A stretch of DNA of 64,000 bases. Source: Lingula anatina. Lineage: Eukaryota; Animalia; Brachiopoda. The position numbers were made by a program, and so were the translations under genes. The DNA is taken from assembly GCA_051362555.1 (NCBI GenBank), contig CM120640.1:56646788-56710787 (forward strand). Reading direction: 5' to 3'. This document shows, one piece after another, positions 1 through 64,000 of the stretch (positions are counted from its first letter, which is position 1; every line of letters starts with the position of its first letter). The notes under the pieces are model-generated. The model worked only from the letters and a program-made list of their open reading frames with translations, searched no databases and was not told the DNA's origin.

Positions 1-378
1 AAAAGCCAGCTGTAAGGAATTACACTAGTATCAAGTCTTATTATTTATTAATTAAACAGTTTTATTATGCATTGATTTAATGCCAATTTCTGTTTGTTAA
101 ACTGATACGCCTTTGGACATGAAAATTTGTCATAGTTAAATTCAAAGATAATGAAATGATAAAAAATGCAAGCACATCAAAACTGGCTTAAGACATGCAT
201 AAACAATTACTCTAAATTGTAACCAAAAATACATAATGCTGCATTATGTAAGATCATCTGCTAATGAACATACTATTTATAAAACTTACTACACACACAC
301 ACATTCCTTCTACTCTCACATCCAGACTTGGCTCTTCTCACCCATATGTTTATGTTTGTATGTCATAACTTGCTGAAC

Positions 379-3300
379 CTATATTAATGTTGACTTTTTT
401 ATGAGCACCCTACTGCCCAATTCATAATGTCCCTTCTTGTGTGATTTGCGTTCTTTTCTTCGTCTTTCTTTGTTGTGAACTGAATGTTCATGTCTATCCC
501 TGTTTGCATCATTGTCCAAGTGTCCATGTTTGTCCTTGTCCAAATATCCATTTCTATCCCTGCCTTTGTCCAAATATCTATTTCTATCCCTGTCTTTGTC
601 CAAATGCCTGTTATTATCTGTGTCGGTGTTGCTATGCTTGATCTTATCCCCTGCTGTGTGACTACGTCTGTGCCGCCATTTGTCAAATGATCCAGGTGAC
701 AGTTGGACAGCCATCGGTTGTCTGGACCCGGGCGTCATCAGTACTGTTTGCTGAAAATGACAATGAAAAAACAATTCATAAAATATGCAATGTATTGGAC
801 ATCTCAAACCTGTAAATGTGAACTGTTAACACTGGTTTAACAAGGAAGTAAAATAAAATTCCAAAATAAAAAAATGATAGCAATTTAGTTGGTGACCAAC
901 AATGATTCTCAGGACAGAAATTATGTGTTAGTTAATGATAACAGTACACTGAAGTATTAGAGCAAATACCAACTACTGGTGAAAGGCTTTTAATAGAATT
1001 ATTAGAATATTAAAATATTCTCATTCTCTATTAAATTAAGGATTTCTGTTGATTGCAATTAAAGAACAAGTTGTTAAAATACGATAACTTTGCACATAAT
1101 TTTTACAAATTCAAGCAGACAGTGATGAAAATAAACAAAGGCCCTTTAGTTATAGGCAACTATATTAGGAAAAAATGAATCAATGAACATGCTTTGCATG
1201 TATAAACTGTAAATGATATAAATGGGAAATAAGCAGGTTAATGAGGACCCTTTTCCTATCCACATGCCCTGAAGTAAAAAGCAACAATATAATAGATAAA
1301 GTGTTATGGGCATAACAGTAAATAACAGTGCATTTAAACAGTAAAGAGTGAATTATCAGCAGGGGTACTGCCAAACTGCTACAGCTGTCACCAGCATAGT
1401 GTCATACAATGCTGGTGACAGCTGACACAGTAGGTGGCTGGGTCACAATATGCTTATGCTGTGAGCTCTTTCCAAACATGCAACTCCCCCATGCAAAGCA
1501 GCTGGAGATGAAATACCTGCCAAATTCCACTCATCAAGAAGTGGAGCACTGCTGGTCCTGCTTCGTTTACGTATTGGCTGAAAGGGTCAGAACACAAGGT
1601 TGAATTGTACAGCAGCAACATATCAAAGCGAAAAAAAAAAAAAAATAGCCAGGGCTGTAGATATTCTTAAAGCATGAAAAGCAGGCTAAAACAAGAGTTC
1701 ATGAGCCCATCCCTGAAGTATTTTAGTCATCATTACCTGTGTCTGTCTGGAAATCTTCTTGGAAGATCTAGTCAGGGGTGACACAAAGTGTGATAGCTGT
1801 TCTTTCTGAGGAGTACTAGGACTGTGGCGCTTTCTAGGAGGGTATTCACTGGTGCTAGGAGAGTGAAAAAGGTTCATATTTGAATGTTTAAGAAACAGGC
1901 ATAATATAGCATGCATTGAACGATCAAACTTTTCTTTCCACTTGATAATAAAATATATTATTAAGACAACAGCTAAAACAATGTACAGCATCTTACTACA
2001 ACTCCCAGTTTTTTCCCCCATTATATAACAAAGATTGTAAAGGATATGTAGGACTTTTTCTTGAAGATATTTCCTTTCACTTTCAACATCATCTCACCTG
2101 CTGCATAATCCTGCTGCCTGGTCAGATGGAGTATTGGTGATATTGGTCAGGTTGGTCTTGCTGTTTCTACGTTTTCTAGGTAAGTGTGAGCCGTCCACCT
2201 CTTCCTTCAGGTCAACCACATGTACTGCTGGACTAGATGACTGAAACCGTATAAAAACAACTTAAATGCATGTTTATTCAGTTTTCTGCCTACAGAATTG
2301 GATCTGATGCATGCAGATAGTTGAAGAACTGAAAGCTGAAAGAGAATTAAGGCAGATAAAGAGCAAATAAGCAACCAAAAGCATTTTATACCCCAAGATA
2401 AAAAGGGAGTTCAAGTCACAAGTTTCATAAATACAAAGTCAACATTCAATTTTTTATAGTAAATTTAGTGAGAAATGCTGTCATCACCAAAATAAGTTTG
2501 ATTTATTTTAAAACACTTTAACCAGGTATGTAACATGCAAAAAGGAAGACGGACTGTCAAGGTGATTCATAAAGTAAAGAAGGTGATTTCATCTACTGGT
2601 AATTTGTAGTTAGTCAGAGGAATAACTCTCCAGATTAACATTTCCATGCAACTATTGTAATTGTATTTTTTAATCTAGGTCAAAAGCTACAACATTACAA
2701 TAATTTCAGTAATTTGGCTTTATGAAAGGATTCAACTTGAAGACTACAGTAAAAGATTAGGGTAAGAATCAACAGAAACTAGGTACACATGAGGCTTGAC
2801 ATTTGTTAAGTCAGGGTAAATTAGAAACAAGACTTCAGAAATGCAGGGTTGTAAGGAATAAGTAAATTTGAGCATAGTGCCCTAATAGTAGTTGTTGTGC
2901 AACTTGGGTGAAACTAGGGTCAAAATCTACATCTTCATTGTTTACACTTACTCCTTTAGCATGCTGCTTTACAGCAAGTGTTAGCTCCTCATTGAACAGC
3001 TTCATCACCGGTGTGTTTGGTGAATTAATTGGAGTGACACTAACTCTGGGCACTATTGTTCTAGGTGGAGTCTGGTTCAGATAGAGAAATGAAAGCAGAA
3101 AGCCTTTTGCTAAAGGTTTTAACAGTTTTGTTGCTCAAATCAGTCACAAAAACATTTTGAGGAAACTAAAAGTTAAGGAAATGTCTGAAATCTGCCAATA
3201 AACCACATGTTAAGCATAATAAAACTGACAATAATAATTTTAGAGTTTTGAATTGGTTATGGTTTAAACATAAATGTCACTGTGAAATATTAATGAACTA

Positions 3301-6300
3301 CACTGCTAGAAATTGCCAGTCCACCATTTCTAGCCTTTTTATAAATATTAAATTTGACTCCACAACCCAAGTGTAAAATTACTGCTGTATTAAACGGTGA
3401 AATTTTATCAACCTCTGAGCAGACAAAGTTGTAAGATTGCTTCCTTTGCCTTTAACACTTACCTCTAGAACAGGGTATGTGACTGGGTTGCTTGTTTCTC
3501 TAGGGAGACTGAGAGCACCACTGTTGAAATGTGTGTCATGGCTGGAACCACGTCTCTTGTGCATCTTCAGCAGGTGTTTCTGAAGACATAAAAATCACAC
3601 AAAGTATTTAAAAAATATGCACATAACACAGTTTATAAGAAAAATAACTGGCACTAGGAATACATGTTAATTTTCTCAAAACTTTATGAAATACAGAACA
3701 CACATTTACAGCACAATAATCAAAAATTTATAAGCATTTTTTTGTTAAAAATATCAATTAAATTTTTTAACCTATAATAATATCAAAAACATAGAGCGAT
3801 GAACAACTGTACAAAGTCTTCCCTGTTGGTAATAGAAATAAATGCTGAAACTAAAAACAAACAATTGATATTAGCAGTTTCAAACAGTAAAAGTGCAAAT
3901 GAAGAGGGAATTTAAGCATAACCATAACATGAATAACTTAGGGTGTTAGGTAGGCAGCAAAAGATTGTTAGCCCACCACTTACATAATCTGCAGTGCTAG
4001 AGGGTGTGGCAACTAGAGATTTCTTTATGCTCTGCAATACTGGACCTTTAGCTTTAACAGCACCCTGTGACTGGAAAGTGAGTGGCAGCCAAGGTGTTAA
4101 CAAGAATATGTGATAATGTTTCATAGGGATGTTATTGAGGCTAAAGACCATATAAAAGTCTTGCTGGATATGAAATCCAAGCTAAAACCTAACTAATTGT
4201 GAAAACAGCTGTGTATATCAAAAGAGCTACCACGATAATACAAAATGAGACAAGAGAAAGCCAGTAAGCCCACAACCTCCCATTACAAAACAATGACAAT
4301 AAGGCCTACAAAATGAATGCTGTAAGTGTCCCTACAATTGTTATTAAATCGCATCAGTTATAAAGATTGTGTAAAATTTTCCAGGATAATATATCTCTAT
4401 GAAAGATTCCCCTATGTGCCTCTAAGTCTTACTTTTTTGTACCTGCCCTGCATGAGCATAGCTTCTGGGGTAAAAGATCTACTATGCTGTCCAGATTCAT
4501 CAGAACTCACAAGACTGAGAAGATTATCTGTAGAAGCCCTCAGCTTCTTTGAGGCATACATGAAAGTGTCCTACATGCAAATGGAACATCCAAAAATTCA
4601 GAACATGCTTCATGCAAATTATACAAAATTAATAATAAATTTCAAAGATTGAGACTTGTTCTGTAGAAGTAAAAAAAGATACTTGAGAAAAGAGGGGGGA
4701 CATGGAGAAAAATACCAATAAATAATTAAATTGTCAACATACACACCTTTATTGACTGTCCTACTGACTTACTTCTCCTGTGCTTGTTCTCGTCATGTGG
4801 GGTTCCCATTCCATTGGCTTTGTTAAACTGAAACCAACAGAAAACATGCCTGTCTAGTGAGCAACATCACTGATGGAAGGATAAAATAACATACACACAG
4901 ATACTGTTAAATGAGATGCTTTTTATATGAATCAATAGATAAATCAAGATTATAGTGATGGGGAAACATATTGGGGCAAACCCCATTGATTGTACCTGCT
5001 TTAGTAGCTTTCTTTTCTTGGTAGAGTCTGGCATATTCTGCACATGAGCATATAACTGTGCCAGCGCCACCTCGGTGTCTGAAGCTGCACCAAGTTCCTT
5101 TGATTTAACTCTGTCCACATATGTAACTGTTGTCTTCACAGCATCATCACTGTCTGGAGATGTCTAGTTAACAATTAATATAATTGACTTAATAACTAAA
5201 TAAATGTATAAGCTACTAGGGATAAGATATCTTTATATCAAAACAAATACTTTTCTAGATACTTCTGCCTTTTTGATCAAAGAAATGCTTTTGTTTCCCT
5301 TCTGGAACGATTATTATATCAAGCAAATATGGAACTAATACATTAGTCTGTACAAAAGCACAATTCACCCTTCTGTGATCCAGATCATCCTCACTGTCCT
5401 GCCCCAATCTCTGCCTTTCCCTATAGTATATGTCAATGTCATGAACCAAATCTTTAGGCACCTGCACAGAAAGACAAAATTAATACATAATATTGTATAC
5501 GTTTTCTTTTTTTTTTTTTCAAGCACTGAATTTTAATTCTGATTTTCTGATTTATAAATTTACTATAACTGGATTACAAGAACAAATTTGGAAAACGTGT
5601 TTGAAAAACTGTTTATCAGTCTTACCATGAATAATTGTGGGGAGTGCTGAATCATAAAAGAAACTGTATTGGACAAATTCTGTGCTGCCTGTTGGAGCCC
5701 AATGCCAGTCATCTAAAGAGAAATTAAAATCATTCAAAGTGTTTATCTGATCATGAAAGGACTTCCAACTCTTTTCATCTGTTTGATTGTTGTAAAAATC
5801 AGAAGAAAAAACTTTTGAATTAGTAAATCTTTTCCTTAGAGACAGAAAAGTTACTGAATTTACCATAAAACATCTGAAAACAGTACCCTATTACATCAAT
5901 GTTCCCAGAGTGTAGTCTTAATATTTCCAAGAGTTGGAAGAACTCGTGTCAGGAGAGAATATATTATATGGAATTTAAACCTTAGAACACACTCAACATC
6001 AAATGGCCCATACCTTCTTAGGACAGAGCAAGTGTGGGGCAAACATTGCACCTAAATTCTCAGCAGTCATTTTGTTCTCCTCCACACTGGCCACCTGGTG
6101 CAGCATGGTTAGCAGCTTCCTCAGCAGAGTGGCATTCTCTACTGGCAGCAGAAGGAACAGCAGCTGTACTGTCTTGATCTGTTTGGGAACCACTATGTTA
6201 TCAATTGTGACCTGGTCCATGCCCTCACGGATCATGTCTGGAAGGTGACTAGACTTACAACCCAAAGAGCAGAAACAGCATTTAAAAATAGCAAACCAGC

Positions 6301-7443
6301 CAGCAAAAATGTGGCTTTATTGTATTATGAAATACGTTAAATATACATTTAACTTCTTTCAAGTACAACATAATGCTTTCACAAAGTTGTTTCTCTAATT
6401 CCAATAATTAGGAATTCTACACAATTTTAACCTCAATATACCATTACAAATTTTGAACAAATGATTTGTAGAACAACCTGGCACTTGGCAATATGCAGCA
6501 TATAATCTCTCCATGAGTAAAGGTTCTGGTAACTCTCCCAGGAACCACTTTAGAACACAGGCACAGTCATGTGCATTGTAAGGACTGCTGTCCAAGTCAA
6601 GGGTGCAGCCTTGGGTCAACTTTTCTTTCAGTTCTTTCTGTCTTGTACAGTTTCCTGCTTTCCTGAATATTCCCTCAAGGGCTATATCTGGAATTTATTT
6701 ACAAATAATGTATCTTTTAAAACTGCATCATAGAGTTAATTTGAAAAAAAAAAATTGTTTTAGATAACATGCAGCTTATTATCACTGTCCAATACATTTA
6801 TAGTTTTCATGCTAATGTTTGTATCAATAAACATTTTTATTTCTACTAGTAATACAAAAGGAAACAAGAAATTGCACTCACTGTCAGGTTCAGAAATAAA
6901 ATCAATTAGTTCAATAATACCAGAGTTGCAGGATGAAAGATCTGTGTAGCTTGAACTGCTACCAGTTTTATCTAAAAATATATATACATATACAAAAATA
7001 TCAAAATATTTGTGAAGAATGACCTTACTACTGTTAACAATTAAATTATTAGTTGATGCATCTAAAATGATGTAATTTATAGTTTTCCATGAAAAGAAGT
7101 ATACAATATACATTTCACACTTTTTCTTTTTACTTAACCTCTGTTAAAATTATACTGACAGTCTGTTAGTTGATGGCAACTAAAATGATGTCCTTTAAAA
7201 GTTTTCCATGATAAGAAAATACAATAAACATTTCATACTTTTTCTTTTCAGGAAAGGCGTATGACCTTTCTTAATCTTGTTCTCTTCAGATTTTTCAAAT
7301 AAATCGTCCAAAGTGGGCATATCAACCATGAATGAGAGGTGCATCTTGATGAGGGCATTGAACTGGTCCGTGTCTTCCGTTTTCAGCTGGTGGACGAGAG
7401 CCTCGGCATCCAGCTCGCGCCTCTTTAAGCTCGATTTTGACAT
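379..7443 (-). CDS. ARHGAP19: Rho GTPase-activating protein 19-like, 15 predicted coding exons
   Basis: Phase-consistent GT-AG exons: 7239-7443, 6882-6971, 6478-6687, 6014-6237, 5626-5712, 5369-5461, 4996-5163, 4747-4827, 4433-4570, 3984-4064, 3463-3579, 2952-3071, 2098-2240, 1737-1854, 379-750. RhoGAP motifs: EGIFRKAG (arginine finger), VLKWFLGELPEPLL, NKMTAENLGAMFAPHLLCP. ARHGAP19-type motifs: LIKMHLSF and TEVALAQLYAHVQNMPDSTKKRKLLKQF. A probable 5'UTR exon ends near 7730. Confidence 0.88.
490..612 (-). repeat. ~30-bp coding tandem repeat (RHLDKDRDRN-type, 3-4 copies) in the last ARHGAP19 exon
   Basis: Units such as tgtccaaatatccatttctatccctgcctt and tgtccaaatatctatttctatccctgtctt. They translate as RHLDKDRDRN, RYLDKGRDRN, GYLDKDKH, GHLDNDANRDRH. 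Confidence 0.8.
7052..7248. repeat. Diverged ~80-bp local duplication covering an ARHGAP19 splice donor
   Basis: 7052-7130 (gttgatgcatctaaaatgatg...catttcacactttttctttt) matches 7169-7248 (gttgatggcaactaaaatgatg...catttcatactttttctttt). Confidence 0.75.
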
Positions 7444-7764
7444 GGTTAATGCTACTACTGAGAAAGAAAAATATTTAAAAAAATATATTTACCAAAAAGG
7501 TAAAAACACTTACCGTGCCCAAGAGATAATGACAATAAATGGAACATTTTTTTAATTTTATTTCAAACTGAATTTTAAACAAGGTGAAGGCAGTTGCGGA
7601 ACAAAATCTATATTGAACTTGATCAAGGACCAGTCGTCAATCTACCAAAAAGGTCATGTAACAGAGTAAATCAAACTTGCCAATTAAGACTGTGCACAAC
7701 TATTATTTAGTTTTTCAATTGTAATTCACCTACCAGGTCATATCACTGCATTTTGCTTATTTGC

Positions 7765-7870
7765 AGCCTTCAAATATGGCGCTTGTTTGATTCGTTTGCT
7801 AGGCTATCATTGGACAATGGTTTTGTAAACTGCCGGCCCATTGGGCAAAAGATTAGACTCGATTTGAAAT
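7765..7870. promoter_or_regulatory. Candidate bidirectional promoter with two outward-facing CHR motifs and two CCAAT boxes
   Basis: TTTGAA on the - strand at 7774-7769, preceded by AGCGC and a 4-nt spacer (CDE/CHR-like, overlapping a YY1-like AATATGGCG). ATTGG at 7809-7813 and 7840-7844. TTTGAA on the + strand at 7863-7868. Divergent first-exon donors lie near 7730 (-) and 7944 (+). Confidence 0.6.
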
Positions 7871-8130
7871 TAGGTCATTACGGCATGGCTATGTGATTGA
7901 CACACTTGCAAGGTGACAGGTAACTTTGCCGGCAAGCAAAGCGGTAAGTCGTTAATGCATAGATCGATGAATGTCGTATTTGTGTGTAGCTAAATCAAGC
8001 AATTTACTGGTATATGTGTATTTTTGTAAATGAGGTAAATGTAGCAGCACCATCGACCCGAAGACTACTTCACCACATAGTAACATTTTTTACAACACAT
8101 GTGTTACTAAAGTACTGTAGTGTAGCACAT

Positions 8131-8162
8131 GTAGTAGTAGTAGTAGTAGTAGTTGTAGTAGT
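8131..8162. repeat. (GTA)n microsatellite
   Basis: gtagtagtag... run. Confidence 0.9.
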
Positions 8163-8627
8163 TATTTATAGAAATGCTTCTAGGCAGGATAGACTCTCCG
8201 GCATAAACAAATGTATGCCTGTGTGTTTACTGTTTTTATTACTTGAACCAAAATTGGCACTATAACAGCAGAGAAAGGGAGAGTTTATACTATTATAAAA
8301 ACTTCAGCTATGGTACCGAATTACAGCAATGCAGTAGTACCAACATCATTGAAATGTTTATAAATATTAGTAATATGAAATACCATATTTTGTTGTAAAA
8401 CTGGGTGGCACTTTTCTTACACAGTGCATGCATTACAGCTGTAACTTTGATAATTTATTCTTAATTAATTTGGTTGAAACAAAGGACTCAAGATAACTTT
8501 ATTGTCAGTAACTTAAAGCAAATAACAGATGAAAATTTTCATCATTTCTGTTCTCTGTATTTCCCAGTCAGCGACTTGCATTCAAGTTAAATTTAGAGAT
8601 TTGAGGATAATTTGACTTTATTTGAAG

Positions 8628-11600
8628 ATGTCGTCCCAGTGTTCATTTCGTCAGACTGATGAGAAACATGTGACAACAGAAGTGGAACTAATGGAATGGT
8701 CTCCAAAAATGGACCTTTTGGCAGTGGCAAATATCCAGGGAGAGGTATGGCATTCACCCTGAATTGTAATGTTGTCTGCTTTTTGTAATCACTGTTTAAT
8801 TTTATTGTTATTCACATTCCAAGGATGTCATAAAATCCTTATGTCATACTTGTATCATATTTTGTAGACATGATAAAAGAATATATGAAAAAAAACTTTC
8901 AAAGGTTTTTTTTTAACATGCAGAGTAGAAATGCCTACAACTTCTCTCCAATAATTAATGCACCGTTTGCACGTGTCATTAGTCCAGATTATGTTTTTTT
9001 TTTTTTATTATTATTATTTCAGGTTTTGTTACACAGGCTATCATGGCAGAGGGTATGGAGCCTGCCACCTCCCACTGAGAACAGCAAAGTTAAAGCAATA
9101 GCATGGAGGACTGATGGAAAAGGTTTACTCCTTTATTTTTTTCTTCTTTTTGTGCTGAAAGAAATTCTGTTATCCTGGGTATTCTTAATGATAGTTGTAT
9201 TTTTTTCATTCAGTCTGTCTCAAAAAAGATTTGAAAACTTTTATTACTTGACCTCCGATTTAATTAAAAGTGTAGTAATGAAAAAATATAATACAATAAG
9301 AATATATAGACACTCAAAGGATTATGAAGGATTGTTGAAAATTGCGACAATGAAAGTATAGAATTTTTAAAATTACACTGCTGTCAAAAATGATTTATGA
9401 TTTATGATTGACACAAAGGTGCTAACTTTTGTTTAGACAAACATAGTATTTGAAAAAGGGACAACTGTCATCGTACATGTATGAATTATTCAAGTTTTTT
9501 TTCAATCTTTATTCAATTATCTTTTTAAAAAAGCATAGCAATAAAATCTGGCAATTTAAGTAAAATGCCACTTGTCCAATAACATTAGTTACAAGTTTTA
9601 GTCTCTCTTCAGTGTTAGCAGTTGGTTACATCAGTGGTGAGGTCCTGCTGTGTAATGTTGAGAACGCAGCCATCTTGCACACCCTTCATGTCCAGGGTGA
9701 GGTGTGCAGCATGCAGTGGATGTGTGACAGCATGGCACCAGCTGCAGGAAAGAAGTGCTATAAAGACAGATCTGCAGAATACCTACCAAAGATACCTACA
9801 CTTAGCAAAAGGTATTTCAAAAATCTTTTGTGACTTTTGATTAGTGTTTTTGTTTAGTAGGAAAATATGTTTTGTTTTTATTTGTTTCTTTTGTAACAAT
9901 TGTTGTAAAAGAAAACAATGAAACAATAATAAAAAAAAAATATTTTTAACATGTAGGTAAGAATGATTAGTTCTTCAGAAAAAAAACATAAGTCCAGGGA
10001 ACATAAACATCACAGAATTAACATACTATATTTTCAGTTATGGATCCCTAAGCAAAGGACACAGGTAATTACAAATGTGCATAACAAAAGTATAAATATT
10101 TGTTTAAAAGTTTAATAAAAATAAAGCAGAAGCTTATCTTGTAGTTATGTAGCAGTGGTATTATTTTGAGTAATTACATGCATACAAATTTGAATCTGTC
10201 TACGGATCTGCACCTACTTTTTTATATTGTTCAGCCACCTGGTGCATTGTTTTTTTTTTTCTCTCTCTTTTTAAGGTGGGGTGCAATATTTTTCATACGT
10301 TTTGTCTTGCACTTAGATGCTCAATTGATTAAGTGAAAAAATAGATTAAAAACAAAGTAAAAGACTAGAGATGATTAACTTTTCAAATCATTTTCTAAAA
10401 AGGTAGCAAAAGTATAACATATCGCCTAAGTTTTCTTTTTCTTCTATATAGCGAGGAAAATGTTGAAGATATGAAAAAATTAGCAGATCAAATTGGGTAT
10501 GTTCATTCATATATGTGTATTTTTTAATCATTATACATGATTACTTCTAATGGTATATCACAAGCATTTATATGTGTTGTTCATAGGCACTGTGATAGCT
10601 ATGATGTAATGCTGTTCATATGTACAATATATTGAGCCATTTGTAGTTATCATGATTTTCAATTGTTTATTGACATGTAACATTGACTGCCTATCTGATA
10701 TTTGTCAGTTGTACTTTAATAGAATTATACCTATAAATTTAGAAAAAAATATTGTCAAGTAAAATGCATCAGTCTGCTTTATGATGTATTTGCCTGAAAA
10801 GAAAAATGAAACTGACAATGATATCTTTCAGATTAAATATCCTTCTAATTGGAAACAATGACAGTATTGTAGAACTATTTGCCTATGGCATATTCCCAGT
10901 TGGAGCAGTAAATCTCAAACAGCACAAGAATACAAAGGTAATGGTGGCAAATAATAAAACACTGCATTTTGGTATTGTAGGCAAGTTCTTTTTAAGTGCA
11001 AAAGAGTTTTGGATGTTCAGGAAGAATTGAGAAAGATATTTTCTGTATTTTTTTTTAATTTTTATTTATTTATTATTATTATTTTTATTATTATTATTTT
11101 TTTTTTTTGCATTGCTGTGTTCCTACTTCTGAAGTGACCACAGAAAAATTACACAACAAAGGACTAAAATATATAATATAATAAAAATGTGATGTGGTCT
11201 TGTGATGTGATGTTATTTAAGCAAGCAGGATTGTAAATGGTTATGTTTCTGCTATGATACAGGCAGGCAGGATCATATCACTAAGTCTGTCTGAGGATCT
11301 GCACTTATTGTCCTTGATTGTACAGTCACCAAAGATGGAAGATCAACAAGACCAGGATGTTTATCTTCTGTCTGTGAGTCACCATATATCATTATGGTAT
11401 AATTTTAGCCATTGGAGAGAACATTGTGCTTTATTATTTTGATATAAAAGGACAGGAGTCTAACTGATGTTTTTGTGATCTCACTACTTACACAATCTTC
11501 AACATACCATTTTGAATTGCATCAGGTTTCTTAATTGTTAAAGCTATTTTTTAAAAATTTCATTGCAAAATAAAAATGTTTTGTTTCGGATTTAATTCTT

Positions 11601-14600
11601 TTTGTGTCACAAATATACCAAAACTATATGTTTATCATGTTTGTTGTTATTAATAGTATTATTATTCATAATTAGTTTGAGTCTACCCTTCTGGCATCAC
11701 GTTATGAAGAAGTGCAAGCTTTGGCTTTCAAATATGGGCATGTGGTTACATTACTCGAAGTAAGTTGTACATATTTCTTTAAACAACTAAATAAAATTAT
11801 TTGTTTGCCTATTGAATCAAGTGACCTTATTCATTAATATGAGAAATCAGCTGAACAAGATTAACTCAGATCAGTAATTTTACAGAAAAATGTGCTGACT
11901 TAAAGCCATGGGTGTACATGTAGCTATAGTCTTTCTTTTCTTCCCTGCTTTTCTTGAATTTTTGTTTATATCAGCATTTGAGGGTTATCATCAAACAAAT
12001 GTCTGAGGCCTGGGAGGATATTCTGCTGGAAATGGACTCAAAACTGGTGAAATTTGCTGAAGAAAAATATGTAAGTTCATATATTTCACATGTCATGTTG
12101 AGCTTAGAAATAGTGTTTGAATTACTAACATAACAGCATATGTGTTCATTAACTTGCTGACCCCGACATTTGTTTCTCTAGCAGAGATGTGGATTCTCCA
12201 AAGGCAGCCAGAGAAATCCAGCTATTAGTGTGATTAAACAAACTCTTTGTTAACAGTACAAAATATTCCCTATATACATATATTAAACACAACAAAAAAT
12301 GCATAATATATCAAAAGTGATTCTTTTAGTAAGGAACATTGAAGCCAATTAAAATACATCTATTAGACCTTCAACACAATTAAACTGAGGCTGATTTTAT
12401 CTTTAACCAAGGAGATGAAGCCATAATTGATGTTACTCAATCCTTTTACAACTGAAAGTATCCTTAAAAACTTAATTACAGTTCTTTCAAATGAATAACA
12501 TGCATTCAGATATTCAGGCAATTTTATTATTACTTTTCTGAAATTTCTTAGATAATTTTACCAAACTTTGACATAATTTTATTGAAAACAAGTTTCTCAA
12601 ATTATATATTTTTCCTTGAAGTCCTTTCTATGATATTACTTAAAAACACTAAATATCTGGATGTTAAACATGGCTCTTCACATATTTAGTATTTTTGTTA
12701 CAATATTTGCATTGCAGATGTTGGGGACAGGTACTGTGAGCAATGATTTCCTTGAGCTATTGCTGTTTGGAACTCCTAGGTGATGTATTTTCACTGTCTA
12801 TTCTTGTGTGGCATAGATACTTGATTGACAGTAAAGTGACATGAATATTTTAAAGGATGTTTCTCAAACAATTTTTTAGTTCATTAAGCAGTTTTTATTG
12901 CAAAGATTTTTATTTTACGAGCTGATATGAACATTTTAAGCATTATTATATTGTGTTTAATTTTAGTGATGAGTTGCAGTCCTTCCTTCTTCATGACTTG
13001 ACAGAGAAGGTATGTCCATAGTTTGTAGTTTATAAATATAAGCAATAAGTAGTGGATTTTGCTCATTGTCATTGATGTCCAAAAGCATGTTATCTTCATT
13101 AATAAAAAAAGATGACTTGAACTGAAATGTCACTATAGCACGCAAGGGCTATACAGATAAATTATAAGTCAAGGAAAAGCATATGTTGATTTGGTGACAG
13201 GGTTTCTAGGTCGTAGTAATGATCTGCTTTGCGTATCAATGGACGATCATTCACTTCAGCAAGTACACTAAGTAATGTCTCGTCATCCACTAATCTATTC
13301 CCCAAGATTGAATGCATGATTTTCCGTACTGATCTGATTTAACACTCCCATACGCCGCCTGCATGGCTTGCACTTGGAGGATTGAAATGCCATTGAAAGT
13401 TGCGTTGTAACAGAGAATCGTCGATTTTTTCTTGATTCCACTCCTGTAAAATGCGTTTAAGATCTGCTTCTGCACTTCTGAAATTGGTCCCGATATCACT
13501 GAATATTTCACACAGTGGTCCTCGTCGACTAATAAAATGCAAAACCACTTGTATGAATGAATCTGATGCCAGATTAAAGGATATCTCTAAATGCACTGCT
13601 CTTGTTGCCATACATGTAAAAATGCAACCATACTGCTTGTTTGTTCCTCTTCTGCATTTCATTAATAGCAGTCCAAAGTAGTCTACATCAACAATGAAAT
13701 GGTGGGTTCCCTGGAGTCACACGACTTCTTGGAAGTGGGGCTTTTAGCTCTTGCTCACGGTATCGACCCCTTAGTTCGGCTTCTGCTTCTTCAAATTCCA
13801 ACTGAGCATTAGCCATAGCAAGTGCTGCTTTTGTCTTTTGAGATTACGATACTGAATACAAACTGTTGGTTTTGAATTATCTATGGGATGGTCCAAAATC
13901 AACTAAGCTGCCGTGATAAGCCATGGTGGAAATTTCAGTGGGATGATAGAAGTGTTTTTACTTTATATAGCACGCAAGGGCTATACAGATAAATTAAAAG
14001 TCAAGGAAAAGTGTATGTTGTTCACTGGTCCTTGGTTTTATTTCACGCAGGAATTCACAAGACACGTAAAAACTAAAAAAAAAAAAAACAAAACAAAAAG
14101 AAAATTACAATAATGCCCTCACTACCAGTTATTTACGTGCTTAAATTTTTACATAAAAATGATAAATTTCAGTAATTATCAATAGTCAATAATAATCAAT
14201 ATTAACAGTATTAAAAACTCACCATTTCTGCCATTCCTTTGACTATAAATTGCAAGTAGCAAAAGTGAAAATAGCTGATCAAAAAGAAAGAGTACACTAT
14301 GTGTTCCTCCTACGGAGACACTGTGCTGAATGAAATAAAAAGCAAACTCGTGGGGCACCACCCTGAATGAAAAGCTGTCATATGCAAATGAATGTTTATT
14401 GCATTAGTTGAGCCAGTCACCTGGCTCCTCAACCTCAATAAAAGTAAACTAAACATTACAGTCACCTTTGTTTGGCCTCATCTTGTTATTCTATGAATGT
14501 TTTAAAGTTTGAGAAATTCACACTTTATGTAATATTTAATACTTTTTCCTTTAACTTCTTAGGGTTTAAAGAAATTGGGTCATTCCATAGAAACATCCTA

Positions 14601-17600
14601 TTCTAATATACAAAAACTGGTGTTGAAGCATTTACAGAGGTAAGTGAAAGCATAGTAGAAAAATTAAATGTCACATGTACACGAATAAAAAGCATCACGG
14701 ATTTCTTTAAATATATATCTGAAGTGTATTATAATGCTTCTAATTATGCCTTATTATTTATGAAATATTTGCTCTTGTTTTCCAGTGTAACCCAAGCACT
14801 CATTTACCATTTGAATGAGATAGCAGGGATGGCTAGTTGGTATGATAGATTTGGTCTGCTCGGCTTGTCCAGTCCCAGCGTACAAGAGGCTGTTCAAATG
14901 GCAGGAGCTTTTATGCTGAAAGCAGTAGAACTGCAGCAGTAAGTTGAAACAGTCATTTCTGATCACTTTTTCTATTTCCTTTGAAATAGGCAAAGATTGA
15001 TGAAACTCTGTTAAGTTATAGTTATGCAAAATATATTTTATTGTCTTATTTCTTAGGGTCATTGATGGGAGCATGAAAAATTTCAAAGCATTCTTTAGAT
15101 GGCTGTATGTTGGTATGTATATAAGTTGAAAATATGAGGCTTGATTAAACTTCACTTGAAGTCCTATAATTATCTTCAAAATATTGAGGCAGAATTCTTT
15201 ACAACATCCACATATTTTATCTCTTGTTTGAATCCAATTATGTACTTTTTTCATAAAAAAGCATGTAGCTTTTTTAATTACTACCTGTAGTGTTAGTTAT
15301 GATTAATTAGACTTAAGGAATATTTAACTGAATTACAAACTTAACTTAAAATATGTATTTTTATTTATTTAGTGATTCAGAGGCTGTCCCAGGAAGCTAT
15401 CCCAGCAGAGCTCAGCAAAGTATGGGTGATAGAATATAGATTGTAAACCTTTTTGACTGTTAATGTTTTCTTTGAGAGATTTTTAAATATTATTAATGAA
15501 AATGTCTTTGCCATGTAAATGTGTGTTAAACAAATATTTTATAAGTATTCAAATGTTACTTTTATTGAATTTTTATTATTTTGTCCACTTTTACCTAATT
15601 ACGATTGTCTTTTCTATAGATGACTCAACAAGATTTGAACTTTGTCACAGATTTCCTAAAGGAATATTTTACTGAGGTAAGTTGTTCAGTGTCCAAGACA
15701 AATGGTGGCTATAATATAATTCCAGAATTATTTGAAGCAACTTCAAATGTAATGAAATTGTCTGTCACCCATTATAATGTGATAATGTTAAACTGATTTT
15801 ACCTGGAGAGGTCTATAAGTCTGAAAAATTAATTTTCTTCTACTTATTACTTTTTGCAAAAGGGCAATTTCCTCCACAGGTTAAGCTAAGTCTGGACCAT
15901 TTGCTTATTTTTATAATCAATATAGCGCATTATGTCCATAATCCTTATTTGATTTTAGGAAATGGATGGCAGCTGTAAATCAGGATTCAAATTAGAAAAA
16001 GTGGGGCAGGTAATTATTTATGTTTTCTTTTTTATTATGATAGATTTTCTCTCATTCACATAATGTTTGGAGTATTTTTGAAATAGTTAAAGGGATAATA
16101 ACTCTTCATATGAGATCTATATTTCACAATAAAAACATTGTGAATAACTCATAGAAATATAATATATTCTGTTTAACCACAAAAACGGCAGTTATAGCTA
16201 TTATTCTGATATCTGAGCTTGTCTTTAGACCACGTGACCTCCATTGATGGCTATACTCTGTTAAAATCTCTTAAGAGATTTTAACAAAAAACCAAACTTT
16301 TTAGAAAAAAACCAGGGACTAACTTTGAATGTAAAAATGGATTCATTAACCATTGGTAAGTATGAGAAAATTGTTGTTCACTCCAGGAAAATTCATTTTT
16401 TGGCCAAAATGAAGAGTCATTATCACTTTAAGTACAATAGTGAAGTTATAAAAACAGAACTTTAAACTTAAATTTAACTTCAGTACTTGAAACATGAAGA
16501 GCTCCAGGAACCTCTTCCAAACACAGATAATCCATGGCTGAAGTTTGTCAATTCTAGTCAGCTGTTGCAAGGTGAGGTTACTTTAATTACTTTGACTTGA
16601 CAGTAAATTACAAATGTAAGTAATTTTTTGTTTGTTTTAATGTTTTTGGCGCTCAAAACTTTTTATGTAATGCTTTCTGTCATTAATTGTTTTATTTTAT
16701 TGTCAGTATGTTTTAAAAATGTTGTTTATATTATCTTTGACATTTATTTTAGAAAGCCCAGTGCTGTTCAAACCGCAAGTCAGACAGTCCTTGGTCCAGG
16801 TGGAAGATAATCTAAGAACTGCGATAAATGTTGCTCTTACTAAACCCTCTGTAAGTATTTTATACATTTTTTGAAACTGCAACAATATGCTTGCACGCGT
16901 TTGCAGATTCACAGCAGTGTATGTCACTATTATTTAAACAGGTCTACTATTCACATTACTTAAGCAGTGGTAGAAATTATTATGATGCAAACAAACAGCT
17001 TGTGCATTGATTTCTTTTCCAAAGCTGCTTGACATAATAATGGTGTGAAAAATGTAAAAGTTATTTTATATTACATATCACTAGAATGCTTTTAAAATTG
17101 TGAGCAGAATTGACATCAGATATGTGTTTGACACTTAATTTCTTTTCAGTAATATACAACATTTCTGTTTTAGAGTGCAATCGGGCAATCTTTACAATGC
17201 AGTGGATCTTCTTATCTGTTCACATATCAAAATATGTAAGTATATCAGTAACAGTAGCAAACAATTTTGTTGCATTACAGAAATAATTATGTACATGTAT
17301 ATAGCAGAAATTATGGTTGTTCATTCACTTAAACCTTAAGTAGCAAGTTTATATTAATTTATCTGTTTTATTTTTATGTGTGACATTTTCTTTTACAGGG
17401 ATGAAAAAGAAGAAAAAAATAAACTACTCAAACCAAAGTTTACACAGTGAGTTTTTTTTTTTTTTCTCTTTTCTTTTGGCAAAGGCAAGTTTCAAAACAT
17501 AGTTGCTTCCTCATGCCCATAAATTATGTGTAATTTGTTACCAAAAGGCCAAAGAAAACCACTTCTGTCATTTGAACGGTTTAAAAACTCCTTTCATAAG

Positions 17601-18697
17601 AATCTTCTTGTATATATCTTCACAAAAGCAATAAAAGCTATGTATTTGCCTTGCAGCTTCACTGTTTGCAATCAGCAAGCTTACCAGTATGTGGTGTTTA
17701 CAGCATCTTGCTCACCATCAGATTATCTATACCTTGTCAGACAAAAAACACATGCAGGGTGAGTAGCCTAGTTGGTGTTAACTGTTAAACATTGTTTCTG
17801 TATAACTCACTGAAAAAAATAAGATGACGTTGATAAATACTTTCTTCTTGCTTTCATGTTTCAGCTGCATTTGCATTTGTTATATATTTATTTATTATTT
17901 TTTAACTGAAGAGTTACCAATGTTCTATGTTTTGTAGATCTGATGGAGCTGACATTTCTATTGTGAAACTTAAGTTTGGTTGTCTAGGCACAACTAACAG
18001 GGAAGAAAGTGGTAGGGATGACAGGTACTGTATACCAAGTTATCATATCTGCTTTGTCATGCTGTACACTTTATGTTAATAAAAATTATAATAAAGGGAT
18101 GGGAGTTTACATGAGAAGCTCTATGCTTATCGTGTTAAACGGTAGTAGACAGACTCTATTTACCCTGCCATTTTGGGATATTTGACAATGAACCTGAAGT
18201 ATTTTTTATGGTTTGATTAATCCTTCTGTGCCATATGTTGAAGTTCGTTATTTTATAGCTGTTCATTAGTCATAAAACATGAAGTTAATTGTTTACCTAC
18301 AATAATATGAGATATTGATCCTTTTTTAGCAGGGTTAACCAAAGGTGATATTTTTAATATTATCTATATGGTGATTTGGTTCGTTTCATCTAATTATAAT
18401 AGATAAAAGCCAGGAGAGAGGCTAAACTACAGTTACTTACTACTGTTTGTCTAGACTCCACTTTGTAGATATGAAAGTCATAAAAATCCACAAATGAAAT
18501 ATTCATTCAGACAGAGTCATCATGTGGATTTGAAATATTTAAATTTTATTATGACTGTAGAAACTTCACAGTTCTCAAAAATGGTTATAGAAAAGAAATG
18601 CAAAAATATTTTACTATTAATAAGCATGCTAATTGTACAACAAATCAAATCACAATCAGCGTTTACATGCAACTAAGTAAGTACACGTGTGCAAGGG

Positions 18698-18743
<46 letters not shown>

Positions 18744-21700
18744 CAGCAGTACAGAAAACACTTTGCATCACCAATAATTCCCCTCTTTATACATGGTTTA
18801 AGGGACATAATGCAGATATCATGCTAAATGAACATATGTATTACAATGTTGCCTGTGGTAGAAAATGTTAGTATTGCCTAGCGAATAATGACACATTGCT
18901 CAGAGGAAGCTCTTTGAAATCACTACTAGTTTTCCTGTTGGTTGTATTTATGGTCAGTAAATGATTATACCTTCTGGTCATCTAACTCCCCAGATGACCA
19001 GTGGCTTACTGATCAAGGCAGACGCATGTTAATGTCATAAGTTAGAATGAATATAAGGCTTCATTCACATGGAATGTCTATTTTCAAAAAATCTATTTTC
19101 TATTCGCGCTATCTTATGATCACGGTCTGTGCCCTGAATATCCCGCGGCGTAATTACTGGCAGCGCGAGCCAGTTACTTATAGTAACTTATAGTAACTGG
19201 CTCGCGCTGCCAGTAATTACGCCGCGGGATATTCAGGGCACAGACCGTGATCATAAGACATACCGCAAATAGAAAATAGAATTTAGAAAATAGACATTGC
19301 ATGTGAATGAAGCCTAACTCACTGAATAATGCTTATTAGCATAGTTCTGGTCAGATGACAGAAAGGGATGCAGAACAAACAGAATGACTTCTTTAATGTT
19401 ATGATTTTAGAATTAAAGATTGCAGTTGGTCATGTAATTCTATAAATATGATACTTGGGTATAAAATTGTTTTATATATTTTCTTCTCCATTGCCATTTT
19501 TTTTATTTACAACACTGATTTCTTTGGCGATATGCTAATAAAATTTTATCTCCCATGCTGTTCATGAGTAAGTTACAAGTTAATAACAGGTGTGTAACAG
19601 TGCATTTTATCATTCATTTATCATATAAGCAATAATGCTTTGTACTTGATTTCTTATCATATAAGAAATTAATTGTAAAGTGTGAGAACTTTAATTATGG
19701 GACTAGTTCAATTGAGAATCTGCATATTTTAAGATACACAAATCTCGTCTGCTCTCCAGGAGCAGTTTGACTGGTCAGTTTATATCATTGTCTGCATCAG
19801 TGTATTTTCGTTTTCACTGCCTTGAATGAGCTCTGTGTTTGAAGTGGTGTTTAGGTCTGGTCTTGCTCCTAAACTTGTAAGTGGTGCTGTTGATGTGCAC
19901 TCTGGGATGCTTCTTGTGTGTCTGCTTTTTCACAGGACAGTGAGAATCTGGAAGAGTAAAATAAGTTATAACAAATGCATAATTATCATATAGACACTTG
20001 TAGTATTGAAACTTGGTATTAATCAGGTTTTTGTTAAGTCCAAAACATTTTATAATCAAACAATAGGTTAATTACCTTTAGATTACTAACTTATTTATCA
20101 AATTCAATTAATTACTCACACATATTTTTTCCTATTAAAAATAGTCATTATATATTCATTAGAAATTTAACCCTAAATACTTCATTTAAGATATACATAC
20201 TTTACATTGATTATTTAAAGGTTTGTGTTAAAAAGAGCAAATATGATATGGCCATACAGGAACCTTGGATTATACAAAGGCATGAGTTTTATTGATGTAT
20301 CACTTACAATGTTTCTACACAAACTTCATTTATCACATTAGTTTGAAGTTACCATAAGGTGAGAAAAATTGTTCAAGGGCCTCCTACCTGGATATCTAAG
20401 TGGATAATTAGGGGGATTTTGTCATGTGGTTATGAGTGGATTGCCTTATCACTTGGGCTTTAAGTGGTAGAGGACCATATGGTGCCCTTACCTTGGTTGA
20501 AGATTAGATACCCAAGTATTTGGTAGGGTTAGTGATTAGTCTACCTGTGTAGTGGATTTATTGCTACTTTTCACTTATTGACAATGGCAGAGTTTGTATT
20601 ACTTCAACTAATTTGGCAATATGTTGAGTGTAGTGGTATTTTGTGAACAGAACATCTGTTATATTTTTCTGGAGGTATATTGTGATGCAACTATGATACG
20701 GGGTTGAGAAATATTAGAACAAAGGGAAATGTACCTGTAGCAGGTTATGGTCCAGATGTTACTTTCAACGGATTGAAGATTTATAGCAAAAATTCAAGGG
20801 ATTTCATTTTTTTAATGTTTGGTCGTGATGATTATGTGATAAAGATATTGTGAAAGTCCTATCAGACTATTATGCAGTTTAATCAAGCTGCTACATTCCC
20901 ACACTCTCCTTATCTTTGCACGTGTCACACATTTTACCTTTCATGTTTGGCACAACAGAACCACAAGTAATATGTTGATCACCAGGATTTAAATATTCTT
21001 AATGGAGAAATGCAGCTCTTCCCCTTTATCTTCAAAGTTTATTTTCACATTTTGGTGTAAACAAAGATTATGATAGCAGAAAAAAAGATTTTTCAAGATG
21101 AAATTAAAGACAATATATTGAACATTTCATTGTTTAAGATGTAAGTTACAAAATAATGAATCTAATCAAGTGAATCTAATTCATCCAGAAGTGCCAGAAG
21201 TGGTTGTCTTTGTTGGGATGACACCCCAAAAACTTTATATCTCCAGGTTTACCAGATGTACACCTTTTTAGAAAATTGAGTTTTTTATCTTTAGTCTGTA
21301 GTAAGCCAATGCAAGTTTAAGTGTCTGTGGATTGTTTTGGTAGCATAAATGCACACAGATAAAGAATGTGGCACGTGCCACTTCGCAATGAAATTTACAT
21401 TTCAAAGTACACAGTTAAAAGGGACAGCTGTTTTGGCAAACCCAAATTACCATTAAAAGATGTCAGTGCATTGACTGTGTGCAAGTCTCATTTCCCATGT
21501 GAAAAATGACCTCACTTTAGCTTAACTGTCAGATAGAGAGGTGATAGCAACATATCTTGCATTTGATTTTCACCTGCAAATGTCTGCCTCTATTGTTCCT
21601 ATGTGGTATTATCTTTGATTTGTGGCATCTATTCACCTGCACAATACTAGTGCTCTCCACTTGATTGACACTAGGCTACATTTCAGATAATTACTTACAT

Positions 21701-24700
21701 CATAAGGTTGGTTGTATGATTATTTAGACATTCTATATTTTCATTGCATTTTGTATTTGCCATTCAGTTCAAACTTTTTTCAGTCAAAAAAATGGCTAAT
21801 CCATTTGATTTCTTGAGGATTTGAAATTTTGGTACCTTTTTTCTCTCCTGGATTTTGATTCAATTATTGCTCTTCTATTATAACTTAGTACATTTGACAA
21901 GGATGCTGTCTGGTCTTATTTTAGTTATGCAGAAGTTGCCACATGCACATGTGTCCTGATTAAATGTTTACTTCAATGTTTCAGTAAATAGTTAGCTCCA
22001 GTTTGTAATAATACTGTAACATACTGTATTCAGGGGCGGATTTAGGCCGTCTTCTGGGTCTTCTGGAAGACGGTCAGATTTTCAAGTTTACATTGACAGG
22101 TATCTATTTTTTTCTGTTGGAAGACGGTCAAAATTCGAGGATGGATCAACAAAGATAATTTGGAAGACTGTCAGAAAATAGCTCTGGATCCGCCCCTGGT
22201 ATTCATAGGGGTGTCAGAGATGACCACTTTTACTTATTTAAACTGCATAATTAAAAACGTAATTTGCAGTTAATCACAACAGGTGTCATGAATACACTAC
22301 ACTAAATATACGCATGTAAACAATGACATGAGACTCAAATCATCGATATGTTATCAGCATTTTAGGGTTCCTCACACATTCCTCATTTCCTCTCACAGAT
22401 AATTACTTGTTTTTATTGATATGATATATTACTGGCATTGTCTTTCTTTTTTTCCTTGTGTTAATTTAGAATTTTTACCATAAACTATGAAGTTGGTCTA
22501 TAATGGTGAGATTTTTAAAAACTGATTCAAAAATAGATGAGAGGCATGCCCCTCTTAGCAATTGTTTGCCTTAAATTTCTCCTTAGTTACATCCGCATTT
22601 CCTCCTCTTTCACTTCTAACAGCCAACAGTTATTTCCTTTCATGGGTCATAAATGACATTTTACAGTTTCATCACATCCCTGGCATTCATACATTTTTCC
22701 CTTTCTTACCTGTAAACTTGAAAGCATGCCAAGAGAGAAAAGGGCTCTCTATGCTTCCTACACCTGTGGCATAGGAATGAACTTATAGATAAGCTTAAGG
22801 CCTGGAGTTTTTTAAACTGCATGCAAATATTCACCCCCAGCCTATTGACCTCTCCTGCAGTATCTTGTTGTTGTAGTTTGAAAATGCCTGAACCCTGACT
22901 GAGACTTTGTTAATTTGTGATGATGCGCCTAAGCCACTTGTGTTTCTCGAGGCTTTGGTGCCACTGAAGTAGTGAAAATTTGGGAGAAGAAGTCGACATT
23001 AATGGGCTTTATTGACAAGATGTGCTATCTGGTGCCAGTAACATTAAGTAGACCAAAAACTTTCTGATTTGGAGCTCTAGCTGGTACACGTTAAGGTTTT
23101 TAGGCATATTGGCTCTAGGTTTGAATAGCAATAGATGTATTTATTTGAAGGAGAACAAAGTTTAATAATATGTTAAATTGTGTAGATGTTTACTACTGTA
23201 TGTTTATATTAGGTTATCATTAATAGTCCTATAATAGAAAACCCCTCCAGGTATTTTTTGTTTCTTTTCTTCATTTTTCATTTGTTTTTTCTTTTTTCAA
23301 ATTTTAAACGCACCTATATAAACTTACAAATAGCAAAAACAAATCACCATTTCTAATCTGTTTTCATATGAATGCATGTTATTTAACAAATTGCTCATGT
23401 GCTATAAATTTTTTAGCATACACAGACAATAAGCCTTTTAACCACACTAAAATGCAGAATCTCAGCAGATGTGACATCGTGTTGGGTTGAACTCTTGTCA
23501 TCTGCTACTTACGCCTTTAGCTTGCCACATGTTGACATTTTTTCCAGCTTTATTCTTTGTTGTCAAGGTTGCCAACTTTACACTCCCCAAACTACATAGG
23601 TCTGCAAAACCCCAAAACAACAGGAATTGATCCTAGAAAATGCATTGCAAACCCTGTGCTTTTGTGCAAATAGATAACTCATGTAAACTCAGTGAATCTC
23701 TTACCTGGGGTTTGCCATAATTCCACAGCAATGATATGGTGGCTTCTGGAAAAGTCTTTAATTTGATGAAAATGGTCACAGTCCCAAAGGGCCATATGAC
23801 CATCAGCATGCAGAGTCCTCTCTCTGAAAGTCAGCAGACGAACAATACCTTGTTTACCCATCAGAAATTTGGCAATAACATCAGGCCCACCACTGTGGAG
23901 CCTCAGAATGACAGGACTCTCATATTTTGCCGCTAGGAATGGTCCACTAGCTATGGCTCTGAATATGTAACGATGATTGTCTTTTCCACGTATAGTTTCA
24001 TTTTTTTGCACAGTGTAAGTGGGAAGATGGTTGACAACTGCATGTCTTCCTCCTATGGTATTGAGTGTATATGAGAGTCTCAGGCTGCTTGTGTTGTGTC
24101 TCCAGTGTTTAGTTTGTCTTCCTATTAAGGTGTAGAGTTCTGTGTCACTGTACTTCCCACCATAATGTCTGTAGCCTGGATAGTGAGCCTTTAGGTCTTC
24201 AAACTTTGGCAGTTGGAGCTTTTACAAAAAATGAAAAAAAAATTAAGGATTTTTGCAATTAGCTGTTGAAGAAGTGAACATAAAAGGAACTTTTGGTACA
24301 GTTTCCTGAAACCAAGTTATTTCATATTTTAATTCGATTTAATTGTAGAAATGCTTATAATTTGCTGAATCTATGAGTTTGTTTGATAAATCTCTTTGTT
24401 AGATAACATAAGAAGTGTAATTACATTAAATGCCTTTAAGGCTTCAAGGTGCCATAAGTCTTTTCTTACATGGTTAAACATAAATACTTACAGAATTTGC
24501 CATTGCTATAAAAACACTCCAAAAAGGAACAATCCATGTAAGTTTCCACCCCATCTTTTTTCCTTTTTTCTCCAGACTTGTATTTTTAAGTTCTTCTTCA
24601 GTTCATGAATATCTGCTTACATATGTTTAGAAAACTTCATTAACTGAGAGTTTTATCTGTCCTCTGTGCTTCAACCATAAAGTGTTGTTGTATTGGCTGT

Positions 24701-27700
24701 CCCCTCCCTCTGTCACCTCTTTCTCTGCCTCTCACTCTATTTATGGAGATTGTCAGCTGCCTGCTGCCTTTCTGCCACGTGCCAGGGCTTTAAGCCTGAG
24801 TCGCTCAGGTAAAATAATGGCACGCTCCAGCAGATTAACTACAATTAAACTCAGTTGTGTTGTGTTGCTGGGTTGTAAACTTGGCCTCATGTAAGCCACT
24901 GACTGGTGTATGACTTGTGCATCTGTTGGCTTTCTGTGTCTGGTTGGCACGCGTGTGTGTAAATGAAATAGTAGGCCAGTCTGCTGTGGGGGTAGCATCA
25001 GATGTTAGAGATAAGATATTTGCATGGGAATTTTGTAATGTCATGAGAGAATATGATTGTTTTTGATAGAAATTATTTGGATTAGATATAAATCAAAAGT
25101 ATGCTGGGGTCAGTTTAGATGGGACAAAAAAAAAAAAAAGAAATTTAGGCATGCATTTCTTTATCCTATAATAGACAAAATGTTGAAATACAGATAGATA
25201 GGGGTATCAGAGATGTGTTCACATGACTAAGGGTCATTTATGTGTTATCTCTAACTATGCTATATTTATGCATCATTATTTCATTCACTTTACTTTATGA
25301 TTAAAGACATTTAGCCAGATGAATAAAGCAATTAACACCTCTCCTCCTTTAATTTGAATGGACTCTTCTCAGGTATGGGCAGTTTAGGTATTTTTGCGAT
25401 TCTCAACATCTCTGAAGATATAAGTGAGGAAGAGAGAAATGTTGACATTTACCAAGTGAAATGTAACAGATAACTAGAGCTGATATTTTTTGCAATTGAT
25501 GAGCACCTTTGCCTCTCTGCTCTGTATGAATCTGTTGGTTAGCCCTTGTAGAATGGCATTTTGTAGGACCCCCAAGTTTGTATTAGTGCATATAAGTGGA
25601 GCTCATTATTTTTGGTTACATATCCAAGTATTTGCATTTATGCAGACAAAACAGATGCCATTTGTTTGAGAAATTTGATAATAAGTTTTTAATGCAAAGA
25701 CAAAACATGCCATTTTCATTACAGCAAGCAGGATGTAACAATTTTGCAAATGTTTTTCAATTTTCTGAACATATTGTTGTCTTAATTATTCAGAAATCCT
25801 TTATGCATTTCAATTTGAAAAGTTCAATTCTTAGAAAAGAATTCTGCTGTCTTTTTTTTTCTTTATGTTTGATTTTTTAGAAAATAATTGGAAATTGATA
25901 TTTTCTTTATCTGCTTTTCTTTCTGAAAAATAAAAAATAATAATAATAAAAGTTGTTTCCTTACTACCTGTACAGGAATTAGTGAACACGATGGGAAGGA
26001 AATTGCCCACTGTCACTGCATAGGTTCATTTATGTGTAAGAAAGTAAAGAAATTAATAAGATGAGAAAATAATAAGTTTTGCCTGCCTCCCTGCTGTTTA
26101 AACAAAATAATATGATTAAGCAGTGTGCCCAAGAAATGAGCAGGGACCAACACAAAAGTCTGGACCATTGAGGTGTGGGGCCTTGCCATATGGTCATCTT
26201 ATCCAACAGCGAATGAGTATGGTGTATTGACTGACACTGAGAGCCAATCAGTGCAGTTTAAAGCACTGTTGAACCAACACCATTGTTTGTGTGCTTTGTT
26301 CCTGAGATTGTTTGATTTAGCAGTTCTGTCGACAACCTTCCAATCTCGGAAGTGATTAGCCTTTGTTAGACTTGATTACACAGGGGGGATTGCAAACTTT
26401 CCTATACTACAGAATGATGAGAATTTATCAGTGTGCTTATGTATTTATTTATATATACATGATACAGATGTTTGACAGACCAGAGGATTTTCATAATCTA
26501 TTTCATTTACAGGTTAATTAGCTATATTCTTAATTCTAAGATATTAATTAAGCCTAACAAAGATGAATTATCAAAAATATTCTGCCTGGCCATATGTTAT
26601 GTGATCACTTTAGGCTTTGTGAAGACTTGTGAAAACACCGAGCTCGTGTTAACAAAGAAATTAAGGTGTATAGAACTTCACATAAGCAAACAGCGGAGCG
26701 TGCCATGTAATGCCATAAAGGTATACATTATGAACAGAGAGCCTAGTTCTTTTATCCCTTTGCTTCTTCACTAGATTGATGCGAAGTCATAAATGCCATT
26801 TAACAAAGCAATAGCCAAAATGTGAAGAGGAATTTTTTTAGCTGTTAATCACATTGAAGAAAATCCAAATGGAGAAAGGAGAATAATGAAAGGAAGTGGC
26901 TTAGAAATAATCAAGTTTAGGGAGTGCATAAAGGCTTAAAATAGATAGAAATAGATTTCAGAATATATTTAGGCCTTTATCATACAATATCTTGCCTTGC
27001 CCAGAACCTTGCCCAGTTGGACTTTACTTTTGAAGTTTGTATAGTATGACATGTGGAGGGAACATAACTGAACATCAAAGTTCCACCACTTGATTACAGC
27101 TGGAGCTAGATTCACTTCATGTGTTTAGTTTAGCATTGTCTTCCGGTAAGCAGATGTTCCAAAGGCTCCCGCCAAAACTGTCCTGATTAATTTGATATGT
27201 AAATCTCTAGTTAAACGTTCATAGGCAGCTGATGATGGAAGGTCTTTTACATACATGAGTTATTTTTGGTCCTAGTAATTTATCTTTTATCCTTTATCAT
27301 ATTAGGTTTTCTTTTGATTGTCATATTGTTCATATCTTAAGGATGAAAGATTAAATTTTGTAAATGAATGCTGTTCTTTGTTTTATATAAGCAGTGGCTA
27401 TCTTAAAATAACAATCAGCTGTTAATAAGTTTTATTATTATTATAATCTGCTACGATTATATCCTAGTGAATATTAGACAGCTGATAAAATAGTCTAGTA
27501 AACTGCTGTTTGTAGCTTTTTTATTTGTTACTTAAAGTTACATATGTCACTAAACTGCCCAAATGCCATCACTTAAGGCCCAGTCACAATGTCGGCGATC
27601 TGTCGGGGATTAGTTTTGGCCGGGGGTCGTCGTAGAAAATAAAGAATCCTTGAACAATCCTAGCAATAATCCTAATAAAAGTGGAGCAGTCACATTGTCT

Positions 27701-30700
27701 GAGATTTTTTCAAGGATTTTGACCCGGTATTGTCGAAAAATCGTGGGATTAGCCTCCGATCGCCTCCGATTGCATCGGAGGCGATCGGAGACGATATCTG
27801 CGAGCGTCTTTTCTTGTATTTTTTTTCCCCCTGGGTATATGTGTATATATCTTGCGACTAGTCTCAGATTATTCAGATGATTAATCGGAGGGCATCGTAG
27901 GTCATCGGAGATTGTGTCTGGGATGCCCAAAATGGGTGAAAAATCTTGCGAGCAATCTTAACATTTTAAGTTCAAAGTTGGGGACCGCGACGGGTGTGGC
28001 GATGTCTAAAAAATCTGCGACAACCCGCAGGTGTCCGGAGAGTGCCTCTGACGGGTACAAAATCGTGAGATCTGTCTAAAGATTTTGTTCAAATTTCCCG
28101 GGTTTTACCCATCCCCGACGCATCGCAACTGATTTGTGACTGGGCCTTTAGTTTCAAATAGTACAACTTAAAGAAATACCAAAAGGTGTTGTCCCATATT
28201 CATAACTATATTTGAACACATCTTTTCTGCTTTCTTGCTGTGCTATATATAACTCTCAGTTTTTCCTTCAAGTCTTATTTAAATATTTCTGTTATTTGCA
28301 CATGCAGCAGTTACATGTCATACATAACTATGTCATTTGGCGCACTTTATGAACCAAAAGAACAGATTAAAAGGTCAAGTTTTAAGACCAGCAATTTGAA
28401 AAAGGTGCATTTTAAAGCTGATTTTTGGTTGATTGAGGGATTAATTTGAGTTGATTACCAAATGCATTCTGAGATGCAAAATCACTGTTGGTGAGAAAGT
28501 TATAAAACAAATTTACAAATTGAAATATCTGCTGTCATCAGATCACATCTCCAACAAATGACAAAAAGATTCTCTTGTACATCAAGATTTGCCTATGACC
28601 ATAGAAAAACTTCCACTGTACAGATTGGATAGGACATGGACAATAAATGGATGAATGAAGAAAAAATGTGAAGCAAAAGTAATGTACTTTTAAGGAAAAT
28701 GCTCAACATGCCATAGAAAGCAAAGAAAACAAAGGGATAAGTTATAATTACAAACTAATATCAATATGCAAAGGAAAAGCAAGTTCATTGTTTTTATCAA
28801 ATGAAAAAAATTACTGGAGAATTTTGTGATAACATAAAAATTGAATATGAAAAAAATCATAAGACAGGGAGAAAATATTGGACAGCCTCTCAGAATGGAC
28901 ATACTTAAAAAGGCCTGTAAAGCTGCTATATACTGAGTTGGCTTGACATAAAAAATGATGGAGAACCACAATGACCTACACCAGTCATCATAGCGCTTGA
29001 TGATATTGTTTTATATATTTATGTTGGTGACTCAAATGAATAGTAATGTTAGGGTTTTTCATTTATTGTATTTATCGAAATCTGATAATGCATGCTTTTT
29101 GTATCAGTGCAACATAATTATTGATAAAAAAAGGTTTTTTAGTAGATTTTATTTGACCAAGTGTAAATTCTACAACCGTGAATATCACAGAATAAATTTT
29201 GAAAATATAAAACATTCCTATTCTTTTCAAATTCTGGTTTTTCTGGACTACAATGAGATACTAGGAGAGTTGGTGCCATCTGTGCTAAAGTTTGGTACTT
29301 AGGCCACCCCATCCCCAGCCGCTAACAATGGCTGCCAGGGATCTTTTTTTCCCACACTGATAATGTTACTTCACCACAGATTATATTCAGTGTAATTCAT
29401 GGCCTAGGATAAAATTCATTGATTTGCTGTAATTGAGTTTGAAAAGGCCTAGTAGTCAGTTGCTGTTCTTCTGATATGCATACAAATGTTGGATATAATT
29501 AATGACTCCGTTTCACCTGGTCTTGGATAAAGAACAATGTGTGATGTGGTGGGAATAGTAAGCTTTTTGAATAATCTACTGAAAATGATTAATAATCATG
29601 AGAAAAATTAAGCCTGAGGATCTTGTATTTCCCAGAATCTAACATCTGATTTTTTTATTTTTATACTGTGCTTGTTCTCTGAGGAAATATTTCCTGTATA
29701 AAAGTGTCCATTTCATTCAAAAACTTGCTTCTCAGTATATTATCCATTTGTAATTTTTTGTAATTTGCTTTGAGATTGGACATTAAAGTTATTTGGTAAG
29801 AGTAGTTCATACACAGAGTAGTAAAAAGAAGCAGCTAGATGTTATGTTTTCATTCTAATACGTTTTGCAGTATTTAGTTAGATAATTGAAAATGCCATCA
29901 AAAATAAAACTTGTTATTGATTTTTTTTAAATTTATTTTTATTTTAAAGCTGAGAATATTTTTCCATCCTTGATGAGAGCAGCATAAAACATTATCTTAA
30001 AAGCAGTTCTTTTGGTACTTAGTTGAGAAAATTTGCACTTCAAAATTGAAAACACCATCTGCAGCCTGAAATTCTACCAGCCAGCTGCATTGCACTACTT
30101 TTATAGGCAGCTGTTCTTTTTATGAGGCAGTATTCATAAGTATTATGATAGTAAATATCGGACTACCATAATTTTATCACTAAAGTGTACCCACTATAAT
30201 TATTAAATTGTGGTAAGCTATAGTTTTTTATGAAAATACACATTTGGATGTGTCATCTTTGGGTTCCAATTTTAAGATTATCCGGAGAGGTACAGTGTGT
30301 AACCTGACCCTCACAACTGTGCTACTACATGGATTATGTTGTTGTATGATAATCAGGTTTCACTGTTCAGTTTTCATTACTCCAAGTCAGTTGAAATTCT
30401 GCATTAGTTTTTTAAAATCTTTACTAGAATTCTCAATTATTGAATATGTAAAGAAACAATAAAATTGAAGATTTACAACTAGTATTGATTGAGGGGTGTT
30501 ATTATTAGCATTTTTATTTTAGAAAAATAATTACAAGAAATAAACAAGAAAAATCCAGTTTGTTTCAGTCCTTTGTACTTTTGTAAGGTTTAATTTTAAC
30601 ATTATAATGTTTTTCTTTGTCATGTGAAATTGACCAGATTAATAGAAAAATCATAGACACATGCCACAAAGAAAATAATAAGCGCAGTTGTCATGGGCAG

Positions 30701-32328
30701 TTAATCACAGTTGATGGCAAGGCAGAAACTGAACATGTTTAAGTGGTCAATTATGTTAAATCATCCATAAAAATGCTATCATCTGTGATATGTCATAATG
30801 AACACGTTGTTTGCCCAGGGAGATAGTCCCAATGGTTTAACCTGCCAATCATTAGAGCTGTGTGCACCTGCCAGGTCTCACAAGATGAATGGGAACACTG
30901 ATTAATGCATCAAGTGGCTGCCCCCTAATTTTCCCACTGGATTCAAAATTGCTTAGTTTGTTGTAAATGAAAAAAAACTCTTTTTTTAAGTAAAATATTT
31001 ATATTTCACAATGAATTTTAATAAAATTAAATAATTGTGTACTAGTGACAGTGCTCCAAAATCCATGTGTGTGAAGAAAAAAAGTAAACAATGTTGCTTT
31101 AAAAATTATTATCCTGTACAAAAAATAAGATTACAGATTTTTACTTTCTGGTGGATAGAAAAGGAGGTGCCCTTTGATATCTAAGCAAATAACTGTTGAT
31201 TTTGCACTTTACCTATGATTTTGCCCCATAGGGATTTGGAACACAAATATTATTTTTGCTTTAATATTTTGTTCTTCTCTCTTTTAGTTGTGATACCCAT
31301 AAAATACTAGATGTTGCCTTCTACAATCAAGAAAAACTGTCTGTACTACTGCTAGAGGACCAGCTGGATGGGTTGCCTGTGTTGGCACAAGTTTCAATTT
31401 CCAACATAGAAGATGACCAGTTTAATCTGGTGCCAAGTGGACAAGAGGATTGTTTAACACAGAGAGATATGTAAATGGAATTCCTGAGCCCTTGGTAGCC
31501 AAAAAAACATCCAGTCATTTTCAGTTGTGTCCATTTTTTCATTAATTGCATTCAATGAAAAGTATGTTATTTTCACACAATTTCTCAAATGATTTGAAAA
31601 AAATATGGATGTTATGAGAAATTACTTATTTGCATAGAAATAGGTGATAGCTAATACACCTTACTTTTGTTTTTTAGTCCATTCACCATGTCTGCAGTTT
31701 TGAAAACAAAACACTCATTACAAAATATTTTAATTAATTTCTTTGGCAGTGTTAGGTAAAATGACAATAGCTACAAAAGTTTTAGCACATTGAATTGTTT
31801 CTCTATCAGACATTGTATTGATGCTGGACCCCCCATGGAGCCTATGTACTACAGAAGACTGGAGAACATGAAGGCATACTCTTTTGCTGTTAGTGGCACC
31901 AGACATGTTGCCTGTGTGGTAAGTTTATACATCCTGGATAGCATAATTATTTACCAAAGGCAGTGCACATTCATTAACTTTGGATAAAAAATTAAAATAC
32001 GAGATTTTATTGAAATTGTAGGCATTTCCTTTTTTTATTGTCTTAAAAACAAGATGTATACATCTGTTGCAGATCCTCGATAAATTACACCTTTTTAACT
32101 ATTGTAACAATCATCAGATCAAAAGAGGGTCATTATCTTCATAATATTTTTTAGTTATTTTCCTCACGTCGACGTGTCCGCCTGTTTTTGATGGATGCTG
32201 AAGATGATGAAGACGAGGATGATACAGAGCTGAGCATTCAAAGCACACAGGACATAAGTACTATTAGCAGAGACACTACGGAGGAAGATGACAAAGAAAA
32301 TACTGACACATCTGGAATGGACGGTTGA
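8628..32328 (+). CDS. ANAPC4: Anaphase-promoting complex subunit 4, 26 predicted coding exons
   Basis: Exons: 8628-8744, 9023-9122, 9613-9811, 10038-10064, 10452-10496, 10832-10937, 11263-11373, 11676-11759, 11975-12070, 12718-12779, 12967-13009, 14563-14639, 14786-14938, 15057-15112, 15373-15419, 15620-15676, 15959-16009, 16484-16571, 16753-16850, 17174-17235, 17399-17446, 17657-17758, 17938-18024, 31288-31470, 31810-31918, 32155-32328. All are GT-AG and in phase. APC4 motifs: WSPKMDLLA, LLHRLSWQRVW, MSEAWEDILLEMDSKL, LTEKGLKKLGHSIE, MKNFKAFFRWLY, AVSGTRHVACVLFSSRRRVRLFLMD. Confidence 0.95.
13128..14064 (-). mobile_element. Internally deleted BEL/Pao LTR retrotransposon relic (integrase core fragment)
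   Basis: The - strand encodes ...YGCIFTCMATRAVHLE...FISRRG...IFSDIGTNF...WHFNPPSASHAGGVWE, typical of BEL/Pao integrase. A ~55-bp direct repeat (atagcacgcaagggctatacagataaatt...) at 13136 and 13967 is a likely LTR remnant. Boundaries are approximate and no clear TSD was found. Confidence 0.85.
16091..16427. mobile_element. TTAA-flanked MITE (Kolobok/piggyBac-like), copy 1
   Basis: TIRs agggataataactcttca ... tgaagagtcattatcact, with TTAA on both sides. Homologous to 43528-43836 and ~55508-55845. Confidence 0.8.
18700..18738. repeat. (GA)n microsatellite
   Basis: gagaga... run. Confidence 0.95.
19057..19314. mobile_element. Almost fully palindromic MITE (PIF/Harbinger-like), copy 1
   Basis: ggcttcattcacatg...catgtgaatgaagcc with TAA TSD. 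The arms pair almost to the centre (gccagttacttatagtaacttatagtaactggc). A near-identical inverted copy is at 42231-42487. Confidence 0.9.
19814..24554 (-). CDS. Nested antisense gene: secreted Tae4/Dae4-like (type VI amidase effector family) protein, 236 aa, with Cys-to-Ser at the catalytic position
   Basis: Exon 1, 24492-24554: MGWKLTWIVPFWSVFIAMANS, signal-peptide-like, donor GTAAGT. Exon 2, 23705-24218: 514 nt stop-free, LQLPKFEDLKAHYPGY...HNTSSLRLSYTLN..G...GKDNHRYIFR...FLAAKYESP...LMGKQGIV...ADGHMALWD...VELWQTP, donor GTAAGA. Exon 3, 19814-19947: DSHCPVKKQTHKKHPR...KHHFKHRAHSRQ*. Phases 0 and 1 match. Motif order matches Tae4 as recalled: NxCxxRxSYxLN, YIYR, GKKGII, GHVTLW. Confidence 0.82.
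22031..22198. mobile_element. Small MITE with CAGGGGCGGAT termini
   Basis: caggggcggat...atccgcccctg, flanked by the direct repeat GTATT. Contains internal repeats of ggaagacggtca. Confidence 0.8.
24737..24745 (-). promoter_or_regulatory. TATA-like box upstream of the nested Tae4-like gene
   Basis: CATAAATAG on the - strand, ~185 bp upstream of the ATG at 24554, followed by purine-rich 5'UTR-like sequence. Confidence 0.35.
27576..28147. mobile_element. Non-autonomous PIF/Harbinger-like DNA transposon
   Basis: TIRs aggcccagtcacaa ... ttgtgactgggcct with TTA TSD. The interior is CpG-rich, unlike the flanks. Confidence 0.85.
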
Positions 32329-32462
32329 CATCATTACTATATATATAAATATATATATATATATCAGTATTCAGAGCACACAAGTCATCAGTACTGTGGA
32401 CTGAGATGCTATGGAAATGAAATGACAAGAAAAATGCTGACACATCTGGAATGAAGGGATGA
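32234..32462 (+). repeat. Diverged duplication of the last ~95 coding bp of ANAPC4 into its 3'UTR
   Basis: 32234-32328 (gcattcaaagcacacagg...gaaaatactgacacatctggaatg) matches 32367-32462 (gtattcagagcacacaag...aaaatgctgacacatctggaatg). A TA-rich spacer separates them. Confidence 0.8.
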
Positions 32463-32713
32463 TACTGGGTTATGACAGCTGGTTAGATATTGCGTCATTC
32501 AGTCATTCTTATGACTAATTTGCAGTGGCATTTATTTTTTTCTTTTTGAATCAATTTGAATTGATATCAACATCTTGATGGAACTTGGGACTTTTCTCAA
32601 TACTTTTACATCTTTACTGCTGTTATTTGGATGTCAAGTATATAATTTGTCAGGCAAGAATGAAGCAAGTATTGAGAAGGCAGCAGACATGTTTAAAAAT
32701 TATTAACTAAAAC

Positions 32714-32736
32714 AATAAATGCACAAAATATTTATT
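32714..32736. terminator. Opposed polyadenylation signals of the convergent ANAPC4 and beta-lactamase-like genes
   Basis: AATAAA on + at 32714-32719 and AATAAA on - at 32736-32731. Another - strand signal is at 32536-32531. Confidence 0.5.
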
Positions 32737-32831
32737 CCATGTAAGTTGTGAAAGTTCTCTATTGGAAATATAATTTTCAAACGTTTTACAACAGAGAAAA
32801 GTTCCTGAGCGAGAAGACAAGAAGATATTGG

Positions 32832-35800
32832 CTAAGAAAATTCATATATAGTCAATGTTAACAAGTAAAAGATGATTGTAAAACTGGAGTTGCAACTGGC
32901 CTTGGAGGTAGAAAAAGACTTTTTAAATTCTTTGATGTAGATCTGATACTCTGCAGCAAGTGTATCAGATGGAGTTTGTCCCTCTACATGTTTAACAAAT
33001 ATAGGTGGGTTTTCCCAATCAAACAAAGGGATAGCCACTCCTAAAACTTTACCATTAAATTTTCTTATAAATTCTAAATATGATAAATGTCTGTACACAG
33101 GTTCCACTCCATATATGGTCTTTAAAACTCCTGTTGGTTCCATAAGAAACCTATCAACAATTTCACTTGGGCGAATATATGAAGATACATTGTCATAAGT
33201 TAATCGAAGTAATGTTTTCTCAGGGGTGTATGAGATGTTAATAATTCCCAATCCTGAATGAACATAAACTCCTGTGAAAGGTTTGCTTTGTTCAAACAAC
33301 AGTTGGCTGCTTTGTAGGCTTTGTCGTTTCCACTCATGCTGTTGGAGACTTGATTGCTTCTGTTGAGATCGCAACACAATGCACGCTTCACGCTCATTAA
33401 TCTGTTTAGGAAATCCCAGCACAGCGTCTGCCAGCAGGCTATGTAATAACTTGTGTGCCACTTCGCTCACACCACTCCCAGCAGGTCCATTGCTATTGGT
33501 GAAAATACCTAATTTGTATTGAGGCAGGATGGTTAATTTTGATGTGTAGCCAAAAAGGTCTCCTGAGTGTGTCAATACGGGATCGCCTGCGAGGAAAAAT
33601 GTGTTAGATGTGAACTTTCACTATTACTTCGTATTATTTTGCAATGACAAAACAGTTGTTGTTTTTCTTACTCTGTTCTTAAGTTAACGTTTATACTTTT
33701 AATACATAGTGACAAAACGAATTGGCTTTTCGAGCTTTTGAATAGGGTGTAAATTACTTGTTTATTTATAGTCTTTGCTTAGTGTACCAATTATGCTCAT
33801 AAAGTAGACGTCGCACGACAACTAACCTCTATAATTTCCCGTTCCCCAGCCAAGTCCGTAACCGTCTTCCACCATTTGTGTGAATTTATCGTTTTGCCTC
33901 ACTTTCGACATCAGTTGCTGACTTATCTGCTGCGTGTGTGTATCTTGCAGCAATTCGGAGTTAATCAGCTGATGGCCATCAAGGCTTTTGCCTGCACTGA
34001 CGTGAAATTTCAGCCATTTTACCATGTCGGCTGCTGTAGAGCATATAGAGTCGGCACCATCAAGGCTAAATTTTCTAAAACGAAGAAGTTATATTAAACT
34101 TATACAAACTTCCACCGATGTTTAACGTTATTCTGCAGTAATTCGCGAATTTTAATTCAAAACAAGAATTAGCCTAGGTACGTGTTTGAAAATGTCCCTA
34201 AGTCGTATTTTTATGTCAAGTAGGTGCTATAAGGCCACTTATTTATTTACCACTTTATACCTTAAAACTATCAAATCCTTAAATCCTAATCAACATTTCC
34301 TTCTGAACTGCGACTAATGGGTCGAGCAATGATTCGTGAGAGAAAATTCGTTAGAAAAATTTTTTTTCTCGAGGAAAATTAGATTTGGTGTGAAAATACT
34401 GCATAGAATGCGTTTGATCTTAATTCTTTTTTTAAACATTCTTCGTAGCGTTGTTTCGTGTTCGTGTTAACTCTGCAAAAAATAAGCCAATGAATTGTAG
34501 GCCTACTATAATAAATATAACAATGAATTGACACATTTCAATGAATCAGTGCCCTATCCTGAACCATTAAAGCTACCCTTTTTAACACAGCAAGTACAAA
34601 TAATTATAATTAGCTATTTATTTACCTATGTAGAAGTGGGTCCACATTTGCCACTGTTTCTGTCGTCCTAATCAAAGCATGTACAAATCTTACTGAATTT
34701 GTATGAAGCTTACTGGTGAAGGTCGTTGACGACATTTTAAGTGGATCAAAGATACGCTGCTGCAAAAGTTCTTCCCAAGGTTTCCCTCCAAGTTTCTCAG
34801 AGACGCGAGCTGCTAAGAAGTACATCCAGTTGTTGTAAATAAACCTATGCCGCAGCGGCGCAGAGGGGTGGAGGAATTTTAAACGCCTGAAGTAGACCAT
34901 GATTTGTTACACAATAAAATTATTCATTGAAAAAGTACACAATCTTAACAATAGCATGAGAAAATTTGAGACTATAATAAATTTATCCAGAAAATGGCTT
35001 GGGTGAAAAAAAAACTGGTGCAGTTGATGAGCAAGTTATGTCCTGTCTTATCATTTCGCCAATCTCATGAAATTCTCATGGAACAGAGGCGACGCTAAAG
35101 TAGACCTCTGAGGCTGACATCGATATTTCTTCCTAACATCCTTTTCAACTCAATTTTTATTGTTGATTTGCGTAGTACGTTAGTGGATACATGATCTATT
35201 TGCATTTCATACGACTGCCACACACTCGTTTTGTAATGTGCCACACTTTACTTGATTTATGCCACGTTACGTGGATATTGTCACTTTTACAGTTTTCACG
35301 ACCCACTTCAATATCTATAAGACATAAAATTGGGATGTTAATATAGATAGAGCACACTGGTTTTAAATAGAAATACTTTAAACTAACTTGTAAAATTCTT
35401 TCCTAAAAGATGTAGAGAAACGGGCAAGGTCAAAGCGTGGTAAACCCATGCGGTGTGCGAGTAGGTCACGAAGTGACGCAGTCTCTGAGCTGTTGACGTC
35501 CTCTAAAGAAAAGTCGTGACCGAGGATGGCTCGAATAGGAGTGTCCCATGTAACGCTGAAGACAAAAATAGATGAAAATAAAATAAACATGGTATCCTAA
35601 TGGTCACTCTGCATTTGTTCTAAATTTTTTATCAGAAACAGCAATTTAAACAATGGACAAAATTTTGTCCATTATTAAACAGACCTGCTGTTATAACAAC
35701 TTATATTGTATTTTCATTCGCTACCACTGCAAATAAACGGTAAGATCTTTTTTTAGAAGCCGTGCAATACAGCAAAATTAATAGAATTTGGCAAAATTTC

Positions 35801-36540
35801 TTTCTTTTTTTTTTTTTTTTTTTTTTTTTTTTGTGATTTATAACGTCTTTTAAGGAAAATAGGTCAGGTCATTGTCAGTTTATACAAAATGACTGTACCG
35901 GAGTTTTGTATTATATAAATGGCATAAGTTTGCTATAAATCGTTGGTAAATCAGGAAACACCTGGAATCGATATCTTTTGAAGTAAATGTAAAGGGAAAC
36001 CGAAGGGAACGTAATTTGTGCATTCAGGAACAATACAGGTGATCGATACTTGTATTTGATAGTTGGAAGTTGGCACATAACGGCGCTAAAAGACCGCTGC
36101 ATTCGCAAACTATTAAATAATCTACATGTAACACCACCTACTGCATGTCTCCTCTTTCATTTTTTTTTTTTTTCAAAGTACAAAGCAGTTACTCACTTTT
36201 TAGCGTTATCTCCCAACAAGCTTGCGATAAGAGTTGACGTAAATGCTTTAGTCAGAGATGCGATGCAAAACACAGACTCTTCGTTCACAAACGTCTGCCG
36301 TTTCTCATCACTATACCCAAGTCCTTTTAAGAATACTGTCGTGTTTCCTTTTACGACGGCAATGCTAAGTCCGGGTATATCTCCGCATTTCATAAGTCGC
36401 CGTACTCTTTCTTCCAAGATAGATGTAAATCGTGTTACGTTTTTCTCTGAAAACCATTTCTGACAATCCACTGCCCTAGTAATGAAACATGAAATACATA
36501 AAACCCAAGAGAAAATGAACTGTGCTTTGAATTGTTTCAT
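32832..36540 (-). CDS. Secreted beta-lactamase/penicillin-binding-protein-fold serine hydrolase (class C/R61-like), 5 exons, possibly GPI-anchored
   Basis: Exons 36197-36540, 35388-35555, 34626-34886, 33827-34074, 32832-33586, in phase. Signal peptide MKQFKAQFIFSWVLCISCFITRAVDC. Motifs: IPGLSIAVV, FCIASLTKAF (SxxK), LRDLLAHRMGL, FIYNNWMY (YxN), IFDPLKM, YGLGW, THSGDLFGY. Small residues followed by a hydrophobic C-terminus. Confidence 0.92.
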
Positions 36541-37429
36541 TTCTCTCTATGAACTGGTGAAAACAGAGCAAGTATGTATAAAGTGGGTTGTTCTATTTTT
36601 CGCGGTATGTCAAAAACATTTCCTGACCCGGAAGTTCCGTGCATTTGCCGAGAAAGTGGGTAGCACGCGGAAGTCGTCGAACCGCTGGTGCCACCGCAAC
36701 TTTGTCACCGATAAATATTGATTAAGCATAGTTTCCGGCGGCTCGTGTGTTGGGGATAATAAATATCAAGAGGCTGTTTATCATATGCCTTTATTCACAC
36801 TTGATTTATCATCCGGATGCGCGACGAAACAAAATTCGTACCACAACAAAAGGAGCATTTTAAATGAAAGTTCCACTGGGTTCACTGTAGATGTTTTAAT
36901 CAAGCAGAGAGTGTTTAAGTATACAGTACACGTTGACTTCCAAGAAAATTTATCAAAAAATTTGGGAAAATTTTGTAATTTCTTTTAAAAGTGATTTCGA
37001 AATATGCGATAGCGTGTTTTCAGTGTTTTGCGGAGAATCATTCTTGAATGAATGGACCCATGCCCCTTCTCGACATCCTGGATCTGCACGTACCTGTACA
37101 TAAATTCCTCTAAATGTAGTTCCACCCTAGGCAAAAGCATATTTTTTTCGTGTATAAATTTCATTTTTCTGCATTCAAAATACAGCAATTATATTACGTG
37201 AAGACATACATACAATCAATTGTATAGTCCTATTGTTTCTAGTTAAAATGAATACTTATCATGACTTATAGGCACTATTTATTGTCTAAAACATAAAAAC
37301 TCAAGTCATGTAGTAAGTTTCCATCGCACCGTCTTTTAATAAGGGCAAATTTGTGAGACCGACGTAGATACAGCGGAAAATTTCACTCGCTTATGAGAAA
37401 AAAATCCACTTTTTTTTTACTTCTACCTA

Positions 37430-37694
37430 CACACAATGGACAATAGAAGTGTCACCCCCTGAACTAGAGTAATCAAAGTAGGTAGATCTTGAGTAGTTAT
37501 AATGCCTGGTCTACTTATAATGTGACTAATGAGTATAAAACCGCTGTACCATGGAATTGTATTGTTGGTATTTTTGTGAAATTTGATGTTAATAAAATGA
37601 TACCAGGAGCATACCATTCCACAGTAATTTATCTCCCCCAAAGTATTGGTTCAGTAGGGGTGACACTGGTGACACTTCTATTGCCCACTGTGTG
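37430..37694. mobile_element. MITE with TA-flanked TIRs (Tc1/mariner-like)
   Basis: cacacaatggacaatagaagtgtcacc ... ggtgacacttctattgcccactgtgtg, with TA on both sides. Confidence 0.7.
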
Positions 37695-38636
37695 TATTTG
37701 GTTAGGCCTACTAGTATAACTGACGTTTCTTTAGAGAGACAACTTAAACTTTTCATGAATTTTATATGCCACCAAATATGCATTAGAAAAAAAGATGTTA
37801 ATTTTTTTAGTATTTTTTTCGTGCTGGGGGCTCTACTAGTACTATCCCTCATTCAGACTGGATAACCGCATACCCCACTATAGGTCTATTAAGTAGCATT
37901 TTTGAAAAAAATGTTTAAAAAATCACACATTTTTTGATAAAATATCACAATTAAATGTAGTTAATTTTTAAAAAAAAATCAATATAAATGATTTTCCAAA
38001 AGCTTTTTAACTTTTAAAAGAATTGTCTAAACGGAATTGTTCACAAAATAAATACGAATTAAATTTATTGTTCTTGTTATCAATGCCCTGCACTGTCATG
38101 TTGATTAAATTTCAGAAAACAAGCAGCTATATTTTCTGAATTAGAGTCTTTCAGTAGGCCTAAAACACACTCAATTAATTAGTCTCGTTATAATTAATTA
38201 TTCAGTCGGAGAAATGTCTTCGTGGCCAACATTTGAATGTGCTAGAATACGGGCTTTTCAACCATTTCTCTTTGGTGCCAACGTGTACCATTAATAATGA
38301 ACGATGGTAATTGGAAAATATCTGCCGGCACTGCAGTAAGAAAGACCTGTTAGTCATAACGCAACTGTGTTTACCGTAGCTTGTGTAGCCCTCTATCTAG
38401 TTCAAGGTCAAGGGTGCAACCTCCATTTGACAAGCTTCGAACAGGAGTGGGTTTGAGGTAAGACGGCTATAATCATCTGTTGGATTTTGGCAACAAAATG
38501 CATTTTCCCGGTGTTTAAGCAACTCTCAATAGGTACTTATATTCTGGAATTTCTTTTGATTAATCTAAATGTCTTGTATGTGAACAGGGCGCCACTGTTC
38601 GTAATGTAGCTTTAGCTGAGTTTAACTTTAAGGAGC

Positions 38637-38723
38637 CGTCTCCAACGAGCAAGCTGAAGAGTAGACAAATGTCTATTTTCCGTCTCCAACGAGCAAGCTG
38701 AAGAGTAGACAAATGTCTATTTT
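38637..38723. repeat. Perfect 44-bp tandem duplication
   Basis: cgtctccaacgagcaagctgaagagtagacaaatgtctatttt x2. Confidence 0.95.
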
Positions 38724-39280
38724 GTGGTCAGAATACAGTGCAGATACGTTAACTCTGAAAAACAATTAAACCAAATCTTTAAGCTGTAAAAAGATGTATG
38801 TGAAGTCTGACAGTATATTTTAGTGTTGTGATTACAACGTATGCCGGCCAGACGTGCCAAGTTTCGTTAGTTGTAACCCTAGAGCTGAGCAAAACTAAGT
38901 GGTGGATGTACATTTAACACCTGATTTGACCATAGTACCCTCTGTTATATATCTTGTAGAGGATGGTGTGTGTTACTATTTTGATATTAGGTTGAATCTT
39001 ATAACCCTGTTGACTTCTATAGTGACACAATAGTAACAGAATTGTTGGTATTAATGTTGATTTGACTTGTGGCTTGATGATAAGGTATAATGTTATACAA
39101 TAGGTGCTTATACTTGGCGTCAATCCTGCTTATACATGGCGTCAATCCCACTGGCCAAATTAGCCCAGGCGTTGAGGTATAATGTACTACCCTGTGAGAA
39201 ACTGTGAGTTGGAATTGCACCAATATTTCATGGCACAACCAACTACTACTTGCTCATTTGTTACAGAATGGATCCTTGAA

Positions 39281-39290
<10 letters not shown>

Positions 39291-39353
<63 letters not shown>
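39291..39353. repeat. (AT)n microsatellite
   Basis: atatat... run preceded by (AC)5. Confidence 0.95.
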
Positions 39354-39356
<3 letters not shown>

Positions 39357-41939
39357 ATTGGATCAATCTACCTAGTATGATAGTTCATTGTAAATATATC
39401 TTAAGTCGTAATGAGTGACATATGCACTACATCCTATACTTTCACATGTATATAGTAGTGAACATTAATCAGTAGATATAAAATACTACTACGGAAAGAC
39501 CCAGTATCTGCCTCAGGAATTAATGTCTTTATGAAACCCAAACAGCAATTACCATGTGTATATTTAAAAGTGGATCATTTTTGGGATCTCAGTACATATA
39601 TAAAGAACTTTGCTTATTGATCCTTCCCACCTGTGTATCTGAGTTAATCTGACATACTAAGATAACTCTTCTTATCCTTTGCATAGAGGAGGATAGATGA
39701 GAATACATTGACAAACTTTCAAGTTTGCCAGCAGTATCAAACTCAAAATATGTAGCACTATTGAGATTGGTGTGTCACCCCAAGTAAAGAGAATCATTAA
39801 TTTAGTAAAAATATGTAATCTTTAGAATATTTTAACATGTTGGTGCTTTTATAATGTGTTGATCTTATTTCTGAGCCAATAATCTGGAAGAGGGGAGCTT
39901 GGCTTTTGAAATTTATTTAATTCAAAACAGTTCTTCTCTGCCAAGAGCATTAAAAAGGCTAATGCAGCACTTTTTTTCTTTTTTTGGCACAGTTATTCAT
40001 TAAAAGATTACTTAGACCTCTTTGGTCCTAAATTGAGCTTAAAGATGCTGATAGATGTCTAAAATAATGATAGATTCACTTACTGGTAACCAGTTTCCAA
40101 TATGTTAGAGCTTATATGATAATTGTAGCTCCATATTTCAACTTTTTTGATGGGAATCAAAATGAATATGGGGCATTCTGTGGTATTCGTTTTGCATTAC
40201 GGACGGAATTTTGACACTTTAAAAATAAATTCAACAAGAACTATAATACATACATTGTTCACATTTGGCAGGAATATTGATAAGTGCAAGCCTAAACTTG
40301 TGACCAAAAAACTTGAAATAACATCTATTAGTTTTTGAGAAATATTGGTTATTGATCACCATTACGGACGGAAAAAAATGGACAAGCATTTTTATTAATC
40401 AACTTCAACTTCAAAACTCTGCTCTGTTTGTGGCTTTTTAAAGATAAAACTGCTTTGACATGACAATTTCAGTATTCTAGTTACTAGAAATGTAAAAGGT
40501 TATTTAAATTTTTTTTTTGTTAGGAAATTTTTGAAGTGTATATATCATTGTAGAACAACCTGTGGGCGCAGAGTGCAATCCCAGCTTATGAAAACATCAA
40601 GACCGTAATCAGTAATATATTTGGAAACACATCTTAGTATTGACGTAGGCCTGTCCTTAAAAAGCCATGTTATTTGGCCAAATAAAAAAAAAATGTTAAT
40701 TAATCCATGATCCCATTTTCTACATCATTGCTTGTCATTTGCCAATGAACTTTCAAAATTAAAAGACTAATGAAAATTAGAAGAAGCAATTTTAAGATGC
40801 CCCAATAAAAAAGATTCTAAGAAAGGTGAGAAATCATTATGTTTTGGATTTTATCATGGTCTTATGTCATACTCCGGTCATGTCACCAATAATCACAGGT
40901 TAATCTTTTTCCTGAGGAATAAGATTGATTAAATATATGGGTACTGTATTCTCTCAGTAAATAATAAGGATAACCAGCTTATTTATGAATAAAACTGCAT
41001 TGAACATTTGTGCATACTAGTTTAATGGGCCAAGAGATTGCCAGTGTTGATTCAGGCCACTTGTGTCAGGCGTTATTCCAATTCTTACTTCTCAAGCAAG
41101 CAAGGCTTTCCCCCAGAGAGCCAGCCAGCCATCATTTGGATGGCCACTGGCCTCAAAATTGCCTATATGGGTGGACGCTTTAAGAATTTTTTTTGGAAAT
41201 GACCGGTTGGGGACTTGTTTGGTTTAGACACCCTGTAAATTGGTGACGAAGTTAAAGATTTGCAATTAGGACTCCCAGTACCCCAGATCTTAGGGAAAAT
41301 CCTGCAAGCAAGTAACCATATTATACATAATTGTTGTCAGAGACACGGGAAAGATGCTGGTTTGTGCCGTCTCTGAGTTACAATGAGTTTGGGGGTATTG
41401 CAGGCTCTTGGGTCTCCTGAAAACGAGAAACATTTTGAAACAGTTACTAGTAGGCTTTCTTTACCAATGATTTTTTTAAACAAATACAGCACTAGAAATT
41501 TGAAAAAAAAAAAAAGAATTGATTGCTAAAAATTATTAAAGGCATCAAAGGGATAAGTTTGAAAGCATTAATTGTACATTTGGCTTGAATAATACCCACA
41601 TTTCATTTGAGTTGCTGACCCGTCTTCACTAGTGCTTGGAATGAGACCAGGACCCAGCAAGTGTCTCTGTGACTGATGTATTTTTGGTTTGTGTTTGACT
41701 CTTGGTGGAAATTTGAACAGGAATATCATTGAGATTAGTTCGGAATCAGCCTGTTGCTAATAAAAGTCAATTTAACAACAGCTTTCCTATGGGAATGATA
41801 AGAGGGTATTAAAACCGTATGAACATATACAGACCAAATTACTTTCTGCCACAGTGATTGAGGTCCTAGGCTCATGGTTAAGCTATAGTTGAAGGTAAGA
41901 TCCATCATATATGGGGATAAGCAGTAAGATAATATCTTA

Positions 41940-42154
41940 GACCCCATTTCCAGAGATTAGATTGATCTACTTTAGATCGACCTAATTCCCTGGGGGTTCA
42001 CGCTAAATAGCTGTCAGCCGGGCGGACACAAAAGTTAATTACCCCCTTACAGTTTGTAGTAGGCAGGACGGATATTTAAGCCGGATTATCTGACAGTAAT
42101 CTAGTGAGACTCCCCGCGGGGATAGACCGATCTAAAAGCTCTGGGAATACAGCC
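41940..42154. mobile_element. Degenerate MITE, TTA-flanked
   Basis: Imperfect TIRs gaccccatttccagag...gatcta and tagaccgatctaaaagctctgggaatacagcc. GC/CpG-rich interior. Confidence 0.5.
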
Positions 42155-42230
42155 TTATATTACCAGTTATGTAGAAGCCACTTTATATAAGGTGACCAGT
42201 TATGTAGAAACCACTTGGTATCATTTATAA

Positions 42231-42487
42231 GGCTTCGTTCACATGCAATGTCTATTTTCTAAATTCTATTTTCTATTTGCGGCATGTCTTATGATCACGG
42301 TCTGTGCACTGAATATCCCGCCGCGTAATTACTGGCAGCGCGAGCCAGTTACTATAAGTTACTATAAGTAACTGGCTCGCGCTGCCAGTAATTACGCGGC
42401 GGGATATTCAGTGCACAGACAGTGATCATAAGATAGCGCGAATAGAAAATAGAATTTAGAAAATAGACATTGCATGTGAACGAAGCC
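42231..42487. mobile_element. Almost fully palindromic MITE, copy 2 (inverted relative to 19057-19314)
   Basis: ggcttcgttcacatgcaatg...cattgcatgtgaacgaagcc with TAA TSD. Confidence 0.9.
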
Positions 42488-43527
42488 TAATACTCATACT
42501 GTGGGGCTTATTTCAAAACAAAAGGACTTTTACAGGACCTATTTTGGAAATGACTGTGAGATGCATGTGGTGTATAGGGAGCCTGCCAACTACTATCGGA
42601 AAACCATTGATAAATGTGAATATTAAGTTAAGACCACATGATTTAAGCAACTGTTTCCAGACTATCATAGTGTGAGAGGCTTTTGCAGGAATTTAGAGAA
42701 AATGAATAGGGTGTGTGTCTATGTCATACTGAGCAACAAAACAGAAATACTAGTGCCAGTCTGCTGTGGAGACTAAAGGTAAATATGCTTGCTCTTGGTA
42801 TTGTAATCTTCTTCAATACTGCGATTAGTGTCTATACAGTGAGTACATGTTACCATCACCCAAGTGTGTTCACATCATCACATTTTCTCCGTACAATGCA
42901 TGTTCGGTTAAAAGCTAGTCCTGGATTTGTTCTGAGGCCTTCCATTGTTTTTTTTTTTTTTTTTTTTTTTTTTTCATTTACATAAATATAAATATACATT
43001 AAAGGATCATGTCTAGTTGTGATAACTATGGCTGCATTCAGAGCAGATGATATGCGGATCTGTTAGGCCGAGGATAAACTTGTTCTTAAAGTAGCCTATG
43101 TTCTTGTTAAAATTTTAAGGCGTGACAGGAATTTTTAATTTATTCTTTTATTTTTTCAGTTTTTATGGTTAAACTGATTTAGGGTGACTGTGCATTTGTC
43201 AGCTTTGGCTGGCTTGTTTGAAGGATTGTTATTTTATGAAGTTTTATTATGACTTTGATAAATAAAAATATGTATTACAATGTTTCTACTTTGTGGTCAT
43301 TATAATATTTAAAAGCACCATGGATAACCTGAGATTCATTCTAGAGCAGTTCATCACTGTTGATGAAACCTACTGTTCCTTTTAGCCATTTGAACTTGTG
43401 TCCCTTCTGTTCCTAGTTTTATTTCAGTTTAGTTCAAGACATTAATGAATGTAGTTGCTTATTTTCCTTCTCTTTTAAATTGTACAACAGAGGTTCAAAG
43501 AAGAGAAAAAACAGAGGGCAAAATTAA

Positions 43528-43836
43528 AGGGATAACTACTCTTCATATGAGATTTATATTTCACAATAAATACATTGTAAACAACTCATAGAAATATGTT
43601 CCATTTTACCACAAAAACAGTTATAGCGATTATTCTGAAATCTGTGCTTGTCATCGGACAACATGACCTCCATAGATGGCTATACTCTGTAATAATCTCT
43701 CAAGATATTACTACAAAAAAAAAAAAACTAACTTTGAATGTAGAAATGGATTCATTAACCATTGGTAAGAGTAGGAAAATTGTCGTTTACCACAGGAAAA
43801 TTCAGTTTTTGGCCAAAATGAACAGTTGTTATCCTT
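43528..43836. mobile_element. TTAA-type MITE, copy 2
   Basis: Colinear with 16091-16427 (ctcttcatatgagat.tatatttcacaataaa.acattg...). Confidence 0.8.
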
Positions 43837-45622
43837 ATAAGTAAAATTATTATCAGTTAAGAAATTAAAACTACCTGAAATTAAAACTATCTGGAAAACC
43901 GACCCCTAGCATTTCATCCACTGAACATTGTTATCAACAATTTGTCATTCTAAGGGAAAAAGTATCAGTTTCTATATACATTTGTCCTAGTAAAATTTAA
44001 TGGAAATCTGTTGAAGCCTTTGAAATGTGGACAATAAATGGAGTGGGTTTTGGATGATTAGGGAGGAAGATTATACATTGTGTGTCTTTCAATGATTGAT
44101 GAGTCTACAAAAAAGAAGAAAATAATGGAATAAAAAAGAAGGGATGGTTTAATTAGTGGGCCTTGTTGGTTGACAGGTAATACATTTTCATGGATTGTTA
44201 TAAAGATAAGGCATAAGGTTTGTGGCTTTAATGTGAGACGCCATGTGCAGCAGAAAAAAATGTGCCAGTAATTCTGTAGGAATTGAAACACGAGTTTACA
44301 AATATTTTTATGTGAACTAAGATTGCATTAAATTTTTTTTCAACTGGACATAGGTAAAACAACTGTTTAGTGTTGTATATAAATAATGGTCACCGGTGCC
44401 AGTCTGTGCTTTTGCAATCTTTGTCACCATTGTTTCCCTACAAATTTGTTTACTCTATTACTACTTTACTTTGCAAGAAAGTGTAGAAATCACAGTGATA
44501 CACAATGAGTGACAGGAAAAACACTGATTTAACATTAAAATTGTACAAAATGTGTAACTTAGTTAATTGTTTTAGGTTAATCAAAAAGGCATGAGACCAT
44601 GTGAAGTTTGCAGTGAAAAGGCAGCATTGACTTACATTTCTTTTTGCTTTAAAATTCAGATAAAGAGTAAATGCAAAATCACATTTTTGTTTTAATTAAA
44701 ATCTTTTACTGTAGTTCACTGTGGATAAAATGCAGAACAAATCCAAAGATAAGCACAACTGGATTTTTTAAAAAGGTTATTGCTTTTTGTGATATTTACT
44801 GGCACTTTATTGTTCTCCATTTAACATCCCAATTTCATTTCTGTTTTAGTTGAGATTTTCTGTGATACTGACTTTATCTAAAGCCTGAAGAGAATGGACA
44901 GGATTTCCTTCAAATCACATGCAGGTGAGATTTAAAGATGTTTACTTCTGTTTTTGTTAGATTCTGTCATTTGCTGTGTAGCAAAATAAAAATCCCTTAT
45001 GGTTTTTAATGCATGCTTTGATGCAAGTGGTGAAAAACAAAGGTAGAAAAAAGTGGTTTTGTCTCTTAATATGTTAACCCATAGGAATGCTTAATACAGG
45101 TGTGTCATTCCATTATGAGGTAGACCTTATATTTGTCCTTGATTTGAAAATCTTACAAGAAATGGTTGTCATGCTGATTCATAGCTACTTTATTATGTCT
45201 AGACTTCAATGAGTATGTACTGGCTGTGTAAAGGTAGTTTATATGCATATACGTCATGCTTGCACTGATGATACAAATTATTGATCATTAAAGGGTAATT
45301 TCTCCCTTTCAGGTTGAGGTCCTTCCTGTGAACATGTAGAGGGGTTCTTGCAGTAGAAGCTTTTCACAGATATAACAGATCTGCTGGTCAATTTGATATG
45401 GAGTTCAGAACTGCATGTGTGCATTTTAGTAATTCATTACCCAGGATGTATATGATTTAGCAGTTAAAACAAGGACAGATGGTATTCACGTGATGGTAAA
45501 ATCCAATCAAACAAAGCCTAGAATATGTACACAGTAGTTGAGGTACCTCATATCTTGGACAAGTTTCTCAGCTGACAGAAGACAGCCTGGAAGGTACCAT
45601 ATTTGTGGCCTGCTGAGAAAGA

Positions 45623-46408
45623 ATGAGGATCCACCCTTCCAGAGTAATAAGGGCTCTGCTCTCTGCAACAGTTGTCCTTTTTATAATATTTAATGTTCAT
45701 CTCTTTGTGTATCAGCATACACATCCCATGGATGGAGCAGATACCTTGCAGGGTGGTCAACGTGCCACATTTTCTCAAGAAATCCGCTCTGTGGTCAAGG
45801 CTCAAAATGCATTAACTGGAGACAAATTGAGCAACCAAAGGACTAATGTCTCAGACATTACTAATATTAAGGGAATGGTAACAAACAAAGCCAACAAGAA
45901 AATAGAACACACTTGGGAAGATATAGATGAAAGCAACAAAACAGCTATTAAACTTGCAATGGACAGAGTCAACCAGGAAGAACTTGTTTACAATTTAGAC
46001 AAATTCAAGCTACAGTTCACCCCAAACAGTGTTGTAATTGTCGTGCAGGTTCATGACAGGATACAGTATTTGAAATTTCTCCTGCGTTCTTTAAGTGAAG
46101 CCTATGATATACATAAGGCTTTGCTGATTATCAGCCATGATTTCCTGAGCAATGAATTGAACAGAGTAGTACAGAGTATAGATTTCTGCCCTGTAAGTAA
46201 AATATCCTCAGTTCATTTTGTTGGAGGTAACTGTTGAACAAGCTCATGATAGATGCAAATTGTTTTTGGAGTTAGAAATTATAACTAAGAGAGCCATACA
46301 TTTTATTAAAATGACCATTTTGCTTGGCATTACTTGAATACTAAAAATGTTTTAATTCTCAATATTCCAACACTCATCCCTTGACTCTTGAACAATGATG
46401 ATTGATTG

Positions 46409-46457
<49 letters not shown>

Positions 46458-49400
46458 TTATTGTGACAGCGTTTCTATAAAATTGATTTGAAAGCCACTT
46501 AAATGTCAGTTCCAAAATATAAGGGTTACGTAGGCTTCTTTATCTTGTAGGTGGTGCAGATCTACTACCCCTATTCCATGCAGGTCTTCCCAGATGTGTT
46601 CCCAGGAAAGGATCCCAAAGACTGCCCTAGGGATATAAAGAAGGAAAAGTAGGTGGATTTGCTACACTTGAGGGGTTGATTCATTTGTATCTTAAAATGG
46701 AGAAGCAAAAGTCCTTACTAACCTTGGTAATGACTGATGCGAAAAAGGAAAGGGCATTTAGGGAGTTAAACATTCATCCCCTTTTGAAGACCAAGTTAAA
46801 ATTATTACAAGGTTTGCATTATTTATTGAAACAGCTGGATAGATAATGTATGAAAACTGAAATTGTTTTCTAGGGCCAGAGAAATTAAGTGCAATAATGC
46901 TGACCATCCAGACAAGTATGGTCATTACAGGGAGGCCAAGTATGCACAGACTAAGCACCATTGGTTCTGGAAGGTAAATATTTATGTTTAGGTTTGTTAC
47001 ATTGTATTGAGACGCCATGGCCAGGTGTACTAGCAATTCTGGTTCTGAAAAGAAGCACACTTTTAGAAACTACATGTATTGTCGATTAAGTTGAAATGAC
47101 AGACTTCATTCCACAAAAGAAGTGAACATTTGAGTCACAATGATGACACACATTTTATGTAATATTCACATGATTTCAATAAACAACATTATTATTGCTG
47201 CTGTATTTCCCTCTGATTTACAACTTCTGATGTCATTGGTATGTTACTAATGCATAAATTATTTTATTCACCTCTCTATGATTTGATAGATAAATAATGA
47301 ATAATAACAAGAATTGAGTTGCTTTGGCAAAGGTCTGCACCCTCTGAGTGCTTTTCTCATATGTTATATTTTAGTTTTCAGTGAAATGATAGTTTTGGTT
47401 GGTAATAAGATAAATCCATACAGTATGTACCACAAAATGTAAATTGCAAGTGTTAGAGATAATAGGTGTACCTGGGAGTCTGGTACCTGCCATTCAGGTT
47501 TAAATTAGTATTTATGCTGGGTTTTCAATGCTGCATGTTGGTTAGTGGTTTTTTCAATGTGTATTAATTTTTTTTTTTTTTGCTATGTTAGTTAAAATAC
47601 TGGCCCTGAATGATGCTAAAGATAATAGCTTTTATTCCTATTTATGTGACTAATTCACCTAAATGTTTTCTGCAACAAGTTCTGAAAAATTTTTTTGGTT
47701 AACCACTTCTTTTAATGTTCATGAGGTTGAAATTTTGTTAATAATTGTTTTGCCTGAAAATTTTATTGAATTTTTAAATCACATTTAACATTATTCTTGA
47801 CTAAGGCTGTTATTCCATGCATTTTTGAAAATATTATATGAAATAAAATATGATAATTTTCCATATTTTTTCCAGATTAACTATGTGTTCGATGAGCTTT
47901 CACTTACAAAGGGCTTTGATGGCTTAGTCTTACTATTGGAGGAAGACCATTACGTAGCTCCTGACTTCCTACATTCCCTCAGTCATATGAAAAACATTAG
48001 AGATGAGTAAGTTTAATTCCACTTTAAATATAAAACCTGTTTTTTTCACATCCCATTATGCAGTCACAGTCTGATAATGCAGCCATTTAGTGTCTTAATT
48101 ACTTAGGCTGAAGATTATAACACATTTGATTTCCCCATGAGGACTAAGCACTTAAAATTTTTATGATCCTTATGTTCATTTGTGGTTGTTTCATCATGTT
48201 TATGTTAGGGCTCATTCCCATTGAAACTATCGATCTACCTCGATGGATCCAATTCTTGCTTAATGCAATCAGTCTAACAGATTAACAGTTGGCCTCTTGT
48301 TCCAAACATACTTTTTTTCCTTTATTTTACACAAGGCATGATAATCTGTTAAACTGATTGCATTCAGCAAGAGTCGGAGATGGATCAGTCTTTGTAGACT
48401 GATAGTTTCAATAGGAATGAACCCTTAGTCTGCCTCATAATCAATTTTACAATTTTCCAGAAGATTCAAATCGCTTGCTCACAGGTAGTAATAGACTACC
48501 AAGTTACTTGGTATGCATTATTGTCTGGTCACATTACTTTTGAGGAATATTTCACTTGCAAACATTGCAGTTTGGTGTAAGAGAAAAATCGGTGACCAAA
48601 ACAGAGAATTTCATGATCACCATGATTGTGAAAGGGTCACATTCTGGTGAAAGGGAGGCTTTAACAATTTTTGAGACTTTTATTATTATCATAAAGAAAT
48701 GACTTTTATGCATTCCCAAATGAAGAAATAGTTTAAAAAGAAAAGTTTGCCCTCATGATATCAGTTAAAAGTGAACCCCACTTCATACAAATTCTCACAC
48801 TTATTGTTTTGTTTGATGTCATGTACAGTTGTAAAAATCTATTAGAGTATCTTGGATGTTGCCCATATAGCTTGTTAAAAGCCTACCTCTCATGTACATA
48901 ATGCTTAGGGTTTTCCACAGGTGGTATACAGGTGCTAGAAATTACCTCCATGTCATACAATTTTATGTAAACATTATTTGCAGCAGTCTTCTGTGAACAA
49001 ATAAAATGGTATGTGTTAAATATTTATTTAATAGAAATAACACACAGCTGTATCATATCATATTGGGTAAATTGAATATTAAAAGAGTTACAGCAATCCA
49101 TAATAAAGAACTTCCTATCATATTTATACAATAGTTTGAGAATTTATTTTTTGAAATGGTATGTTGTCTCAAAGTAATTTGATATTATTATATCTTAACC
49201 ACCAAATTGCTCATTTTGAACAGTTAAAACATTCTTATTTTTAGGAGTCAAAAGTCTGTGGGTATTCTTACCCTGGGTACCTATGACAAGAAGCCCACCT
49301 ATGGTCCCCAGTCCAGGCAGGTAAGTAGCCAAGATGGTAATTAATTGATGCTATAATGTTTTGTAATGAGCTATAGCCACCTGTTATTGTGACAGTTAGC

Positions 49401-52400
49401 ATCCATTTAAACAGCATAGCAAAACCCTTCGATTTCTCAAAACTTGATGAATTTAACTTGCATGTCCTTTATATCATGGAAGTGAAATCTGTATCAATGG
49501 CTACTTTACTTTTGCCATGATTCCATATTTGTCAATTTAGAATGCTTTCATATTTTCCCCATTTCTCCATGTGTGATATGTTATGCCTGTTAAGTAAACC
49601 CATTTACAATGGAATGATTTAAAATTGATATAAATCTTTTTTAATGAATACACTTACATAATATTTTATTGCGATAGATTTGTTGATTAAAAGTTCTGTG
49701 CTTTATGCATTTCTTATGGTGTGCTTAGTAACTGCACTTTTATATTAAAAGATTGCTTTGTCTAATCACCAAATTGAATCTCTTTTTAACTGCTTTTAAT
49801 TTCTAGTTATTGTAGTTGTCTCTTTTTTTATGTAATACTCTGTGCCTCGAGGCAGATTCTCAAGATTTAGCAAGCAGATTCACAGGTTTTAATGCCTTAC
49901 ATAACAATTCCATATGATAAATGTGAAACCAAGACTATACATGTAAATTTATTGATATAAAGCTGTTTACTAATTGTCAGTGATGGGATGTAGCAAGTTG
50001 ACAGTAAACCATTTCTGACCATGAAATTTTTGTCCCTATATTTAATCTGTTAGTAATTTTATGACAATTCCATATCCCATCTTTTCTCCACAGTAGAAAG
50101 TACTAGTATTACCTGTCATATGTCTACTGTACACATTTTACTCAGATCCTGTACCCATTATAGTCTCCATTACTCTAAGATGAATGTAACACATTTTTCT
50201 TACCTGAAATTTATTTATTTATTTGCTCATCAAAATTTCAATGTGATAAACAATATCAAGATAAAAAATCCCAATGCTTCACAATGTTTAATCAACAATT
50301 AATATTGGCCAACACTGATAAACTATGCTCCACACATTTGCATTTTGAGCTTTGACTTTGGATTGACCATTTCTACTATAGGGTTTGATAGTCTTCCTGA
50401 AGGAGTTATTTGGTTATGCAAAACCTGAACATCTTCAAGATGTAAGTCTGATCTACTGCATGCTTATACGGGGACCTTGGGGGTTAATTATAGCTTTCTG
50501 TTTAGTACATGGTGTTTGGACATGCTTAATATCTAACAATTGTGAAGCTCATTAAATTTTTCTTTGTATCAGAACTGGGCAGATGGATGTCCTGCAAGCT
50601 ACTACACATACGGTGTATCCTGTTTGCTTTTTTGAAGTGTGTTTTCTTGTGTTTCATATGACCCCCAACCAAACATTGATTTAGATTATGTTGGTGTTTT
50701 GTACTAATATTGTATATAGAGTTTGTTATTTTCAAGCAGTGATTCTTTGTTCTTATCCCACCAAGTTTTCTTTATGATTGAAGTAAAAAGAAAAAATACA
50801 GCAATATCTGTGTGTTGAAATATCATTTTCACAAGCATGACACCAAACTGTGAAATATTATCATGGTCATATATCATTAATTGCATGAAAAATTATCAAC
50901 AAGGTGTTGGACAATTAACAGTGCAGTATTTGACAAAAACATTCAATGGAGCATTCGACAACAGTTGTCAGTGCATTAAACAAAAAAGCCAGTGCAGCAA
51001 TAAATGGCAATTATTAAATAAAGCATTGGACAGCATTATCAGTGCAGTATTGGACAGCAATTATTACTTAAGTGTTGGATAGCAGTTATTGTACCACCAG
51101 CGTAGGCGCTGGCGGTACACATGGTTTTAGTCCCGACCCGTATGTTCCGCCGGCTCCTGCGGCTCCTGCGGCTCCGCCGCCAAGTCACCGTTACCGCTTC
51201 TCCTCCTAGACGGTAAGGGCCTCCATACCCATCTCTTGGATTTAGGTCACCTATAATCTCAACTCTTTCCACGTAAAATTTGGGCTTTGTCGGTATTGGG
51301 GTCTAGGTGTGGCACTCATTGCAATGCACCCTTGTCCAAAAATGGCAAAATTAAATGCTAATTATCTCCCCTACGGAAGGAATTATGGGAAAAATTTCTA
51401 CAGACAGCTTTCCAAAAGTCATATGTGTAGATTTCAAATATGCCCTTGGATTTGACCTTTGACCTTTATTTCAAGGTCAAACGGGCCAAAATTAAAAAAA
51501 AAACAATTTTTGCTGAAAAAAAAATTATTTGCGGTCTTATTCAGACACCACAAAGACTTAACTAATAATATTAATGGAAAGTGTTACCCTTCGGGTCATC
51601 TTTCATCTCCGTGAATTTGGGGTCAATCGGTGCATTTTCACGGGAGTAGCGGCCATAAGATATCGAAACTGAAAACTGTCTCTAATTCGGGAACCGTTAA
51701 TGCTAGACACCCATTCTTTTTTGCATTTTGTAGGGCATTTAAAGCCCAACACTGGAGGTGGTCTCCGTTTTTTTGTATTCCATACGGTTTTCGAGTTACG
51801 CTGTATCAAAAAGTACATATTGGTGGTGAAAGCTAAATGTGCAGTACGGTAATGGATAAAAAATTTTGAACTCCGGAAAAATAAAACATAAGGCTTGGCA
51901 AAGCAGACAACTTGTGGTCAAAAATGACATTATTTCATCAAATTTGAACATCTGGAACTTCAGAGCACCTCCCATTTCAAGAATTTTGACCAAAATGACC
52001 TTTTCTTTATTTTAATTAATTTTTTCTGTAGGAAATTTATGGCACATTATGATAACTCCAAAATTATAACATTTAGTCCCTTATATCTCCAAAACTGGCA
52101 GAGATAGGTCCATAGTTACTATTGAAGTTGAATAGGAAGTCATATACTGGCAATCTAAATGTGACCTTAAAATTGACCTTTGACCTACTTTTCACCATGA
52201 ACTGAACTTTGCAAATTTTGCTTCCCTTTTATCTCCAAAACTGGCAGAGATAGGTCCATAGTTACTATTGAACTTGAATAGAAAGTCATATACTGGCAAT
52301 CTACATGTGACCTTAAAATTGACCTTTGACCTACTTTTCACCATGAACTGAACTTTGGAAATTTTGCTTCCCTTTTATCTCCAAAACTGGCAGAGATAGG

Positions 52401-55400
52401 TCCATAGTTTCTATTGAACTTGAATAGGAAGTCATATGCTGGCAATCTACATGTGACCTTAAAATTGACCTTTCACCTACTTTTCACCAAGAACTGAACT
52501 TTGCAAATTTTGCTTCCCTTTTATCTCCAAAACTGGCAGAGATAGGTCCATAGTCTCTATTGAACTTGAATAGGAAGACACATACTGGCAATCTAAATGT
52601 GACCTTAAAATTGACCTTTGACCTACTTTTCACCATGAACTGAACTTTGCAAATTTTGCTTCCCTTTTATCTCCAAAACTGGCAGAGATAGGTCCATAGT
52701 CTCTATTGAACTTGAATAGGAAGTCATATACTGGCAATCTACATGTGACCTTAAAATTGACCTTTGACCTACTTTTCACCATGAACTGAACTTTGCAAAT
52801 TTTGATTCTCTTTTATCTCCAAAACTGGCAGAGATAGGTCCATAGTTACTATTGAAGTTGAATAGGAAGTCATATACTGGCAATCTAAATGTGACCTTAA
52901 AATTGACCTTTGACCTACTTTTCACCAAGAACTGAACTTTGGAAATTTTGCTTCCCTTTTATCTCCAAAGTTACGCTGTATCAAAAAGTACATATTGGTG
53001 GTGAAAGCAAAATGTGCAGTACGGTAATGGATAATAAATTTTGAACTTCGGAAAAATAAAACATAAGGCTTGGCAAAGCAGACAACTTGTGGTCAAAAAT
53101 GACATTATTTCATCAAATTTGAACATCTGGAACTTCAGAGCACCTCCCATTTCAAGAATTTTGACCAAAATGACCTTTATTTTAATTAATTTTTTCTGTA
53201 GGAAATTTATGGCACATTATTGTAACTCCAAAATTATAACATTTAGTCCCTTATCTCTCCAAAACTGGCAGAGATAGGTCCATAGTTACTATTGAAGTTG
53301 AATGGGAAGTCATATACTGGCAATCTAAATGTGACCTTGAATTTGACCTTTGACCTACTTTTCATCATGAACTGAACTTTGCAAATTTTGCTTCCCTTTT
53401 ATCTCCAAAACTGGCAGAGATAGGTCCATAGTCTCTATTGAACTTGAATAGGAAGTCATATACTGGCAATCTACATGTGACCTTAAAATTGACCTTTGAC
53501 CTACTTTTCACCATGAACTGAACTTTGCAAATTTTGATTCCCTTTTATCTCCAAAACTGGCAGAGATAGGTCCATAGTTACTATTGAACTTGAATAGGAA
53601 GTCATATACTGGCAATCTTAAAGTGACCTTGAAATTGACCTTTGACCTACTTTTCACCATGAACTGAACTTTGCATATTTTGCTTCCCCTTTATCTCTGA
53701 AACTGGCAGAGATAGGTCCATAGTTACTATTGAACATGAATAGGAAGTCATATACTGGCAATCTAAGTGTGACCTTGAAATTGACCTTTGACCTACTTAT
53801 TATCATGAACTGAACTCTGCTAATTTCTTTCTCTTTTAACTCCAAACCTGGCAGAGATAGGCCCATAGTTACTATTAAAGTTGAATAGGAAGTCATATAC
53901 TGGCAATTTACTGTGACCTTGGAATCGACCTTTGACCTACCTTACGATGAACTTAACTTTGATCGTACCATTTTTAGTAATATATATATCTTTTGCATAT
54001 TTTGAAAATTCTTGTTGATTGCATTTTTACAGCTTGTCAAGCACAAGACTGGTGGCTGTGTTCCTTATTTTGTATATGTGGGGGTCTATACGAATGTGTT
54101 TGCTCCAGCTGGTGGTACAATATTCGGAGGCAGTATCGCCTCTCTGATCCTCTAGTTACTACAGTCTTGGACTCCGACAGCAGTACTCGAGGCAGTTATG
54201 GACGATGGTCATCATTATTGCAATATATATATATATATGTATAGCTGGCAAGGCAATGTTTGATGATAAAGATTCCTGCAAAGTTCCCTGCAAGACAGTA
54301 ATGGACAATTTTCAGTGTAGTATTACATAGCACCTTTTTGGGATTTATGCATGTATCAAAAACATAACTATACTAATCAGGGGTGGGTTGTGGGAGTGAA
54401 TAGGTACTAAGTCTAATCATGGTTAATCTGGATCCAGACTAGGTTTAAGTGATCATGGAAGATCAGAGCCAATCAGCTTTGAACATTCTGGTATTAAGTA
54501 ATAGATAAACACTTACCCTTTATTTCTTTGCAGCTGGTAGTGTGTTTTATTTTACAGACCTTAAATGGGTTGGGACCAGTCTAGTCATATTATCCTTTTG
54601 CATGGATAGATATTAGTATTACCCTATAATCTTTGTACTGCATTTCAAGTCTTTTTACCTTACTATAAAGTCAAAATCTTTGCACATCTCTTAATTTAAA
54701 GTTGAACAATTCTGCAGTTGTCTTTACTTGTGTTTATATCATGACAAAACTTCTCTTTCACTTTTTACTAGTTTTTGATAAATGCATGTTATTTTTAGTT
54801 CTTGCCAAATTTCCACTGCATCAATGTATCTCGTAGCTACCTTTCCTTGGTTAATACTTTAAGGAATTCAGCTATCATCTTCTATCAGGAATTGCGAAAA
54901 GCTTGTTAGGAACATATCTATATGGTGTATCTCTTTGGCTTACTGGCATCTTGAATGGATCTGGATTACTAGCATCCTGAATTTATAATCAACTACCTGT
55001 CAATTAAGATGAAACAATTCTATATATACATAATGTATACACAAAAAGATTATAGATAATATTTGCATTAGTTATTTCTTATTTTATGATCCTGTATTAT
55101 TATGCTAGGCTGAGCCAACCTAACTTAAATTTGCCTACATAAAAGATGTAGTTTAACACAATATGCACATTAAAAATTAAAGAAGATGCTGGAGATCTTT
55201 CTTTGAGAGCTTTTGTTGCCAGAATTTTCGGTTAAAACACCATAAAGATCTGTTGCCCAAGGTTTTTCTTCACAACACTGTCAGAGGGGATGGTGGATGT
55301 TTGGGCCCCTGCTTCACTATGCATTTTACTTTGCAGGTTGATATAACAGAATGGATTTCATCCAAACACAACATGGGAATGGCTATGGACAGGAATTGGT

Positions 55401-57008
55401 GGGAAATTATCAGAAAATGTGCTCAGGTAAATAATAATTATTATTTGTAAAATTGTGTGGTGTGTTGCTTCGTTAATTGAATGTGAGATGTCAAAGTTAA
55501 GTTTTAAAAATTAACAGCTCTTCATATGAGATTCAAAATTTCACAATAAATACATTATGAACAACACAATGAAATATAATAAATTCCATTTTACCACCAA
55601 AATGGCGATTATCGCAATTATTCTGAAATCTGTGTTTGCCAGTCCATTGGACCACGTGGACCTTCATGGATGGCTACCCTCCTTAATAATCTCTAAAGAT
55701 ATAACAGAATGGATCTGGATCTCTAAAGAGATTATTTCAAAATCCACATTAAAAAAACCATTGGAAAGTATGGGAAAATTGTCATTTACCCCAGGAAAAT
55801 CTGTTTTATGGCACTTCTCTGCTGTCACGAAGAGTTGTCATCCCTTTGAGAATATTGATATAGAGCTTTGTGAGATATAGGGTATGCAATCAGCCAGGGT
55901 AATGTATTGAAAGAAGTATCGTTTTTCTGGAATAAATGAAGTCTTTTTTGTTTTAGGTATTTTGTAAATTTGATGATTACAATTGGGACTGGAGTTTACA
56001 GTATGTAAGTTCTACCTGTATAGCTGGAGGACTGAAAGTGATGTTAATGAAGGGGCCAAGAGTGTTCCATATAGGAGAATGGTAAGTGCTGGTGGTAATC
56101 CATGTAGAGAGAACACAGTATTCTTTATGAAAAACATGAAAGTCTTTTTGTCTATTTGTAAAGTATTGAAATTGCCCACATATTGACTCCCTCATTCTGC
56201 TTTATGAAGATTTATTTAGTGATGCACATTCAAGTGCTATCACAAGCAGTTTTTAAAATTAAATTTTGATCCCTTTAATAAATCTTTTTGCAACAGTAGT
56301 CAGCAACAAAGCCAACATTTGTAGTCAGATATAGGCTGCATTCAGAACAGTGAACCAACTAGTCAGCAGGCCAAATATGGTGACCCACTAAAAAGCTTGC
56401 CATCTAATCCGCAAATAGACACTGAATAGATTCCCTGTTGGGAAGTATTCAAGTGGGTCAGCCATATTTGACTCTCATACTAGTTAGTCCACTGTTCTGA
56501 GTGCAGCCATATGAAGGTACATTTGCACCAAACATTGGTGGAGTATGGATTCCCAGTAACACATTAACCACTTCTACTAGTTTCTGAAAAGGGCTCAAAT
56601 AAAGTCAACATGCCAAGGGATAAACCAAATGAATTATTCGATCAGCTGTTTCGATATATTTGGTCTATTGAAGGCATACTATTGAAACTTAACTGGTATG
56701 GTGGCATTTGGTTGGCTTTTGTGGCAAAAAAATATACTTCAAATGCATCTTTAAGTCTATCCTGTTTCCTTTTCAGTGGTGTTCACCACAAGGGTAAAAA
56801 CTGTGATCCTCATGCCAAGGTGCAGCAGATCAGTAGCATGCTGGCAGCCAACAGACAGCACCTGTTTCCAGATAAACTACAAGTATCCCATGTCATAAAT
56901 AAAAAATCTAAGTCACCAAAGGGAAATGGAGGTTGGGGAGACATAAGGGACCATGAATTATGTTTAAGTTTCCTTGAGCATCAAAAGCCAACAAAAACAA
57001 CAAGGTAG
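45623..57008 (+). CDS. MGAT2: Alpha-1,6-mannosyl-glycoprotein 2-beta-N-acetylglucosaminyltransferase (GnT-II), 8 coding exons
   Basis: Exons 45623-46192, 46551-46648, 46874-46973, 47876-48006, 49245-49320, 55337-55426, 55957-56081, 56777-57008, in phase. Type II transmembrane anchor. Motifs: VIVVQVHDR, FPGKDPKDCPRD, YGHYREAKYAQTKHHWFWK, LLEEDHY, WISSKHNMGMA, FCKFDDYNWDWSL, PRVFHIGECGVHH, NGGWGDIRDHELC. Confidence 0.96.
46410..46457. repeat. (ATT)n microsatellite
   Basis: attattatt... run. Confidence 0.95.
48208..48424. mobile_element. PIF/Harbinger-like MITE
   Basis: TIRs gggctcattcccattgaaactatc ... gatagtttcaataggaatgaaccc with TTA TSD. Internal inverted repeat tgcaatcagt/actgattgca. Confidence 0.8.
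51086..54157 (+). mobile_element. Non-autonomous Helentron/HINE (DINE-1-like) element containing a satellite array
   Basis: 5' TTATTGTACCACCAGC has a nearby partial inverted copy (gctggcggtaca) and a short cggctcctg repeat. The 3' end has a subterminal inverted copy GCTGGTGGTACAATA, a hairpin ggaggc-agtatc-gcctc and the terminus CTAGTT. No TSD. Confidence 0.8.
52085..53960. repeat. 146-bp tandem repeat (6 units plus ~5 units) interrupted by a ~295-bp duplicate of the pre-array segment
   Basis: ccaaaactggcagagatagg recurs at 52089, 52235, 52381, 52527, 52673 and 52819. Then 52969-53260 repeats 51795-52090, and units resume at ~53259, 53405, 53551, 53697 and 53842. Confidence 0.95.
55508..55845. 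mobile_element. TTAA-type MITE, copy 3 (more diverged)
   Basis: Colinear with 16091-16427. Right TIR gaagagttgtcatccct; left end eroded. Confidence 0.7.
56334..56508. mobile_element. MITE with ~30-bp TIRs
   Basis: ggctgcattcagaacagtgaaccaactagt ... actagttagtccactgttctgagtgcagcc, with a 3-bp ATA flanking repeat. A similar terminus occurs at ~43030. Confidence 0.8.
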
Positions 57009-59132
57009 CATACTTTGACTAGGGATCCAAATGTATGGTGTCAAGGCCTCCATAGGAACATATGTATCGTGATCCAGTTGCCAGTAGAAGATGGATGATG
57101 AAGGAGATAGTGTGTTAGCTCGAATTATCACTAAAGAGGGGAGGGCAGTGAGTATAAAAAGGATCTGAATAAGCAGTGTCATTAACTTGGAGTAGTAGCA
57201 GTAGAAGTTGTCACTGTATTTCCTTAGGTGAATGTAAATGCTTGGTGGATACAGATTACGTGAGCTCAATAGGTTATGAGCATGTTTGACAACCAATTTC
57301 TGTAGGTTTTCTCTGGATTATGCAAGTTTTACCTAGCTATAACTTTTACTGAACAATGAACATGTTACATTCTTGATATCTTGATAATGGGTAAATAGTA
57401 CAGTGGATTCAAAACATTACTCGGGAGGTTGAAAACGTACAGTAGACTTTGCCTGCCACTTTGAAAGGAGGGTTGACTCCATCTATTGTACATGTATATC
57501 AGGTTGATCATGGCAGAAATTAATTGATATCAGACCTCAATTACTTAATGTTTCATAAAAAATTTAATATTGTATATTACAACATGTTGAATTTGGATGA
57601 ATGGACACTAGTCTATGATTAAGATACATCACCTTTTGTAAATTTGCAATTGCTTCTCTTTCAAGTAACTTTTTCTGCGTGATCATTTTGTCAAAAGGTG
57701 TAGAACAGACATGGAATTGATTTAGTCAGTTTTCTATAAACATTTAGAATGTGTATATAAATTTAGTAATCAAAAGAGTAGTGGGACATGAACTTATTAG
57801 TCAATCATTAAAGCTTAGCATTTTTTTTGGGCTGTTCGAAGCTGTTTGTCTCAGTTTTAAATGCACAAAATAACCTTACTTTTTGGTGAAATGTAATTGA
57901 GCCATATTACTGTATATCAGTTTATTTTTTCATCCATGTTATTTACACTGAAAAACATGCTTTAAATAAAAAAAAAATACTTTATATGAAATCCAGTTCC
58001 ATTTAATTAAGCAAAAGCACTTATTTGTAGTATAATTTACAACGCTAAAACTAGTTTGACACATTTACGTGTGCATTGGTGACTATTGCCAGTATCTCAT
58101 TTTTCAAATGTTTTAAATTGAAGCAATATTTCATAGATTAATTCTTTTATTTAATATTTGTATTAACTAATAAAAAGATGATTTCTAAGATATGGTTTGG
58201 TATTCATTTATTTGTTTTTGCTGGTGAAGTAGACCATTATATGCTATACTCTTGGAGCTTATGGAGACCTGTTTCACTTACATGCACAAATGAGCACCAA
58301 AGTAAACATGGTTTAATATTAAGACAGATTTATAAATATACATGGGCAAGCAAATTACAGACTATGAAATGTTGGAGGAAATGCACTATAATTTGGCTAA
58401 TTAAGTGCGTACCATTGGTGTGGCATGTAGAAATATCATGAGCGATTCTTATTAAATTATTGAACTAGATAAGCAGATTTGATTCTTCAATCCAAAAGTT
58501 AGATTTTATCATGCCTTATTTGAAGGCTGGTATATGCTTGTCATTTGTTTAAGTAGAGCCTCGTCTAAAAAGAAGGCCACATAGGTAAACTAAGCTGACT
58601 GGACCAAGGTGACATTGTGTCACATCTATCGCTGGTAATTATTTTCAATCCAGAAATGCTTGTGACAAAAGGATGCAAAATTTTGATTCCTTTCAACCAT
58701 CTACTTAGTAACATTCTGTAAGATGCTGATACATCTGTATGAGAAGGAAACCCAAATCATATTTCAGTGTATCAAACAATGTTACAACTAATCACGTCAA
58801 AATGGATTTGAAATAATATATTGCCAAATGAAGAGGGGTGTGCCATATGTTATGAAAGTGAAATTATATGAAAAGTCTTTCAAGTGCAGCACCACAAAAA
58901 CTAAAAAACTCATAAATCATAATATAAGAGAATGCATGTGAAACTGACATGCATTCTCTTAATATATATATAATATATATTATCATTCTAAATACAATAT
59001 TGCACCCAAGTTGCAAATCAACACAAAAGTGAAGGTAGACTTAACCTCAAACAACCACTGGTTCTATCTACTTTAATGCAAAGCCCGTTTGAGCTATCCT
59101 CAACAACACATACTATCAAGTCTAGAAACTAA

Positions 59133-59392
59133 GGCCATTTTCACATTGAGCAGTAGTTTTCTGTACCACACCAGTTCAAATTTTCTTAGCATAAAATTTC
59201 AATCGGGGGGAATGTAGGTACCCCCTTTCGCAAGCCCTTATGCATCAGTCAAAATTCACTGGGTTAACTGGCCTTGTTAAGCATGGTGGCTCTGTTTAAG
59301 TGCATATTGCATAATTTTCATACCATTATTAATTTGCCAATCTCTCTAACTACAGCAATGCAGAAAACTATCGCTCTGTGTGAAAAGGGGCC
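59133..59392. mobile_element. PIF/Harbinger-like MITE
   Basis: ggccattttcacattgagcagtagttttctg ... cagaaaactatcgctctgtgtgaaaaggggcc with TAA TSD. Confidence 0.7.
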
Positions 59393-61440
59393 TAAGTGAG
59401 AGAGAACCTTACAATTTGCAAATGCAAATGTTCTCCACATGATGCAAAAAATATCACTTGAAGCACCAAAATCCCATAGATATATGAAGTATCATAAATA
59501 TCTGTATGCTAGGTTATGTTTATACATATATGTGGAGCATTTTGAGGTGCTTACATATATAATGGTGGATAATGTGAAAAGTGGTTATAGCAGAACCAGA
59601 CAAAACACAAAAAAAAAAAACTTTATTCTTTCTGTTGCACAAATTCAGGTTTGCTGTTTGATAGGGGTACTCATATACAGAATTCAGACTAAATCATTTG
59701 AAAGACATCAGCAAATGCTGGTGACAGGCAAATTTTTCACATATTTCTGAAAACACTCAAATACTCATTTCCAATAAAAATACAGGTCAGGAAGAATGAA
59801 CATTTCTAATAGCTGTGGTGTTGAAAAGACCATTATTATTATTGGAAGAAATGTGTTAGGTGAGACGGTTGCTTGCAAATACCTTTCCAACAGGCATCAT
59901 TTACATAATGAACAGCACACACAAAGGTTTGCATGTTCATAATCAACACCAGTTTAACCACCTTACTTAAATTCAGAATGAATCCATGTACTTTTCAAAT
60001 AAAACAGAGGTATATGATACAAAATGAGATACAGCGTATATACTTTACATTTTGGTTGCATATCATCTTGGACAAACAATAAATGTATGTTATGAGGTTA
60101 TGATATACAATCTATTCCATGACTAAATCATTTAACTGGTTATTCTGGTTACTTAACATGTTTTACCCTCTTTAAAGTTTATTATTATAATTATTATTAT
60201 TATTGTCACAGTACTTTACTTTCTCAATAATAATAATAATAATAATGTTGATGGCTTAAATTTGCATACACAAAGTCAAATATCTTTATATGTATTCTAT
60301 TATATTGTCAAATGAAAATGTTTCGGAAGTGGGTTTTCTATAAGAAACATTACACTGTATACTGATAATTAATAGAAAACAATGTAAATTTACTATTAGT
60401 CTTAGAACCAAAACATGCAACTGATATTGATGTAGATGATATTTGCAAACAGATCACTATAGTCCAGTGCAGTCTGCTCTCTATGAAGTACAGCAAATAA
60501 TTTCAATGTTACAATGATTTTGTACATCCTACTACAGTAATGGTACATTAACGTTCAAAGTGCCACTAGGCTTCCTTTAGACAATGTCAGGTCATAATGC
60601 AGCATGTAGCATACATAACCATTCAAATAAATAAAATATTCTAACATGTATAATTCCTATGATTCTATTATGTTATACATCCAAATAATGGGATAAAAAT
60701 GTGAAAAAAAGCATTGTGAAAAACATAAGCAAACTAAAAAGTGGTACTGCGATCCTGTACACAGATATGAAACCTGTCAATAGTTAAAATGTATCCCTGT
60801 AATATTATTATTTGCTTACTGGAATACACACATCATGTCAACTACTGATCCAACAGTATTAATTGGTGAATAATCAAACCTATAATCTAAAACTGTCCAA
60901 AAACCACCAATCTAAATATCTATCAATAACAATTCCTAGCTCATTTTGTCATTGTTGAACAAAACATTGCCAAAGCACCAGACTTAATTAATCTCTGTCC
61001 ATTCATATGCACTGATGTATTTGAATCCTTATTGAACCCTACTTACTGAACCAACCCCCAAAAATGAGAAATGTCAAGAAAATATTACTGTCAATTGTTT
61101 CCAATCACTTAAGATCATTATAGCAATAGCTTTGCCACAACCATTTACAATACAGACATCACTGAAAAAAATAACCCATTGGGTAAAGAAAAAAATTGGT
61201 TGTCAAGAACACTTAGAAAGTGATTCTTTTCAGTGAAGAGCACATCATGCCCAGGATGTATCAACCAGAAAGCTGCCAATGATGTAAGACCCACTGACTT
61301 CTCCCTCCATGATAAAACATGCCACAAACTTTCTTGATCTGAGGCACAAGCTCCCCCATTTTCAAAATTTTACAGCTATCATGAGAGCCATGCATGGGTC
61401 TAGGACTCTTTATTTTTGTTAGAAAATCTGAAGACACCCT

Positions 61441-63381
61441 TCACTCGTCATCAGTTTCTCCATCACTGGATAAAGTCTGTTGGCACTGAGATCTTGTGGG
61501 AGACTGAACAACATGAGCAATTTTCCTATAGCGGTCCAGCCATTCGTCCATCATTTGGCGAACCTGTGTGGGCTGCTTGCCAAACTTCTGCTGTGCAACA
61601 AGTAATCCACCATCAGTGACACAACAGTCTAACCAGTCCCTGAGAATGGCTTCCTCTTTACCAGTCTGCGTGAGAGGAAATAATAGAGTTGACAAACAAA
61701 TTATCGATGTATAATCTATCATGCAAAATGCAAAAAAGCTAACTGCATTACGTCCCATTAGATGAACTGCTTTTTATGACACATCCTATTTGAGAAGTTT
61801 CAACTAACACAACTACATATCAAGTTAAAACATACCAGAAAAAAACTAATTGTAAATACAGTGGCAAATCAGGTACCTTGACTAATGGCATATTGCCACC
61901 TTAAAGCTACCATGATAACAATTTGAAGGTAAAGCAACTCTACAACAAACATAAACAGGTTCAAAAAAGATGTGTGCACGGAGCAATTACTTACCTCTGA
62001 GGCTGTGAGAAAATGAACAGGGAGAAGCTTCCCTTCACTGTCTGTCAATGGCAAGTAAGCAGTTTGAGCATCCTCATTGGTATCTATATTAGCACCAGCT
62101 CCTACGTTCTCATCTGTGTCTATCTCCATGGCAACTAAGGCAGAAAAATGCCCCCTGGTGTAGCCCAGAGCAATGGGTGTCTTCCAACAGAAACTCTGCT
62201 CCCACAACAGAGGCAGGTACACACCTAGAACATGATATAAAAATTCAATTTTACGTCACAAAGAAAATATGCATGATATGTACATTTGAAAAAACTTGAC
62301 ATGGAATTTTAAGTCACTTATGCTTTCTAAAAGTCTTCAAACTGTCCCAGTGATATGGTACAAAATGCAAGAGTCAAATGAAGACTTAAATGAAAATAAG
62401 TGTACAAACAAACACAGGAATTATTCTTCACATGAGATGCATTTACCTTGAAATCTTGCAATTCCAATATTTTCTCCTCTAAAATTCTTGACAAATTTAA
62501 CTCCATAAACAATTATAGGTCTCCTTAGGATATGTGCCACTGCAAAAATATGGATCTGTTCCAGCGCAGCTCCTAAAGGATAAGAATACATATAAATTGT
62601 TATAGTAAGAAGATAACGCTTTTTTAAATGTCTACAACTCAAATTTGAAATCATCCTGGCAATAGTCTTCATTGTGAAACATTCTTTCAAGATATTCTAA
62701 CCTGCTTTTTTCCCATGCTTTAGAATTGACTTTAAGAGTCAGTATAATATCACAACAAAAACTTACCTGGTTGGCCAGCTAGACTGAGAAGTATGGCCCA
62801 GTCTTGCTGCCACTGGTTCTCCTCTAGACTGAACTGCATGGTCTGGGCCTGTACAGACTCATACTCTTTCCATCTTGGATAGAATCTACAAACAGCAAGG
62901 TCATCCTTACAGATTACCAGATTTCCCAATGATATCATATGAAAACTTAATTTTCAACATATAAACACCTAAGATGATTATTAATTTCCCTTGATTTTAA
63001 AAGTGATTTTCTCAAGAGAACAAAAAAAAATTTTTTTTTAAATATTGTTCATTTGAATGTTGTGTATTTTAGCACAACAATCCTGTATTCCTGCTACAAA
63101 TACAATAATAATAATAATAAACAATACTTGTATTTCCAAATATTCTTGACACAGGAAGGGTTAGAGTGTAGAGGTCACTCACGTGCAAGCTCCCTCAGTC
63201 AAGCTGTCTGACATGGCCCTCCGTAATGTGTTGTCCCTGTCAAAAATTCCCCAAGTGGACTGGAGCACTGAGTCTAGGAGGCAGTCCCCAGCTGTACGGT
63301 TCCACAGAGCATACAACCTACTGCCAAGCCTCTCTGTAATCTCATGGCTCCAATTGATGATTTGCTCTTCTACTTCCAATT
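61441..63381 (-). CDS. ZRANB1: Ubiquitin thioesterase ZRANB1/TRABID, last 5 exons (OTU domain); the gene continues beyond the window
   Basis: Exons 63183-63381, 62767-62885, 62447-62572, 61995-62224, 61441-61665. Motifs: SRLYALWNRTAGDCLLDS (catalytic Cys), LEQIHIFAVAHILRRPIIVYGVK, GVYLPLLWE, PIALGYTRGHFSALV (His), DWLDCCVTDGG, and the C-terminus SSDGETDDE*. Confidence 0.95.
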
Positions 63382-63647
63382 CTACAACATATGGTATAAA
63401 TGTGTGAAAAACAACTAGTATATGCAATTACACAAAGACATGATCAATTCTGCTTGGGTTTACTAAAACTACCCATAACATTTTAAAAGAGCTTTTGCAA
63501 TATAAAATTTGAAGTTTGTTGAACAATACCACTTCGCACAAAAGATAAATTAATACAATATGCCAACATGTAAAACTACTGCATGTGTTAGCAAGAGTTT
63601 GTAGTTTTGTGATTGGCAGATAAAAACATCCAATGAAGTTCAGTTTT

Positions 63648-63890
63648 AGGTCCATAAACTTTACTTTGTTACTACATTAACAAATGAATTGTAAATTGAA
63701 AATATTACAATGATATCTTTTCATGCCACTTGTCTTGTTAAAAATAAACAAGAAAGAAATAAAACCTTACAGGTCCATAAACTTTATGTTGTTATTACAT
63801 TAACAAATGAAATGCAAATTGACAAAATTACAATGATTTTTTTATGCTACTCATCTTGTTGAATATAAACAACAATGAAATAGAACCTAA
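63648..63890. repeat. Diverged ~123-bp tandem duplication in a ZRANB1 intron
   Basis: aggtccataaacttta...tacattaacaaatgaa...tcttgtt at 63648 and 63771. Confidence 0.85.
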
Positions 63891-64000
63891 TGTGCAGCTT
63901 TTACACCTGGTGTTTACATTACCAATTACACTTGACATATTATACAGCATACCTAGCAGATTCTTTATTAGGGAAAAATCCATATTCTCGTCTTTATGTC

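Follow-up and report, generated by a model that had tools for sequence, protein, structure and literature searches.

A Tae4-family gene without the catalytic cysteine, placed antisense within a modelled ANAPC4 intron of the brachiopod Lingula anatina

The presence of a gene resembling a bacterial Tae4 amidase effector in the DNA of Lingula anatina raises the question of whether it is a true animal gene and, if so, whether its product still cuts peptidoglycan. All coordinates below refer to the window, meaning the whole 64-kb stretch of DNA that was analysed.

Structure and transcription of the Lingula dae4 gene

The gene (dae4) was found to consist of three minus-strand coding exons, with the following features identified within and around it.

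24555..24745, minus strand: likely 5' UTR and core promoter, judged from RNA depth in run X1
24492..24554, minus strand: coding part of exon 1 (63 nt), start codon and 21-aa hydrophobic leader (likely signal peptide), phase-0 donor GTAAGT, RNA joint 24492/24218
24219..24491, minus strand: intron 1 (273 nt, GT..AG), at an equivalent position in related animal loci
23705..24218, minus strand: exon 2 (514 nt, phase 1), the entire Tae4 (NlpC/P60-like) domain, residues 22-193, by Pfam, PDB profile and fold match
19948..23704, minus strand: intron 2 (3757 nt, GT..AG, phase 1), after W-x-x-P-G, RNA joint 23705/19947
19814..19947, minus strand: coding part of exon 3 (134 nt), conserved D-S-x-C start, basic tail and stop
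19300..19813, minus strand: 3' UTR, at minimum extent, as RNA reads run to the edge of the mapped stretch
8628..32328, plus strand: host gene ANAPC4, 26 exons, 793 aa, by exon model, Pfam and PDB match
18025..31287, plus strand: ANAPC4 intron 23 (host intron, phase 2, 13,263 nt), by exon model and Pfam on the flanking exons

Joining of the three exons gave a coding sequence of 711 nt with one terminal stop, encoding a 236-aa product identical to the RefSeq protein LOC106168566 of Lingula anatina (database protein P0001). A sequence-only reading of this DNA had proposed three minus-strand exons with canonical splice sites and a 236-aa product, a model borne out by the GT..AG introns, the RefSeq identity and the RNA joints. 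That reading had also described the gene as hidden, which it is not, since it is already annotated as a RefSeq protein with a Tae4 domain. A dispersed repeat was noted within intron 2, at approximately 22030-22200.

RNA reads from four runs were examined, and both of the joints anticipated from the sequence were found at the exact bases. The joint 24492/24218 was crossed by 20 reads in X1, 4 in X7 and 5 in X9, and the joint 23705/19947 by 39 reads in X1 and 5 in X7; X9 contained the first joint only, and the reads of X4 did not reach the dae4 exons. The gaps at both introns show CT..AC ends on the plus strand, which corresponds to minus-strand splicing. RNA depth in X1 was 5.1 in bin 24604-24807 compared to 0.05 in bin 24808-25011, and a TATA-like CATAAATA, a putative core promoter element, was read at 24745-24738 on the minus strand.

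The 21-aa hydrophobic leader occupies an exon of its own, forms a helix at residues 8-18 in the predicted model and has comparable counterparts in relatives on inspection of their sequences; the Lingula protein is thus predicted as likely to be secreted. Protein identity across animal phyla was 40-49%, and among the 13 coding variants listed from RNA 10 were synonymous, both indicating that dae4 is kept under constraint. An artefact, in the form of contaminating bacterial DNA or a frame left open by chance, is hardly credible, and nothing was found in its favour. It is refuted by spliced poly(A) reads crossing both introns; the gene also lies inside an animal gene, and other animals carry orthologues that share its introns. 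The earlier view of a eukaryotised gene rather than a contaminant therefore holds, on the grounds of its shared introns and its spliced minus-strand transcript.

Family assignment and placement in ANAPC4

The core of the protein passed the Pfam Tae4 model (PF14113) with 33.7 bits against a cut-off of 27 (E 4.5e-8), and the domain matched Tae4 PDB entries in a profile search. Structures were predicted from animal rows only (model 1) and with five bacterial rows also included (model 2). The predicted fold superposed on 4jur_A with a Z of 16.2 and an rmsd of 2.4 over 149 residues; VIA Z scores were 16.2 and 15.3 compared to 6.9 for the next chain, and the top 11 Foldseek matches of both models were all Tae4/Ssp chains. 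The four Tae4-like motifs pointed out in the sequence-only reading were all found in the protein, and its family claim agrees with both the profile and the structural comparisons. The Lingula protein is a Tae4-family member with a predicted Tae4-type NlpC/P60 fold.

The ANAPC4 exon model comprises 26 plus-strand exons chosen by eye, all with AG/GT borders and forming a single open 793-aa frame, in which intron 23, at 13,263 nt, compares to a median intron of 278. Exons upstream of dae4 match ANAPC4 Pfam families PF12894 and PF12896, those downstream match PF23405 (E 0.023 and 5e-5, both below the curated cut-off), and with exon 13 a match to solved chains of ANAPC4 was obtained (E 4.6e-9); exon 24 alone gave no PDB sequence match. 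Antisense nesting of dae4 in an ANAPC4 intron, as had been claimed, is supported by the exon model and by Pfam on the flanking exons; with the splice across intron 23 taken from that model, dae4 sits antisense within it.

This nesting is probably conserved, as judged from one flank, in a bryozoan-like metagenome contig, L072, in which six colinear ANAPC4-like exons, antisense to dae4, are followed by the entire dae4 gene with the same three exons as in Lingula. The ANAPC4-like exons end with a phase-2 donor after an LKFG motif, matching the host exon. Two L072 exons gave no PDB sequence match. The other flank yielded no ANAPC4 exons, the downstream exons being either beyond the contigs or undetected, and the remaining 12 metagenome loci showed no ANAPC4 exons in colinear order, the majority of these loci being too short to tell; in one of mollusc-like origin (L071), 10 kb downstream of dae4 was without ANAPC4 exons. 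No ANAPC4 Pfam family was detected in 119 minus-strand ORFs of L072 and L065, a search of low power given that the seven ORFs covering the established ANAPC4-like part went without a hit too. A weak exon-25-like match at L072:5755-5687 was rejected (E 0.16, with an in-frame stop, and hits of this kind also obtained with shuffled exons). Because the same three exons lie antisense beside a matching ANAPC4 exon in L072, the nesting is likely to be ancient, as judged from the brachiopod and from the one flank seen in the bryozoan-like contig.

Relatives and the loss of the catalytic cysteine

Relatives of Lingula dae4 were identified in molluscs, annelids, bryozoans and nemerteans, giving five phyla with brachiopods, with oysters, mussels, scallops, snails and octopus among the carriers; the non-animal relatives found were bacterial only. 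Copy number is mostly low and conservation slow across these phyla, while the siboglinid tubeworm group, whose members host bacteria, has many divergent copies. In unrooted quick trees built without Nematostella and enterobacterial Tae4, a single branch (SH-aLRT 99 and 98) had all 32 animal rows on the same side, where they sorted roughly by phylum; the quick mixture tree was built on 56 of 63 rows, and P0142 was excluded from counts as a repeat artefact. Together with both intron positions being common to Lingula and related animal loci, this argues for a single origin of these animal genes. Among the bacterial relatives, 88 of the 102 ORFs lying in the 3-kb flanks of 16 out of 59 loci were compared with Pfam, and none gave a T6SS or Tai4 hit at E<=1e-6, so that this sample gave no sign of a T6SS-linked donor. 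Six marine bacterial loci were seen to carry an unannotated ORF of 113-157 aa directly behind the tae4 gene.

In Salmonella Tae4 the catalytic residues are Cys44-His126-Asp137, with the Cys required for activity (PMC3695027), as the nucleophile Cys is in nvDae4 of Nematostella (PMC8713801). In the Lingula protein, Ser65 of NTSSLRLS stands at the position of this Cys, in gap-free register with NACPIRMS of 4hfk. The main animal set holds 161 rows, 147 of them with a letter at this column: Ser 110, Ala 18, Asp 10, Thr 7, Lys 1, Gly 1 and Cys 0. Ala or Asp occurs in annelids, and Thr in some bivalves and the bryozoan contig. Cys was likewise found in 0 of 34 rows of a siboglinid-like set, as against 65 of 65 in the bacterial set. 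The sequence-only reading overlooked the Ser in place of the catalytic Cys, and the active peptidoglycan endopeptidase that it implied is not supported, the nucleophile Cys being replaced here and in every animal relative found.

The pocket His162 (G-H-x-x-L-W) is conserved in 146 of the 159 rows of the main animal set, with Arg in 11 rows from bryozoans and nemerteans, and the siboglinid group has lost both the catalytic Cys and the His. For Asp176 the count in the main animal set is 147 of 159, as compared to 21 of 66 bacterial rows in a poorly aligned column. These counts, set beside the Tae4 triad (PMC3695027), would suit a protein that is still a hydrolase, with Ser65 as nucleophile acting with His162 and possibly Asp176 in a natural Cys-to-Ser switch of the NlpC/P60 fold. 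This is improbable, as the gene is kept in all of the lineages with Ala, Asp or Thr for Ser or with Arg for His, and Asp176 follows the His by 14 residues instead of the 11 in Tae4, which leaves its equivalence only putative. Furthermore, papain-fold enzymes generally lose their activity when the Cys is changed to Ser.

Other positions distinguish the animal proteins. Cys168 is present in 158 of 158 animal rows compared to 0 of 68 bacterial; exon 3 carries a Cys near residue 196 in Lingula, and all 68 of 68 spliced proteins reading on with Asp have a Cys no further than 7 residues from where exon 3 starts. G36, G42, S96, P114, A117, E187 and F188 are near-invariant among the animal proteins only, whereas R68, S70, N74, Y105, W166 and W189 are common to both and may perhaps be structural.

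The 43-aa Lingula tail contains 13 K/R, 8 H and no D/E, and is of low confidence in both predicted models. The pI of the mature protein is 10.2, and the proteins inspected from molluscs, from annelids and from the nemertean have basic, R-H-rich ends as well. Such a composition, its recurrence and the low model confidence could suggest that activity resides in the tail, as a cationic antimicrobial peptide that is either tethered or released, and for which the dead domain serves as a carrier or targeting module. The chances of this are slim: tails vary in sequence and in length (6-130 aa), the bryozoan proteins, with just 6-9 aa, effectively miss it, and the domain is the conserved part.

Proposed role and comparison with known systems

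The best explanation, with a probability of roughly 0.48, is that this is an animal Tae4-family protein without the catalytic Cys, derived from one early lophotrochozoan transfer from bacteria, predicted to be secreted and acting as a non-cutting peptidoglycan binder. Binding rather than cutting is likely because all animal relatives found are without the cutting Cys, and ancestry, leader peptide and charge make peptidoglycan the likely target. A single transfer would have preceded the split of molluscs, annelids, nemerteans, bryozoans and brachiopods, and the leader and tail exons would have been gained, and the nucleophile lost, before that split as well. The animal-specific Cys168 may pair with the exon-3 Cys and so stabilise an extracellular protein; stem peptides or muropeptides may be bound in the former substrate cleft, with His162 kept, and docking on bacterial surfaces may be aided by the cationic tail, from which a role as a sensor, opsonin or scavenger is proposed. 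ANAPC4 intron 23 would be an old landing site, a functional link to the APC/C forming no part of the proposal. The cleft is not uniformly kept, as seen from the bryozoan and nemertean Arg at the His site, the siboglinid losses and the short bryozoan tails.

A less probable alternative, though one to be taken seriously, is that the Tae4 fold was co-opted for a non-bacterial ligand, as a secreted matrix, mucus or signalling protein binding a host peptide, protein or glycan. The seven residues that are near-invariant among animals alone would fit a new ligand, and the slow, mostly low-copy conservation in five phyla, the retention of the gene despite His being changed to Arg in bryozoans and nemerteans, and expression that is low or absent in some RNA runs point the same way, as does a motif scan in which no NF-kB-like site was found near dae4 (a single match in the window, at 35538, with 2.2 expected). 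However, no host ligand was suggested by any analysis, the nearest solved folds are all peptidoglycan enzymes, and the bacteria-hosting siboglinids are the group with many divergent copies. Moreover, both Nematostella tae4 homologues, the Cys-less one included, are reported to be induced by cGAMP through NF-kB (PMC8713801).

A bolder combination is also unlikely: a bacterial cell-wall toxin that was acquired over half a billion years ago by the ancestor of lophotrochozoans, and that brachiopods and bryozoans still carry in one and the same intron of ANAPC4, would have become a working Ser-His-Asp serine amidase of the NlpC/P60 fold in molluscs and brachiopods and a pure peptidoglycan receptor in other lineages.

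The domesticated amidase effectors known so far are prized for being enzymes active against bacteria. The Cys-less clade represents the other outcome, in which the nucleophile of a transferred toxin would have been lost ahead of the split of five phyla and the gene was retained all the same, aquaculture species included. If peptidoglycan binding is true, these proteins would constitute an unrecognised class of pattern-recognition protein in such species, and the gene would rank with the older transfers from bacteria to animals whose landing site can be traced. The nesting that brachiopods and bryozoans likely share would be a rare genomic character for lophotrochozoan relationships, if other phyla are checked.

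Animal Dae4 is an already known kind of gene. Chou et al. 2015 reportedly lists dae4 in Capitella and Lottia, whose proteins (P0010, P0030) are both members of the Cys-less clade; the clade, and perhaps also its Cys loss, may therefore already have been noted there. A literature search with thin coverage of subscription journals found no published account of the ANAPC4 nesting or of a Cys-less Tae4 clade in molluscs, brachiopods or lophotrochozoans.

Domesticated amidase effectors are bacterial Tae genes in eukaryotes, secreted without a T6SS (bioRxiv 2020.04.10.036376). Lingula dae4 resembles them as an expressed eukaryotic genomic gene with spliceosomal introns, but differs from tick Dae2, which belongs to another Tae family, is enzymatically active and was acquired ~40 My ago (bioRxiv 2020.04.10.036376), in its Tae4 origin and absent catalytic Cys. 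A close likeness is to Nematostella vectensis, which also carries Tae4-derived animal genes, one of its two paralogues, Dae4-like (LOC5507684), being predicted to be without the catalytic Cys. Unlike the Lingula protein, the secreted nvDae4 (LOC5507694) keeps Cys63, is an active enzyme that cleaves peptidoglycan and kills B. subtilis (PMC8713801). The 100-nt Nematostella probes in the supplement of that paper, translated by eye, read NTCAIRLS (Dae4) and ATGHVDLYDG (Dae4-like), of bacterial type and without the GHxALWDC of the lophotrochozoan clade; a separate transfer for Nematostella Dae4 is possible.

With bacterial Tae4/Ssp1 T6SS amidase effectors (PF14113; 4hfl, 4jur, 4bi3), the Lingula protein shares family, fold, motif order, His and core residues. 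It differs from them in being without the catalytic Cys and without a Tai4 partner or secretion apparatus, and its gene contains two spliceosomal introns, an exon for the leader and another for the basic tail with its Cys. Amidase folds that bind peptidoglycan without catalysis exist in sensor PGRPs, which are Zn-amidase folds, and in the bacterial, mycobacterial RipD; the literature searched for non-catalytic NlpC/P60 precedents gave nothing on point. By analogy with sensor PGRPs and RipD, the Lingula protein is proposed to be a dead hydrolase with a peptidoglycan-binding cleft, differing from them in belonging to the Tae4 branch and being animal.

The nested dae4-type gene and its host

Three minus-strand exons with GT..AG ends at both introns, as proposed by the sequence-only reading, were found to splice into 711 nt with one stop, situated at the end, and to lie antisense in intron 23 of ANAPC4.

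24554-24492, minus strand: nested-gene exon 1, coding part (sequence and RNA joint)
24218-23705, minus strand: nested-gene exon 2 (sequence and RNA joints)
19947-19814, minus strand: nested-gene exon 3, coding part (sequence and RNA joint)
18025-31287, plus strand: ANAPC4 intron 23, 13,263 nt (median intron 278 nt), from eye-picked exons

The 236-aa product was a 100% match to P0001, 'uncharacterized protein LOC106168566 [Lingula anatina]', a record carrying a precomputed Tae4 domain; the gene had been called hidden, but is thus already annotated, and the window is of brachiopod origin. Four RNA-seq runs (X1, X4, X7 and X9) were aligned over 19300-25400, and both predicted joints were observed at the exact bases with CT..AC ends: 24492/24218 in 20, 0, 4 and 5 reads, respectively, and 23705/19947 in 39, 0, 5 and 0, with X4 being without coverage of the nested-gene exons. 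Nearly all X1 exon reads had the first mate on the plus strand, which is consistent with minus-strand RNA given the usual stranded library. The 40 RNA variant rows listed (98 further rows exist) include 13 coding variants, 10 of them synonymous. Two MITE-like elements were also noted, namely a short dispersed repeat in nested-gene intron 2 (22030-22200; inverted ends by eye), to which hundreds of loose-ended RNA reads align, and a near-perfect 260-nt palindrome (19056-19315) whose arms measure 98 and 34 nt, at the distal end of the gene's 3' region.

The ANAPC4 model, its exons chosen by eye, comprises 26 plus-strand exons (8628-32328), all with AG/GT ends, in a single open frame of 793 aa. 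Exon 13 matched solved ANAPC4 chains (E 4.6e-9). Ten exons were scanned with Pfam: five upstream of the nested gene matched ANAPC4_WD40 or ANAPC4, two downstream matched WD40_APC4_C-half, in order but below cut-off (E 0.023 and 5e-5), and three had no match. The entire nested gene falls inside intron 23 as placed by this model, and the claimed antisense nesting is therefore supported by the exon model and by Pfam matches on both flanks.

Reading frames in ANAPC4 intron 11 (13290-13716, minus strand), resembling a retrotransposon integrase remnant, gave no Pfam match at E 0.01; a short direct repeat was seen by eye around them, near 13135 and 13966. A G+C-richer island in intron 23 (27580-28150), with a 115-codon frame without a Pfam match, is probably a transposon relic. 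The beta-lactamase-family neighbour of ANAPC4 is a second secreted-type protein with a fold linked to bacterial wall chemistry.

32835-36546, minus strand: multi-exon beta-lactamase-family (PF00144) gene with hydrophobic leader and SxxK motif, tail to tail with ANAPC4
6002-6694, minus strand: RhoGAP gene, ordinary neighbour
45617-46234, plus strand: MGAT2, ordinary neighbour
61872-62696, minus strand: OTU deubiquitinase, ordinary neighbour

Tae4 fold and loss of the catalytic cysteine

Exon 2 scored 33.7 bits against Pfam Tae4 (cut-off 27), and the four PDB sequences matched by a profile of 18 relatives are all Tae4 (E 4.5e-7 to 1.8e-6). AlphaFold models built from animal rows only and from 60 rows (5 bacterial) had mean pLDDT values of 70.8 and 86.1, and with each of them Foldseek returned 11 matches under E 0.001, all Tae4/Ssp chains. 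A wide structural search gave 4jur_A (Z 16.2, rmsd 2.4, 149 residues) and 4bi3_A (Z 15.3), with the next chain at 6.9 and NlpC/P60 enzymes then at about 5; an Atlas search agreed. The proposed family and fold are upheld by these checks: the protein belongs to the Tae4 domain family, the gene to the dae4 type.

Tae4 catalysis relies on Cys44-His126(-Asp137), with Ala at Cys44 or His126 abolishing toxicity (PMC3695027), and the C63A mutant of Nematostella nvDae4 is inactive (PMC8713801). The ungapped register of N-T-S-S-L-R-L-S against N-A-C-P-I-R-M-S places Ser65 of the Lingula protein at the Cys position. The main animal set of 161 rows takes in near-duplicates, fragments and unnamed records (P0142 being left out), and of its 147 rows with a letter in this column none has Cys (Ser 110, Ala 18, Asp 10, Thr 7, Lys 1, Gly 1). 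Cys was found in 0 of 34 positions among the 35 siboglinid-like rows, four of which have a Cys one position downstream, and in 65 of 65 bacterial rows, from loci chosen via a motif around the His. The catalytic Cys has been lost, a substitution overlooked when an active peptidoglycan endopeptidase was implied; by the defining Cys test, the Lingula protein is not an active Tae4/Dae4. Continued catalysis with serine as nucleophile is improbable: Ser is the commonest residue in the column and the pocket His162 is kept in 146/159 main animal rows, but the main argument against family-wide catalysis is that lineages keeping the gene have replaced the nucleophile by Ala, Thr or Asp and the His by Arg (11 rows, of bryozoan and nemertean types).

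Cys168 was present in 158/158 animal rows versus 0/68 bacterial rows, and a Cys follows within 7 residues in every one of the 68 spliced proteins that continue into exon 3 with Asp; together these suggest a disulfide.

Relatives and a probable second case of nesting

Named relatives among the matches listed were molluscs (bivalves, gastropods, Octopus, the chiton Liolophura), annelids (Capitella, Paralvinella, Lamellibrachia), bryozoans (Watersipora, Bugula) and the nemertean Tubulanus; no named match from outside Lophotrochozoa and bacteria stood among the 120 listed in one search (137 of 2107 candidates) or the 49 representatives of another. In a 63-row tree, a branch with SH-aLRT 99 separated the 32 animal rows from the rest (about 21 changes were needed with shuffled labels), and so did one with SH-aLRT 98 in a quick 56-row mixture tree leaving out seven long or partial bacterial rows; molluscs clustered with support 100. 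The suggested phylogeny thus unites the animal rows, in trees that are unrooted, that leave out Nematostella and enterobacterial Tae4, and in which 7 of 8 P-numbered (protein-record) 'bacterial' rows were assigned by motif and placement. Among 11 of 13 metagenome loci that were parsed, 10 share with Lingula a G|GT donor directly after W-x-x-P (the eleventh is a spliced transcript), and the acceptor lies two codons ahead of L-P-x-F, as in Lingula, in seven and one codon ahead in one. The simplest reading is a single transfer before these lophotrochozoan phyla diverged. Their split dates to more than about 540 My ago.

In Mercenaria and in Mactra, two paralogs (P0004/P0078 and P0007/P0079) share a long contig and have neighbouring locus numbers, a likely tandem duplication in heterodont bivalves; Thr occupies the nucleophile site in some of the second copies. 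A divergent multi-copy group (P0147, P0148, P0171, P0173-P0204), without Cys and His (Asp/Glu and Ser there), includes a cluster with a member from Lamellibrachia satsuma and so resembles an expansion within siboglinid tubeworms, which bear symbionts; the P0202 gene model joins Tae4 and Stanniocalcin domains, possibly by gene-model fusion.

Bacterial Tae4-family relatives comprised 59 loci from many phyla, and no T6SS or Tai4 family match was found in 88 surrounding ORFs at 16 scanned loci. In six marine loci, a small unannotated gene directly behind the Tae4-family gene encodes a candidate immunity protein.

L003, L008, L011, L012, L014, L020: small ORFs of 113-157 aa abutting the Tae4-family gene, marine gammaproteobacteria, no Pfam family

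Three metagenome contigs (L065, L066, L072) are from a single species (97.6-98.5% identical), and the Tae4 domain of L066/L072 is sister to that of Watersipora (71% identity, SH-aLRT 97-98).

L072:10168-10062, 8933-8807, 7834-7737, 7454-7378, 6686-6561, 6197-6138, opposite to dae4: ANAPC4-like exons, AG/GT ends

Spliced, these six exons give 197 open codons matching Lingula ANAPC4 427-627 at 32% (E 3e-18), the exons having been hand-chosen under guidance of that same similarity. The global score was 168.5, and 500 shuffles reached 17.5 at most. Two introns are identical to those of Lingula in aligned position and phase, two more share phase 3-4 residues apart, and the last is in phase 2 directly after the LKFG motif, comparable to Lingula intron 23. 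Past this donor lie dae4 exon 3 (at L072:2658; D-SHCPKKVK-stop, Lingula D-SHCPVKKQ), the core exon and the leader exon (L065:2427-2498, phase-0 donor). A low-power search for ANAPC4 exons 24-26 found none in the 5.6 kb between or 4.7 kb beyond (L072/L065); Lingula exon 24 is 7.1 kb past the core exon, and these contigs end short of that distance. Adjacency and antisense orientation are therefore conserved in the bryozoan-like species, and full nesting, seen from one flank, is likely; the remaining metagenome loci, most of them too short, had no colinear ANAPC4 exons.

Possible function and comparison with known Dae4

The evidence fits a secreted pseudo-amidase, secretion being predicted. The protein may bind peptidoglycan without cutting it, as a sensor, opsonin or scavenger, with a putative immune role; we tentatively give such binding a probability slightly below one half. 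The same domain could bind a non-bacterial ligand, which we regard as rather unlikely. The tail of the Lingula protein (13 K/R, 8 H, zero acidic residues) might act as an antimicrobial, though we consider this improbable.

Chou 2015 reportedly includes dae4 of Capitella and Lottia, and its extended data may note the Cys loss. Eukaryotic Dae genes have already been described (bioRxiv 2020.04.10.036376; PMC5303276). In the titles and opening abstract lines searched, no account was found of a five-phylum Cys-less clade or of ANAPC4 nesting. Nematostella has two tae4 homologs, both cGAMP-induced, one of which is predicted to be without the catalytic Cys (PMC8713801). The probe sequences in the supplement of that study resemble bacterial Tae4, unlike the lophotrochozoan Cys-less clade, and a separate transfer is thus possible.

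What the first reader, a model, noticed from the sequence alone, without database searches (positions are those of the whole stretch)
19814..19947. Separate exon adds a His/Lys/Arg-rich tail resembling an antimicrobial peptide
Seen: the 44-aa tail DSHCPVKKQTHKKHPRVHINSTTYKFRSKTRPKHHFKHRAHSRQ has 8 K, 5 R and 8 H, no acidic residue after the first D, and two KK dibasic sites. Inferred: a secreted Tae4 derivative has no injection apparatus. A polycationic, histatin-like tail could bind LPS, teichoic acid, matrix or metal, or could be released by a convertase.
Basis: partly seen in the sequence, partly recalled or inferred. Interest (0 to 1): 0.7.

Follow-up and report, generated by a model that had tools for sequence, protein, structure and literature searches.

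The report
Dead bacterial enzyme with basic tail
This spliced, expressed exon gives a brachiopod protein of bacterial cell-wall-enzyme origin a positively charged tail that relatives in molluscs and worms also carry; the enzyme has lost its cutting cysteine, so the tail is likely an attached sticky anchor on a predicted non-cutting binding protein, not a released antimicrobial peptide.

Summary
The exon is real: reads join 19947 to 23705 in 5 of 7 RNA runs laid, the three-exon model equals Lingula anatina XP_013403138, and the composition is as stated. The interpretation needs changing. The Tae4-fold domain (Z 18.6) has Ser65 at the catalytic Cys; 0 of 52 clade members with that motif keep Cys. 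The exon's first residues (D-S-x-C) are invariant in 29 of 29 spliced relatives and predicted to fold onto the domain, likely as a disulfide. A variable linker and a basic Arg/Lys-His patch near the end follow (net positive in 16 of 17 non-redundant tails). The KK sites are not conserved, there is no KR/RR or furin site and no amphipathic helix. A fully basic tail is a Lingula extreme. Best reading: a secreted Dae4-like pseudo-amidase with a tethered polyanion anchor; binding is untested. I found no description of this clade, but could not read Chou 2015.

The parts
24492..24554 (-). Coding exon 1: 21-residue hydrophobic leader, likely a signal peptide (by inspection, no predictor run); phase-0 GT-AG intron follows
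   Evidence: joint 24218|24492 in X1 (20 reads), X7 (4), X8 (2)
23705..24218 (-). Exon 2: Tae4-fold domain, residues 22-192
   Evidence: Pfam PF14113 E 4.5e-8; AlphaFold model matches Tae4 structures, Foldseek E 8.9e-9, VIA Z 18.6, rmsd 2.1, 150 aligned
24087..24089 (-). Ser65, at the place of the catalytic Cys of Tae4; with Asn63-Thr64 it also forms an N-glycosylation sequon in this species
   Evidence: profile alignment to 4hff/4j30/4jur/4hfk
23796..23798 (-). His162, the retained catalytic-site histidine (29 of 29 tailed relatives)
23778..23780 (-). Cys168 (W-D-C motif), one of only two cysteines; likely disulfide partner of Cys196
   Evidence: invariant, spacing 28 in 29 of 29; the bond is inferred
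19948..23704 (-). Intron 2, 3757 nt, GT-AG, phase 1; apparently the same position in relatives
   Evidence: 32 of 33 clade members without the D-S-x-C motif show Gly (the read-through codon) at this place
19814..19947 (-). Exon 3 coding part (the finding): residues 193-236 and stop
19934..19947 (-). D-S-H-C-P: end of the folded domain, Cys196
   Evidence: D, S, C invariant in 29 of 29; mean pLDDT 83 for residues 191-200
19853..19933 (-). Linker, residues 198-224, predicted disordered; basic here, near neutral in its first half in most relatives; holds both KK pairs and an N-S-T sequon at Asn212
   Evidence: pLDDT under 50 for 207-224
19817..19852 (-). Distal basic His patch, residues 225-236, counterpart of the family's Arg-His patch (here Lys-His)
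19440..19813 (-). 3' untranslated region covered by reads (lower end not mapped); AATAAA at 19507-19502

Best explanation
The exon is the spliced last exon of a Tae4-fold (Dae4-like) brachiopod gene whose catalytic cysteine is replaced, so the protein is predicted to be a secreted non-cutting pseudo-amidase, and the tail likely stays attached and works as a flexible, positively charged anchor for polyanions. Shown: exon use, fold, loss of the cysteine across the clade, and the conserved layout D-S-x-C / variable linker / basic Arg(Lys)-His patch. Inferred: secretion; a Cys168-Cys196 disulfide that clamps the start of the exon to the domain; no amidase activity; binding of peptidoglycan fragments in the old cleft, as in the non-catalytic NlpC/P60 protein RipD; and electrostatic, possibly pH- or zinc-tuned, binding of the patch to LPS, teichoic acid or host mucus glycans, which would hold the protein on bacteria or on a mucosal surface as a recognition or trapping factor.
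For: Splicing and expression. Fold. Nucleophile position in the 62-protein L-W-[DN]-C clade: 52 show the motif, with S 32, A 14, T 3, K 1, D 1, G 1, C 0; the 31 clade rows put in the tree group together (87/96) apart from Cys-bearing bacterial and coral rows. Cys-to-Ala kills nvDae4 (bioRxiv 10.1101/2021.05.13.443009, passages). A subclade with Ala keeps the His, so the His is kept without a nucleophile. Only two Cys in the protein, both invariant with spacing 28. Tails: net positive 16 of 17, distal half more basic 15 of 17, best 12-residue window at least 6 in 14 of 17 against 1 of 14 read-through controls; R-H in the last 35 residues 12 of 17 against 6.1 +/- 1.8 in shuffles (p 0.002) and 0 of 14 controls. 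Tail variants 3 of 3 synonymous (p 0.007 by site count). Precedent: RipD, non-catalytic, peptidoglycan-binding, with a C-terminal repeat tail (PMC12067865, passages).
Against: No binding, secretion or activity was measured. The R-H pattern was chosen after seeing the alignment, so its p value is optimistic; this protein has K-H, not R-H; P0035 lacks the patch; bivalve sequences are over-represented. The variant test rests on 3 sites and is weak against the UTR rate (p 0.08). Ser stands at the nucleophile in 19 of 28 tailed members with His in 29 of 29, so a Ser-His activity is not excluded. Tissue and induction are unknown; one study's run (X4) shows no expression. Strict heparin-binding consensus patterns were not found in the tail. 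The Asn63 sequon could block the cleft in this species. Seawater salt weakens electrostatic binding (general knowledge).
Confidence: 0.45

Rival explanations
1. The protein has left immunity: the dead domain is a scaffold in host extracellular matrix, cuticle or shell, and the His/Arg patch binds host glycans, mineral or metal.
For: Catalytic Cys lost in the whole clade while the protein is kept in brachiopod, bivalve, cephalopod, annelid and nemertean records; many conserved His; low expression without known challenge.
Against: XP_013403138 is absent from the supplement listing Lingula shell matrix proteins, which uses these accession numbers (PMC13425148, supplement searches only). The characterised relative nvDae4 is immune-induced, as is its Cys-less paralogue.
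Confidence: 0.25
2. The tail is cut off and acts as a free histatin-like antimicrobial peptide.
For: Charge about +12, 8 His, disordered; histatin 5 is also short, polar and His/Lys/Arg-rich (PMC7559477, passages); one monobasic Arg with an upstream Lys (K205-x-x-R208) and two KK pairs exist; a beta-strand moment is above shuffles (p 0.02, one of two angles tested).
Against: No KR, RR, RxxR or furin site; dibasic pair at these positions in 2 of 29; no HExxH; the Asp-Ser-His is not a free N-terminus; a glycosylation sequon in mid-tail; helical moment below shuffle mean (p 0.80 and 0.89); 5 of 40 strongly hydrophobic residues; such density of charge is not shared by 28 relatives.
Confidence: 0.1
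3. A natural artilysin: the domain is still an amidase, using Ser-His, and the attached cationic tail helps it through the outer membrane.
For: Ser in 19 of 28 and His in 29 of 29 tailed members; Dae enzymes cannot cross the outer membrane alone (bioRxiv 10.1101/2020.04.10.036376, passages); natural endolysins often have cationic C-terminal segments (PMC12170589, passages).
Against: Ala in 6 and Thr in 3 of 28 tailed members; neither known position of the third triad Asp is Asp here (Ala164, Gln173; positions from PMC6277958); Ser65 sits in a glycosylation sequon.
Confidence: 0.1
4. Only D-S-x-C matters; the rest of the tail is drifting low-complexity sequence.
For: Tail length 29-141 residues, linker unalignable, one relative without a patch, two relatives end five or six residues after the Cys (P0038, P0041).
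Against: Distal basic patch across phyla, R-H enrichment, 3 of 3 synonymous variants, and a helix-plus-patch shared by Mytilus and Solemya.
Confidence: 0.1

Closest known systems
Dae4 (domesticated amidase effector 4), nvDae4 of Nematostella vectensis (Margolis et al., bioRxiv 10.1101/2021.05.13.443009 = PMC8713801; passages read)
   Same: Animal, secreted, Tae4-derived; that paper notes a second Nematostella homologue without the catalytic Cys.
   Different: nvDae4 has the Cys, cleaves peptidoglycan and kills Bacillus subtilis; this clade has none. The passages seen mention no basic tail. nvDae4's sequence was not among my hits, so orthology was not tested.
Bacterial Tae4 (PF14113; PDB 4HFL, 4HFF, 6IJF, 4BI4)
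   Same: Fold (Z 17.6-18.6), active-site His, R-x-S helix motif.
   Different: No catalytic Cys or triad Asp, a different cysteine pair, a leader exon, introns and a tail; the bacterial chains end where exon 2 ends (model range 20-192).
RipD (Rv1566c), non-catalytic NlpC/P60 protein (review PMC12067865, passages read)
   Same: Papain-like cell-wall hydrolase fold turned non-catalytic, with a C-terminal low-complexity tail thought to tune cell-wall binding.
   Different: Bacterial, another family; binding is shown for RipD, only inferred here.
Histatin 5 (PMC7559477, passages read)
   Same: Polar, His/Lys/Arg-rich, short; both strings open with Asp-Ser-His.
   Different: Histatin 5 is a free peptide with an N-terminal ATCUN and an HExxH site; here the triplet is internal, variable, next to a likely disulfide, and HExxH is absent. 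No homology is implied.
Artilysins and endolysins with cationic C-termini (review PMC12170589, passages read)
   Same: Peptidoglycan-hydrolase fold plus polycationic extension.
   Different: Those need an active enzyme and often an amphipathic helix; neither is indicated here.

Membership tests
Tae4/Dae4 amidase | Tae4 fold | tested here: met
Tae4/Dae4 amidase | Catalytic Cys | tested here: not met
   Ser65; 0 of 52 in the clade
Tae4/Dae4 amidase | Catalytic His | tested here: met
   His162; 56 of 62 in the clade
Tae4/Dae4 amidase | Third triad Asp at His+2 or His+11 | tested here: not met
Tae4/Dae4 amidase | Eukaryotic signal peptide (Dae) | tested here: inconclusive
   hydrophobic 21-residue first exon, helix 8-19 in the model; no predictor run
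Tae4/Dae4 amidase | Peptidoglycan hydrolysis | not testable with these tools
   needs an assay
Histatin-like antimicrobial peptide | Cationic, His-rich, polar | tested here: met
Histatin-like antimicrobial peptide | Free N-terminal ATCUN and HExxH metal sites | tested here: not met
   triplet internal and variable (His 4 of 29); no Glu in the tail; motifs
Histatin-like antimicrobial peptide | Released as a free peptide at conserved processing sites | tested here: inconclusive
   no KR/RR/furin site, KK not conserved; release by other proteases not testable
Histatin-like antimicrobial peptide | Antimicrobial activity | not testable with these tools
   needs MIC assays
Amphipathic alpha-helical antimicrobial peptide | High helical hydrophobic moment | tested here: not met
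   this tail p 0.80 and 0.89; 2 of 19 tails at p under 0.05, uncorrected
Non-catalytic peptidoglycan binder (RipD-like, by analogy) | Fold kept, nucleophile lost | tested here: met
Non-catalytic peptidoglycan binder (RipD-like, by analogy) | Binds peptidoglycan | not testable with these tools
   needs pull-down or calorimetry

The most novel reading that the evidence does not exclude
A bacterial type VI toxin gene taken up by animals was turned, early in lophotrochozoan history, into a non-enzymatic peptidoglycan receptor or trap with an exon-encoded Arg-His anchor: an unrecognised pattern-recognition family of molluscs, annelids, nemerteans and brachiopods, parallel to non-catalytic PGRPs but from a horizontally acquired toxin. 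The same last-exon slot carries a Hint self-cleaving module in corals.
Probability: 0.3. Interest if true: 0.75.

Novelty: new variant of a known kind. Interest (0 to 1): 0.45.

Why it matters
Domesticated amidase effectors are cited as bacterial weapons that animals kept as active enzymes. Here a broad animal clade kept the gene but lost the cutting residue and kept a basic tail, which suggests a second fate: from weapon to sensor or tether. The orthologues in mussels, clams, scallops and cuttlefish make it testable and relevant to shellfish immunity. As an antimicrobial-peptide lead the tail is weak.

Tried and rejected
Own-genome search: no genome held, so paralogues outside the window were not checked; none in the window (tblastn). 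No indexed RNA holder was listed; raw-read runs with the same species label were laid instead. Chou et al. 2015, Hayes et al. 2020 (Cell version) and Zhang et al. 2013 (JBC) are not held; their text and supplements may already show Cys-less lophotrochozoan dae4 genes. Paper searches for this clade, its accessions or a Tae4-Hint fusion found nothing relevant (listings only). PMC3759425 passages gave no mutant data. Pfam on the tail gave only sub-threshold hits; the Atlas gave no usable hit for the tail. Docking of the patch onto the domain: neither model orders it. Amphipathic-helix and heparin-consensus readings were rejected. An intron-retained form ending in exon 2 read-through has no depth at 23340-23556 in 4 of 4 runs. 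Whether the gene lies in an ANAPC4 intron was left open. No complex prediction was run, as no protein partner is claimed. The scan's own notes held nothing on this family.

Full report
Observation. The stretch 19947-19814 on the minus strand is a coding exon with an AG acceptor, in phase with the GT donor after 23705. Joined by coordinates with 24554-24492 and 24218-23705 it translates to a 236-residue protein identical to P0001, recorded as XP_013403138.1, LOC106168566 of Lingula anatina. The counts in the finding are exact, and 0 of 493 other stop-terminated 44-mers in the window are as basic. Of 9 RNA runs listed by species label 7 were laid. The junction is read in X1 (39), X7 (5), X8 (3) and, as loose ends matching exon 2, in X2 (20), X3 (19) and X7 (6). 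X9 covers the exon with no junction listed; X4 has no depth on the gene. Expression is low and the tissues are not given. The three variant sites listed in the exon are all synonymous (p 0.007 by site counts, but p 0.08 against the density of 9 variants in 374 nt of UTR). The four variants shown in exon 2 are also synonymous, from a truncated table.

The domain. Exon 2 matches Pfam Tae4. The AlphaFold model (mean pLDDT 82) matches only Tae4 structures strongly (Z 17.6-18.6, next 5.6). Tae4 uses a Cys-His-Asp triad (PMC6277958, passages). The profile alignment sets Ser65 against the catalytic Cys and His162 against the His. Of 100 proteins fetched, 62 carry the L-W-[DN]-C motif of this clade (P0060 left out as it groups elsewhere); 52 show the nucleophile motif and none has Cys (S 32, A 14, T 3, K, D, G one each); 56 of 62 keep the His. 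Named members come from a brachiopod, bivalves, a cuttlefish, annelids and a nemertean. In a tree of 47 selected domains the 31 clade rows group at 87/96, not a starred branch, apart from bacterial and coral rows with Cys (long branches flagged). Since Cys-to-Ala abolishes nvDae4 activity (passages) and a subclade has Ala with His retained, I infer a pseudo-amidase. A Ser-His activity is not excluded.

The exon's anatomy. 29 proteins continue past the domain with D-S-x-C. D, S and C are invariant, the spacing to the W-D-C cysteine is 28 in all 29, these are the only two cysteines in P0001, and residues 191-200 are modelled with confidence. I infer a disulfide; I could not measure it in the model. 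32 of the other 33 show Gly at the junction, the read-through of the same intron in unspliced gene calls, though a few (P0038, P0041, P0045) look like true spliced forms with Gly. Behind the Cys lies a linker of very variable length and then a basic patch. In 17 tails under 80% domain identity, 16 are net positive, 15 are more basic in the distal half, and 14 have a 12-residue window scoring at least 6, against 1 of 14 read-through controls (5 of 19 control rows dropped: 4 near-duplicates and the annotated P0045). R-H occurs in the last 35 residues in 12 of 17 (shuffles 6.1 +/- 1.8, p 0.002; 10 of 13 at 70%), 0 of 14 controls; the pattern was picked after seeing the alignment. In the 29-row alignment one column holds His in 28 and the one before Arg in 21. 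This protein has Lys-His there; P0035 has no patch. Lingula is the extreme: 50% K+R+H behind the Cys against 14-33%. The patch is disordered in both models; the Solemya model adds a helix at 280-300 shared in sequence with Mytilus.

The antimicrobial-peptide reading. The tail has no KR, RR, RxxR or furin site; a dibasic pair at either KK position occurs in 2 of 29. Histatin 5 depends partly on an N-terminal ATCUN and an HExxH site (PMC7559477, passages); here Asp-Ser-His is internal, His is at that place in 4 of 29, and there is no Glu. An N-S-T sequon lies mid-tail. The helical moment is below the shuffle mean; the strand moment is above it (p 0.02, uncorrected). A synthetic peptide this cationic may well inhibit microbes in low salt, which would not show a natural role (general knowledge).

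Mechanism. Most likely (0.45) the protein is secreted, its dead cleft binds peptidoglycan fragments as RipD does (PMC12067865, passages), and the attached patch anchors it to bacterial or mucosal polyanions. Rivals: host matrix or metal role (0.25; the accession is absent from a Lingula shell-proteome supplement that uses such accessions), released peptide (0.10), active Ser-His artilysin (0.10), neutral tail (0.10).

Novelty. Animal Dae4 genes are known, and a Cys-less homologue is noted in Nematostella. My searches found no account of this clade or its tail, but Chou et al. 2015 and its supplements could not be read and may show these sequences. It works like a non-catalytic cell-wall binder by inference; it fails membership of the active Tae4/Dae4 amidases and of histatins. 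Verdict: new variant of a known kind, interest 0.45.

Noticed in passing
P0070, P0075, P0092 (Acropora millepora), P0094-P0096 (P0096 Montipora capricornis): Coral proteins named 'desert hedgehog protein-like' or uncharacterised are a Tae4 domain (Cys kept, His replaced) fused to a Hint/Hog module. A Cys stands seven residues after the last Trp, as in the tailed clade, and unspliced gene calls suggest an intron one codon from the same place. A paper search found nothing.
   Followed up: partly
P0030, P0034, P0038, P0041, P0045, P0047: A supported subclade (97/92) in which 5 of 6 also replace the active-site His by Arg; two end just after the Cys, while the nemertean P0045 has an R-H patch. Possibly a second paralogue group.
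   Followed up: partly
P0060, P0061, P0087: Another Tae4-like group with both Cys and His lost (Asp, Ser), from unnamed records: a possibly independent inactivation.
   Followed up: no
window 32832-36546, minus strand: A secreted-looking serine beta-lactamase-family gene (PF00144; class C-like hits) with a hydrophobic C-terminal end, about 8 kb upstream of this gene: a second protein with a bacterial cell-wall-enzyme fold nearby.
   Followed up: partly
window 14607-14942, plus strand (and 8834-9361, 31265-31474): An ANAPC4 exon (PF12896). The stretch at 31265 looked from recall like a later ANAPC4 exon, which would nest this gene in an ANAPC4 intron, but Pfam and PDB searches did not confirm it.
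   Followed up: partly
window 19056-19315 and about 22030-22200: A long palindromic repeat just downstream and a short repeat in intron 2; both attract hundreds of reads from other loci, so likely small mobile elements.
   Followed up: no
window 5999-6316 (-), 45617-46237 (+), 61869-62255 (-), 13339-13716 (-): RhoGAP, MGAT2 and OTU-like exons; the last stretch looks from recall like a retrotransposon integrase fragment, with no Pfam hit.
   Followed up: no

What the first reader, a model, noticed from the sequence alone, without database searches (positions are those of the whole stretch)
23796..24095. Catalytic Cys replaced by Ser while His is kept: pseudo-amidase or Ser-nucleophile variant
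Seen: the position equivalent to the Tae4 nucleophile (N-x-C-x-x-R-x-S) is Ser, codon AGC at 24089-24087, one base from TGC. The His of GHMALW (23798-23796) is intact. The Ser also makes N-T-S an N-glycosylation sequon at the active site of a secreted protein. Inferred: the protein may be a non-catalytic peptidoglycan binder or sensor, or may have been co-opted for another role. That would differ from the lytic Cys-dependent Dae enzymes.
Basis: partly seen in the sequence, partly recalled or inferred. Interest (0 to 1): 0.85.

Follow-up and report, generated by a model that had tools for sequence, protein, structure and literature searches.

The report
Disarmed bacterial cell-wall toxin in invertebrates
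This lamp-shell gene is a spliced, expressed relative of a bacterial cell-wall-cutting toxin whose cutting cysteine is replaced by serine; every animal-type relative retrieved (molluscs, annelids, a ribbon worm, a bryozoan) also lacks the cysteine, so it is likely an old, disarmed enzyme kept for a binding job, possibly holding bacterial cell wall in immunity.

Summary
Observation confirmed. The gene is Lingula anatina LOC106168566: 236 aa, three exons, both introns seen in RNA reads, Tae4 fold (Z 18.1, rmsd 2.1 A). Ser65 (AGC, 24089-24087) aligns with the Tae4 nucleophile Cys, His162 is intact, and reads show AGC or AGT, never TGC. The change is not special to Lingula. None of 87 non-redundant clade members has Cys (Ser 63, Ala 13, Thr 8, Asp/Lys/Gly 1 each), while 44 of 44 bacteria-like relatives keep Cys+His. 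His is Arg in 15 of 87, and the triad Asp is missing at both known positions. The site changes 12 times on the animal tree and 0 times on a bacterial tree of equal length, while the gene stays under purifying selection (pN/pS about 0.07). Best reading: an old lophotrochozoan pseudo-amidase (dead about 0.8), likely a secreted binder of bacterial cell wall (about 0.5, untested). A Ser nucleophile is unlikely (about 0.1). The N-T-S sequon is incidental (4 of 87). A Cys-less Dae4 is already noted in Nematostella, and Chou 2015 could not be read, so novelty is moderate.

The parts
24492..24554 (-). Coding exon 1: Met1-Ser21, a signal-peptide-like hydrophobic N-terminus (judged by eye; no signal-peptide predictor was run)
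   Evidence: tblastn of P0002; joint 24218/24492 in 20+4+2 RNA reads; joined exons equal P0002
23705..24218 (-). Coding exon 2: the whole Tae4/NlpC-P60 domain (Leu22-Pro192)
   Evidence: Pfam PF14113 33.5 bits, cut-off 27; AlphaFold2 pLDDT 77-97 per 10-residue block over the domain; Foldseek and VIA matches to Tae4
24087..24089 (-). Ser65 codon (AGC; AGT in a second haplotype) at the Tae4 nucleophile-Cys position
24087..24095 (-). N63-T64-S65 sequon; not conserved in the family
   Evidence: 4 of 125 rows, the same 4 among the 87 non-redundant
23796..23798 (-). His162, the former catalytic His; kept here, Arg in 15 of 87 relatives
23790..23792 (-). Ala164: His+2 position, the triad Asp of SmTae4/AtTae4 type; lost
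   Evidence: Asp in 89% of bacteria-like rows, 0% of clade rows
23763..23765 (-). Gln173: His+11 position, the triad Asp of EcTae4/StTae4 type; lost here (Gln, Glu, Lys, Asn or one Asp in relatives)
23778..23780 (-). Cys168, invariant in the clade; predicted disulfide partner of Cys196
   Evidence: 0 parsimony changes in 87 rows; 48 of 48 rows with the spliced-type Asp193 have Cys at +3
19814..19947 (-). Coding exon 3: D-S-H-C196 plus a basic, His-rich, low-confidence tail (net +13 and 7 His in 40 aa)
   Evidence: joint 19947/23705 in 39+5+3 RNA reads

Best explanation
The gene encodes a Tae4-fold protein with Ser65 where the bacterial toxins have their cutting cysteine; it is likely secreted, likely catalytically dead, and likely kept as a binder of bacterial cell-wall material in innate defence. 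Shown: spliced mRNA, Tae4 fold, loss of the Cys and of the triad Asp, one Cys-less clade across five lophotrochozoan phyla, and purifying selection on the rest of the domain. Inferred: the Cys became Ser once on the long stem of this clade, with Ala, Thr and others arising later. Also inferred: the protein is exported, Cys168-Cys196 close a disulfide, the old substrate groove binds a ligand without cutting it, and the basic tail adds electrostatic grip on anionic bacterial surfaces. I put 'no amidase activity' at about 0.8 and 'ligand is peptidoglycan or the bacterial surface' at about 0.5; the confidence given is for the whole mechanism.
For: 0 of 125 animal-type rows (0 of 87 non-redundant clade rows) have Cys, against 45 of 45 (44 of 44) bacteria-like rows with Cys+His. 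The site needs 12 parsimony changes on the animal tree (length 29.2; 64 of 169 positions are more constant) and 0 on the bacterial tree (length 28.1). His is Arg in 15 of 87, forming one branch. Both known triad-Asp positions are lost; in StTae4, Ala replacement of Cys44 or His126 and mutation of Asp137 each abolish toxicity (PMC3695027, passages). The clade has support 100/99 with the two catalytic columns removed (32 of the 87 rows sampled). Selection: 9 synonymous and 2 non-synonymous SNPs in exon 2, pN/pS 0.07, binomial p 6e-5; L002/L005 dN/dS 0.08. Expression and splicing. Immune hint: Nematostella has two tae4 homologues, both induced by cGAMP through NF-kB, only one with the Cys (PMC8713801, passages); its 'Dae4-like' gene has log2FC 8.3 (supplement rows). 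Precedent: mycobacterial RipD is a non-catalytic NlpC/P60 peptidoglycan binder (PMC12067865, passages).
Against: No binding or activity data exist for any member. Only 12 of 27 columns conserved in bacteria-like Tae4 stay at least 85% conserved in the animal clade; W60, N63, R108, V109, D158, D164 and Y177 are largely replaced. So the groove may no longer recognise the peptide stem. Lingula itself keeps 20 of the 27, including N63, R108 and His162, and Ser+His occur together in 52 of 87 rows, which leaves room for residual activity. No Cys-bearing animal Dae4 was retrieved, so the Nematostella genes are not shown to belong to this clade and their induction is only an analogy. One RNA run (X17, 9.5 million reads read) showed no exon coverage; tissues and immune state are unknown.
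Confidence: 0.5

Rival explanations
1. Dead enzyme co-opted for a role unrelated to peptidoglycan: a secreted scaffold or protein/glycan binder in mucus, cuticle, shell or extracellular matrix, using a new surface.
For: The clade has its own strongly conserved set that bacteria-like rows lack (H80, G113-P114, C168, E187, among others) while losing bacterial cleft residues. It has a long stem (1.16 changes per site) and basic His-rich tails in most named members.
Against: The structural core around the old site (R68, S70, N74, L165, W166, W189) is invariant and His162 is kept in 70 of 87. The Cys-less anemone paralogue is immune-induced.
Confidence: 0.3
2. Active serine-nucleophile amidase (Ser65-His162-Gln/Glu173) in Lingula and molluscs, with activity lost separately in annelid and Arg-type lineages.
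For: Ser is the commonest residue (63 of 87) and probably ancestral. In the 51-row mollusc branch the site is Ser in 48 and Thr in 3, with His in all 50 rows that cover it. All 4 Ser codons seen (Lingula, L003, L004, L006) are AGY. Papain-like families with a conserved Ser exist, and some C-to-S mutants keep partial activity if the pocket is acidic (PMC10318531, passages); most relatives have Asp63 next to the Ser.
Against: The site swaps to Thr, Ala, Asp, Lys and Gly (12 changes), unlike a nucleophile. There is no triad acid in Lingula (Ala164, Gln173, Asn63), and its domain is basic (net +8, mature pI 10.2). Ser65 is the first residue of the helix, where Ser, Thr and Asp are favoured for structural reasons (recalled knowledge).
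Confidence: 0.12
3. The Ser was selected to create an N-glycan at Asn63 that plugs or regulates the site.
For: The sequon exists in a likely secreted protein.
Against: Only 4 of 87 clade members have it; Asn63 is Asp in about 80% although Ser is kept. Asn63 is simply the invariant bacterial Asn (45 of 45).
Confidence: 0.03
4. Assembly error or decaying pseudogene.
For: AGC is one base from TGC.
Against: Reads and an independent contig show AGC or AGT only. The frame is intact and spliced, pN/pS is 0.07, and relatives lack Cys too.
Confidence: 0.01

Closest known systems
Bacterial Tae4 T6SS amidase effectors (StTae4 4jur/4hff/4j30, EcTae4 4hfk/4hfl, SmTae4/Ssp1 4bi3, AtTae4 6ijf)
   Same: Fold (Z 18.1, rmsd 2.1 A, 148 aligned to 4jur_A; Z 17.8, rmsd 2.4 A, 146 aligned to 4bi3_A), Pfam PF14113, N-T-x-x-x-R-x-S helix motif, G-H-x-x-L-W strand, His kept.
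   Different: Nucleophile Cys is Ser; the triad Asp is absent at both His+2 and His+11; introns, a signal-like N-terminus, a clade-specific Cys pair and a basic tail are added.
Animal Dae4: Nematostella nvDae4 (LOC5507694, active, Cys63) and its paralogue without the Cys (PMC8713801; presumably 'Dae4-like' LOC5507684)
   Same: Animal-encoded Tae4 homologue with a secretion signal; Cys-less copies exist there too.
   Different: nvDae4 is a shown lytic amidase. Here the whole retrieved clade lacks Cys. Neither Nematostella protein was identified among my hits, so orthology is untested.
Mycobacterial RipD (Rv1566c), a non-catalytic NlpC/P60 peptidoglycan binder (PMC12067865)
   Same: Same superfamily, catalytic residues replaced (Ala83-Ser132-Glu144), low-complexity C-terminal tail; works like the best explanation.
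   Different: Bacterial and a different NlpC/P60 family; binding is shown for RipD and untested here; His is kept in Lingula.
Papain-like families with a conserved Ser for Cys (menin, APC5867, DUF2145, DUF2272, DUF3750; PMC10318531)
   Same: Ser at the nucleophile site next to a kept His.
   Different: Ser is not fixed here (63 of 87). The passages I saw do not list Tae4/Dae4 among these families (0 occurrences of 'Tae4' in that paper's main text).

Membership tests
Tae4 amidase (PF14113), as an active enzyme | Pfam profile above gathering cut-off | tested here: met
   33.5 bits against 27, E 5e-8
Tae4 amidase (PF14113), as an active enzyme | Tae4-type NlpC/P60 papain-like fold | tested here: met
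   All 11 Foldseek hits with E<=0.001 are Tae4 chains; VIA Z 18.1 and 17.8, next best 7.1
Tae4 amidase (PF14113), as an active enzyme | Catalytic Cys at the start of the core helix | tested here: not met
   Ser65; 0 of 87 clade rows have Cys
Tae4 amidase (PF14113), as an active enzyme | Catalytic His in G-H-x-x-L-W | tested here: met
   His162 in Lingula; 70 of 87 in the clade
Tae4 amidase (PF14113), as an active enzyme | Triad Asp at His+2 or His+11 | tested here: not met
   Ala164 and Gln173
Tae4 amidase (PF14113), as an active enzyme | Cleaves the gamma-D-Glu-mDAP bond of peptidoglycan | not testable with these tools
   Needs an assay
Dae4 (domesticated Tae4 in animals) | Embedded in an animal genome, with introns, expressed | tested here: met
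   Two GT-AG introns spliced in RNA reads; neighbours include ANAPC4 and MGAT2 exons
Dae4 (domesticated Tae4 in animals) | Secretion signal | tested here: inconclusive
   Hydrophobic N-terminal helix 8-18 in its own exon; no predictor was run
Dae4 (domesticated Tae4 in animals) | Origin by transfer from bacteria, shared with published dae4 genes | tested here: inconclusive
   Animal-type rows form one side of a 100/99 branch against bacteria-like rows, but the root was imposed, no donor test was run and published Dae4 sequences were not in the tree
Dae4 (domesticated Tae4 in animals) | Cys-dependent lytic activity as in nvDae4 | tested here: not met
   The Cys is absent; the C63A mutant of nvDae4 is non-lytic (PMC8713801). 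Activity itself was not assayed
Ser-nucleophile papain-like proteins | Ser and His fixed across the family | tested here: not met
   Ser+His in 52 of 87; 12 changes at the Ser site
RipD-like non-catalytic NlpC/P60 binders | Binds peptidoglycan without cutting it | not testable with these tools
   Needs an assay

The most novel reading that the evidence does not exclude
Lingula and mollusc Dae4-like proteins are working serine-nucleophile peptidoglycan amidases on a papain-like fold (Ser65-His162-Gln/Glu173): a natural thiol-to-hydroxyl switch made in the lophotrochozoan ancestor, giving an oxidation-proof secreted antibacterial enzyme, with annelid and Arg-type copies dying later. Lingula, which keeps 20 of 27 bacterial-conserved columns, is the best place to test it.
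Probability: 0.1. Interest if true: 0.85.

Novelty: new variant of a known kind. Interest (0 to 1): 0.47.

Why it matters
Domesticated bacterial toxins (Dae) are known as lytic weapons. This clade shows another fate: the toxin was disarmed early and then kept under purifying selection in brachiopods, molluscs, annelids, a nemertean and a bryozoan. If it binds peptidoglycan, it is an unrecognised innate-immune binder in farmed shellfish (oyster, mussel, scallop, abalone), paralleling how catalytic and non-catalytic PGRPs split (recalled). It also warns that the 'Tae4 amidase' annotation of these genes is probably wrong about activity. It offers a clean natural test of whether Ser can replace Cys in a papain-like fold. 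None of this is shown yet, and a Cys-less Dae4 has been mentioned before.

Tried and rejected
No whole genome is held for this window, so Cys-bearing paralogues elsewhere in the Lingula genome were not searched; within the window there is one copy. The run search listed no RNA holder; raw-read runs of the same species label were laid instead. Three word-index searches and one full HMMER search returned no Cys-bearing animal Dae4; the queries were mostly Cys-less, so this is not proof of absence. Three distant rows (P0054, P0056, P0071; Asp at the site, no His) are unnamed, so their taxon and any pre-lophotrochozoan origin are open. dN/dS between Lingula and other taxa was saturated: 20 of 21 pairs, only L002/L005 usable. 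Cys168 as a migrated nucleophile was set aside: it lies six residues down the same strand from His162 and co-occurs with Cys196 in 48 of 48 rows; distances were not measured. The ESM Atlas gave only Tae4 clusters as leads. Earlier scan notes held nothing on this gene or family. Chou et al. 2015 and Zhang et al. 2013 (JBC) are not held. No complex prediction was run, as no partner is claimed.

Full report
Gene. The finding lies in exon 2 of a three-exon gene on the minus strand (24554-24492, 24218-23705, 19947-19814). The joined exons translate to P0002, named by its source as Lingula anatina LOC106168566, 236 aa. RNA reads splice both introns: 20+4+2 reads over 24218/24492 and 39+5+3 over 19947/23705 in runs X14, X20 and X21. 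X15, X16 and X22 also cover exon 2, with 59, 56 and 8 reads. X17 shows no exon coverage. So 6 of 7 RNA runs laid carry the transcript. There is one copy in the window; the rest of the genome could not be searched.

Observation. Codon 24089-24087 is AGC and 23798-23796 is CAT: Ser65 and His162. The exon scores above the Pfam Tae4 cut-off. The AlphaFold2 model (mean pLDDT 85.6) matches Tae4 chains: all 11 Foldseek hits at E<=0.001, and VIA Z 18.1, rmsd 2.1 A over 148 residues, against 7.1 for the next family. A family profile aligns n-t-s-a-l-R-l-S on N-A-C-P-I-R-M-S of StTae4 and EcTae4, so Ser65 occupies the nucleophile site. This residue register is from sequence; the fold tools give ranges only. 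No read or contig shows TGC. The only variant in the codon is synonymous AGT in a second haplotype (X10 contig; X20 10 of 10 reads; X21 3 of 3; X22 2 of 2).

The change is clade-wide. Four protein searches and two cluster look-ups gave 186 stored sequences. I left out P0001 (intron read-through of the query) and two repetitive false hits (P0057, P0061). Of 137 animal-type rows, 12 did not cover the helix motif. Of the other 125, none has Cys, while 45 of 45 covered bacteria-like rows (of 46) have Cys+His. 'Bacteria-like' is my label from sequence; most of those rows are unnamed. After a length filter and 90% de-duplication, 90 animal-type and 44 bacteria-like rows remain. Of the 90, 87 form the main clade: Ser 63, Ala 13, Thr 8, Asp 1, Lys 1, Gly 1; His 70, Arg 15, Tyr 1, gap 1. 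All 29 rows I labelled from source names are lophotrochozoan: a brachiopod, molluscs (bivalves, gastropods, cephalopods, a chiton), annelids (Capitella, Paralvinella, Owenia), the nemertean Tubulanus and the bryozoan Watersipora. An IQ-TREE tree on 53 rows (32 of the 87, 3 outliers, 18 of the 44) with the two catalytic columns removed gives the clade 100/99 support and a stem of 1.16 changes per site. Ser-bearing rows, Lingula among them, branch first there, so Ser is probably ancestral, but the inner order is weakly supported and differs in the FastTree tree. The exon-2 end is shared: genomic loci L001, L002 and L004-L006 show the same P-G|GT donor as the window.

Why likely dead. Tae4 needs Cys, His and an Asp at His+2 or His+11 (PMC6277958, passages), and mutating any of the three abolishes StTae4 toxicity (PMC3695027, passages). 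Lingula has Ser65, His162, Ala164 and Gln173. On trees of near-equal length (29.2 and 28.1), the nucleophile column changes 12 times in the animal clade and never in the bacteria-like set; His changes 3 times against 0. Eleven other positions never change in the clade (Y34, G36, G42, R68, S70, N74, P123, L165, W166, C168, W189). The protein is therefore conserved while its former catalytic site is not. Selection is purifying. Of 11 exon-2 differences between the reference and the second haplotype, 9 are synonymous and 2 are not (pN/pS 0.07, p 6e-5). The X10 contig has 12 differences, of which 10 were listed, and hid 97 rows, so the count may be slightly incomplete. L002/L005 give dN/dS 0.08; the other 20 pairs are saturated.

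What it likely does. The N-terminus looks like a signal peptide (by eye). Cys168 co-occurs with Cys196 in 48 of 48 spliced-type rows, suggesting a disulfide, and the tail is basic and His-rich in most named members. This fits an extracellular binder. Two analogies point to bacterial cell wall. RipD is a non-catalytic NlpC/P60 peptidoglycan binder (PMC12067865, passages). Nematostella has two tae4 homologues, both induced by cGAMP through NF-kB, and only one has the Cys (PMC8713801, passages); the supplement lists 'Dae4-like' at log2FC 8.3 (rows), and I infer that this is the Cys-less one. Against this: only 12 of 27 bacterial-conserved columns stay conserved in the clade, and several near the old site are replaced, so the ligand may have changed. 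I give 0.5 to a cell-wall binder and 0.3 to another extracellular role.

Rivals. A Ser nucleophile is not excluded. Ser+His occur in 52 of 87 rows, the mollusc branch is nearly fixed for D-T-S plus His, Lingula keeps 20 of the 27 bacterial columns, and Ser-bearing papain-like families have been proposed as active when the pocket is acidic (PMC10318531, passages). But the site is not fixed, there is no triad acid in Lingula, and the Lingula domain is basic: about 0.1. The sequon is in 4 of 87 rows and arises only because the bacterial Asn-Thr is kept before the Ser, so it is incidental. Error or pseudogene is refuted.

Novelty. Dae4 genes and one Cys-less copy are in print. Searches for dae4/Tae4 in eukaryotes, molluscs or Lingula, and for five orthologue gene ids plus the Pfam accession, found no paper describing a lophotrochozoan Cys-less clade; these cover open-access text only. 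Chou et al. 2015, which defined dae4, is not held (I saw only its reference entry). From memory it included mollusc and annelid dae4 genes, so its alignments or extended data may already show the substitution. PMC3759425 and PMC4832377 (passages) added nothing on this. Verdict: a real, ancient pseudo-enzyme variant of a known kind; interest 0.47.

Noticed in passing
window 32832-36546 (-): Exons of a beta-lactamase/serine-hydrolase-fold gene with an intact S-x-x-K motif (S-L-T-K; Pfam PF00144, E 5e-15) about 8 kb from the Dae4-like gene. This is another fold related to bacterial cell-wall enzymes; linkage in other species was not checked.
   Followed up: partly
window 22030-22200 (intron 2): A roughly 170-base high-copy interspersed repeat: depth in the hundreds in all four RNA runs, reads 90-95% alike with unrelated flanks; probably a MITE or SINE-like element.
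   Followed up: no
P0022, P0040 (Tubulanus), P0125 (Watersipora) and 12 more: A sub-branch of 15 rows has Arg in place of the catalytic His (for example D-A-R-I-A-L-W), often with an acidic residue at position 62, which suggests a remodelled charged pocket.
   Followed up: partly
P0054, P0056, P0071: Unnamed, distant Tae4-like proteins with Asp at the nucleophile site and no His, sister to the main clade (97/86 among themselves). They may mark an older or separate Cys-less animal lineage; taxon unknown.
   Followed up: partly
P0010/P0173 (Mactra), P0034/P0156 (Dreissena): Two paralogues with near-adjacent locus tags in each of two clams; one Mactra copy has Thr at the site.
   Followed up: no
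L003:323-856: This relative runs through P-D-S-N-C with no intron at the exon-2 end, so the contig is probably transcript-derived or an intron-less copy.
   Followed up: no
window 8834-14942 (+), 45617-46237 (+), 61869-62255 (-), 13339-13716 (-): Ordinary neighbours: ANAPC4 exons, MGAT2, a weak OTU-domain match below cut-off, and an integrase-like frame of a retroelement recognised by eye (no Pfam hit).
   Followed up: no
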